In this document: piece after piece, positions 1-64,000 of the stretch
Layout of the letters: every line of letters starts with the position of its first letter
How positions within the stretch are numbered: position 1 is the stretch's first letter
From: Anthoceros angustus
Lineage: Eukaryota > Plantae > Anthocerotophyta
Assembly (NCBI GenBank): GCA_010909165.1
Contig: MU008169.1
Location: 1,364,001 to 1,428,000 of the forward strand
DNA length: 64,000 nt
Reading direction: 5' to 3'
The notes under the pieces: model-generated
The model's database searches: none
The model's input: only the letters and a program-made list of their open reading frames with translations
Told to the model about the DNA's origin: nothing
Position numbers and translations under genes: made by a program

Positions 1-585
1 CAGTAGTCACAACCAAAGTAGTCACACCCAAAGTAGTCACACCCAAAGTAGTCACACCCAAAGTAGTCACACCCAAAGTAGTCACCGAGTTGCCATAGGG
101 GAGTAGAATGGAGTTGTTACACAAGTTCTCACGGTCCGGAGTAGTCGTCAAGTCACAATCGTGGTGGCAACCAAAGTAGTCATGTAAGAATTCGATACAA
201 GAGTAGTCATAGGCGTGAGTCACAATGTGAGGGGCAACCTGAGGAGCCACAACGAAGCGGGCAATGGGTTAGTGGCACCGTAGTAGCCACAACCGAGTAG
301 TCATACAATAGCAAAGAACCGAGTAGCGCAAAAGTAGTCATAATGGAAGGAGTTCCAGTCGGCGGAGTTATAACCGGTGGGGTAGCAGTCGAAATAAAGG
401 TAGCAGGAGTAGTCACAAGCGGAGGAGTCATAGCCGGCGGAGTAACAACCAAAGTAGTCAACACCGGAGTGGTCACAGCCGGAGAAGTCACGTCGAGAGT
501 AGTGGCAGCCGGAGTAGTGGCAACCCAAGTAATGGCAGCTCGAGTAGTGGCACCCCGAGAAGTGGCAGCTAGAGTAGTCCCATAG
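1..585. repeat. Modular 15-bp minisatellite array (consensus about GGAGTAGTCACANCC); near-perfect (GTAGTCACACCCAAA)n at 1-85
   Basis: About five near-identical 15-mers at 1-85, then degenerate in-register 15-mers (ggagtagtcacaagc, ggaggagtcatagcc, ggagtggtcacagcc, agagtagtggcagcc) up to 585. Confidence 0.9.
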
Positions 586-719
586 TAAAAATGATGTCCT
601 TTGCTGATCTAGCTATGTTCTAAAACCACTTCCGTGACTTGCTTTGATACAAACATCACACAAACGTAGAGGAATGTAACATAATTCATAATTCATATTG
701 TCGTATGGGAATGTCATTG

Positions 720-840
720 TTAAGCATTCTATATAGGAACGTCACTATTAAGCATCCTATATAGGAACATCGCTGTTAAGCATCCTATATAGGAACGTTG
801 TTGTTAAGCATCCTATATAGAAATATCGTTGTTAAGCATC
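720..840 (+). repeat. 28-bp tandem repeat x~4.5 (TTAAGCATCCTATATAGGAAC...), duplicated at ~2190-2310
   Basis: Consecutive units ttaagcattctatataggaacgtcacta / ttaagcatcctatataggaacatcgctg / ...gttgttg / ...atcgttg, with no spacers. Confidence 0.9.
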
Positions 841-1103
841 ATGTGCTCACTTTTTCTACCTCCTTGGATCCCTTTAGTTTTCGGGCATCATCTCCATCCT
901 CCATGGTAAGTACGCCATATTCAACAATTTAAAAGCAATTAGATTGATTGTTTATTAAGATTTTTATATTTAAAATATAAATAAAATAAACAAATAAGCA
1001 TGGAACTCAAACATCTCAAAGAACATATTTAGAAAGGGATATTTTAGAGTCTCCGATCCAATTTTATAATAGAGTAAAATGTACTACTCTGTTATATGTC
1101 TAT

Positions 1104-1428
1104 CACAGCCAAAGGAATTGGAGGGGCCTCCCCCTTTCGTCCGTGGTGGCTTTCTTTCTGTGGTTTCCATAGCTCGCAGAAGCTCGTTAACGCTTATTTA
1201 TAGGACGCTCGTCTGCAGACTAGCGGCTTCTTCGACACCGGTGGTAGATAGGCCCTTCATCATCATTGATCACGATATCATTGGTGCAGTAGGTAGTTAC
1301 GGGAAAGGCATTCGAGGGGACTAGGACTTCCCCTTTTACTATTAGCCCTTTTTGGGTTGTTCCTTCTCTAACTTCACGGGTAGATGGGATTCCCCACCTC
1401 GCCTATTCATAACGTCTACTCTTCTCAA
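1104..1428. mobile_element. 325-bp insertion flanked by a 12-bp direct repeat (TTATATGTCTAT), absent from the homologue at 28.7 kb
   Basis: Direct repeat at 1092-1103 and 1429-1440. The homologue reads straight across as the empty site. TATA-like cctataaataag on the minus strand; no TIR or poly(A). Confidence 0.6.
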
Positions 1429-4400
1429 TTATATGTCTATTATAATGTATTGTATTACATATCTCTCTATACTTCCCAACTTAGTAATCTTTAACTAAAA
1501 GAATTTAGTTAAAGATTACTAAAGATTCTTAATTGAGAGTAGTAATATATTAGATTAGTAGATTTTATAATCGATTCATATAATAGAATACTAGATTCTT
1601 AGTTGAGAGTTTGTTTGTCCTATAAATAGGGGAGTGGGGTTGTTCAGAACATTGTCGCATCTACATTAGTGGAACACACTTTGCCAAAGTAAAGAAGTTT
1701 TGTCGACCAGGATTTTCTTAAGTGTGCAGGCAAAGAGGTGTTTGAGCGCTACCAAGCTGCCTGTCGTCAAGGTAAGATCAGACAGAAAGCTTCCTTGCTG
1801 TACGCAGAACAACATTATTTCATACTTCATTTCCAGACTCCTTCGCCAGTGACTCAAGGCTCTTGCAGTGTGTGGACTTCTACTCCGCCTTGTACTACTG
1901 GTTGTACTCGACCTTCCATTCCCGTGAGTAACAGCCAAAGTAGTCAACACCGAGTGGTCACAGAAGTCACGCCGAGGCGGCAATGAGTAGTGGCAACCCA
2001 AGTAATGGCAAATGGTAGTGGCACCTCGAGAAGTGGCAGCTAGAGTAGTCCCATAGTAAAAATGATGTCCTTTGCTGATCTAGCTATGTTCTAAAACCAC
2101 TTCCGTGACTTGCTTTGATACAAACATCACACAAACGTAGAGGAATGTAACATAATTCATAATTCATATTGTCGTATGGGAATGTCATTGTTAAGCATTC
2201 TATATAGGAACGTCACTATTAAGCATCCTATATAGGAACATCGCTGTTAAGCATCCTATATAGGAACGTTGTTGTTAAGCATCCTATATAGAAATATCGT
2301 TGTTAAGCATCATGTGCTCACTTTTTCTACCTCCTTGGATCCCTTTAGTTTTCGGGCATCATCTCCATCCTCCATGGTAAGTACGCCATATTCAACAATT
2401 TAAAACAGGTAGATTGATTGTTTATTAAGATTTTTATATTTAAAATATAAATAAAATAAACAAATAAGCATGGAACTCAAACATCTCAAAGAACATATTT
2501 AGAAAGGGATATTTTAGAGTCTCCGATCCAATTTTATAATAGAGTAAAATGTACTACTCTGTTATATGTCTATCACAGCCAAAGGAATTGGAGGGGCCTC
2601 CCCCTTTCGTCCGTGGTGGCTTTCTTTCACCAACGGGTTTCCATAGCTACAGACTGTTAACGCTATTTATAGGACGTCATGTGCAGGACTAGCGGCTTCT
2701 TCGACACGGTGGTAGATAGGCCCTTCATCATCATTGATCACGATATCATTGGTGCGAGGTAGTTACGGAAAGGCATTCGAGGACTAGGACTTCCCTTTTA
2801 CTATTAGCCCTTTTGGGTTGTTCCTTCTCTAACTTCACGTAGATGGGATTCCCCACCGCCTATTCATAACGTCTACTCTTCTCAATTATATGTCTATTAT
2901 AATGTATTGTATTACATATCTCTCTATACTTCCCAACTTAGTAATCTTTAACTAAAAGAATTTAGTTAAAGATTACTAAAGATTCTTAATTGAGAGTAGT
3001 AATATATTAGATTAGTAGATTTTATAATCGATTCATATAATAGAATACTAGATTCTTAGTTGAGAGTTTGTTTGTCCTATAAATAGGGGAGGTTGTTCGA
3101 ACATTGTCGCATCTACATTAGTGGAACACACTTTGCCAAAGTAAAGAAGTTTTGTCGACCAGGATTTTCTTAAGTGTGCAGGCAAAGAGGTGTTTGAGCG
3201 CTACCAAGCCGTGTCGTCAAGGTAAGATCGTTAAAAGCCTGTCAGACGCAGAACAACATTATTTCATACTTCATTTCCAGACTCGCCGACTCAAGGCTCT
3301 TGCGGGTGTGGACTTCTACTCCAGACCACCGGTTGTACTCGACCTTCCATTCCGGCTGGGTACGACCTATGGCAGTGAATCTAGCTATGTCTCCAGCTAA
3401 GACTCTCGATCTGACTCCGGCTACGACTCTTCCGGTTGTGACTTCTCCACTGCGCTCGTCTTGACCTCTCCAGTGCGACTTACTCTCCTCACTTTGTTAC
3501 TACTTGATTTGCGACTCCTAAGGATGCGATCGCCCGATGACTCTAGCCGTACCTTCGGCCAATGACTCTGGTAGTGACTCCGACAGTGAGTTCGACAATG
3601 ACTCGGCGGACTCGTGATGACTCGGCGATGACTCAGTGACTCGACTTTGACTCCGACTTTGACTTCGAATTTGACTCTGACTTTGACTTCGACTATAACT
3701 GATAGATGAGTATCCATGTAGTAATAGCCCCCATTATTGTTTGGGGAGTGGATGAGGCCCTTTAAAAGATTCTTCCGGATTTTGGGTGGATGAGTTTCTT
3801 TAAGAGATTACTTCGCATTTGCACCGGATATAGTAGTCAAGTTTTTCTAGCACTGAGAAGAGCGAAATTCTCCACAAAAGGCAACCTGAACATGAATTGG
3901 TTTCATCGAAGAGTTGTGCATTTCAACCTTTAATCACATCCAACAGCATAGTTGATTCTCACTTGATTGTGCGATCCCTCAATAGGATAATGGGTACCCT
4001 TTATGAACTCATCCGCTCTCTGGTGGACTTAGCATTGACTTTAAAAGTTCTTCAAAGTGCCTCCTTTTTTTAGTGCCACCGCTCTACATCTAGATTTTTC
4101 AAGGATGGAAAATTCTTTCTTTTTCTAGTACTTACCTATATATATTATCAATAGTGAATTTACACAAAAAAAAGAGTTGTGCATAATTTTGAAGAACATG
4201 GGTCAAAAATGTCCTTCAAGCTTAAAACTTAGTTTAGATAAATAAAAGTAGTTCTATACAAAATGATTTTATGTATTTATATTAATATTCTTAGCTATAT
4301 ATTACAATTCCATTTTGTGTTCACGCTTAAAGTTTTATCTTCGTGTATGTTCATCCATGAAGAAGTTGACCCATATTGTTCAAAAGGGTGGACTTTAAGA

Positions 4401-5711
4401 GGTACAATTACCCATCCCTTGAACAATTCCTTACACCAGCATTGAACTTATTATATTTATAGATGTAGACAACTATGATCTAAGTCTTGACCACCCACAA
4501 TTTGACCCAAGCAAGTTTTTGGCACTACTCACAATTTGAGTTGCGCATCAAGGATGCGCGAGTAATGCAGAGGTGCTAGATCTTTCAAACTCTCACCACA
4601 ACAAGAGGGATAGGATCTTTCAAACTCTCATCACAACAAGAGGGATAGGCTAGGTTTGTAGTTGCATAAGGACTAGCAATTCAAGTCGGATTAATTGTCG
4701 ATCGTTACAAGATGATTGAGTGTTTATTATTGCCGCTCTCATTTAGGGAGGCTTCTACCACATTAAACCCTTAAACCAACCCATATCGATATTAATGATC
4801 AATTGTAAATAAGATGTTCAATTATAAATATATTCATGTGCTCCAAGATATTTCTTAAGGTTTCTTGTAAGTTTGCTGATTAAGAACCGGGCGATTCCAC
4901 AATGTCTGTCGAGAATTCGGTACCTGAATGGCCAAAATTGCTGTCCTCAGTCAAGGTGTCTCACTACTTACTAAGAAAAGAAAGACACATCAACAAGCCT
5001 TATGGGTATGTGCGCACCACATTGCATGGCAACTAGCTACTTGTCAACAAGGTGTCTAAGTGGTTGTGCAAACGACCATGAAGTCAAAGTTAGGTTTGAT
5101 TAGGAGATTGGGGAAAAACCGGCCTATGTTGTGCCTAAGGTGTTGGTAATTTCTATGGGTTCCTTTGATCTTGTATTTACATATTACAAAACCAAGACGC
5201 TGACTTTTAGGTGGCATGAATAAATACATGGTTCTTGCTAACATATAGGAGTGACCTTCGATTTTGGATATTGACAATCATTTGTTGTAAAACATATGCA
5301 AGAGTCCTAGCCAAAAATCCACCGCATAGCTGGTAGAGTGCAGGTATCAAATGTTGTGATCCCTTTCCCACTCCAACAGGGATATGAGACAAGATTGTTT
5401 CACATAATCGTGTAAAGCCTAAATACATCCATATACGGATGATGCAACAACTATCTAGTTGAAAACTGTGTGGTTGCTACGCCGTGATGTTTTTGCAATA
5501 GTTTGTTGGGGGGGGTTAGGTGGACGTGAATGACTGTGTGTATGGGATTTACCTTCCACGCACTGCTGTCAACCAAGATCTCATCCAAGATCTCATGGGA
5601 CGAAACCCAACATGCTAAGCGACAATGGGATAAGTGTGGCCACTTGAGGGTGAATCTCGGAAGCCCCAGGATTTTCCTCCCACAAGGAGTCCCAACCAAA
5701 GGACTCACAAC

Positions 5712-5894
5712 TGTTATTTATGCAATTGTTCAGGACTCACTTGGGCAAGGAATACAAGAAGCAATGCAACAAAAGAACTTGAATAATAAAATGTGTACAA
5801 AATTTTATCTTATATACTGTTGAGTTCATTAAACCTTAAAGGTGTATATATAACCGAGTTAGGTTAACCCATGGTTATCTAAATAACCTCAACA
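5712..5894 (-). repeat. Copia 3' LTR (183 bp)
   Basis: TGTTATT...CTCAACA; four substitutions relative to 20106-20288 by hand count. Confidence 0.97.
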
Positions 5895-5903
5895 CCCCCT
5901 CTT
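5895..5903 (-). promoter_or_regulatory. Copia polypurine tract (AAGAGGGGG)
   Basis: Purine run on the minus strand abutting the 3' LTR. Confidence 0.85.
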
Positions 5904-5971
5904 AACCTGACGAGGTTAAAGGCAGTTTAATAAACCCGATTAAACCATAAACCCTTGGCACCCCCTCGTAA

Positions 5972-6475
5972 TTGAACGGGCATGCAAGGCGTAAATGCAA
6001 CGCGAGCGAGCAAACATGCAGCACCTATGTGTCGATCGACGAACCGAGGGCGGACGAAAACCACGAGCTTCGGAGATGGAGCTTCTCGTCCCTCTCGGAC
6101 CATGCTATGTATAGCATTCTAGAGTCTGTTGCAAGCAACAATGGCACGCAAGCGAGCGGAGGCATAGGTTGCCGTAAACACTGTGGAGACATCACGGCAG
6201 AGGCAATTCCCTTGAGCGGGCATGCAAGGCGTAAATGCAACGCGAGCGAGCAAACATGCACCGTGGATCGTCGATCCGCCGAGGGCGATGTACACGAAAA
6301 CCCCGAGAGCACGGAGAGATGGAGCTATGCGTCCCTCTCGTCTGGACCATGCTATGTATAGCATTTACAGCAGGAGTCCTGTTGCAAGCAACAATGGCAC
6401 GCAAGCAGAACGGAGGCATAGGTTGCCAGAAACACCCACGGGTGGAGACATCACAGCAGCAGAGCAATTCCCTTG
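5972..6475 (+). repeat. ~240-bp tandem duplication in the Copia 3' region
   Basis: 'cgggcatgcaaggcgtaaatgcaacgcgagcgagcaaacatgca' at ~5976 and ~6216, with collinear downstream sequence. Confidence 0.85.
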
Positions 6476-8267
6476 AGCCTGGCGAGGCACAAGCAGCGAA
6501 GAAGCCTGCAGAATGGCCTACACAGGCGGACAGAAACTTGATGTGCCATCTTATCCAGACAGTGAAGAAATGTGAGGAAGTCGAGGAAGCGCTCAAAGCC
6601 ACGAAGTGTCGGGTCTTGGAGCTTCAGGACTTGATGGCCAAGGTCCCGCCAAGAGATCCACGCATGTTTCCACTAACGGAGGTTGAAGTGCGGCACCTTG
6701 TAAAGGAGCTGACTATGCTTGGAACACGATAATTTTGCAAGGAGGGGAATATACAAACCCTCTTCTTCTGGGGTCGGACCCTCTTGACCAACACCTACCC
6801 CAAAAATAGCCTTTTACGCCAAAGTTAAAACATCACCCCATTCCCGGGTACATACACTTACACATCAAATGTTTACCGCTTGCCTCCACTAATGACCCAT
6901 CGTAGCCGGCCCGCCTAACAGTCTATCACAACACTCAAGCCTTGTACTATTTTGTGGGGAACTCGGTGGACTATCTATACCACAAAAAATGGATCTTTCA
7001 CCGTCAATCCAATGTTTTGAGTCTATCTACTTTAGAATGGAGGAATATGACGAGGCCATTAGACTCATCCGGCTCGAGCGGATACCGAATCCAACACCAT
7101 TGCTAAATTACGATTCGCTCCACCAACACCATAATTATGGAAGATCCCTTCGTGAAATTGACACTTCCTTAAAAGAGGATTTAAACCCTAGGTCTTCAAA
7201 ATGACATTAGCCTCTTTATTCCATCCACAATCGAAAAGTCGCATTCTTTCCATTGACATGATAGAGAGCCTATCTAGGGCGAGCCCTCCGTGATGTGTTC
7301 ATGGACACCATTCAATAAATTCATATCAAAACTAAACATGGTTATACTTTGGAAAGAAACAAAACCGAAGTTGTGTGTGAACGCCGACATGGCGGCGCCC
7401 ACAACGATCGACAAAACGTAAACTTTAAAACGAGCACATGCAAGCGGTTACGCCGGAATGGTCCTCATGGGGACCAATCAGAACTCATACGGCCTTGAGC
7501 CAACACTGAATGTATGACCACTTCTAAGTTCCACATGCGCTCCACTTCTGGGTCATCAAAACCATTGTTCTTGCCCATGGACTTGGCGTTTTCGTTCTCC
7601 CCAACTCCTGCCTCATCAAGCACTTGCGTAAGCGCGGTACCGTGGTCGAGCCTATGCCGCTTTTGGTTTACGAGGACGCTCACGTCGGGTTTTGGCTTTC
7701 ACGGGTTTGAATCATTGCCTTTATCAAACAAGTAACACATTCCCTCAACCATTTGAATGTATGTTTCAAATTGAATGAGCAAAATATGACATCTTTCACA
7801 TGTCAAATCACAATGTACAGCCTTGGTCGATCGCAAAGATGGTGTCCAGGATCAAGCACATGCCTGAGCTATGACCTCTGCAATACAATGGTCGCCTTCA
7901 ATGAGCTCCATAAACGGAAGAAACTTGAGTGAGCCGTAGCTCTCTTCACCATTTTGATTCTTTTATAATTTGAGACCATTAATATAATATTACAAGTAAT
8001 TTTAAACTCGCAATCAACGATTGAAAGATATTTGCTATGATTTTGGGTTTAAAACTACAAATTCTTAACTATGCTGGCCAAAATAAGGACTTGTGAATGC
8101 GTCCTTAAGGACAGAATCCTTTAATTTAAAGGATGCCCTTAAAAATCAACAAAGTTGGTGTGAATGAGGAGTAGAGGTTTTGACCTCACGGCCTCCTACG
8201 TACTAAACTCTCTATCCAACCACTTGAGTAACTACCCCAAGCCACAAATCATTTGAAGCGCTAATTA

Positions 8268-11200
8268 CACTACTACGAACCAGGTGGGTATGTCACGTTT
8301 TTTTGTAACATATATATGTCCTATTGTTACATTATAATGTCCATTGTAACGGTTCGTCCCGAGCCAATAAATCGTTACAATTAAATTGTTAGAAGGCGAT
8401 TCGTTGTAACGCTTCGGTTCAGGTTGGGCCTCGGGTTGGTGAGCATGGATTAAGTGGGGATTCGTTTGCCCGCTTCGACATGAAGGGGCGGCGCACATTT
8501 ATGTGCCGACGCCACCCCGATGATCTTGAGCGTCATGGATGCCCTTTATGGATGCCCCTTTATGCTCGCCACTTATTTTTCACCCACCGTACACACCACA
8601 GATTTATCGTGAAAACATATTGACGTATTTGAATGTATGGGGATTGTATGTACGACGATGGTGTGTATTGTTCTCGTGTTGGCATACAACATGTAGAATA
8701 AACGCATTAATTCCAGAGCATTTGTAAATCGTTGTATCATGTTTTATGGCCAGCAATGGAGGCCCATGCACCATAAGGCCGCAACCTCCATTTGAAGACG
8801 AAGCATTCCAAACTGTAAGCGCATTCTGGCTGCACTAGCCGTTTGCAGAAGGCGTTGCAAGTGGCGGATCGGTATCCTAGGTGTTTATTTCACAAGTGGA
8901 TGGGGCACCGCATGAAGCAAACATGCCATGACGGCCAGGCAACAAGTGCACACGATTGGCGGCGCTAGGATGTCCGTGTGGAGTTTTGTAGCACTTCCAC
9001 AAAGGGTGTGTGTAGAAGCGAAGTTGTTCAATTGAAGTAAAGATGGAAAGCATTGCCTTCCCAAAGTTCACGGACTAAAGCGTGTTTGTCACTCGAGGTT
9101 GACTCCCATTCTATTTGCACACTTCCTTGCATATGCACTCTGCTTACCTTACACATTTCTATAGCGCCCGGGACCGCATGGATGGCACACAAACAGAGCC
9201 TTACTACTTGCACTGTCTCACCAATTCAGACACCCAACACATGGAGCAGTATCATTGGCAATGGCGAACCCGCCCATAGAGTACCGCGAAGGCACAAGGC
9301 GTGCACGCGGCCGCGATTGTGATGGCGGTGCACATTCGGGTTGAGTCCGACTCGGCGACCAACTCCACCGCCAGAAAAACCAGATGGCACAGATGTGCTG
9401 CCGTCTCCAATTTGGAGTGCAGCCCTCGGGCGGTGGAAGGCGATGAGAAGGTGTGCGTGTGGGCGTACCGATTCGGCGATGTGCACACCCCATATGTGTG
9501 GGGAGGGGGAGAGGGTAGGTGGGTGCTCCAAGTCATGGAGGCAGCAGGGTTGCCGGAAATGCATCATCGGTTTGTCACAGCAAGAGCAAGTTTGGAGGAT
9601 GATGGGCCGTTGCCTGTGCGGCTGGCGCATCGGCGACGGGAAAGTTTGGGGAGCTTGCGCAGAAAGGTTGGGTCTTGGGTTCCTGGGTCGAGCAAAGGAG
9701 CTCGCAATATTCGTGCACCAAGCAGTTGAGGCACTCCGAGAGAATTGGCGTGAACACATCGTCGTCCTCGGTTGAGGCGCAAGGGAGAAATTGTATTGTG
9801 ACGCCATGTTGGGAGAGCACTTGTTCACACTTCTGGTGGTGCAGAAGGTGGCCCAATTTGGAGAAATTACCTCGGCACCCAACAAGGCTGATTGGATTGG
9901 TGGGAACTTGCGGACGTCATTGCAGGAGGAGGCACAGTTTCACAAGTGGATGTGGGGGAAACACATATATGTGCGCGAGAGGGGGCCCTATTGGGATCAA
10001 CGTCGTTACCTTATGTGGACTGGCCCAGATTATGCGTTAAGGTCCATGCTTACAGCCCCATCTACAGCATGTGGCATTGTCACTATTGTGAAGCAGCAAT
10101 TGGACGGGGCGAACTTCTACAGGTATCAGTCGAGGGTTTTGTTCACTCACAACAGGGTGGACCATTTCGCTGCATATGCAGATTTCAAAGTGAATGACGA
10201 AGGCCATTACCAGCTACTGGAGGCGGCAGACATGATCGTTGAGGCCTGCTTCACCTTGGCTGGAGGACGACTTCATGCCTTGTTGGCGGGGCGATCACAT
10301 GGGTACCTATTCCGAATAAGGAGCCTGGCGGTGGGATGGAGGTATATGAAGGCGAGTTCTTCATGCACAAGAGCTCAATGAAGATAGGAGTTTGGCGTGG
10401 GAGGTGAGTGTGCACCGTTGTTGTTCTTGTGCGGCATTTGGTATGGTGCAAACCATGACGGTTTTAAAGCGACGGCTCCAATGTGGTTTGCCTTTGTTTA
10501 CGTTTACCAGCCAAGGATTCCAATCTTCAATCCACCATTGGAAGCACGCGTGGAGTGCGATGTTGTATGCGGCACCCAGGTGTGCCATTAGAGGACTCAA
10601 GCCCACAGCTCGCTTTTGTCTCCATCTTCACACTCACAACAGAATCGAGTCGCTTACAACTTCTAAGAACAAAGAATGTATTCGCGTGACAATCGAATCG
10701 TTGATCTTGTTATCCTCACCATATCGCAACGGACATCCGGCATAGTCGTGACCTTAAGTATATGTGGCCGTCCGTACATTGTCCATCTCGTATGGGTTGG
10801 ATCGTATACATGCCACTTCCGAAAATACGGTTTTAGAAGGAACAACATCACCATGTCACGGTTTTCCACAAGGCACGTCCGGGCCGGGATACCCAAGACA
10901 AGACAAAAGCAGGCCAAGCGTCTCGCGTGTGGAGAATCCGCCCACCCGGGTGCGAGCATGAGTGGAACCCACCAAGTGGATGTGGCGTGAGGTTTCCGGC
11001 ATATTTTAAGGGAAGGTGCATGAAAAAGCGAGCATGACAAGAGGCCAAGCGGACCCGCAGCGTGGGAGGGCGTGGATGAACATAATTACAAGGGAGTTCA
11101 CGGGCCCGATCGACAATGGAACTAGAACTGGGGACCTCATCTCCGGTGTACCAAGTAGTGAAACTATTTTTTACTATAGATAAGTGAGAAAGAGGGGACG

Positions 11201-11379
11201 GTGCGGTTGGAGGGAAGCATGCTGCACCCATTCAAGTAGAGAGAAGGGTAACAGACAATGTAACAAACTTAGGCTTGTGTGACGGAGTCTCCCCCATACC
11301 ATCCGTTGTAACGTTTGTGATCACCATAACAAGAACTACAACAAAAAAACGTTACATAGGCAGCAGGTTTCTAGTAGTG
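8268..11379 (+). mobile_element. CACTA (En/Spm) element, 3.1 kb, non-autonomous
   Basis: Ends CACTACTACGAACCAGGTGGGTATGTCACG and (reverse complement) CACTACTAGAAACCTGCTGCCTATGTAACG, 23/30 identical. 3-bp TSD TTA at 8265-8267 and 11380-11382. Subterminal TGTAAC/GTTACA repeats at both ends. Confidence 0.92.
9053..10990 (+). pseudogene. Decayed reading frame inside the CACTA element, possibly Ulp1/C48-protease-like
   Basis: ORF-track pieces at 9053, 9341, 9791, 10397 and 10676 share one frame, broken by about six in-frame stops. Weak VLFTHNRVDHF...RAQ...GGECAPL pattern. Confidence 0.4.
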
Positions 11380-14300
11380 TTATTTATTTTATCAAAGGCA
11401 GCCCATGGGGAGGGTGTGCATGGGAGGGCGCCGGCCGGCGCCATGGGAGGGCGTGCATGGGAGGGCCCCGGCCGGCCGCCCATGGGAAGGGCATGCATGG
11501 GGCGCCGGCCGGCGCGCCATGGGCGTGCATGAGGAGGCGTGGCCGGCGCCATGGAGAGGGCATGCATGGGAAGGGCCGGCCGCCAAGATCCTCTTTATGG
11601 ATGCGATTTTGAAATTCTTCTCTCATGCCACGATTGCACCCATTTTCGAAAAAACCTATGAACTTACTTTCATTAATTCAGACTGTACAATGTGCAACTT
11701 CGCTCAAGAATATATGGGCATATCTGTGTACCCGCCAAAATGTGGAACATAACATTACTTTGAGGTTTGGGGCCCTAGTTTTGAGGGGAACTAATCCCAC
11801 TTACTCTATATATTTTAAAAATATTTTAAAGCAACAGCTCCTGATTTGGTTGACTTGTATGGTATTGAAATAGTGTGCATGAAGTACAAGGCCTTTGTGT
11901 TCCCCACTGAGGGCGGTCAGTTACTTTGAAGGACTTCGCGCTGCCCCACCCTGGACTGATGTAGTGGAATGCAAATGGAAACATGACCTTGTGACAAGGG
12001 CTTGCGGCATTTGGTTGCTGGTGACAACCATGTGGGCGACTGTAAAAAAATTAGAATGAAGGTGCTTGCTAAAGAGGGTTCCATTTGCATATCAATCTGG
12101 AATCCGATGTCGTCGTATACTCTATCACATACGCGAAGGACATTGTCTGTGTGTGGGAAGTGAGAACGACGACCAGGAACTTTGACCTAAACCCCAAACT
12201 CTCGGTGGAGTGAAAGGGCGCCGGCCGGCCGGCGCCCTTTCCCTGCACACTCGTATATGCCCAAAGTGTAGTATACAAACGACTACTCGGGTCTTTTGGT
12301 GTTTTTACATAGTGCCTTAGTTGAAAGGCAATATTTATGTGCGTAACACCGCCAAGAATGGTCAACCACGTGGGTTCAATTATGCCGAAATCGATGTGTT
12401 GTGGAAAGCCTAAACCCTTCACATGCCTCGGCTCATGAAAACAATGCAACCAATGGTGTGACACCATGATTTTGTGATAAATTTTTAGAGCATGCCATGA
12501 CTAGTTTTAGACCCATCGAAACCCTCTTCAAGGATAAAGCCAAGAAACCCCATCATATATTCCCCTTGCAAAATTATCGTGTTTTGGATATGTGGGTATT
12601 GTCGGTGACACCCCGGAGTTGGCAAGACCTACAATCCTTTCCCCACCGAAAGAAGTAAGTCACACATGATATCTTCTATGTTGTTGTGTTTTTCGTACCC
12701 CACGATTGTATGTGCGAGTTGCTTCATCCAATCGAGCATCCTCTGTTTATGTGCTCGACAGGGATAGATAGACGTGTAGCCAGCATACCGCTTCTCACAA
12801 GACAAAGACATCCCATCGTGTGCTACTTTGTGTAGGCATAGTAAACACCCTTAGGCCCATGGAGGAAGCATCTGCACCCATTCAAGTAGAGAGAAGGGTA
12901 ATGCATACAATGTAACAAACTTAGGCTTGTGTGACGAGTCTCCCCATACCATCCGTTGTAACGTTTGTGATCACCATAACAAGAACTACAACAAAAACGC
13001 TACATAGGCAGCAGGTTTCTAGTAGTGTTATTTATTTTATCAAAGGCAGCCCATGGGAGGGTGTGATGGGGAGGCGCCGGCCGGCGCGCCCTTGGGAGGC
13101 GTGCATGGGAGGGCCCCGGCCGGCCGCCCATGGGAAGGGCATGCATGGGGCGCCGGCCGGCGCGCCATGGGCGTGCATGAGGAGGCGTGGCCGGCGCCAT
13201 GGAGAGGGCATGCATGGGAAGGGCCGGCCGCCAAGATCCTCTTTATGGATGCGTATTTTGAAATTCTTCTCTCATGCCACGATTGCACCCATTTTCGAAA
13301 AAACCTATGAACTTACTTTCATTAATTCGTACTGTACAATGTGCAACTTCGTTCTCGAAGAATATATGGGCATATTCAGGTACCCGCCAAAATGTGGAAC
13401 ATAACATTACTTTGAGGTTTGGGGCCCTAGTTTTGAGGGGAACTAATCCCACTTACTCTATATATTTTAAAAATATTTTAAAGCAACAGCTCCTGATTTG
13501 GTTGACTTGTATGGTATTGAAATAGTGTGCATGAAGTACAAGGCCTTTGTGTTTGCGGTCATTACTTTGAAGGACTTCACACGCCCCACCCGGATCGATG
13601 TAGTGGAATGCAAATGGAAACATGACCTTGTGACAAGGGCTTATGCATTTGGTTCTGGTGACAACCATGGGCGTGTAAAAAATTAGAATGAAGGTGCTTG
13701 CTAAAGAGGGTTCCATTTTTGCATATCAACTGAATGTCGTCAGATACTCTATCACATACGCCAAGGACATTGTCCGTGTGTGGGAAGTGAGAACGACGAC
13801 CGTGAACTTTGACCTAAACCCCAAACTCTCGGTGAGGCTGAAGTGGCGCGCCCTTTCCCTATACTAAATGCCCAAAGTGTATACAACGACTACTCGGGTC
13901 TTCTTTGGTGTTTTTACATAGTGCCTTAGTTGAAAGGCAATATTTATGTTACCGCCAAGAATGGTCAACCACGTGGGTTCAATTATGCCGAAATCGATGT
14001 GTTGTGGAAAGCCTAAACCCTTCACATGCCTCGGCTCATGAAAACAATGCAACCAATGGTGTGACACCATGATTTTGTGATAAATTTTTAGAGCATGCCA
14101 TGACAGGCTAGTTTTAGACCCATCAGAAACCCTCTTCGAAGGATAAAAGCCAGTAAACCCCCATCGGGTATATTCCCCCCTTGCAAAATTATCGTGTTTT
14201 GGATATGTGGGTATTGTCGGTGACACCCCTGGAGTTGGCAGCACCTACAATCCTTTCCCGCCTGAAAGAAGTAAGTCACACCTGTGATATCTTCTATGTT

Positions 14301-14490
14301 GTTGTGTTTTTGCTGAGGGCAGCCCACGATTGTATGTGCAGGTTGCTTCATCCACTGAGCTGTCCTCTTGTTTATGTGCTCGACAGGATAGATAGACGTG
14401 TAGCCAGCCAAGTACAGCTGCTTCCTGTCAGCACAGCACATCCTACTGTGTGCTACTTTGTGTAGGCATAGTAAACACCCTTAGGCCCAT
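11213..14490 (+). repeat. Direct tandem duplication, unit ~1.62-1.65 kb, spanning the CACTA end, the TIR-element end and the Copia pol 3' end
   Basis: CACTA terminus at 11379 and 13027; TIR end at 12583 and 14198; junction microhomology TGGAGG near 12865. Confidence 0.9.
11400..11585. repeat. GC-rich modular block (CATGGGAGGG and GGCCGGCGCC units) of the AAC-TIR element; duplicate at ~13050-13230, related block at ~26545-26765
   Basis: Repeated G-tracts alternating with short palindromes; same position relative to the 'caactttgttgatttt' landmark in both element copies. Confidence 0.8.
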
Positions 14491-17400
14491 GGAGGCAAGA
14501 TGCTTGTAGTGCTTGACTTTAGCAAGCCCCTTAGTCAACAGGTCTGCTGTATTTTCATCCGTGTTTACATACTCCACCTTGGCCACACCTCTCTCTGCCA
14601 CATCCCTTATGCAGTGGTGATAGAGCTCTATGTGCTTCGTCCTTGCGTGGAATCTTGGATTAGCCACTAGGGCTATAGCAGACATATTATCGTAGAACAG
14701 GCGAGTTGCAGAGGTCTGTGTCATGAAAATAGACTCTAGGAACTGTCTCTCCCACTCAAGCTCCTTGCAAGCATCTGTTAGAGCCTTGTATTCACCTCGA
14801 GACGATGCTGCTAAGACCGCTTACATGACCAATTGATCGCACGAGGCTAGCAAGCATACTAGAGAAAGTATTGTGCCTGCGGGTGTTAGAATCATGCCCG
14901 TCGATCGCCAGGGCGGTCGACAAGCTCTTCTTGCCACTGATAGATAGTGAAGGCCTAAGTTGATGGTTCTCTTTAGATAGCGATAGATCCTTTTAACCGC
15001 AGCCCAATGGGCTCGACCAGGTGTCTTGAGAAATTGAGCTACCAAACTAACAGAGAAGCTGATATCTGGTCTAGTCCAGTTTGCCAGAAAAATGAGGCAT
15101 CCAACTGCCTCAGCATAAGGGACAACAGCCATATCCTTTTCCTCCTCTGTAGACTGGGGAGACATTTCAACTGTAAGCTTCTCACCCACAACTGAAGGTG
15201 TAGTAACGGGGCGAGCTTCATCCAGGTGAAACCGTTTTAATATTTCCTTGAGATACTTTGTTTGGTGAAGGACAATTGTGCCACTCTGCCTGTCTCTACG
15301 TATTTGGATACCCAAGCAGAATTGAAGAGCACCCTGGTCCGTCATCTCAAACTCGCTTCTCAAAAGATCCGTAACTTTGTCCATCTGTGACATGCTATTG
15401 CTCAAGAGAATCGCATCGTCAACGTACAAGGCCAGAATGACGAAGAGCCCAGACTCAGATAAGTAAAACACATTCGAGTCAGCTGCTGATTGTGAGAAGC
15501 CTGCCTTACGCAAAAATTTCATGATACGTTTGTACCAGGCTCTGGGGCTTTGTTTCAAACCGTAGATAGTCTTCAAGAGTTTGCAAACTTTACGAGGCCA
15601 CTTCTTATTAACAAACCCTTCTGGTTGGATCATGTAGAGAACCTCCTCTAGTTCTCCATGTAAGAAAGCCATGCACACATCCATCTGATGGAGCTCGAGA
15701 TCAAACTCAGCAGCAAGTGCGAGCAAGATTCTGACAGATGGAGGCTTCACAACAGGTGAAAAAGTGTCTCCATAATCTATACCAGGAATCTATGAGAATC
15801 CTCTCGCCACCAGCCTGCTTTTGTATCTTGCAATAGTCCCATCTGATTTCAGTTTAGTCTTAAATACCCACTTACACGTAATGGGTTTCCTGCCAGGTGG
15901 CAAATCTGCTAGCTCCCAAGTATGATTTTTAAGAAGACTGTTGTACTCGTCATCGATAGACATACGCCAATGAGCCCCATCAGGACCATTCGGTGCTTCA
16001 TCGAACGTACGAGGATCAGGCCTGACACCTGGTACATGTAAATCTGTTACATTAGCCGCAGCATGTCTCCTGAAGTCTTCAGATTGATAAGGAGGCTCCA
16101 GCCAGGACTCACGTGGCCTTCTCACTCTTGCAGGATAGCGAGAAGGAGGATCTGCAACAGCAGGTTATCATGATCTGAGAACACAGCATCACTGTTGGCT
16201 TCACTGTTGTCCGAGTCTTCGAAAGCACCAGGTTGCTCATCATCATCTGAAAAATGACCAGCAAGGTGAGGACCTATGTCCCCCTCATAAACAGCAGCAT
16301 CTACAGGATCTACAGGAAGTGCACCAGCAACAGGTGGACCAGGCTGTGCATCCTGTGGCTGTAAATAAAAAGGCATCAACTGCTGCATGGTCTAACAAGG
16401 TAGGAGTATCACCATCTGACTGTGGATATTCATGTGTGAACTCAGTAGAGCCAGGCATAAACTCTAAACCAGTAGTGGGAGCAGAAGCATTTGTGTTCTC
16501 AAGGAGAGAGTTAGGCAACATGTCAGACTGAGGAGTCAACAGTTCCTTAAAGGTAACACTACGTGCTAGTGTGATTTTTGAGGTCTGAGGGTCATACAGT
16601 TTATAGGCTTTGGATCCCTCTGAGTAGCCAACAAAAATAGAGGGCCTAGACCTATCATCTAATTTCCCCCTCTTGGCTTCAGGAACAAAGGCAAAAGCAG
16701 GTGACCCGAAGACCCGCAAGTGCAGCAGACTAGGCTTTCGGCCCCAAAACGCTTCATAAGGAGTGCGACCAGGCAGAGCAGAGGTAACTATTCGATTCCG
16801 AATGTATGTGGCTGTCACCACAGCCTCTGCCCAGAAAGTTTTTGGTAAGGAAGCCCATGAGATCATGCTACGGGTCATGCACATTAAAGTTTGATTTTTG
16901 CGTTCAGCAACGCCGTTTTGTTGTTGTGTATATGGCACTGACAGCTGACGTATAATGCCATGTTGCTAGAAGAGGTCATCAAATCGATGGCCAGTGAATT
17001 CCCCTCCGTTATCGCTTCGAAAACACCTTACAAGCCGTCCAGTTTGTCGCTGAACAATGGGGATCCAAGCAGAGAGGTGATCAAACACATCACTCTTCAA
17101 CTTGATAGGAAAAGTCCAGGTATAGCGGGAGAAATCGTCCGTCAGGGACAAATAGTACTCAGCACCGCCTAAGGACTTCACTGGCAGCTTCCCAGCAATG
17201 TCAGCATGCACTAGCTCAAGAACAGCAGTGGCCCTGGTAGGTTGCTTGTTCTTGAACGGCAGCTCTTTCTGTTTAGACAAGATACATGACGTGCAGGCTG
17301 CAAGATTCTTTAAACAGCTAGGGAGCTGTTCTCTATAAAAGGTGGAGTTAGACATAAGATCCAACTTTGACTTGTTCACATGGCCCAACCTAGCATGCCA

Positions 17401-18935
17401 AAGGTTAGCCTTCACATTGTAAGCAGCAAGCAGAGCTCTAGTACGCAACTTAGACACTGTGACCAGCTGATACAGATCATGTACTAAGACAGCCTTGGCA
17501 ATAGGCCTCTCTGGACATGTGAGTAGATACAAGTAGCATTTACTATCTTCAAAGCGAAAACCATACAGGTTACTCTGAGAAATGGCTCTAATGGACAACA
17601 AATTTTTACTCATGGCTGGGACATACAGAACATCTTGAAGATGCAAGGTTGACCCGTCAAGAAGAGGTATGTCAACTACACCTGTCCCTTTTACCTCAAT
17701 GCCTCGCGAATCACCCACAAAAACTGACTGAGGAGTCTGCTGGTTGTGGAAGGAGGAGAACATCTGTCGGTTGTTGCAGACGTGGGCAGTAGCTCCCGAA
17801 TCAATGAACCAATGCTGAGTATTCTCCGTGGTCGAGGTCAAGCAAACTGTAAGTACAGAACTGCTGCTATGAGGTTGTTGCTGTCCATTCTGTGATTTTG
17901 TTTCCTTGGATGAAACATGAGCCTCTGATCTTGTATCCTTTTTGGGCTCTCCAGCCTTCTTCTTTCTACAATCACGCTCCCAGTGCCCAGGGATTTGGCA
18001 CCAGTTGGAATTGCCTGTGCGCTTAGTGGTGGAGGAAGAGGTACCAGAAAAGTTTGAAGCAGTCTTCTTACTTTTATCCTTCCCTTTCCATTGATTCTTG
18101 CCTTTGGCAGCAAATAAAACTTTCTCACCACGCAGCCGTGAACCAGAATGAGAGCGCTGACGGCTCTGCTCCTCTTGCAGGAGTGCCCCAACTATCTCAT
18201 TCAGATTTAATGTAGAAGGTTGACCACTTGCTGCTGCTGAGAAAGCATCACGCAAGGTGGCATTTTGGCTGGATATGAATGATTGGTAGGATAAAGGCAG
18301 GCTGGTCAAAAGCTGTGCTGTCATCTCCACTTCAGTTATCTTGGTACCTAACGCGGCAAGCTGTGCCCGTAGGTGCCTCAACTTGGTGACATGAGCACCA
18401 ACTGGTTCCCCCTCCTTCAACCTCAAACTGTGAAAATCATTACGTGCGTTGATCATAGTACAAACGTTCTTGACCTGATACGTGCCATGCAGTTGTTTCC
18501 ATACAGATTCTGCTGACTCAAGAGAGTCAACCTCAGTAACTGTGGTCTCGTCCAAGCTTGACAAAAGGATGGCGAATGCAACCTTGTTGCACTTCTTCCA
18601 TTTTGCCTTGTCATCAACAGAGGGCTGAGTTGCAGCGTAGCTGGTACAAGAAATGGATTGGCAATGGTGCCATCCACATACTCGAGAACATCACGAGCAT
18701 CCAGGTTAGCTCTCATGCGTGCTTTCCAGCTTTCAAAACGAAGTGCTTTTCCATCAAACCTATCTTTCTCTTTGAACTCACCATAGTATGATGATCCTAC
18801 AGATATGGACTGTGGCCCTTGACCTGTAGACATGTTTACACAAATGATTGGTGGTGGAAGTGGTGGGTTTGAGAATAGCCAGGAGAGTGGATCAATATCA
18901 CTATCGGAGTCAAAATCTGAATCAAATAGTGACAT
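14443..18935 (-). pseudogene. Copia gag-pol polyprotein, frameshifted into about six pieces
   Basis: Gag FDGKALRFESWKARMRANL; zinc-knuckle-like WCQIPGHWERDC; protease WFIDSGATAHVC; LWHARLGH; integrase HADIAG / TDDFSRYTW / RSDNGGEF / QQNGVAERKN; RT CKWVFKTK, YGLKQSPRAWY, LYVDD; RNase H DNMSAIAL..NPRFHARTKHIE. Confidence 0.96.
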
Positions 18936-19253
18936 GCTCTATTGAATGCACAAAAGCCAGACAGACGCCATATGAGACATGAATCGGTAAGTTATAAAAC
19001 CTAAATGCCCTTTATTTACATGAATAACGTTTCAAAACCCTAGAGGTGTCACATGACAACTAACTAGTAACCGTTCATGCCAGCATAAAGAGTTTTTCAG
19101 AATGCAAGGGACGTGACCTAAGCAACACATAGGCAGACAGCAAGGACATCTGCAACACCTGAACACTCCAACCAACAGACACAAACTTCAGATGCGCCTG
19201 TTGAGAGCTCTCAAGCCAGCGTGCTGGAGATTCGCAAACTGTCCCGCACCCCT

Positions 19254-19847
19254 TCAGATCTGAGGGGTCATAGATGGCTGATCCTCAGCGCTAGCTCCCT
19301 CTCTGATGAGAACCAGGGATTCCAGATACAGCGCTGCAAATGGCTGAACTGCAGAGGCAGGGGCAGGTGATTGTTGAACTCTGAATTGAGCAAACTGGTT
19401 CACAAGTTCTGCAACTTCTGATTGCAGGGACTTCACACTTCTGACAACTTCACCAAGTCTTGGAATTTTGAAGGAAAACGTGCGAACAACAAGTGCTTCA
19501 ATACTTTCCAACTTGAGGATGAATCTTTCAAGAGCGAATGGACGCTCTGTAAGATCAATCTGATTGATTAAGTTTTCGTCCTCTTCAATCTGCAGTGCCC
19601 TAAGTGCTTCTTCTTCTCGTGCTCCAGCAGGGTTTCTCCTATCACGCTCAAGATGTCGGGCAGCGATCGGGAAAATGTAAGGGGCAGGAGCACCTGATAG
19701 CACTCTTTCCCTCTCCCTCTGTTCTCTGTCACGAGTCCAAGCGTCGATAATAAGATTGTTGTGACGTCTTGTCAGGTAATCAACCCTGAAGGCCAAGTCA
19801 AATCTGGAGGGAGTTCGATTCTGTCGTCGCCCTCCTCTTCCTGGCAT
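19254..19847 (-). CDS. Extra sense ORF (197 aa from first ATG) between PBS and gag; function unknown
   Basis: Uninterrupted ORF MPGRGGRRQNRTPSRFDL... inside the LTR pair, ending ~320 bp before the gag ORF; basic N-terminus and a heptad-like segment VVRSVKSLQSEVAELVNQF. Confidence 0.6.
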   Translation of the reverse strand: MPGRGGRRQNRTPSRFDLAFRVDYLTRRHNNLIIDAWTRDREQRERERVLSGAPAPYIFPIAARHLERDRRNPAGAREEEALRALQIEEDENLINQIDLTERPFALERFILKLESIEALVVRTFSFKIPRLGEVVRSVKSLQSEVAELVNQFAQFRVQQSPAPASAVQPFAALYLESLVLIREGASAEDQPSMTPQI

Positions 19848-20093
19848 CTTCAGCACAAGAGCTGCACTTTGACACTAGCATTCAATTTTGCACTAGTAGT
19901 AGCCAGCCAAATTGCAGACTATTGACATATGTTATGCAGGTCAGTAAATTAGAGGCTTCAGCGTAGAACTCCATTCACCCAGGGTGGATGGTGTGCTATG
20001 CTGAACTCACTAAATTACTAGCCGTGCATTTTCTAGCATAAAGGTAGACTAGATGTCAATGACTTTGGCAGCGGAAGGCACACAGCATCGAAT

Positions 20094-20105
20094 GCTCTGA
20101 TACCA
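20094..20105 (-). promoter_or_regulatory. Primer-binding site for initiator tRNA-Met (TGGTATCAGAGC)
   Basis: Canonical plant Copia PBS directly abutting the 5' LTR. Confidence 0.95.
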
Positions 20106-20288
20106 TGTTATTTATGCAATTGTTCTGGACTCACTTGGGCAAGGAATACAAGAAGCAATGCAACAAAAGAACTTGAATAATAAAATGTGTACAAAATTGT
20201 ATCTTATATACTGTTGAGTTCATTAAATCTTAAAGGTGTATATATAACCGAGTTAGATTAACCCATGGTTATCTAAATAACCTCAACA
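20106..20288 (-). repeat. Copia 5' LTR (183 bp)
   Basis: Matches 5712-5894 at 179/183 positions by hand count. Confidence 0.97.
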
Positions 20289-20770
20289 ACAGCCGGAGTA
20301 GTGGTAGCCAGAGTAGTCCCAACTAGAGCAGTCCCAAGCAGATGACTCACAGCCGGAGTAGTGGCCGCAGAGTTGTTCGAGCCAGAGTAGTGACAACCGG
20401 AGGGGTCACATCTGGAGGTGTCACAACCGGTGGAGTCAGAGGCGTCAAAGTCTGCAGCCCGATCCAGTAGGAGTCACTCCGAGTAGTCACTCCGAGTAGT
20501 CACTCGGGTAATCCACCGGAGTAGTCACTGGAGTAGTCACAATGAGTAGTCATCAAGTAGTCACGATCCGGAAGTCAAAGTTGAAGTCACAATCGGAGTA
20601 ATCACCACTATTGGAATCAGAGCAAGAGTCCCAGCTGGAGACATAGCTAGAGTCACTGCCAGAGGCCGGGCTCCAGCCGGAATGGAAGCCTAAGGACAAC
20701 CCATAGTATAAGGCGGAGTAGAAGTGCACAGACTGGACGAGCCTCGGGTAACACTCAGAGTCTGCTTCAT
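20289..20770. repeat. Modular 15-bp GAGTAGTCAC array, the Copia insertion target (continues at ~5685-5711)
   Basis: Same unit family as 1-585. The left flank of the Copia, 'gtcccaacc...gactcacaac', resembles the units on the right flank. Confidence 0.8.
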
Positions 20771-20864
20771 ACTCATATCCGCTATTGGAACTTGAATCAC
20801 ACTCATTATAATAGTTGCAATCAATTCCTATTGTTTCTCCAACGATTTCCACATTCTATGCCAC

Positions 20865-20866
<2 letters not shown>

Positions 20867-20945
<79 letters not shown>
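20867..20945. repeat. (TA)n microsatellite, ~39 units
   Basis: Direct reading. Confidence 0.98.
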
Positions 20946-20948
<3 letters not shown>

Positions 20949-21659
20949 TTTCCTTATAGAGCATGGTAGTTTTCCTTGAGTAAAATCATGTGCAACGTGT
21001 AGCTCATCTTGCTTTTTTATTTAAGTATAAAAAATAGAAAATAAAACTAGAGATGAAGTATGTTTTAAATGAAGTAGTTCTCAAACTTGTCTCTCCTAAA
21101 AGTAATCTTCAATCTTGCTATACACAGTTAAGTAAAAACAATGATAGAAAAATGGTGAAGTGGTTTGGTTGGCTGGAAAGGTGAGAGTATTAGGTCCATG
21201 TTACCATTCATATAACAGGCACAATTATATAGGTGAAGGTAAGATAAACAAACAGGTGTGGAGACATGGGTGCATTGAAGAAGGCAGGGTGGAATATAAA
21301 TAAATAGCTATCCAAAAGAGAATGATAACTGTGGGGGGAGAGAGAGAGAGCTCCTTATTACAGTCATGTTGCAAGAGCAAGAGGGGAAGAATATAAAATT
21401 GATGTGATAGGAGAGCTCCTTGTCAAAGTCATGTTGCAAGAGAAGGAGGGAAAGAATATAAAATGGGTGTGATAGGGGAGCAATAACTAGTAGGGTGAGG
21501 TAAAAGGAGAGAGACCAAGCATTGTGTTAAGATAGTAGGAGAAGGTGGAGAAGAAAATGGTCAACTTAACACCAAGCCTCCAAAGTGTGTTGCAATTTGG
21601 AAGTGTTACATAAAATTGTACCAACGACTGAAACATAAGCAGGCTTTTCTAGCAGGGAA

Positions 21660-21740
21660 CATACCGACACACACCGACGAATACTAGAAAACACCAACAC
21701 AAACCGACGGATACTAGAACACACCGACAGATTTGAACAC
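21660..21740. repeat. ACCGAC-containing short repeats resembling DNA-transposon subterminal repeats
   Basis: accgacac / accgacga / accgacgg / accgacag cluster; no intact CACTA terminus beside it. Confidence 0.45.
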
Positions 21741-23229
21741 ATTATCCTTCAATTCTCAACACTTAACCTATGCCACCAGACCACCACACCCTGCACGTAC
21801 CTTCTAGTTTTACTACATCTTAATGCTTCAAATGGTGCGCATTATTGGAAAATTCTTGCATCCTCCCATTCCTTTCAGCCTTGTTGCCATAGCTGCCATT
21901 GGCTTCTAATACGAACATGTGCATCTTGCCGCATCAATGCTACTGTTTTCAGGGTTTTTTTCACAGCTTACTAGACTTAATCAAGGACTCAGAATACCAC
22001 TCGGAAGACAGAGTACTACTTAGACGACAGAGGACCACTGTAAATGCTAGTCTAGCAAGATGGGAACACCAATTCTCTAGAATTGTTGGTGAATGACAAA
22101 CACCCGTCTACCAAGCACTGGCCACTCCAGCGTCTGCAAGTTGTTGTGATTGACCATTTGCATTCTCTCTCCACAAAGCTCCCAGCTCCCATGGCTGTTT
22201 TGAAGATTTTCTTGGGATGCACTCGCCCAATATTTGATTGCTTTGCTGTCTCTTCCAAAGTCCACAGGTATGCACCAAACATCCTGGCATGAAGATCTCC
22301 CAGCATCAAGGCATCCAAGCATCTAGCTAGCTGTACCAACCACGCCTATGTCGTTGCCCACAGCCTCTTCGACGGTCGAGACTCTAACTCCACAGGCTCC
22401 TGTGATCTCAAGACCACTGTCTTTTGCCTCGACCCTCTTAATGGCGGCTCTTGCTCTTGCTTTCTCCCGCCTGTCCACCTTTTGTGCACTGGCATTCGAG
22501 CCATTGTCCTCCACACCCACTCCCTTCACTCCTGGCCCCATAGGCTGCAAAATCACCATGGTGAAAGTTATTGTCGCCAAAGCATCCGCATTCAATCCCC
22601 CACTACCGGCATTACCACCCTACTCACACTTTTCGACACAGATCACGTGATTCGCCTTATGGGTGGCAATGCACTCACTGGTCCCGCTTCCACACCATCT
22701 CCGCTGTCTCCGGCATCACATGAGGGTAACGCCCCTCTCTCTGCCACCTTCCCTCCCCCTTCTCCCTCGCCACAAGTTCTTGTTTGCTCCTTCCTGTCTT
22801 GCCGCTTGCCTTCCACAATCCTTCCCTTCTCCTTCTTACCTGCAAGCATGCACACACATCACTTAGCCTAGACAAGGTTCATGTCCCCACGACGCACCTA
22901 CCTTGCGCACACATAACCCTTCCACCAACCATCCTCGATCACTTTACCTCTCCAATAGGCCGGCATGCTCTCCAATCCATGTCTTGCACCCCACTTCAAC
23001 TCCTCCACAGTTGCTCTCCTCCACACCGTTGGACATACTGTTTCTCAAACTCTTTTGCTCCCATGGGACCAAGGGATTGGTCCTATATATGCTCGTGCTT
23101 GGCAAGTCGTGTCGACGTTGCGGCTGCTTGCTAAGGGGTTGGCCACACACCACCATGCTTTTGCACAGTCAATAGAACATGCTCCACAACCCGTTTCCAT
23201 GCCTTCGTGCTCACGTTTGGAGGATGCAG

Positions 23230-26200
23230 CCATTTTGCATCCTTCCTCTTCTCCCTCCAGATCATTGCAGCTTGACACACTTTCTTCCCCACATTGTGGT
23301 TTCTTGTCCGTGATGCCTCTACAAACATTGCCACAATATCCTCGCGATCTATACCTGGGAACTCATACTCTACCTTTCTCACTAGTCTCTCCCTCAAACT
23401 CTCTTCGTGTCAGGACCATGGCACCATCAGCTTCATCTTAGCGCACACTATCTCCAACACGCGATGCTGGAAGGCCTTCCTCAACCGTCCTTCTTCATCG
23501 GTCAACTATTCCTCCTCTTCTTCATTCTCCACCCAACCTCCATCGCAAAGCCGACTCACAGCCGTGTACACTCCCCCCATCGCCGCACCTGCTCACGGAG
23601 TGTGATCACATGATAGCTTCTTGCCAACTGTTTCATCAGTTCTCCTATCTCCGCTGGTGTCAATGTAATCGGTATGTCCTCCTTGTCGCAGGAGGTAAGC
23701 ACTTGAATTCATACAAGCACTTCCTCGACAAACAACCAAGCAAAACAAATCTAATACGCAGATATATAGGTGCAAACCAATAACAAGGAGGGAGTAGCTG
23801 CATGTCGTGGCACAAACATACACTCCCCACGAGAACAATACGCAAATTCCTCATACATCGCCTCTCGGTCATAGCTTTGGCCTCCTCACAACACCCTTGC
23901 ATTGCATATAGAGGACAAGCTATGATCCGAGCTTGTCCTCAATGGAAGGGTCTATATATACTAACCCTTGGCATCGGCATATTCTAAGATATCCTATTGG
24001 CATCGATATGCCGAAAATATCCTAAGAATACGCTATAATATACGAGGAATATGCTAAAGCATATTACTTAGCTTATCCACTTAGCTATTGTATCCTAAGA
24101 ATACACTATACTATGCAAGGAATATGCCAAAGCATATTACTTGAGCTTATCCACTTAGCTATTGCTAACCATATTTAATTAACACTAATCAATGCTTAAT
24201 TAACATAAGCACCTTAGATTAATTAACACTAATTACTTACTTGAAGATAAGTAATTAGATTAATTAATGCTAATCAAACACTAAACCCAAGTGCAGAGAT
24301 TAAACATGATAATTTTTGAAGGGGGTGAATAATCTCGAAGGGGGTTTTCCGCAAATAATCTTTGAAGGGGGTTTTTGATGGGCCCTAAAACAGCGTTTTG
24401 AAGGCATTGCGAAAAACATTCAAAAAAGGGTGTCACCAAGAAGTTACTACTTTCCATCCAAAGAATGTTTGTGTCGAATGGTGGTCACAAACTCGAACCT
24501 ACGGAATAATGCAAAGTAGGAGCGGTGAGGTGAGGAAGGCGTTCTGGAAGGGACTATACTCGCTTTGGGAGGAAAATGTGGATTGTTATGACACCACAAA
24601 GCCACAGACGGTATTTCCTAACACAAAGAACATCGCAACGGACTTACAACATTAACTCGGGACCGGAAAAACGAGATTTTAGTTTCACTCATCCCCGAGT
24701 TCAATCCTTCGTCATCACTTGGTCCGACTTCTCCTCCATTGTCATCATTATCTTGGGCACTTTGACTCGCAGTTGTATTAAGCCACGCCACTCGAGCTTA
24801 TCCCTATCGCTTTTGCATCCTTCCTCTTCTCCCCGGATCATCACTTGACACACTTTCTTCCCCACATTGTGGTTTCTTGTCCGTGATGATGCTCTACAAC
24901 ATTGCCACAATATCCTCGCGATCTATACCGAACTCATACTCTACCTTTCTCACTAGTCTCTCCCTCAAACTCTCTTCGTGTCAGGACCATGGCACCATCA
25001 GCTTCATCTTAGCGCACACTATCTCCAACACGCGATGCTGGAAGGCCTTCCTCAACCGTCCTTCTTCATCGGTCAACTATTCCTCCTCTTCTTCATTCTC
25101 CACCCAACCTCCATCGCAAAGCCGACTCACAGCCGTGTACACTCCCCATGCAAATGCATACACGGAGTGACGCCTGATGGCTTACGCCAACTGTCACCGC
25201 CTCCTATCTCCGCACAATGTAATCGGTATGTCCTCCTTGTCGCGAGGAGGTAAGCACTTAATTCATACAAGCACTTCCTCGACAAACAACCAAGCAAAAC
25301 AAATCTAATACGCAGATATATAGGTGCAAACCAATAACAAGGAGGGAGTAGCTGCATGTCGTGGCACAAACATACACTCCCCACGAGAACAACATGCAAA
25401 TTCCTCATACATCGCCTTGAGTCATAGCTTTGGCCTCCTCACAACACCTCAGATTGCATATAGAGGACAAGCTATGATCCGAGCTTGTCCTCAATGGAAG
25501 GGTCTATATATACTAACCCTTGGCATCGGCATATTCTAAGATATCCTATCGCATCGATATGCCGAAAATATCCTAAGAATACGCTATAATATGCAAGGAA
25601 TATGCTAAAGCATATTACTTGAGCTTATCCACTTAGCTATTGTATCCTAAGAATACACTATACTATGCAAGGAATATGCCAAAGCATATTACTTGAGCTT
25701 ATCCACTTAGCTATTGTAACCATATTTAATTAACACTAATCAATGCTTAATTAAGCATTTTAGCATTAACACTAATTACTTACTTGAAGATAAGTAATTA
25801 GATTAATTAATGCTAATCAAACACTAAACCCAAGTGCAGAGATTAAACATGATAATTTTTGAAGGGTGAATAATCTCAAGGGGTTTTCATAAATAATCTT
25901 TGAAGGGGTTTTGATGGGCCCTAAAGCTTTTGAAGGCATTGCGAAAAACATTCAAAAAAGGGTGTCACCCAAGAAAGTTACTACTTTCCATCCAAAGAAT
26001 GTTTGTGTCGAATGGTGGTCACAAACTCGAACCTACGGAATAATGCAAAGTAGGAGCGAGGAAGGCCGCTCACGGAAGGGACTAAACTCGCTTTGGGAGG
26101 AAAATGTGGATTGTTATGACACCACAAAGCCACGACATGTATTTCCTAACACAAAGAACATCAAGAACTTACTTACAACATTAACTCGGGACCCCGGGAA

Positions 26201-26345
26201 AAACGAGATTTTAGTTTCACTCATCCCCGAGTTCAATCCTTCGTCATCACTTGGTCCATTTTCCTCCATTGTCATCATTATCTTATGCACTTTGACTCGC
26301 AGTTGTATTAAGCCACGCAACTCGCAGAGCTTATCCCTTATCGCT
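23230..26345 (+). repeat. Direct tandem duplication, unit ~1.54-1.58 kb
   Basis: 'ttttgcatccttcctcttctccc' at 23233 and 24813; TIR start at 24303 and 25846. Confidence 0.9.
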
Positions 26346-27594
26346 TTTTCCACCGCATGACATGTTTAGGAGGAGTACCTCTACACTCGACCGACCAAAT
26401 GCTGGCTCGATTTTAGACGGCATTTGCTTCTAAGGTTAGCCTTCATTCCAAGGTTGCTTCTAAGGTTAGCCCTCTTGAATTTTCGATGGAAGTGCCCGCG
26501 TCAGAAGTGCGTGGAAGGAAGGCCACAATGGGCATGCGGAGGGAGGCGCGGCCGGCGCCCTCCCTATCCGCACCACCCGTCGAGGTCTGGTGGTGCGCGT
26601 GGAGGGATGGCGCCGGCCGGCCCGCCCCGCACTGCACCACCAGTATGCCGATGGGTGGAGGCGCGAGCGGAGGCGCGGCGGCGGCGCCCTCCACGCACCA
26701 CCCATCGTAGGCCCACCACGGGTGGTGCGTGGAGGGAGGCGCCGGCCGGCCGCGCCCCTCGCGGCGCCTTTGTTTGGTGGACCAATAAGTTTGTAATTTG
26801 GGATTGTTGGTTTAGTGTTTGGGAAAAAGGTTTAGTAAAGAATAGGTTTTGGGTTCAAACCCCATATCTTTTCAATAACTCAACTTTGTTGATTTTAAGG
26901 ATGCTTGCATGGGCGCATGGGCAATTAACTTTGTTCATTTTAAGGACGCTAGCATTGCCTTAAAGCCCAAGTGGCTGCATTGAGTGCCAGAAGGTTGAAG
27001 ACTACTTGGCGACCTTTGGATGAGTCGGCCAAACCCTAGATCTTTGTGTGGCGGTCCACACCGGATGGTGGGCCGGGGAATGATACTATTGAAGGCGAGC
27101 AAGCAATGGAGGAAACGATAACTTTGAGGCGGACGATATGGACCGCATCCGAATATGGCGGTGGTTCTTGACTCGGTGTCGATGCAAGGCATGGATGAGT
27201 CGCGGAGCACTCTTCAATGACTATTGTCGATCGATGACCACTCCCTCCTTTAGCGGATGTTTGTTGCAATGTTCTTCTGACGATTAAAATGAGACTCCCT
27301 CTAGTACAGGATTGTTTTCATTGTGTTCCACCACTTCAAAGTAAAAGTTTTTTGGTTGTAATAAACATATAAAAATGGCAGCCCTCTAAACATTCTACAA
27401 AAGCGCGGGCCCCACCCTCATGCTCCAGTTCTAGGGTGTTCACTTGAAGTCGTCTTTTATCAGTATGACCTCGGAAAGGGTGTGTGCATTATCAAAGTAG
27501 GGCACATATCTTTATTCTAGGTAAGGTGTTCTTCGTGACAAGGGGTCTTTGTGATGAAGGGGAATGTATATCCCCCTTCAAAAATTATCGTGTT
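25846..27594 (+). mobile_element. AAC-TIR family copy 2 (1749 bp; left end duplicated at 24303); TSD ATTA
   Basis: Left TIR aacatgataatttttgaaggggg at 24303 (the 25846 duplicate has a shorter G run); right TIR cccccttcaaaaattatcgtgtt ending 27594, 22/23 identical to the 24303 copy. ATTA at 25842-25845, 24299-24302 and 27595-27598. Internal landmarks are collinear with copy 1. Confidence 0.85.
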
Positions 27595-29884
27595 ATTAGT
27601 ATCACACGGCATGACATCCTTCACCTCTTCATCGGCCATTTCCTCATCCACCTCCTCGCTCGCGCTTTCACCGTCCTCGCTACTTCTGGTGTCCACATCC
27701 TTTCCGTTCCCCTTAGCATCATATCCAGGCGTTTTGTGGCCTCCCTCCTCTTGCTTTGCTCCACGGAGCACTGCTATCCCAAGGCAATAGTTTTTGCCAC
27801 GGATAGCGACTTCCTTGTTGGGTTTGCCCTCGATAGCAAACCTAAGCTCTTGCACAAGAGCACGATTGACTCCCTCCCGCCAGCCACATGGTGGGCCTCA
27901 TCGATAGCACCACCATGCTGCTCCCTATGGCCACATTGGTCCCCCTCCTCCGGACACCCGCCAAAGTGGTCCTCTTTTCCAGTTGGCATGACCCTCGCAG
28001 ATTCCTCGTTTGCGATAGCCTGGTCGTCCCCTGCAGCTAATAGCTCCAGCGTTAGCTACACACCTCTTGTAGAAAACCGCTCCCCATGTAGAGCGGTGGC
28101 ACTAAAAAATGGAGGCACTTTAAAGAACTTTTGAAGTCGATGCTGAGTTCATCAAAGGGCGGATGAGATCATAAAGAATACCCATTGTCCTTGGAGGCCA
28201 TTACTACATGGATACTCATCTATCGAACACAGTCGAAGTCAAAGTCAGAGTCAAAGTTAGTCATAGCGAGAGTCTCAGCTGAGAGTCTCAGCTAAAGACA
28301 TAGCTAGAGTCACTGCCATAAGTCGAGCCCAGCCGAAATAGAAGGCCCAGGAGAAATTATAATATAAAGCGGAGTAGAAGGCCATTATTATCACTTTGTC
28401 AACCAGGCTTTTCTTAAGTGTGAGAACAATATTATTTCATACTTGGCAAAGTGTGTTCCACTAATGTAGATGCAACAATGTTCTGATCAAGCCCTTTCCC
28501 CTTTGTATAGGATAAACAAACTCTCATCTAAGAATCTAGTATTCTATTATATGAATCTATTATAGAATCTATTATTCTATGATATATAACTACTCTCAAT
28601 TAAGAATATTTAATAATCTTTAACTAAATTCTTTTAGTTAAAGATTACTAAGTTGGGAAGTATAGAAAGATATATAATACAATACATTATAATAGACATA
28701 TAATAGAATAGTACATTCTATTCTATTATAAAATTGGATCGAAGACTCTAGAATCTCTTTCTAAACATGGTATTTGAAACATTTGAGTTCCATGTTTAAT
28801 TATTTATTTAAATTTATTTAAACATAAAACTTTAACAAAAAATCAATCTAATTTAGTTGAATATGATATACTTACCATGAAGGATAGAGATACTTAACAA
28901 TGATGTTCCTATATAAGATGCTTAAAAACAACGCTCCTATACAGCACAAAATGTTCTCCATCCAAGCACGTGAATGGAGTCCTAGAGGGAACGGATGCCC
29001 TGGTGCTAGTAGCTGAGGCACACCATAGTCCGTCCAAGTTGTCCAAAAAAGTACCAGGTCCATGACGGAAATTCGTCCACACTGGACTTCAATAAAATTC
29101 TTGAATTCTTCCTAGCCTAGATTCCTTACAGGGTAGATAATGTAATTGAACCTGGTAAGTACATACGTGTAAGCGAGATGGAGACCCAGTTGTCGGTGTA
29201 TTGTGCAGGCACGTGTGCGGTAATGCTGAGCAAGGGTTAAGGGGGCGCGCTTCCGAGATACGTGATTGGCCCATTCCGGAAATCTGAGAGGAGCTTTGCT
29301 GACGACCGACACGTATGTATTTCAGGGCCTTCAAAATGGGCCGCTCGTCATGCCTTCCTTCACCCAACATTTGGAATTGGCACATTGAATTGCCTGCGAA
29401 AATTCAGCGCTATTGCACTGCAATCCTTGCTTCCGCACAATTTCACGGTATGCAAGTGGAGTTGAGATGTCCAAAGAGCGCTGAACGTTCTCATATACCA
29501 CCGTAGAATTTGGAATGTAGGATGTCTCGGTGGCAGCCTGCGGACCAAGGCTGGATGCCCATATTTCTGACGATCCTGTCCTTCCCGCTCCGTTACACGC
29601 TGACAGGCACGGGTTTGCTGTAGGCGTGATTGCAGTGAGCAATGCGGGTAGGAGCGCAGCCAGTGCCTGGTCTGTCCAGCTCTGAATTTGGCAGCTCCTG
29701 ACTCACATCGGGACGGGGCAGGAACTCCCTTTTCATCACTGTATGTGGGTGCCTACAGCCTTACAGCATGTTCTTTGGCGCCGGCTTTGTCCTTGAATTT
29801 CGTAACTAATGACGAAGCTGCTGAAACTTGTGCTTGGGCCCTTCCTCAGTTCCTTGCATCCGCTTGTCCCATCCCGCAGCTGTT

Positions 29885-32800
29885 ATGATGGCAAGCGGAT
29901 TCGGCATTGCAAGGTGTCCACATTCTTGCTTGTATCCCCCGAGGCAGAAGTTGGGTGCTGAAGGACGTGGTTTTGCTTGGCCTTGCGTCGGCCGTTTGGG
30001 AAAGAAGAATTTGGCGTTGGGAGGTCTGCAGGTGGATAGGAATGAGGGTGGAGTTCGGTTTGTGAGGAGCCGTGTTAAGAGTGAGAGACTGGGTAAGACT
30101 CATTTGGCAAAGCTTTCAGAAGCTATTATGGACGACAAGCAGGAAGAAACTGATCAACTGAAGACAGTCTACATTCATTACCACCGGTATTTGACGAAGT
30201 CATCCTGAGTTGGTCGCTCATCTGCCGGTGCACATCCTTGGCACCAGCAGGCTGTCACTGTTGTTTCGCATTGCCGTTGCTTCAGGAGAGATGGGAAATA
30301 CGATAATTGGGGGTTGCATGTTTGGGGGAGCACAGAAGTCCAAACCCCCTGGCACAGCCCCCTTCATCCATCGGGAACAGACGACTTCGGTGTGTTTTGG
30401 GAAGTTCGAGCGCAGTCTACTGGCGATGTGCATTTTCTTGTGCATGCAGGAGAGAATAAGGTTCGTTGTTCGACCACCTTGCTTTACCTGCTTGTTTGGA
30501 GACAAGCTTGTCCGCAGGGTTGGCCTTCTTGGTGCTTTTGGACGGCTGGCAGCAAAGCTTAAGATTTGAAATTCTGCGCAGGACGTTTCGGGTTTGCTGG
30601 ATGCTTCCACCAATAGCACTGTGTGGCTCGTAGCGGAACAATCGAATATCTTCCTCGAGGAGCCTGATTTATCATCGATCCCTCTGGTACTTCCGAAGGT
30701 CCCTTTTCTTGGTTAAAGTAAGTGCAGCGGGGAGTTGTGTCCAGGAGTTATTTTGATCCTGATTAGCTATGGGGCTACAGGGGAATTTGTCTCTGGCCAG
30801 AGCCTTTTGGGTTTCAGAAAACCTCATTGGCTGGCCCTATTCGTTGGGGAACGCCCAATTTTATCTCCATGCCAGTAATCAAGCTGCCTTGCATCTTACT
30901 GGGAAAGGTGTTGAAGGTGAGGGTACTTTCTGCAGTAGCGTTGGTCTGCAGCACCTTGTTTGTCTGCTAATGTCCTTGGTAGTGCAGGTTCCGACAAGAA
31001 AATCAAGCTAGAAATTGATCGTGGCGGTCTTCCAGCCGAGGTTAGTGCAACCTTTCCGTTCCTTTCTGACAAACAGGTACCGTATTTGCTCCAGAAGTTG
31101 CAAATTCGATGGTTATCTTTGGCGTCGTCACGGTGTAGGTATTGGAGAGATTCCCTCACATTAAAGATTATGTTGCTCTCCGATTGCCTTCCGGTGAGAA
31201 GGTACGGGAGTTGGTGAAGAGCCAACTGGCGGTGGCGTCCGTCGACAGTGAGTGCTTCTCGACATGCCTTTACTGCCCACTTGGTTTACATTGATCTGTA
31301 ACTGACAAGAGGGCCCCCATGCAGTAGATGGAGTACCTATAGATGCCTCAGGCGTTCAGCTCCCAGGAGTTCTTGATGATGTTTTTGCATTCGATGGGAA
31401 CTTGGGACCTACGTTTTCAGGAAGCAATGTTGGCCTCCACGTGTGGGCCCCTACAGCGCAGGTATGCACCGTCTTACGGGTGACCTCAATTTCCTGAAAC
31501 TAGGTGCCTCTGTCATCCTTATCAGAGGTCGAATCTATTGCATTGGTCTCACTGGAACGTGTGTAGAATGTTCGTCTGCTGTTGTACTCTTCTCCCTCAG
31601 GTGGAGACCCGGAGAAGGTGGTTCAGATGAAGGAGCAGGATGGTGTTTGGAGTGTTGTTGGACCTTTGTCCTGGAAAGGATTGTACTATCTTTACGAGGT
31701 TACCGTGTTCCATCCAACCACGCTGCGGATTGAAAAGTCCTTTGCTAATGATCCCTACTCTCGAGGGTATGTGTGCCCAAAAGCTTGACATACTTTCTTC
31801 AGTGTGGATTGTGTGGTGGCTTGTTATTTCGTTGCTTTTTATTGCAGATCTTTACATGTTTTTATACCATGTCTTGTCATAGCAAAATTTGAGTTGTACG
31901 TTTATGTGGACCAGTCTTTCCGCAAATGGAGAGCGGTCTCTCATTGTTGATCTCTCAGAAGCTTCACTCCAGCCTGAAGGATGGGAAAACCTTGCAGCTG
32001 GAAAGCGGAAGCTTGAGAGCTTTAATGACATTGCCATTTACGAGTTGCACATACGAGACTTCAGGTTGACTGCAACTTTGAAGTAACGCATCTCTATTGA
32101 TGTCTCTTCTCTTGATACAGAAGTGATCCTAAGTTTTTTTCCGGTTTGTTACAGTATCAGCGATGAAAATGTGCAGCCAGGCCTAAGAGGCACATACTTG
32201 GCATTCGCGGAAAAGGTAAAGGCCTTGTGTGAAAGGTCCAAGAAATGAGGAGCTGCTTTTGGTAGCGTTTTAGCTTCCTTTCCTCTGCGGTCTGATTCCA
32301 GTGAACTTTGTGATTGACTCGTACAGTTATGCTGCTGATTAGAATAGTGCAGGTGTAGCTCACCTCCAGCGGTTGGCCAAAGCTGGTCTCACCCACGTGC
32401 ATCTCCTTCCCAGCTTTGACTTCGCGTCTGTTGATGAGAGAAAATCCACGTGGCAAGTTGTTGGTAAAAACCTGTTTCCAATCTTTGTTGCCGTCAACTT
32501 GACATGCGTAGATTAGTTGCCTGAAGACTAACAGTTCCTTAGTGAATTGCAACAGATGCTGAGAGATTGGGTTCATTACCTCCAGACTCTGAAGAACAAC
32601 AAGCTGCAGTTGTGGCTATACAGGATAAAGATGGATTTAACTGGGGGTGCGAACTAAACTCACTACTCTTCCCGGTGTTTACGTTTTTTACATTTCGTCC
32701 ATGGCAGGCAGCCATGGTTAAGCATGCTGCAGGGCAAGGGCCAGTCTTTCACACTCCTCTAAGTAAGGGGATAAATCATGCAGATATGATCCTGTAAATT

Positions 32801-35800
32801 GGGGTGTCCCTGATGGGAGTTACTCGACAGATCCAAATGGAACAGCTCGAATCGTTGAGTATAGGAAGATGGTGCAAGTATGTGTAATCCCAAGTGCTGC
32901 AGTTGGTGGTCATGGTTTGGCCTAGTGACGCTGATCTATCCAGAGATAAAATTGACCTTTGTCTGTGTTGCTTTAGGCACTCAACGGTATAGGTCTTCGT
33001 GTGGTGCTCGACGTGGTGTACAACCATTTGCATGCTAGCGGACCACGTGACAACTACTCAGTGCTTGACAAGGTACGTGGTTTATAACTGGTCGGAATGG
33101 AGATAAGTCTGAACCATTATACAAACATTTGTGGGTTGTCTGCCTGTAGGTTGTACCTGGTTACTACTTAAGGCGCAATAGGGATGGTGCAATAGAGAAC
33201 AGCACTTGTGTGAACAACACAGCAAGCGAACATTACATGGTCGATCGGCTCATAGTTGATGACCTCGTGCATTGGGCTAAAAATTACAAGGTAATGGAAA
33301 TCGATCTTTTCTGTAGGCGTAAGGTGAAGGCAGTGCTGTTGATGAAAAGTTCATGTATCCTACCTCGTGGCTGTCTGGACAGGTGGATGGATTTCGGTTT
33401 GATCTGATGGGACACATCATGAAAAGGACGATGGTACATCAAACATTCACGAGCTCTTGTCTTCTTTCATGGACAAATTGATGCTAGAGTCTGGTCCATG
33501 ATGTTTGCCCTTGGACCTCTGATCAGGTTCGTGCCAAGAAGCTTCTGAGAAGCTTAACTGTGGAAAGGGATGGAGTTGATGGCTCCAAGATCTATCTGTA
33601 CGTCTCCACGCTTGGGCCTCTCGAGATACATGAATTATGCAGACTAGAAAGCTCTGAGATGACGTGCCTCACTATGTCCTCAATATTTTGCTTCAGTCAG
33701 ATCTGAGATGTCCAAATTTTCAAACCTGACAAAACCAGCGTCTGAGTCTTGTCTTGTCAACTGACCCGTGTTTCACAGCTACGGGGAAGGCTGGAACTTT
33801 GGAGAGGTTGCCAACAATGGTCGAGGAGTCAATGCTGCACAGCATAATCTCGCTGGCACAGGGATTGGAAGGTATTTTCTTTCTACTCTTTCCAGAAGTT
33901 GGTATCTGTGCCCGAGGCTGTATATCACAACATCATCGGGGGCTATCTTGCACTGTTCACAGTTTCAATGATCGAATCCGGGACACAGCACTAGGTGGTT
34001 CGCCCTTTGGTGATCCCCTGCAACAGGGATTTCTGACAGGTCTATCGCTTCAGGTGAATGTCTTGAGTGCGCTAATCTTAGTATTCTGTGCAAAGAGTAC
34101 GATTTCCAACATTTGTGGCTGTGACCTTCATCCTACCTTCTGAGTAACTTGCAGCCAAACGAACTCGATCAAGGGGATGAGACAGCAATGGCCAATTCTC
34201 TAGCAGCAACAACTGATTGGATTCAAGTAAGTATTTGTTCATCTGATCCTGTGCATGTTAATCATGTGTCACGTCAATGCTGGGCATGCTAGTAATTTGG
34301 CTGGGCATCGTGCACCATGCATCTGGCTAATTCTATCTGTGTGGCCCAAACATAATAACAACACGGCACTGGTTGCAGCTTGGGCTTGCTGGCAATTTGC
34401 GGGATTATTCGTTCGTAAGTCACAATGGTGTGGAGGTATGATGGCCGTTTTTCATGAAGCGTCAAAGATGTTAGAATTTGCTCGTATGTCAGTTTTACCG
34501 TGCATTCCCATTCGCAGGTGAAAGGGTCTGAAGTTCTCACCCACGATGGAGTGCCAGTGGCATATGCTGAGAGTCCTGAAGAGCTGGTAAGTGCTTATGT
34601 CAAGTAGCCCTATTTTGAAGTATCATGCCAGGCCAAGATCTGAGAGCAGCGTTGGTGAACCTGACATGGCTTGATTGGCAGGTGAACTACGTTTCAGCCC
34701 ATGACAATGAAACGCTCTTTGATGTCATCATGCTGAAAGTGAGTTCGTCCAGTGCTGACTGTTCTGATATTCACTCTCTTGCTGATAGTTCTCTATCATC
34801 CACTCTTGCTGATGGTTCTTGTGGGTATGTGCAGTCTGCCAAAGAGGTGTCGCTCGAGCAGAGATGTCGCATAAACCATCTAGCGTCGGCCATTGTGGCT
34901 CTGGCACAGGTTTCAATTTCTTCCCCTCGTGTTCCGTATACGTAAATTAGGTGTGCATTCACTCAGGGCTTCAAGCTTTCGCGCAGGGTGTGCCTTTCTT
35001 CCATGCTGGTGATGAAATTCTACGGTCCAAGTCTTTGGATAGAGATTCGTACAACTCGGGAGACTGGTTTAACAAGTAAGCAGATGGACGAGTGAGCAAC
35101 AGCTTCCGTTTAGTCTCATGCAAATTCTATCTTCATGCTGACTTGTGCACACAGGCTGGATTTCACGTATGCAACAAACAACTTCGGCGTTGGTCTTCCT
35201 CCGAAAAGCAAGAATGGGAGCAAGTGGCCCATGTAAGCGTTTTCTGTTTGGTGCGAGAGCAGTTACTTCCTCGAGCTTGTGTATGACTGGATGGTGCTTG
35301 CAGAATGCGCAAGCTATTGGCTGATCCCGCTCTCAAGCCAACCAAGCAACATATTCTCGCAGCCATGGAAAACTTCCAAGAACTCCTGAGAATCCGTTTC
35401 TCCTCTCCCCTTTTTCGACTGAGGACTGCAGCTGCCGTACAGGTAATTCTCACTTCCCAGCAATGACATCCGGTAAGAAAGGAGAACGTGGTCTCTCAGG
35501 AACATGTCATGTGCAGGCAAGACTTAAATTCCTCAACAAAGGAGAAGGTGAAACTCCCGGTGCCATTGTAATGCTCCTGGAAGATGGAAATGATGGAGAA
35601 GCTGGGCTGCCGCAACTTGATATCAAGTAACCACTTCTTCTGTGTCCTCCCTTGATGGGTTTGCCTTCTGAGACAATTCATGTTACTCTGCAAAACCTAA
35701 TCCCGCCTCCTGACCGACAGCTACCGTCGAGTCGTGGTGATCTTCAATGCCCGTCCAACCAGACTCATATCTGACGTGCCAGATGTGAGAGGAGTGGGGC

Positions 35801-36028
35801 TCGCCCTTCATCCCGTACAGGTGCACATAAATGGACAACCACAGTAGTTATGCTGCCCTGCTCCGTTTATCCAACTCTTTTGTGATCTGAATCAGACTAG
35901 CTCTGCTGCAGATGTCATCACATGACCCTGTGGTACGAACGTCGACTTTTGATCCCGACCGAGGTGTATTCGTGGTCCCAGCTCGCACTGTAGCTGTCTT
36001 CGTTGAACCTCGACACGGAGGAGCATGA
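29885..36028 (+). CDS. PU1: Plastid pullulanase / limit dextrinase (GH13 debranching enzyme), ~30 exons, ~1080 aa, with N-terminal CBM41-like domain
   Basis: All introns GT-AG and the frame is continuous. Transit-peptide-like exon 1 (29885-30186). Motifs [108 protein letters not shown]; ends [16 protein letters not shown]. Confidence 0.97.
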
Positions 36029-38068
36029 TGCACACTGCCTGTTCCTGATCATTTGTATACAGGGGACCGGCTAGAATTGGGGACCCTGGGGCGTGGTCAC
36101 CGACAGTCCAGGCTCAGGTGCTGATGAGCAATTGTACCATACATCATTGTCGAAGCACATTTCTCGATGTATCTATTGAACTGGCTTGTATTACTTTACA
36201 GTACCTTGTTTGTTTGTAAACCCTATGCTATGATGTGATGTCTTGAGCAAGAACACTTGGAATGTGATCTTATCCTCTCCGACCCCCAAATTCCTAGTAA
36301 CTATCCATCCCCTTCCACCCCGCTAGCATTCGCTCCTCCGGATGTACATATGCTGCAGTGCCGATGATCACTTACTCCTGACCTCCCTGCCCTTTTGCTC
36401 TGGAGCCACACGGGTAGGCGCGGACGTTCACTTGTGTGAAAGAGCGCATACAGCTAGTCTAGGCAGCGGGATGTGGGGCTACAGAATATGTGTCCCAATT
36501 CTGACGCTTTCTCTCGGCAGCAGCAAGGCGAGGATGCCACTTATGGAGTATCTCGTTTGGTCTTTTCCTTGTGAGTACAAACCTAACCTCTGGCTAGATA
36601 TTCCCGTTTCTAGGGTTGTGAGTCCACGAACATGAAAAGTTGTCAAGCTGCGTTGTCCGACAACAGACTTCTCATCAGACGATGTGTCCTGTGGCTTGTG
36701 TGTCACATCTTGCAGTTGCAACAGTTGGCTGGCCTCTCACGGCTTAGTTCACCACGACATTGTCCATAAACCCCTTGGTATGTGCGTGTCGAATCTCTTT
36801 CTCTTGGACTCACACAAGCATGAGCGGAGAAGAGCTCCACAGGGGTATTTAGTCCCTCAGGGGCGTGGTGCCCATCCACAACACTTGTCATTCTGGCATG
36901 TGTGGGACGACGAGTCTCACACGCTACCACATGTGTGCAGATGTATCTATGTATGTACATGTATACTCTGCGGATCAGCCTCTTATTATGTATTCTATTC
37001 CTAACCTGCTGTCTGCTGCCTGATGGGCTCGCTAGTTGAAGCCTGCTTTCTGTTTTATTTGGGTTTGACCTGTCACAGATACCCACCAGAGGGTTGGAAT
37101 CTTAAGGTACGCATACATATGTACTTACATACTTGGTTGTGAGGTGATCATGCAAAGGAAATACCCCCAGTCCCAGGCTCCGGCCCCGGGCATGCAAATG
37201 TTGCAAGTGTTTCAAATTCAGGCGCGATGGATAGGTCCAGGACTCTTGCAGAATGGCATCATCTCCAAGTCTGATGACGCTATGGAGTCTCATGGGCAGT
37301 AGAGCAAGGGAGGGGAGTGGACATACATATCCACATCCTTGAGCCCCTGAAAGCTGCTTTCGGAGCGAGCACACTCTCCGATCAGCACAATTGGTGTGAA
37401 AGCGAGAAATTGCGTTGGCCATGATCATGGACACGAGTGAAAAGGCATTAATGGCAGAGAGGGGACAAGGCTAACAAAGATTTGTTGCGTGCAGCGTGCA
37501 AACAAGCCGCCCCGATTTACAGGGCCACGCCTGGTCAGAGAAGATGCAAAGTACGCCAATGGGCAGCCAAAGGTCGGCATGCGGGCTCTAACAAGCAGCT
37601 TTAGACACGTGACAGCACTCAATGCACCCCTTCATCTAGGGTATTCCTATTCCGCCTCGCCTTTCCTTGGACCCCTGCCCTTCCCTTTCCTGGCCTTTCC
37701 AGAGTCCACACAGTTTTATCACATCCGATACACCTATGTAGGTATCTAGGTATCCCCCATTCAGCCGTCCCAGGACGGTCAGTCGGTCACCCGCCCTTGG
37801 TGCACTTTAATAATACATATTCTTGTTCGTCTTCCCCTCCCTTTCCTTTTCCTTGCCAAGTTGCCCCTCACTGCCACTGCCTAGACAGGAGAACCGGGTC
37901 CCCCACTTCCGCCACGCCTTTTGGGCCCCGAGCGAAGCGCCACGCCGCCGATCGCCTCGCTACATAGTGTGCGGCAGCGTACCGGCCAGCAGGCAAACAG
38001 TCCGCGTCTGCTGCCTCTCGCTCGCCTCGACTCCGCCCTTCCCTTCCGCCGATGCCGTCTGCGCCAGG

Positions 38069-38140
38069 ATGAAGCGTGTCTGGTTCGACCTGCTCGCCTT
38101 CGCGCTCGCCTACTGCTGCGTGCTCAGCCTCTTCTTCTGA
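38069..38140 (+). CDS. Candidate 23-aa hydrophobic small ORF / uORF (MKRVWFDLLAFALAYCCVLSLFF)
   Basis: A at -3; 21 of 22 codons after Met end in G/C; lies after a CT-rich, TSS-like tract (~37820-37860) and ~700 bp upstream of the PRT1 ATG. Confidence 0.3.
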   Translation: MKRVWFDLLAFALAYCCVLSLFF

Positions 38141-38838
38141 GCATCCCCGGGAGCCGAGCCGCTGCGGCATTGCTGGGAGACTCCGCTCCCGCACCTCAAT
38201 TCGGGCCTCGGATTCGAATGCGGTGACGGAATTCGTCTCGCGGTGTTGCACTGGAAGTGAGGAGGATTCCCGACCTGGACGAGCTTCGTAGCTTGGATTT
38301 GCATGCCTTGCGCTTGTGGAAAATGTGGCGAGGCGGGGGCAAATGTGCGGGAATGCGCCGGCTGTTGCTCGGGTTTTCGGAGCAAGGATTTTGGAATGGT
38401 TGAAAGCTGCTGATTCGAGGTCCGATGCCGGAAGGTTGGAGGCGCGCGCTCTGGAGATGCACGTAAGGCGACGCCCGCTGTGGTTGAGCGTTTCGGGAGA
38501 AGAAGGTGGCTTGCAATGTCGGTGGCCGGACAAAGGTGCTTCTTCCGGGTGTAGCGCGGAGGGAGCTTTCTGCTGCGCGAGAGTGTTGCGGATTGAAGCC
38601 GCTGGTGATAGGGGAGGGAGGAGAGGTGGGACTGCGGTGGTCAATTTGGACGTGTTGTTGTGCGCTGGAGGATGGCGGGTCGGACGAGCCGATCTCGCTG
38701 ATGGTCCTAGTACGGTGGAGTATTGTGGTTATGGTTGTCTGCCTTGTCGGTGCGCTCCGAAGACGTGTTCGATGAGCGGTGTGTGAATTTTCGAGCAGCG
38801 GCCCTGGCCTGTTGGGAGCGCTGGGAAGGTGCGACGAC

Positions 38839-41615
38839 ATGGACGCGATTCGGAGTGGCCAGCCGTTCCACTGCGTCATCTGTCTGTACGTAATCTGGGA
38901 AAGAGAGCAGTTGCATTGATGGCTCTGATGCGGCCATGTGGCATGTCACTCACGGAGGTTTTGTTTGTGCAGAGAGCTGGTATACAAGCCGATTGTGCAA
39001 GGTGAGTGTACAGCTTCTTGCAGACTCGGAAGTTGCTGCTTGAAGTGTTTCTCGCTTGTTGCGGACGAGGATCTGACTGACACTGCTGGTTTTGGTTTCT
39101 GTGTGTAGCATGTGGTCATCTTTTCTGCTTCTGGTGCGTTCATCGAGCTATGAACTCTTCATCGGAGTCATACTGTCCACTCTGTAGAAGACCTTACATG
39201 TACTTCCCTAGAATATGTGAACAACTTCACTTCTTCCTCTTGAAAGCCCTACCACAGGAATATGGGAGCAGAGCTAAAGAGGTGAAAGGTTGGTCCATGC
39301 GATAGCCTCTCTGCGTTACCTCCTTGTACTTCACATCTTTAACTGGAGCTACAGGCTGGAGGGAATAGACTTGCATGTATACAATTGCTTGATTTAGCAA
39401 GGAACTTCTAACCCTTGTTCTTGTTTATGCAGAAGAGGAAAAAAAGAGAGGAGTATTTTCACCACAATTCGAAGGGGAGTGTACGAGCTCAGACGAGCTA
39501 TCAAAATCAGATAGCCATACCCATCCTCACACTGCACCTTCCTCAGATTGGGATTGCAGACCACCTGCGGCTTTACAATTGATCCCACCGCTTGAGTCAA
39601 CTCCCTCTGTCGATGTCAGTATTATGACAGGTGCTGATTCGTCTGGTCTGGCTGCTAGGGAATTTATTGATTCTAGTCCGATGGCTGGAGTTCAAACATC
39701 TGCCATCTTTGTCGCACCTGCTTTTGCCGGGGGCACTGCAGGGGCGGGCATCTTGTTACTGCGAAGTCCCGAGCCTGACACAGCATGGAATGGTCCCTCT
39801 CCATTGGCCATAGATTTTGCAGGTGCTCAACTCATTGCTTCAGCTGCTTTTACATCAGAGAGTAGTGCAGGTGCTCTGGATTTGAGCAATTTTGTGGCAA
39901 GTGAGAGCAGGAGCTCCACGTCTGATGCAGTTCACGGTGAAGCCCATTCGCATTCAGAGATGGTGTCAGCTAACCCTGGAGTGAGGCCTACTCCGCCTGA
40001 CTCCATCCCTATGGTTCTCTCAAGTTCCACACCCTCTGCCAGTGACATCCTATCAAGAGTTGGACTGGCTGTCGAAGGCAATAACTGTAGCTCCTTGTCC
40101 TCCTCAGGGGAAGTAGGCAGTGCATGCCCGGAGAATGGGGTTGGGGCCAGTTTTGGAAATGAAGGGGCGACTACTGAGGCAAATGTAGCCTCTGCAGATC
40201 GCGGTGCAGGTTCACCCAGTATAGAAGTAAATGTATCGGTGCCTGATAACTTTCATGGAGATTCTCGTGACCAGGCCCCTGCTACTGCTTCTAGAGATAC
40301 TGCAGGGGGCTCTAGATATGGGGGCAACTCCCAGATTTTACAAAATCTCTTTAGGACATATGAATTCGTTAGGGAAGGTCTCTTTTCCACAGCATCAGAA
40401 TCAAACCCTGGACCAGGTTTTGCAAATAGTCAGCAATATGTTGGGGAACTCACAAGGCCTGATCGAAGTAGTGGTGAAGGTGTTCAGTCACTGGGGCTCT
40501 CACCCTCACCTTCAAATGGGACCGAACTGGAGGTCGGATGTTCAAGTATCGTTTGCAGTGGAGAAGAAGTAGCCATCCTCCCACGTCTGTTGGCTGCAGC
40601 CTCCCTTTCTGACTTCCTGTGCTCAGCCTGCAACCAGCTTCTGCATCGACCTGTGGTTCTCAACTGCGGGCACGGTATGTTCAATCCCTTGTTTGCGAGC
40701 TGTCAGAGCAACTGCTTTTTTCCCAGCTTCTGAAGAGGTTTGCCCTTTGTTATTTTTGCTGGCAGCGTACTGCAGACTGTGTGTTGTACAACCTGATTGT
40801 TCCACTATGAATTGTCCATCTTGTGGAAGTTTCCACCCAGCAGGCGAGCCACAAGTATGCCTGGAGTTGCATTACTTCCTTGAACTTGCATTTCTGCAAG
40901 ATTATGCTCTGCGGCAAGAGGAGCAGAGTTTACATGAAGAGCGGCGACGCCTGGAGAAGGCCTCAACCAGTAAAGTTCTATTCTGTTATTTTTTCTGTTT
41001 GAGCGTCATCCTCCATCTGGATTAGCACTCGGTACAAATCTGCTGCCTTTGCTGAGTTCATGCATGGTTGTCAACAGGTATGGATGATATTGAGGAGCCT
41101 GTTAGCCCATCAAAAGAGGAAAATAGGGAGCCTGTGCACCGGGGAATTGGCTGTGATGGTTGTGGGGTAAGACTGCCATGACTTTCACACTATTTGTAGA
41201 GCTCTTGCCCATCTGAAGGCGTCAATCTTCTTTCTGACCCCTTCATGCTGTTTGGCAGATGATGCCAATAGTTGGTCGGAGGTTCCATTGCGAGGACTGC
41301 CCCAAGAATATAGGATACGATTTGTGTGGAAATTGCCACAAAAGTGCAGTAACCCTCACTGGGCGATTTAATCAACGGCATGGGACTGATCATCATGTGG
41401 TAGAGGTGTTTGTCCGCCATCGGAGCTCAATGCCTAGGTTTCTCAGAGAATCAATGGAAATACTCCAGAACGTGGAGGAGGACGTCTCCCGTCCACATGG
41501 ACTGGGCGCTGATGGGTTTGAAGACGCTGAAGTTGATCCTGAAGAAGATGGTGGTGAGCATAGCCAAGATGAAGGGGATACTGAAACTTACTTTAGTGTA
41601 GTTTATCATGCATAG
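38839..41615 (+). CDS. PRT1: N-degron pathway E3 ubiquitin ligase PRT1-like (RING-RING-ZZ), 7 exons, ~715 aa
   Basis: Exons 38839-38885, 38973-39001, 39109-39288, 39433-40674, 40766-40969, 41078-41166, 41259-41615 (2148 nt, in frame). RING1 FHCVICLELVYKPIVQACGHLFCFWCVHRAMN; RING2 FLCSACNQLLHRPVVLNCGH; ZZ HRGIGCDGCGMMPIVGRRFHCEDC..IGYDLCGNC...GRFNQRH. Confidence 0.93.
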
Positions 41616-42359
41616 ATCGGTGCATCAGCTGCTTTGTTCTTATCAAATCTGAAACATGTAGAGGTGCAAATGATAGCTTTCGTGACCCCTTTATTTGACA
41701 AGTATGTGTTGTTTCCAGCAGTTGCTCGATTGCCAGTGTGAGTTTCATGTATTCCTCACCTGGACTTTCGAGAGACTTACGCTGTGACAACGTGGGGAGG
41801 CTTAATGCCGGTGCGTATCTCGAACATGAGAAACAGTTGTATATATAACATTTCAATGAGCCGCATATGTAATCACACCTTTTGCCTTGCTCGGGTATTG
41901 AAAACGTTTTGAACAACATGTAGTTGTGCTGTTTTGCTGAGTTAAAATTCTTACAAAAAATTTGTGATGTATGTTTTTACTGAGTTGAAATCTTATCAAA
42001 AGTTTGTGATATCTGTTTTTACTGAGTTGAAATCTTACCAAAAATCTGTGATGTTTTCAAACGTACTAAGTGGTTATGGGATCGCTAGTGGCTACTAATA
42101 GGACAAAGATAAAATTATTTTTAAAATTAATATCTCTAAAAAATATTGGATTGAAAAATGGTTACAAGTAGACGAGATGTGTGTGGGTCTCACATGTTGT
42201 ATCTATATATATTTTTATATCTATATGGTAAGTTATAATATAATTACACCTTCATTCTTGGTGAAGAGAATGCAAAATCTAGATTTTGTAATGCTCATTT
42301 ATATTTGTTTGTTTTTGTCGTGCACTAGAAATAACTGCATTGGGGGGTTTTGTTTGTTC

Positions 42360-42510
42360 GACTAGAATGTTCTAGTAATGACTTCCTTGGTTGGTTTTGC
42401 TTGATCGACAAGAATCTCTACTAATGACTTCCGTGGTTGCTTTTGCTTGGTTGACGACAATGCTCTAGTAATGACTTTCTTGTTTGGTTTTGCTTCTTCG
42501 ACCAGAATGC
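42360..42510 (+). repeat. ~45-bp degenerate tandem repeat x3 (core TAGTAATGACTTCC...GTTTTGCTT)
   Basis: Direct reading. Confidence 0.75.
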
Positions 42511-43189
42511 TCACTGAAAGAAACTTCAAAAAATGTACAAGAGGTCATAAGTTGTTTTCTATTATCATTATCATTATTCACAAGATGATCTCCCGCTTTA
42601 GATGTCACACAGGGGTGGTTTGCACACCCTAGGACGATTTACAAACGTTTTTCAAACAACCAAGAGGATGGCACTCTATCCTGGTACTGATCTACCACAA
42701 GCTGCTTAATTGTGGAGTACTTATATCAACTAGTGTATGTGCATCCCTGTCTTGGGGGGCACACGTTACATATAACTTACGTCAGACCTGCCGACGTGAT
42801 GCTTGGGTGTGCCCCTTCGATAAGATTCAACTGAATACTACCCAATGGAGGTGGTTTGAAGTAACCTGAGCAACCCCTATTGAGGGACATGGCCCGCAGG
42901 CGGTGCCGAGGAGATGGCCCATGGCCGAGCAGCCTAATGGGTTAGGTTAGTGGGCAGTAGGCATTGTTTTGTGCATCGATGACACTATCTCCTTGCACTG
43001 GTGGATGATTTTGCACCAAGTGTGGTGCAACCATAGTTTGTTGAAGCTCTTCATTTCTTCAAACAAGGTGATGTCCTAATTTATATACAAACCCAACCAC
43101 TAGTTATTTTGGTGATCAAGATATCCTTTTTTTGTATATCTAAATTTATGGTAATAAAAAATAAGATATATAAAGAAAATAAAAGAAGA

Positions 43190-43453
43190 TGATGAGCTCA
43201 TGATTTTCATGTAATTTGTATCCAGATAATATGAAACCATATTAAAAAAAAGTCCGATAAATGACCATTAAGAATAGCGGCTCAAATGGGCTTCGCTAAT
43301 ATGGGGCTAAATAATCCGTAGGATGATAAGCTCGTAATTTTCATGTAATTTGTATCCAGATAATATGAAATCATATTAAAAAAAGTCTGATAAATGACCA
43401 TTAAGACCAGCGGCTCAAATGGGCTTTGCTAATATGGGGCTAAATAATCCGTA
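43190..43453 (+). repeat. ~131-bp tandem repeat x2
   Basis: gatga...ttttcatgtaatttgtatccagataatatgaaa...ggggctaaataatccgtag occurs twice. Confidence 0.9.
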
Positions 43454-44039
43454 GGTAGTAAAGTTCCAAGTGCCATAGGTGGTCAACTTATAACAAGTGA
43501 GCTTACACAAAGACTTTATTAACTCAATGCACGTGGATCACTACATTCATAGGTATTTTTGAAGCTTGCGTATGTACATAGTTGTGTAGGCTAGTTCATG
43601 TCCATCATAAATTGGATCTTACTTATACCTGCAACTTCAAATCGCTCCTCTATATTACATATTTTCATAGTACATGTAAAATTCACCTTTTTCTGTTAAT
43701 TACATTGGATATTTCTATGGTTAAAAGTCAGAGCAATGCGCAATAAATATTTTTTGATACTCACATAACAACTTTAAAAGTAATATAAGTTAAGAATATG
43801 AGATACCTCTATTGACCATGTTGGATATTTCTATGGTTAATACCAAATTGACGAGGATATAATTATGGCATGTAGGGGAAAATTGGTTTTCTTCTCATAT
43901 CTTATTGAAATTTTACTTTAATTTTTGTAAAAAGTCAAGTGCCTAGTGCTTTCCAAGACTTTTCTACTAACCAAAGATCATTTGCATCGAATCAGTGTGC
44001 TACCCACAACAACCAACGGTTCTTTTAACCTCTAGAACG

Positions 44040-46892
44040 ACCTCATTTGCATCGAATCAGTGTGCTACCCCGATTGTGGTGGTCCCTAAAAAACAGCAGG
44101 GAAAGATACGTGTCTGCCAGGATTGGAGGAAGTTGAACAAGGTAACCAAGAAGGACCATTTTCCGCTCCCGTTCATAGACAGCATACTAGATTTAGTTGC
44201 TGGAAGGATGGTCTATTCATTCTTGGACGGGTATTCGGGGTACAATCAGCTTCATCTCCGGGAGAGCGACTGGCCGTTAACAGCCTTCACTACGGACTGG
44301 GGAACCTACGCCTACAAACGAAGTGCGTTCGGATCAACAGGGGCACCAGGATCTTTCATGCGGACAGTCGTCTAAATTTTCAAGGAATACCTTAGGGACT
44401 TCATGGAAGTTTTCCTTGATGACTCACCATGTGTTGGTGTGAAGGATCACTTAAGCCATCTTCACAAGTGTTTGGAGCGGATGTCAAGACCAATTGTGAC
44501 TGCCTTCAGAAATGTTATTTAATGCGGAGGGTATCTTGTTGGGGCACGCATTTACGCGAGAGGATAGAAGTTGATCCGGATAAAGTCAAGATCATAACCG
44601 CCCTCAAGCCACCCACAATGCTTAAACAGGAGTTCCTCGGAATGGTGGGCTATTATCGTAGGTTGTGAAGAATTTCTCTGCAGCCCCAGCCTTGACGCAA
44701 GGACCAAGAGTGGGCATGGACGTGAGGCAGATGCCTTGATGACTTCTGTGTGTTCGGGGCAGTGAAGGATCACTTGGGCCATCTTCACAAGTGTTTGGAG
44801 CGATGTCAACAGACCCAATTGTGCCTGCTTCCCGAGAAATGTTATTTCGGAATGCCAGAGGGTATCTTGTTGGGGCACCGCATTTCTGCCCAGAGGATAG
44901 AAGTTGATCCGGATAAAGTCAAGATCATAACCGCCCTCAAGCCACCCACAATGCTTAAACAGCTTAGGGGATTCCTCGGAATGGTGGGCTATTATCGTAG
45001 GTTTGTGAAGAATTTCTCCAGACGGGCAGCCCCACTTACAGGACTGCTTCGCAAGGACCAAGAGTGGGCATGGACGCAGGAACGAGAAGATGCCTTCAAT
45101 GACCTTCGAACCACTCTAATCACAGCACCCACCTTGCGGGGGCTAGACTGGAACAAGAAATTCCATGTGTTTGTGGACGTATCGGCATATGCAATCGGGA
45201 CCATTCTTAGCCAGTGGGATGAGAAGAAGCGTGATTATCCCATTTATTATGCGGGCAGGCAACTCACCGACGCGGAGCGAAAATATACCACCACCGAAAG
45301 GGAGGCATGGTATATTCGGTTCGCAAGTTCCGTCATTGCTATCCTACGAGTTCGTCTTCCACGTCGACCACTTCGCACTTAAGCACCTGGTAAACAAGGT
45401 CGATCTGTCCGGCCACATCGCTCGATGGATCCTATTGCTACAAGAATTCACGTTTACGGTGGAGACAAGGGAAGGCAATAAGCATGTGAATGCGGATTAT
45501 ATATCGAGGTTGAGAGCGGAGGTGGTAGCACGGATCGGCGGATTTCCGATGAAGCTTTGTTGGCAGATAGAGCGGCTCGGCCGAATAAAGTAAAGCGTGG
45601 GTAATAGATGTCTGAAATGAGAAGGGGAGAATTGGATACACAAGGCCTACTTACGCGGAGATGTTTGAATTCTTGGGGACGGGTAGCATTCCCCCGGATC
45701 TTTCGAGGCCGCTACGGCAAGCAAGCGTTTGTGCACTATTCGCGTCCGTTTATACGTCATAGGAATAGTTTGTATCAATCAGGACCGGATGGATGGGAGA
45801 GGTTGTGGGTGACAGATGCACAGGTTATCCGAGTGTTGACAGAGATGCACGAGGGAGAAGCCGGAGGACATTTTGCAGCACACATCACGTGCAGAAAGAT
45901 CCTCGAAACAGGGTATTGGTGGCCGACTATGCATCAGGATGCTAAGGAGTTTGTGAAACGTTGCGACGCCTGCCAAAGGGTTGGAAAACCATCTGCAACC
46001 ACCCAATGGCCATTGGTTCCGATCTTGGCACTGGCGCCATTCAAAAAATGGGGAATAGACTTGTTGTCAAACCAAAAACGCGACAAAACCAAGTACATCC
46101 CTGTACTTGACTATTACGCAGCGTATGGTGGAGGCACAGGCACTACAAGTAGATACAGCTCATGTGGTGGCCAGGTTCCTCTATGAACAGATTATTACCC
46201 GCTACGGTTGTCCCTTGGAGCTCGTCAGTGACAGAGGATCGCACTTCGTCAATGAGGTCATTTCTCATATGACAATCTACTTCAACGTTCGCCACAGGAA
46301 AACGACTCCTTATAACCTGAAGGCGAATGGCTTGACAGAAAAGGCGAATGGACTCTTGTGCAGGATCCTGAACAAACTCACGGTGGAATATGCATACGAT
46401 TGGGATCTCAAGCTTCACTCGGCGCTTTGGGCGTATAGGACTGCAGAAAAAATAATGACTCAACAAACACCGTACTACCTCACCTACAGCCATTTTCCGG
46501 TACTGCCTGTTGAATTTGAAATTCCTACCCTGCGCATCCAGGAATCTAACCGCATGGCGGTTGAGGAAAGTCAGTTGGAACGCCTTGTCAGCTTCGCCAA
46601 ACACACCGAGGATAGGGAACAAGCGTTGGGCGTCATGCAGGAAATTCAGGCGAAACGAAAGGCATGGCACGACAACCGGTTGCGGAAACAAGAATGGGTG
46701 ATACCTGGTGACTTGGCCTTGCTGTATGACAATAGATACATGCACTTTCCAGGAAAGCTTCACCTTCGATGGATGGGGCCATATAAAGTCGACGAAGTTT
46801 TCGCCAATGGCTCCATACAGCTGCAATAGTTAGACGGGCGACCCCTGCCAACCAGGGTTAATGGTTGGAGAGTCAAGAAGTACTACACATGA
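44040..46892 (+). pseudogene. 5'-truncated Ty3/Gypsy pol (RT-RNase H-integrase) of element A, frameshifted, with a ~330-bp internal duplication near 44400-45070
   Basis: CQDWRKLNKVTKKDHFPLPFID, SFLDGYSGYNQ, FLDDF, LRGFLGMVGYYRRF, FHVFVDVSAYAIG, EMHEGEAGGHF, GYWWPTM, LVSDRGSHF, NGLTEKANG; ends NGWRVKKYYT* with no chromodomain. Confidence 0.93.
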
Positions 46893-46927
46893 GTTGGCGA
46901 GGATGCCAACAAATGAGAAGGGGAGTA

Positions 46928-47494
46928 TGTAAACGATCTGGATTCGAAAACTTCCTGTTGGTTTGTGTCTTGAGTGATTTTTTTTTTGTTGAGTATGGTG
47001 TTAAAATAAGTCAGGTTGACAGTAGGAGAGGGTAGTTATACTAAAAAATGTCCTTGGCTTATGGGGGTTTTGTTGTTTCTTAGGTTAGATAATAAATGGT
47101 CCTTGGACCGTAAACTCGATATTCCTTGGCCTTTGGTCTCGGGATATCTAATAGAACGTCTATATATGTGGGAGGGGGGTCCTCATATTTGGTAGAGGTT
47201 GCTAAGTCCATAGGTTAGAGGTCGATCCAACCAGGCGGTAGTCGAATAAGTGTGAGGTTGCGGACCGAAATGTGTGGGGGTTACGTTTCGAGAACGGTCG
47301 GCGAATGGGACGGGCGGTCGTGGAAGAAAGGAGCCGTCGTCGAAGGAGAAGTAGTCGTGGAGGTTGACCGGCGGTAGGGGAAGTTCCAGGAATTTAACCC
47401 TAAGAAAACTCAGGAGGGAACAGAAACGCATTCAAACGGTGGAGTGCTGTGGTGGAGGCGGCGTCGAGGAGTGGGCGTGGCCAGTGGCGGGCGT
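46928..47494 (+). repeat. 5' part of the element A 3' LTR, interrupted by element B
   Basis: Follows PPT aaatgagaaggggagta, starts TGTAAACGATC, and is a diverged homologue of the element B LTR start. Confidence 0.85.
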
Positions 47495-50400
47495 TGTAAA
47501 CGATCTAGTCTCGGAAACCCCTGTTAAAATGTGCCCTGAAGTGAATTTTTTTGTTTTCTTTGAGAGTGGTGTGAAAATAAGTCAGTTGAGGTGGTTGGGG
47601 ATATTCATAGTAAAATGTCCTTGGCCTATGGAGTTCTTTTGTTTTATTGCCTAGGTTAGATAATAAATGGTCAAAACTCGGTGTTCCTTGGCCCATGGAC
47701 CTCGGATATCCACTACAAGGTCTATATATGCGGGTAGGGGTGGTTATTTGGGGTTTTGTCGGTCTAAGTTAGTCGACCAGTAATGAGGCGAATGAGTATG
47801 GGGTTGTGGATGGGGCATGGGCGGTCGTGAAGACAACGTGGTAGAGCCAAACTTAACCCTAAGGAAACGGTAGGGTGACAGGCGCGTTCAAGCGGGCCTG
47901 TGGCCTGGGCGGCAGTGAGTGGGCGCAGGCTGGGCGTGAGGTCGTCGAGCGCATTCGAGGCGGACCTGATCGGGGAGGCGGCGCGATCGTGGTGGAGGCT
48001 CGAACCCTCACCGGTGAAGTCGCAACCGTGGAAGGGGGCCGGCAGCTTGAGGAGGTAGGACCACAGGCGTGACCTTGGAAATTCGGAGGTGGCGTCGGTG
48101 CGAGGCCGAGGGGACTCTGCGGAAGGATGGCGCCCAAAGCCACGGTGAGATCGCTTGCCCAATGGCCAAACATGGACCATTGGAAAGTCCATGGGGCACA
48201 GTGAAGGAGCTGGGGGGTTTCATGGAGAAGCGGTGGAATTACACGAATTGGGAGTGGTGCGGTCGCTCGCCACCTAAAGACAAGCAACAGGCGAGGGAAT
48301 TAGAGCAAAACCTCGAGATTGGGACTGGCATTGGTTAGGGAAGTGTATGGGCGTGCAAGGAGGAGGCGGGGGTTTGGTGATGGAACCTTCTCGGAAAAGG
48401 AGCCACGGCCGCCATACAGTGGCGGGCGTAATCAAGAACCCAATGGTTGGTGGAGTGCAAGCCTGTTAATGGAGTGCGGCGGATGGCTTCTCTTCTCTGA
48501 CAAGCGGGATTATTTGTCGACCACTTCTGTTGTTCCTCCATGAAGTTGTCAAGGCGAAAATCGGTGAGGGGCGAATCCTCTTTGAGAAGTTGAGTGAAGA
48601 AAGGTTGAATCGATTTCTCTACCCTCGGCCCTCTCTAATTTCACCATTCCTAGTTCATCTTTATGCATGCTAATTGCACCGCGGAGGTAGAAATTGTGGC
48701 CTCCTTCATATGTGGAAGCCCGTCGGAGGTGAAGTGGAAGCGGAGGAGCCTAAGGAGGAAATTGAGGAGGAATCGGACGGAGTCCATGGCGGCAGATTCG
48801 AGGAAGAAGGAAATTCTACCGGCAGAAGGAGGAAGGCCGGGCGGGCAGGTCCAATGAAAAAGTGAAGGTGGCGCGTCACAGTCAGTGTGCGCTGAGAAAA
48901 AGCAAAAAATGAAAGCCAAGGAGGTGGCGGAGGAAGAGGCGCGGTCAGGAAGAAAATTTTCGACACGGATGATGAGCGACCGGAGGAATTAGTGACCTCG
49001 GGAGGCGGACCCCTCCTCGGCATGGGAAGAGATTTTCAAGGGACTCCAGCAGCGGAGGTGGGCCGGCCGTGGTGAGGTGCGCACTTTGTTGGGAAGGAAG
49101 GTGCTCGGCGGAGGATGGCGTCGCCGGCCAGTGGAATTACGAGGCGACGCCGATGATCCGGGCCCAAGCGGTTGTTGGACCAAGCGGCCTTGGCTCTCAC
49201 ATGGCTCGGTGTGCAAGGCGGGAGGAAGTGGTGAAGGCCGGGTTTGTGAAGGAGAAGCCAGGCGCAAGCAAGCTGGAGGAAGACAAGCGGCCTTAGAGGA
49301 GATAAGATCAAGCTTGAGGAGGATTTGTGCGGGGCCGGGAGAAGTGCAGGCCATGAGTCGGCGAGGCGCTCATGGCTCAAATCAAGGATGCCCACGAGTC
49401 AAACCGGAGATGCGGGGAGTTGTTGCGAGCCCCGGAGGCGAGGCGGCCTCGGTGGAAGGTCCATAAGCTGGCGGAGCGGTATAAGCGAGAGCAGGATGAG
49501 GCACGTGGCGAACGAAAGAGAAGAGGCGAGGTGGCGGGACTACGGCGGTAGTGGAAGGCACTCGGAGGAAGGACCACAAGTGGCAGACACCTACCACATT
49601 TCTTTGGACCAGCAGTCGTGGAGACCACTACTGCGTGGTGGAGGCGGCAATGGGCGGGGCGGCCGGTGACGCGGCACCCGCGAGGACATGGACGAGCAAC
49701 GGTGTAGTCTCACGGGAGGAGGAGGATCGAGGTCCTACCTCGCAAGTGAGGACCCGAAGTGCATACTTCTACCATTGCGCCGAGTGTGGGGATTGGCCCC
49801 TATTGCAAGGCGACCTTAGGAGTTGAGTGAAGAGGAGGTCCGAGCTTGGGTGGATGAGGAACGGTGGTAATCCTCGGCAATAGGCGGCGGAAGGCGGAAG
49901 CTCAGGCGGTATGCCCTCAATTAGGGGCGTCAGCGGTGGCGGTGAGGTGGAAGTCCTGTGGGAAAACCCGTCGATCGGTGGCGTGGCGGGAGGGCTCGTG
50001 GCGGCGATGGAGGCGAAGGCGGCGGACGAGTCGGGGAGGCGGCGCGGATAAGCGTGGGCAATAGGTGGTAGCATCCTAGGAAGAAAATTTGGTAGGATGC
50101 CCCCTTGGACCTAGGATCGCTTAGAATTGTGGCGCGTCCTTTAGTTTTAGGATCTAGAAATGGGAAGCAGGGGCGGCCGATGTATAAGAGGGCAACTTTG
50201 CCCACCACAGATAACTCTGGTTGAGATCCCCACGCTGCTGTGGATGGTTGGAGACGTCCAGGTTAGCGAGGTGGTGTGTGCGAGGCGCTCCTAGGGGTGG
50301 TCGAGCTTGCTCCATAGCGGAGGAGGAGGTGATGGAGCAATTTCGACAAGGAGGAAGCCAAGGGATTGGCGGCGGGTGGAGCTTGCTCATGCGCTTGGCG

Positions 50401-50675
50401 CCGGGGTTCTTCTCCTTCACCTTTCACCAGTTGTGTTCAAATCGAGAGGTGTGTGAGTGATGGTTGGAAGCTGCGGAATTGAGGAGAGAGAGAGAGAGAG
50501 ATCGGGTGAAGGAGAGATCAAATCATGCGATGCGAGGTGTGAGATCGTAAGTGGGAAGAGTAAGTGAGGTGAATTGGGCGTTAGCGAGAATTGTGTGAAT
50601 TGAGAAACTCAAACCGGTCTTGGTGGAAAGTGCACAAGGAAAACAAAGTCTCTAGTAGAAACCGTGTGGCGCCCT

Positions 50676-50700
50676 TTGTGTGTGTGTGTGTGTGTGTGTG
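50676..50700. repeat. (GT)n tract inside Gypsy LTRs (also ~59930-59950 and ~63225-63248)
   Basis: Same position in all three LTR 3' portions. Confidence 0.9.
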
Positions 50701-51120
50701 AGGGGGTGGCTAGGTCCTAGGAACTTTGGTCTCTAGGTGGTGGGTGCATGAAGTGTGGAGTGCCAAATAAAGTCCGATCTGAGAGCCTGGTAGGCCCGTG
50801 CTAGGGGTCCCATGGCCCGTCGAGATAGTTGCTAGGGTTTGGTGTGGGACCCACCTCGGTGGTCAGCAACTACCCGGTTGTGGAATGAGATTTGCGGTCG
50901 TGGAAATGGGATTTCGTCGTTGGACAAGTCGGAGGTAGTAGTAGTTGAGTAGATAGGTAAGAGGAGTGATAGCGGTGAGTCCACGACTTAGGCAAGGTCG
51001 ATGGTGATAGAAGTTAGCGTCTCTTGGCACAAACCATTCCCTTGGGAGCGAATCCTAAGCCTACAACGACATTGAGGGTGAATGTGGACCTCACGGTGTC
51101 CCTGACACATACACTCCACA

Positions 51121-51140
51121 TTTTGGCGCGTTCAATGGAA
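51121..51140 (+). promoter_or_regulatory. Putative PBS of element B
   Basis: TGGCGCGTT directly after the LTR end; equals the Athila tRNA-Asp-type TGGCGCCGTT with one C missing (inference). Confidence 0.5.
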
Positions 51141-51199
51141 TCATCAGGGCGTGGGAAGGACTAACCAACTTACGTAGAGTCTAGCATTACTAGATTGAT

Positions 51200-54100
51200 G
51201 GATGCCTCGGGTGGAGACAAGCGATTCGGATCGTGGGGACGCCGGCAAGACGGCCAAGCGGAAAGATTGCGAGAGTTACGAGGAGAAGCGGAGATCACAC
51301 TTGGGACGAGGAAGGGGCGGGGAGTCAACTCGGAACTAGGGATCGGATCTTAGCATTGATTCCCAACTCTCGACTACGAGCGGTACAAGGGGCGGTACCA
51401 CCACCTTGTCTTTTGATCTCGCTCCATTGCCTAGATCCGCTGCGGTCAGTCAAATCGTGAATGTGGAGGTCATCAGACGTAGTGGCGCGTCAACTACATC
51501 GTTGGACTACCCCCCGGCGGTATATGATACTGGTACTACTAAGCAATCTTACCGTTGTATGGAGAAAAGAAGGGCCATGAGGATCTGACGAGTTTGTCGG
51601 CGTTTTGAGCGGTGACGCCAACCGAGGATGCATCGTGCTTTATGGGGTCTTCGCGGCGGCCAAGTGGTACAAGCGGGAGTACATAGCTTCTTCCACACCC
51701 CGCCTACTTTTGGGGCCTTGAAGAGCTTTTGTGAAAGATTCGGAGGGTCGATGTGGAAGGGTATGTCGTCCAAGTTGGAGGGATTGCGGAGAGGGAAGAA
51801 GAGACCGCAGCTTATGTGGAAAGGTTCCACACCTACGGATCGGTCCGCACTTTCGAGCTAATGGCCATTCATTTGGTTTGCAAGAGGATTGGGCGCGGAG
51901 ATGGGAAGACACGTCGTCTCGGTGAGAAAGATTTGGATCGGGCGATCAAGTCGAACTATGAGGAGTCCAACGCGGAAGAGAAGAAGAACTCGAACAAGGG
52001 GCGGAAGGACAAAAGAAATACAAAAGAAGAAGAAGTACTATTCGTCCTCCGGCGATTCAGCGAGGAGGATAGCTCTTCGACTCCTCGGGTAGCTCCACGG
52101 AGGAGACCAGGATTCGGAGGAGAATTCGTCGGACGATGGAGGCCGAAGGGATAGAAGGAAGAAGGGAAAAATGATCTGGAAACAAGACGGTGCAAAGGGA
52201 AGGAGCTGCTATATGCACGAAAGGAGCGGTGAGAAGAGAGGTGGAAAGCAGCCAAAAAGTGGAGCAACAAGGGAACAAGATGGAGGAAATGATGGTCAAA
52301 GAGAAACTCCATCTTAATGCCATCAAGGACCATGATAGAAGAAGGGTTGCTCGGGCGCGAATCTCTTCCTCAACTTGTGGACAGCGAGGCACTCGAGTCG
52401 TCCACAAACAAAAGTGCAACTCTTGGGCTACGAGGAGGATGAGGAAGATGTGCTTGGAAGATACATACCAAATTCAAGGAGGCATCTCTGGTACTCAAGA
52501 CTTTGTACCCCTCGAGTTTGCGAAAACCCCAGCATGGGTATTCGCAATCGGATGAACCCGGGCAAATGAGTGCCATCGTGTTACAATTGTCGAGGGTTCG
52601 GGCATCTTGCGATGGATGCCCCTCCGCATCTCGGGAATGGTGATTTTGAAAAGTGTGTGGATTGCAAGCAATCGAGTCACGTGGCGGCGTCCTCTGCCGG
52701 ACACCAAAAAAACATGTGAGGATCGCTCAACCTCCGATTCTGACGACCACCCCTCAAAGCCGTGCGGCAATGCAAGTCAGATGCTCATGGGCGTATGGGA
52801 GGATTCCGAGGGCATGGAGCCTGGAAGGGTTGGGGGATGTGGGGATACTGGAACTCCTGCGATGGGTTTGACAGCGGCGAGGAAGGCGGACACCCTAAGA
52901 AGAGGCAGGGAAAAAAGGAAGAAGAACGGGTGGGAGCCATAACGTCGCAAGTGAGGAGGAAGAGGCGTCTTCAGGGAAGGAAGAGTCCAACCACAAAAGG
53001 CGAGGGACTCGGTATGGGAAGTGAAAAAAATGCGAATCCAGCGGACGGGAGCAAGGCCGCCACACTGCGCGAGGTTGCGATTTGGATGGCATCACAGGTG
53101 TAACTCCCTTAGCGAGACCGCGGATTCGAGGGTGAAGTGCAACGGACGCAGTGGGACTCGAGTCGACACGAAAAACCCGCAGAGGAAAAAAGGATGAGTC
53201 GTTCCGATGTCGGGAAGTTATGGATATGATCCGACAAGAGCTGGACAGACTCAAGCGGTCATTGACCACACCCACCCTCGGCGATCTTTCAACGACCGCA
53301 ACATCGGACTACCGGTTGAAATGACGGTGGGGTTGGCAAGGAAAGCAGAAGCAGTGTGTTCCTTTCAATTTGGCGGGCTATCATGGACCAAAAGTTCATG
53401 ATAACATTCCGACTTCTCGAGGACAATCCGATGCCAAAACGTGGGGCATTGAAGGCAACCCGAAGAGATAACCTTTCCACCCCAAGGCCGAAACCCTTCT
53501 TGAATATGGTGGCCATGATGGACGGTCCAGCTCTGAGATAGAAATTGCGGGATGTGTAATCAAGAAGGTGCTAGATTCGGGTCAGTCAACATCATGAGAG
53601 AGAGCTCGGAAGCTTGGGTTTGCAGATAGAACATACATCAAAGGTGTTGCGGTGGCGGACATGTCCAAAATGGGGAGAGGAGTCCTAACCCATATTGGTA
53701 CCATTACCTCATGGACTACGTGGTCATTAAACAAAAATATGAGGTTCTGGGTGGTCATGGATGTATGGGGCACGTTGCACCTTCAAATGGGCGAGAAAGG
53801 AAGTGGGATTCAAACCTCGGACCCCAAAAGGGAAGGATATGTTTGACTTGGGCAGAGATACGCAGGGAGACACCCGAAGCGGAGGGATACACCTCTGCTG
53901 AGATACCTCTGGGGAGAGGATGAGAAGGAGAAATTCCCATTCGCATATTTCGGATGAAGAGGACGACTCTGGGGAGATATTCCCATTCCATCAACCTATT
54001 AGGGTGCTATGGAGTCACAATTGACAACCCGGTGGTGGGAGGAGGATCGGCCGGAACGGAGGTCGAGGCAGAAGTAGAGGTGGTGAGGGGCCTTGTCTGG

Positions 54101-56783
54101 ACAAACTTCGGAGGTGCGAGGAGGGTGTCTCACGTTTACCTCGACGACCTATTAGGAATGGGAATGCGTGAAGGAGAACCAAGACAGTAGGAGGAAGGGT
54201 TGACATCACATCCGCGGTGGAGAGAGTGGAGTGCAGACGGATGAGGTCAAGGAGTGGAAGTGTTGGCAAGGTCCTTAAGTTTTGAGCAGGATGAATGCAG
54301 ACTTGGAAAGGGGTATGAAACAATGTTGGCGGAATTTATCCGTTTTGCTTTTGACGTTACGACATGAAGGGTATACCGAGGGAGAGCACAAGATTGATCT
54401 CGAGGGTGCCGTGCGGTCCGGATCTGTAATACAAGCTAAATCCAAAGTATTCAGAAGGTAAAGGAACAATTGGAGCTCTACTTGCGTACGGACGTCATAT
54501 ATCCTATTGTGACATCGGTGGGTAGCCCCAATTGTGGTGGTTCAAAGATACGATGCAGATTGGAGGAAGTTAAACAAGGTGACCAAAAAGACCATTACCC
54601 GCTTCCATTCATAGACATATCGGACTTAGTTGCGGGAGAATGGTCTACTCGTTCTGGATGGGTATTCGGTATAACCTACATCTCGGGAGAGTGATTGGCC
54701 ACCTACCTTCACTGATCGGGAACCTATGCCTACAAACGGAGCGTTCGGATTAACAGGATCCTTCATGCGGACATTGTCAAGATTTTCAAGGAATACCTTA
54801 GGGACTTCATGGAGGTCTTCCTGGATGACTTCTGCGTGTTTGGGCGAAGATCACCTCAACCACCTTCGCAAATGTGGAGCGGTGTCAAGACCCAATTGTG
54901 TCTACATCCCGAGAATGTTATTTCGGCATGCGAGGGTATTTTGTTGGGGCACCGCATTTACGGGGATAGAGGTCGACCGGATAAGGTCAAAATCATTACC
55001 GCCTCAAGCCACCTACCACCAAGGAGCTTAGGGATTCCTCGGAATGGTAGGCTATTATCGAAGGTTTGTGAAGAATTTTCCGGAGCTCACTTACGAGGCG
55101 CAAGGACCGGGAGTGGGAATGGACGCGAGAGGAGGCCTTCAATGATCTTCGCACCACCACGATCACGGCACCCCACTGGGAGGGGCACAAGAAATTCCAC
55201 GTGTTTGTAGACGTTTCGGCCTATGCAATCGGTACCATTCTAAGCCAAAGGGATGACAAGAAGCACGATTATCCAATCTATTATGCGGAGGCTCAGCAGA
55301 AGAAGTATACCACCACCGAGAGGAGGCGCTAGGGATGGTGTACTCGGTTCTGGTTTCACTATTTGCTATCCTACGAGTTCGTCTTCCATGTGGACCACTT
55401 CGCCTCAAACACCGTAAACAAAACCCTTGTCGGACGCAAGATGGATCCTACTCCTGCAAGAATTCACGTTCACGGTGGAGACCAGAGGAGGAGTAAACAT
55501 GTGATGCAGATTACATTTCGAGGTCGAGAGGAGGTTACAGACCAAAACGACGATTTTCCGATGAAGCTTTGTTCGCGGCGAGTTAGAGGGGCACGGCCGA
55601 ACCATAAGGCGAGGGTAAATGGTGGCTCGGCAGAAATGAGAAGGGAGAACGGATACACAAGGCCCACCACGAGGAGATGATGGAATTCGAACGGAGAAAA
55701 TACCACCGGATCTTTCAAACCCCAGTGTGCACTATTCGCGTCCGTTGTATGCGCAAAGACAATCTGTACAAATCGGGACCGGATGGGCGGGGAGTTATGG
55801 GTAACAAGCAGTTGTATCTTGACGGAGATGCACGAGGGAGAAGCGGAGGACATTTCTTTGCACATATCACGTGCAAGAAGGTGCTTGAAAGCATCGGTGG
55901 CAAACCATGCATCGTGATGCTAGGAGTTTGTTAAACGCTGCGATGCTGAGGGTTGGGAAACCGTCGCAACCACTCAATGGCCAATGGTTCCGATATTGGC
56001 CCGCGCCATTCGAGAAATGGGGAATAGACTTTGTTGGTCCCATACACCAAAACGAGGACGCGACAAAACCAATACATCCTCGTGGCCAGACTATTGCAGC
56101 GTATGGTGGAAGCCCAAGCACTGTAGACACACTCATGTAGTGGCGAGTTCCTCTATGAACATATCACTCGATATGGCTGCCCTTGGAGCTTATGTGAGGG
56201 TCACATTTTCAACGGTTATATCTCATATGACGATCTACTTCAACGTCATACGAAAACGACTCCTTATAATCCCAAGGCAAATGGCTTAACGGAAAAGGCG
56301 AATGGGCTCTTGTCGGGATCCTCAACAAGCTAACGGTGGAATGCGCACGATTGGGATCTTAAGCTTCACTCGCGCTACAGGCATCGCAGAGAAAATAACA
56401 AACAAACACCGTACTACCTCACCTCGGCCATTCTCCCTAATGCCTATTGAGTTTGAAATTCCCACCTGCGTATCCGAAACTAACCGCATGGCGTAGAAAG
56501 TCTCACTTCGCTAAACATACAGAGGATAGGGAGCAGGCGTTGAGTCATGCAGATATTCAGGAACGGAAAATATGGCATGACAATCGGTTGCGGAAGCAAG
56601 AGTGGGTAGTTGGTGACTTGGCCTCATGCGACAATAGGTATATGCACTTTCCAAGCTCCACCTTCGGTGGATGGGGCCATACAAAGTCTCAAGTCTTGAA
56701 TGGCTCAAGATAACCGCAAGAGAGCGGGACCTCCACTACCGACCCGAGTCAATGGGTGGAGGGTCAAGAAGTATTATACATAA
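51200..56783 (+). pseudogene. Heavily frameshifted gag-pol of Gypsy element B
   Basis: CYNCRGFGHLA, VLDSG, KKDHYPLPFID, FMEVFLDDFCVFG, FEKWGIDFVGPI; collinear with the element A pol. Confidence 0.9.
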
Positions 56784-59700
56784 GTTGGCGGGCAACAAAT
56801 GAGAAGGAGTATGTAAACGATCTAGTCTCGAAACCCCTGTTAAAATGTGCCCAGTGAATTTTTGTTTTTTTTCGAGTGGTGTGAAAATAAGTCGATTTGA
56901 GTTGGGGATATTCATAGTAAAATGTCCTTGGCCTATGGAGTTCTTTTGTTTTATTGCCTAGGTTAGATAATAAATGGTCCGGAATTTGGTGTTCCTTGGC
57001 CCATGGACCTCGATATCCTACAAGGTCTATATATGAGTAGGGGTGGTTATTTGGGGTTTTAGTCTATAAGTTGTTAGACCAGTAGCGTGAATGAGTGTGG
57101 GGTTGTGGATGGGGATGGGCGGTCGTGAGACAAGGGTAGTAGGGGCCAAACTTAACCCTAGGAAAGTAGGGTGACGAGCGTTCAACACGGCTGCGCAGTG
57201 AGCGGGCGCAGGAGAGTGGAGCGCACGGCGGGCGGAGCGTGGTCGAGGCATTGAGGCGGACCGATCGATCGGAGGCGAGAGGCGCGATCGTGGTGGAGCC
57301 GCCTCGAACCCTCACCGGTGAAAGCCGGTGGAAGGAAGGCGGCGCGGGCTGCGGAGGAGGTAGGAACCCTGGGACCTTGCCGAAATTCAGAGGTGGCACG
57401 TGGGCGAGGCGGGACTCTGCGGAAGGATGGCGCCCAAAGCCACTGAGATTCTTGCTGCCCAATGGCCAAACATGGACCATTGGAAAGTCCGGTGGGGCTG
57501 TGAAGGAGCTGGCGGGTTTCATGGAGAAGCGGTGGAATTACATGAACAGGGGCAGGAGTGCGCGCCACCTAAAGACAAGCAAGGCGAGGGAATTAGAGCA
57601 AAACCTCGGGATTGGGACTGGCATTGGTTAGAAGTGTATGGGCGCGAAGGAGGAGGCGGGGGTTTGGTGATGGAACCTTCTGGAAAAGAAGCAGCCGCCG
57701 TGAAGGGCGTAATCCGAACCCAATGGTTGGTCGAGAATTGGCAAGATTAATGTGGGCGGATGGCCTCCTTCCCTGACGAAGCGAGGATTATTTGTCGACC
57801 ACTTGTTCCTCCATGAAGTTGTCAAGGCGAATCGATTGGGGCGAATCCTCTTTGAGAAGTTGAGTGAAGAAAGGTTGAATCGATTTCTCCTCGGCCCTCT
57901 CTAATTTCACCATTCCTAGTTCATCTTTATGCGCATGCTAATTGCGCCGGTAGATTGTGGCCTCCTTCATATGTGGAAGCCGGTCGGGAGGTGAAGTGGA
58001 AGCGGAGGAGCCCTGGAGGAAATTGAGGAGGAATCGGACATGGAGTCCATGGCGAGGCGTTCGAGAGAAGGAAATTCTACCAGAAGAAGAGGAAGGCCGG
58101 GCGGCGGGCGGTGTGAAAAGTGAAGGTGGGCCGCGTCACAGTCAGTGCCGCGCTCTGAGAAAAAGCAAAGAAAATGAAAGCCAAAGCAAGGAGGTGGCGG
58201 AGGAAGAGGCGCGGTCCGAGGAAGAAAATTTTTGGCTGGATGCGAGATGATCAACTCCAGGAGGAATTAGGCGACCTCGAGCGGACCCTCCTCGGCATGG
58301 GAAGAGATTTTCAAGGGACTCCACGCAGAGGTGGGCCGGGTGGTGAGGGTGCACTTTGTTGGGAAGGAAGGTGCTCGACGGAGGATGGCGTCGTGCAGGG
58401 GCCGCGCAGTGGAATTACGGTGAGCCGATGATCCGGCCCAAGCGGTTGTTGGACCAAGCGGCCTTGGCTCTCACATGGCTCTGTGCAAGGCGGCGGGAGG
58501 AAGTGGTGAAGGCCAGTTTGGAAGGGAAGCCCAGCAAGCGGAGGAAGACAAGCGGGCCTTAGAGGAGATAAGAATCAAGCTTGAGGAGGATTTGTGCGGG
58601 GCCGGAGAAGGCAGGCCATGAGTCGGAGGAAGCTCATGGCTCAAATCAAGGATGCCCTGAGTCAAACCAGAGATGCGGGAGAGTTGTTGCGAGCCAGAGC
58701 AGGCGGCCTCGGTGGAGAAGGTCCATAAGCTGGGCGGTATAAGCAGGAGCAGGATGAGGCACGTGGTAGAAGAGAAAGAGGCGAGGTGGCGGGACTACGG
58801 CCGGGTAGTGGAAGGCACTCTGGGAGGAAGGACCACTGCCCAAGGTGACACCTACACGTGGACCCACGTCGTGGAGACCACTACAGGTGGTAGCGGAGCG
58901 GCCATGGGCGGGGCGGCAGGGGACGCGGCACCCCGCGAGGACATGGACGAGCAACGGTGTAGTCTACGGGAGGAGGGAGGATCAGTCCTACCTCGCAAGT
59001 GAGGACCAAGTGCATACTTCTACCATTCAGAGTGTGGGATTGGCCCCTATTATGCGGAGGCGACCAGGAGGAGTTGAGTGAAGAGGAGGTCCAGCTTGGG
59101 TGGATGAGGAACCGGGTAATCCTCGGCAATAGGCGGCGGCGGGCGGAAGCTCCGGGCGGTATGCCTCAATTAGGGCGTCAGCGGTGGCGTGAGGTGGAAG
59201 TCCTGGGAAAACCCGTCGGATCGGTGGCGTGGCGGGAGGGCTCGTGGCGGCGATGGAGGACGAAGGGCAGCGGACGAGTCGGGGAGGGGCGCGGATAGCG
59301 TAGGCAATAGGTGGTAGCATCCTAGGAATGAAATTTGGATGCCCCACCGGACCTAAGATCGCTTAGAATTGTGGGCGTCCCTTAGCTTTTTAGGATCTAG
59401 AAATGGGGCAGGCGGCGGCCGATGTATAAGAGGGGCAACTTTGCCCACCACGATAACTCGGTTGAGATCCCCACGCTGCTGTGGTTGGAGACGTCCGATT
59501 AGCGGTGGTGTGCGAGGCGCTCCTAGTGGTCGAGAGCTTGCTCCAACGGGAGGGAAGGAGGTGATGGAGCAATTTGTACAACGGAGGAGGAAGCCAAGGG
59601 ATCGGGCGCGGTGGAGCTTGCTCGTAGCCTGTGCGCCTTGGTTTCTTCCCTCCTTCACCTTTAAAAGTTGTGTTCAAATCGAGGTGTGAGTGCATGGTTG

Positions 59701-60378
59701 GTAGCCTGTGGGCGAATTGAGGAGGGAGAGAGAGAGAAGAGATCGGGTGAAGGAGAGATCAAATCATCAGCGATCACGAGGTGTGAGATCGTAAGTGGGA
59801 AGAGTAAGTGAGCGAATTGGGCGTTAGCGGTGGAGGGTGTGTGAATTGAGGAACTCAAACCGGTCTGGCAATGGAAAGTGCACAAGGAAAACAACGTCTC
59901 TAGTAGAAACCGTGTGGGTGGCGCCGCCACGTGTGTGTGTGTGTGTGTGTGAGGGGAGCGCGGGGTATCCTAGGAACTTTGGTCTCTAGGAATTGGTGGT
60001 GCATGAAGTGTGGAGTGCCAAATAAAGTCGATCTGTGCACGGTAGCCCGTGCTAGGATCCATGGCGCCGCGCCCGGAGATGAGTTGCTAGGGTTTTGGTG
60101 TGGGACCCACCTCGTAGTGGCGTAGCAACTACCGGTTGTGGAGGAGATTGCGGTGTGAAGAGTAGGATTTCGATGCGTTGGACAAGTCGGGAAGGTAGTA
60201 GTAGTTAGATGGTAGATTAAGGGGAGTGATAGCGGGTGAAGGCCACGGCAAGGTCGGTGGTGATAGAGTTAAAGTCTCTTGGCACAAACCACTCCCATGG
60301 GAGGATCCGGGCCTACAGCGACATTGAGGGTGAATCATGGACCTCCACAGGTGTCCCTGAACCTGAGTTACCTCCACA

Positions 60379-63300
60379 GTGTCCCTAGCTCTGACAAGTG
60401 ATCTTTGACGCATGTGCCACCGTAGAGATCAATGCTAAGGGGCCGGCCCGGCAGCCGCGCCCTCCCAACATGCCACAATAAAGCAGGCGGCCGGCAAGTA
60501 CCCTCCCCCTAACAGCACTGGCATGTTTGGGGCGTGTTGCTTGTAGGGACAAGGGAGGGCAACCTCAGCGGGGCCTTGCCCATGTAGGCCACAGGCGGCT
60601 TGACGCCCGAGGAAAGTAACGACCACCACCTTAGTGGACCTTGAGCCGGCAGGTCCTCCTAGCGAGCATACCACCAAGCCATAGTGAACCCAGCGCCGAC
60701 CCGGCTTACGATGGCACTAACTTTCCTCATGGAGCGCAACCGTCCAATTCTGCAAAAAGGGATTGAGTAGCAGGTTCCTGAGACTTGGTGATGGCAGTAT
60801 GCGGCCGTATGGATCTATGACACTTAGGCGCGGTGAGTGGGCTTGATGGACAAGGCGCGCCCTCCCCCTAACACCTGTCCCGACCATGGACAAGCATGGG
60901 GTGAGAGAAATGGGTGAAGGAGGCCATGCAAAACCATGAAGCGGGGCAGCTGGACTCAGGCTGTCCTGTTCGGCCGAAATTTTAGTCTTGACAAGGCATG
61001 AGCTATAGTCTTAGCGCCTCGAGGAGACGAAGGAGCAAGTTGTGGGACTGGTGCACAGCAGCACGTTGGCCGGGGGAGAAATAAGTGTAGTTAATGACCG
61101 ATGTATCTCTGAAACATTCCAGGACACGGTGTCAAGTCGCAACGCAAGCTCGACACGTATCGCTGCCTAAGAAGCGGGACACGCAATTTGTTTGACCATT
61201 CTAAGGATACTTGCATGAAGAAATATTGTCAGGGAGGGAGGACACTGGGAAAACCGAGCATGGTGGATGAAGGAGTGGGAAGATTCATTTGACAAGGCTC
61301 GGATGGAGGTGAGAGGAGCGGAAGGGTTTGAGCCATCAGTCTAAAGAAATCGCAGCAAAGAAGTAGCCAAAAAGCGGGATGGAATTACGGTTCCATGAGG
61401 AGAGAGGAGGCGTCGCTAAGGTTGAACGCGGTGGTGAGGGTTTGAGAATCGGCTTTGGATGAGGCTAAGCGGAAGAAGCAGGCTGGAGTATGGGAGGATG
61501 AAGAGGACGATTTCCATCGACCTTTGTGTGCGGAATCAGTGCGACTAGTGGGTGAGTTACGTGCGGAGTTTGTCATGTTGCCCACATGAATGGTATGCTT
61601 GACAAGGCGAGCAAGCAGAGATGGAGGGAGTTATTACAAGCGAGCAACTTAAAGTAGGAAGGCATACCATTTGCTTAATGACATTGAATTGGAGATGGAT
61701 CCCATCAAGATATGGCCTTTCGTTGGCCGTGGTACAAGGGGTGGGAGGCGGCCGGTGTTGGTACGCGTGCACGTGGATGATGTGGGCCGTGGACGGCTAG
61801 GAAGGAATGCCGATGCGGATAGCGGAAGGGGCCCAGGTACTGGAGGACGGAGTGCGGGACTCACGACCATTGAAAGGAAGAGGACTCCGGCGACGATACA
61901 AACGATTTTCCAGCGGTGAAGTGTTCCACCAGAAATTGCAGTCATGAGAAAAATAAACGCTGTAAGCTGACCCTACTAGGCATTGAGCAGCCCGTGATTA
62001 ACTGCAAGAGCATTGGCAGGCCCCACCTGTGTACTCCACGATCGCCCGTAGTCTCACGGAGCAGACTTGAAATCACGTCTTTTTATCACGAATGGTATGA
62101 ATGGAAGCCTCAGGAGGCAGGGTATCGCGTGGGCGAGCAAACAGCGGCTTATCAAAGTGGAGGGGCACGAAGGATCATTCTTAGGAAAGGCCATGTTTGC
62201 TTGATGACAGGTGGATTGGCCTCGTTGGGATCGAGAGATGGATTAATGACGCGTTGAATCCCCGCTAGCAGAGGAACAATGAGATGTGGAGGCGAGGTGT
62301 TTGTGGTGGACCGGAGGGGCAGTCCGTCACCGAGGGTACCTTGTGTGCGGCACAGCGATGCCAAAAGGCCGGGGAGTAGGAGGAGGCGGGTGGCGGGGCG
62401 AGAGTGGATCACTCCGTCGCGGCCATGCTGGGGCGGGGCCAAGCGTCACTAGCGAGTGAGAGATGTCGAGGGGAAGAGACACTGAAGAGGTCAATGAGTC
62501 GGGGCATCATGGGTACCTTTATTATGGAGCAAGGTCGATTGGCCGTCTGAGGGAAGGCGCGGTAGCGCCTGGGGGCCTAGCGAATGAATTTGGTTAGGGT
62601 CTTTGCCAGGGCTGGACCTAAGAGAGCTTTCCGGAAGTTGTGGGTGGCGATCCCATTCGATAGGCCATCTTAGGACACATATCACGAGGCTATGATGCCC
62701 CTAATAACAAAGGCGGTGTGCCCACCCGCAGAGATAATTCACAGTTTGAGATCCCCACCATTTGCACATGGGCTAGTTGGAGACGTCCGATTAGCGGGCG
62801 GGGAGTGCGAGGCGCCCTAGGGGTGGGCAGCTTGCTCATACTGGGGAGGAAGGGTGATGAGCAACTGTACAAAGGAGGAGGAAACCAAGGATTAGGCGTA
62901 GGGGTGCAGGCTTGTAAATGACCTGTAATGGGGTTCTTCTTGCGCTTCACCTTGTTCTTACAGTTGTGTCCCGAATAGAGAGTGTTGAGGGATCGTTGGA
63001 AGCCAGGAGGCGTGAGGGAGAGAAGAATTGAGAGAGAAGGGTCGGTGAAGGAGGGTCCAGAAGTTATCTGTGGCATGCGAGGTGTGAGAGGAGTGGAAAG
63101 AAGGAACATGGGGGAACAATGGGGGATTGGTATGTGGGGTGGCTGAAATCACCGATGCACTGTGAAAAGGTGCACATAGGAACAATGGCTACTGGAGAAA
63201 ATAGTGTGTGCGTGGCGCCCTTTGTTGTGTGTGTGTGTGTGTGTGTGTGGGGAACGGGTGTGTGATAACCTAGGAACTTAGTTTCACAAGTCGGCTGAGC

Positions 63301-63688
63301 ATAGGCTAGTGCGAGGAATAAAAACCCGCCCGTGAGTGGAGAGAGCCACTGCGTGAAAGCTGATGGCGCGCGTAGAGAGAGGAGGTGCTAGGGTTTGGTG
63401 TGGGACCCACCATGGTAGTTGTAACCACTACCCGGTGGTGGGAGAGCCACCGTGGTAGTACTGGGGCGGGAGGTCGTGGAATGCGCTCGGTAGTTGGCTA
63501 ATGTCGGTGTGATGGTTGAGTAGATGAAGGAGAGGGTATAGCCAAGTCCAACTAGGGCAAGGTCAATAGTGATAGAAGTTAACGTCTCTTGGCACAAACC
63601 ATTCCTTGGGAAGATCCTAGCCTACAGCGACATTGAGAGTAAATTCGGGACCTCTCTGGTGTCCTTAGACACAAGTTCACACTCCACA
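60379..63688 (+). repeat. Probable 3' remainder of the element A LTR
   Basis: 62720-63688 is homologous to the last ~1 kb of the B LTRs, including the (GT)n tract, and ends CTCCACA. Joined to 46928-47494 it gives ~3.88 kb, similar to the B LTR length. Confidence 0.65.
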
Positions 63689-64000
63689 AAGACATGATTA
63701 CAACTGTGAGAAAAGTAGCCGACGCCAAGGGAAGGGAAGGAAATGAACCATGACTAAGAAAACCAAAAGTGTCATCCGAATCATGGAATTTAGTGCCCAC
63801 CGGTTTTCCCCGTTAGTTGTATATCTGTAAGCAGACGGTCTGGCCTTGCAGTATTCCACTTTGTATATTCAAATGGCTTCAAATATTATGTTGTTCCCGA
63901 GGCAAAGAGTGGATTTCTTGTTGAGAACAACTTGACAGGATTGTTCCATCGCATTCATGCATCTCTTCACTTAGCTCCGCCAGCGGGCTAAGATGAGCAT

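Follow-up and report, generated by a model that had tools for sequence, protein, structure and literature searches.

Architecture of the locus

The window, that is, the whole 64-kb stretch of DNA that was analysed, contains a diverged and non-autonomous TIR family at two loci, inserted independently and referred to here as copy 1 and copy 2. The features are as follows.

5712–20288, minus strand: complete Copia retrotransposon, the host of copy 1, recognised by its LTRs, PBS, gag, integrase and RT domains
6719–6722: TSD TTGG to the left of copy 1, from direct reading; only k = 4 matches
6723–8267, minus strand: end-B part of copy 1, with the TIR starting at 6723 and the ‘landmark’ at ~8137–8248; no recognisable coding
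8268–11379: nested non-autonomous CACTA element of 3.1 kb, an inverted repeat with TIRs CACTACTACGAACC / CACTACTAGAAACC
11383–12583, minus strand: end-A part of copy 1, with subterminal G-rich repeats and the TIR ending at 12583
12584–12587: TSD TTGG flanking copy 1 on the right, where its true junction lies, from repeat family D10 and the k test
12860–14495: second unit of the copy 1 tandem duplication, comprising end A (terminus 14198), TTGG (14199–14202) and ~280 bp of Copia flank
23233–24814: first unit of the copy 2 tandem duplication, comprising ~1070 bp of flank, ATTA (24299–24302) and an orphan end A (24303–24814)
25842–25845: TSD ATTA to the left of copy 2, from direct reading and the k test
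25846–27594, plus strand: copy 2, 1749 bp, with TIR, GAAGGGG repeats, GC palindrome block (~26500–26770), ‘landmark’ (~26790–26900) and TIR; no recognisable coding
27595–27598: TSD ATTA to the right of copy 2, from direct reading and the k test

The Copia element hosting copy 1 is bounded by 183-bp LTRs (5712–5894 and 20106–20288) with 4 mismatches between them and TG..CA ends; a tRNA-Met-type PBS adjoins the 5′ LTR, and the best relative in the protein database, from Logan run SRR33208241, is 47% identical. Its pol ends near 14450, the insertion site follows ~250 bp downstream, and copy 1 was inserted into the 3′ non-coding region of this minus-strand element. An earlier note on this DNA had held that removal of copy 1 restores an open reading frame. 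When the flanks were joined in silico, solely for the reading frames across the empty site, the plus-strand (antisense) frame gained just 26–27 codons, and the host site is non-coding Copia sequence; the claim is not borne out.

The extent given earlier for copy 1 (6723–14198) likewise needs revision. The end at 14198 stems from a tandem duplication of 1.65 kb, in which 11208–12865 is repeated at 12860–14495 with 90% identity and with its junction at an imperfect microhomology of ~12 bp. Since the duplicated unit takes in the TTGG and 280 bp of flank along with the terminus, the true end of copy 1 is at 12583 and its span is 6723–12583. The element proper comes to ~2.75 kb because the 3.1-kb CACTA element resides inside it, and its end A comprises a 37-bp GC-rich palindromic tandem array (11403–11582) and a further palindrome at 12205–12248. 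The nested element carries both CACTA hallmarks, CACTA/CACTG termini and a 3-bp TSD (TTA at 8265–8267 and 11380–11382), and its ORFs have no match in Pfam, a word search or Atlas. A 196-aa ORF at 9791–10378, equally devoid of Pfam, word-search and Atlas matches, falls within this nested CACTA and is therefore irrelevant to the AAC...GTT family.

At copy 2, a tandem duplication upstream (23233–24814 repeated at 24811–26348) has produced an extra, orphan left end at 24303. The GAAGGGG motif clusters at the termini of this copy, which account for 6 of its 22 matches in the window.

Termini and target duplications

By direct reading, all of the ends, at 6723, 12583/14198, 25846 and 27594, start with AACAYGATAATTTT. 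The terminal 14-mer occurs six times exactly in the window, and allowing up to 2 mismatches yields seven matches against 1.07 expected. The TIR of copy 1 extends over 31 bp with 1 mismatch when measured to the duplicated end (14198), and over 20 exact bases followed by a small indel when measured to 12583; that of copy 2 extends over ~23 bp, again with 1 mismatch. A further candidate TIR pair at 20576/32080 lacks any extension and was set aside as chance.

Both copies are flanked by exact 4-bp direct repeats, TTGG/TTGG for copy 1 and ATTA/ATTA for copy 2. Duplication lengths of k = 2–11 bp, with boundary shifts of ±2, were compared at both copies, and k = 4, with no shift from the TIR boundary, is the only length that matches in both; at that boundary, no flank match was found in either copy for k = 2, 3 or 5–11, and the probability that 4-bp flanks would agree by accident at two loci is ~(1/256)^2. 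The re-reading of the ends and flanks thus upholds the core of the earlier note, a TIR family with sequence-variable 4-bp TSDs, and the TSDs of 3, 8 or 9 bp that it had set against its own reading do not fit at the TIR boundary of either copy.

The same comparison separates the family from several superfamilies. No flank match of the kind made by hAT (8 bp), Mutator (7–12 bp), PIF-Harbinger (3 bp) or Tc1-mariner (TA) elements is present at the TIR boundary. Unlike CACTA elements, the AAC family lacks both CACTA ends and a 3-bp TSD, and trimming its ends to CAC... (a shift of −2) leaves no flank duplication at any length. piggyBac and Kolobok share the 4-bp length, but their TSD is TTAA, and the TTGG and ATTA found here do not match it.

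Shared layout and coding capacity

The two copies have a common, collinear order: end A, GC palindrome block, ‘landmark’, end B. Between them, end A (~125 bp) is 70% identical and the 110-bp ‘landmark’ 68% identical, with homology at end B covering ~45 bp. The internal order proposed earlier therefore holds for the TIR, the GC block, the ‘landmark’ and the collinear ends, but not for the ORF relic that had been placed in it, which is not conserved between the copies: tblastx of copy 1 against copy 2 detects no common peptide outside the TIR and GC block, and Pfam finds nothing. The region preceding the ‘landmark’ has a tRNA-like look; ARAGORN and Rfam at the gathering threshold found nothing there, the best tRNA score being 12.8 bits (E = 7) in copy 2, with none in copy 1, and the resemblance was rejected.

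The Pfam scan covered every ORF of at least 150 aa, plus a number of shorter ones within or near the two copies. It returned no match within either copy; the domains it did detect, all lying outside the elements, were those of Copia and Gypsy, and no transposase was found in the 64-kb window. Neither copy encodes anything recognisable, and both are therefore non-autonomous, as the earlier note had it. A metagenome scan for public copies, using a 20-nt TIR pattern, gave 80 single matches, all of which we attribute to chance, as none extends past ~25–38 nt.

Superfamily assignment

The AAC...GTT elements most likely belong to the described Sola group, which would make the find uncommon but ordinary. 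Sola elements, which are present in moss, encode a DDD transposase and create 4-bp TSDs; their termini vary greatly in sequence, and their TIRs measure 11–1124 bp (PMC10741241). Sola2 likewise has 4-bp TSDs (PMC3627910), and a survey of 1007 plant genomes recovered seven TIR superfamilies, Sola among them (PMC12973397). The superfamily comprises Sola1, Sola2 and Sola3 (Bao et al. 2009, as relayed in PMC10741241) and includes a Sola1 of Physcomitrella. Our family resembles this group in its variable-sequence 4-bp TSDs (TTGG/TTGG and ATTA/ATTA), in its TIRs of ~31 bp (copy 1) and ~23 bp (copy 2), which lie inside the 11–1124-bp range (PMC10741241), in its non-flowering land plant host and in its cut-and-paste anatomy, non-autonomous derivatives included. 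Copies 1 and 2 differ in lacking a transposase, and the likeness is drawn from published Sola descriptions. The Repbase rule for non-autonomous elements calls for a TSD of equal length and termini alignable over positions 1–11 with a classified member (PMC4455052), and the Sola literature searched gives TSD length only, without terminal signatures. The earlier reading thus stands insofar as the family fits none of hAT, CACTA, PIF, Mutator or Tc1/mariner; its further suggestion, that the family fits no group cleanly and may be undescribed, gives way to the agreement with Sola in TSD length, variable termini, TIR range and presence in moss (PMC10741241).

An undescribed 4-bp-TSD lineage, either a new superfamily or a deep branch beside Sola1–3, seems to us unlikely. 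In its favour, no terminal signature in the published descriptions consulted could be paired with the AAC...GTT termini; yet unusual ends carry little weight where Sola termini are themselves very variable (PMC10741241), for which reason the AAC ends are no argument against Sola, and the family agrees with that group in the lengths of its TSDs and TIRs and in its host. Were the transposase to fall outside Sola1–3, the family would represent a cut-and-paste lineage of land plants, with 4-bp TSDs, that has not been described before.

It is quite improbable that the copies are non-autonomous members of Ginger, Academ or Chapaev-type CMC. Academ TSDs measure 3–4 bp. Ginger is present in plants and its TSD range of 4–6 bp covers the 4 bp observed, but it has 5′-TG...CA-3′ termini and TIRs of 40–270 bp (PMC10741241), as against AAC...GTT termini and TIRs of 23–31 bp here, which speaks against Ginger on both counts.

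That these are not mobile elements, their inverted repeats and flank matches being chance or by-products of tandem duplication, can hardly be credited: a tandem duplication does run across one terminus at both loci, and a generic scan for TIRs with 4-bp flanks gives 0–6 chance candidates in shuffled windows, but two unrelated loci have the same 14–20-bp terminus at either end and are homologous, in collinear order, beyond it, the 31-bp TIR far exceeds the 14-bp chance candidates, and duplications, which copy an already formed junction, cannot make the opposite inverted end.

Proposed mechanism and implications

The explanation that we lean toward overall is an old, immobile, non-autonomous cut-and-paste family mobilised in trans, with Sola as the likely partner. 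Copies 1 and 2 would be old, immobile, gene-less elements bounded by imperfect 23–31-bp TIRs starting AACAYGATAATTTT, and the GAAGGGG-like, G-rich subterminal repeats behind the TIRs would probably serve as transposase-binding sites. A transposase supplied in trans may have made a 4-bp staggered cut, with no evident target consensus across the two insertions, and gap repair of this cut would have left the duplications TTGG and ATTA. The likeliest such enzyme would be a Sola-superfamily transposase of the DDD type.

Land plants rarely carry Sola-type elements, which are missing from standard plant TE pipelines. These pipelines expect only hAT, CACTA, PIF, Mutator and Tc1/mariner, so that a non-autonomous family whose dispersed copies have 4-bp TSDs would be overlooked or misclassified in the annotation of this genome. 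The defined ends provide a handle for the search for the autonomous partner and for the question of which subgroup of Sola has persisted in early-diverging land plants. In other respects the find is an ordinary one of dead, nested and gene-less elements.

Later events at the locus

Copy 1 inserted into the Copia 3′ region, and the CACTA element later inserted into copy 1. Microhomology-mediated tandem duplications arose later at both loci. The Copia LTRs, with 2.2% divergence, look younger than the internal duplication, with 7.2%; spread of the composite by retrotransposition, if every copy of this Copia family carries the insertion, would account for the difference. A third, similar tandem duplication lies at 440–3353, without an AAC end. 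A tie between the tandem duplications and the chemistry of the elements was considered and rejected, given the 440–3353 case and the position of the junctions, which fall at microhomologies away from the termini.

Termini and extent of the two insertions

The two insertions of the AAC element, a TIR transposon family with AAC...GTT ends, are real, and the earlier description of them is largely right, although the extent of copy 1, its "restored" ORF and the "ORF relic" of both copies require correction. By direct reading, the terminus of copy 1 from 6723 begins AACACGATAATTTT, and its reverse complement finishes at 14198, followed by TTGG; copy 2 starts with AACATGATAATTTT at 25846, directly after ATTA, and ends at 27594, again followed by ATTA.

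6719-6722, TTGG, the TSD left of copy 1 (direct reading)

The terminal 14-mer occurs exactly six times in the window and, with up to two mismatches, gives seven matches there versus 1.07 expected from shuffles. When duplications of 2-11 bp were tried, with the boundary moved by up to 2 bp either way, copy 1 and copy 2 alike matched at one length alone, 4 bp, and solely at the exact TIR boundary. The claim of two independent insertions, each with paired inverted ends and a 4-bp TSD that varies in sequence (TTGG and ATTA), thus stands.

Self-comparison of the window located, in its first 28 kb, three segments of about 1.5 kb that are each tandemly duplicated:

440-1922 / 1926-3353, unit 1.49 kb, without an AAC end
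11208-12865 / 12860-14495, unit 1.65 kb, 90% identity, within the Copia LTR retrotransposon around copy 1
23233-24814 / 24811-26348, unit 1.58 kb, 92% identity

Two of the three span an AAC-element terminus and its flank. Because the duplication at 11208-14495 takes in the copy 1 terminus with its TTGG and some 280 bp of flanking sequence, the insertion junction already falls at 12583/12584 and was duplicated to give the end at 14198; copy 1, which the earlier note had extended to 14198, occupies 6723-12583. The duplication at 23233-26348 repeats about 1070 bp of flank together with 510 bp from the start of copy 2, producing an orphan end at 24303 with ATTA directly before it. Paired units differ chiefly by substitutions (4-7% divergence across the three), with transitions exceeding transversions, and short imperfect microhomologies are present at all three junctions. 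The duplications look like real, old and generic events, not assembly noise; we saw no sign that they are products of the AAC element's own chemistry, the one at 440-3353 containing no such end.

Shared and nested structure

Sensitive blastn and an alignment of six ends assign opposite strands to the copies, minus to copy 1 and plus to copy 2, and reveal homologous blocks that follow one another collinearly:

End A, one terminus, about 125 bp, 70% identity between copies
GC-rich block with palindromes of the GGCGCCGGCCGGCGCC type
"Landmark", an internal segment, 110 bp, 68% identity
End B, the opposite terminus, about 45 bp, homologous between copies

In copy 1 the GC-rich block consists of 4.9 tandem units of 37 bp (11403-11582), and in copy 2 it has inverted arms; GAAGGGG is clustered at the termini of copy 2 and degenerate in copy 1. 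Outside the homologous blocks, the interiors are unrelated. Directly before the landmark, both copies carry a T-arm-like motif (GGTTCAAACCCC within 8150-8260, GAGGTCAAAACCTC within 26790-26885), for which tRNA models gave no support (best 12.8 bits, E = 7).

One inverted repeat inside copy 1 marks the two ends of a CACTA element nested there, with TIRs CACTACTACGAACC / CACTACTAGAAACC and the TSD TTA on either flank:

8268-11379, nested non-autonomous CACTA, 3.1 kb

The AAC element proper in copy 1 therefore comprises 6723-8267 and 11383-12583, about 2.75 kb, and every longer ORF ascribed to copy 1 falls within the CACTA. The latter also bears GTAACG-type subterminal repeats and a protein-like 196-aa ORF (9791-10378, plus strand) with no relative by Pfam, word search or Atlas. 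Since tblastx finds no peptide common to copies 1 and 2 and the ORFs of neither match Pfam, the proposed ORF relic is unsupported, and both copies are, as had been suggested, non-autonomous.

Superfamily placement

In their anatomy the copies correspond to non-autonomous cut-and-paste transposons, moved in trans by an enzyme that cuts its target with a 4-bp stagger. In TSD length, TIR type and host group the AAC elements resemble Sola, one of seven TIR superfamilies across plant genomes (PMC12973397), which combines 4-bp TSDs and DDD transposases with 11-1124-bp TIRs and "very variable terminal sequences", and is present in moss and rare in flowering plants (PMC10741241); Sola2 likewise has 4-bp TSDs (PMC3627910). 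Because published Sola termini vary so much (PMC10741241), the AAC ends, once read as setting the family apart, are no argument against Sola. On these three likenesses, rather than on transposase relationship, we consider a Sola-type family the probable assignment, and a new lineage unlikely. A metagenome scan with the TIR returned chance matches only. Ginger requires TG...CA ends and 40-270-bp TIRs (PMC10741241), and the AAC elements have neither. The flank-duplication tests rule out hAT, Mutator, PIF, Tc1/mariner and CACTA. PiggyBac and Kolobok duplicate TTAA and are excluded by the TSDs observed here.

The Copia host of copy 1

5712-20288, minus strand, complete Copia enclosing copy 1

Its 183-bp LTRs have TG..CA ends and four mismatches; the 5′ LTR has the primer-binding site TGGTATCAGAG next to it, a purine tract adjoins the 3′ LTR, and gag, integrase and RT domains were found. 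The best relative in the protein database is 47% identical. The pol frame stops near 14450, past the conserved RNase H C-terminus, and copy 1 therefore lies in the 3′ non-coding region. The plus-strand ORF reportedly restored by removing the element is antisense to the Copia, and removal adds only 26-27 codons, a gain allowed by about 0.3 of random sequences. The timing is odd: the LTRs differ by 2.2%, versus 7.2% (substitutions) for the tandem duplication within the same Copia. Retrotransposition of the entire composite (Copia, AAC element, CACTA and duplication) as one unit, later than these events, would account for the difference, as would homogenisation of the LTRs.

Other features of the window

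39579-41615, plus strand, probable host gene; one exon closes with the start of a RING finger CSACNQLLHRPVVLNCGH, and a ZZ-type zinc finger FHCEDCPKNIGYDLCGNCH is encoded further on, in another exon
44121-51105 and 54558-60360, a Gypsy-type element in two copies that have diverged (74-84% identity), with RT_RNaseH_2, Integrase_H2C2 and rve domains

The RING-finger start and ZZ-type zinc finger liken the gene to a PRT1-like E3 ligase. The half of the window with the Gypsy-type copies has a strong positive GC skew. Inverted homology (78-92%) links 890-4089, left of the Copia, with 28086-28891, on the right side of copy 2. The pair could represent one repeat present twice in opposite orientations, or else long arms belonging to a larger element that takes in everything between them.
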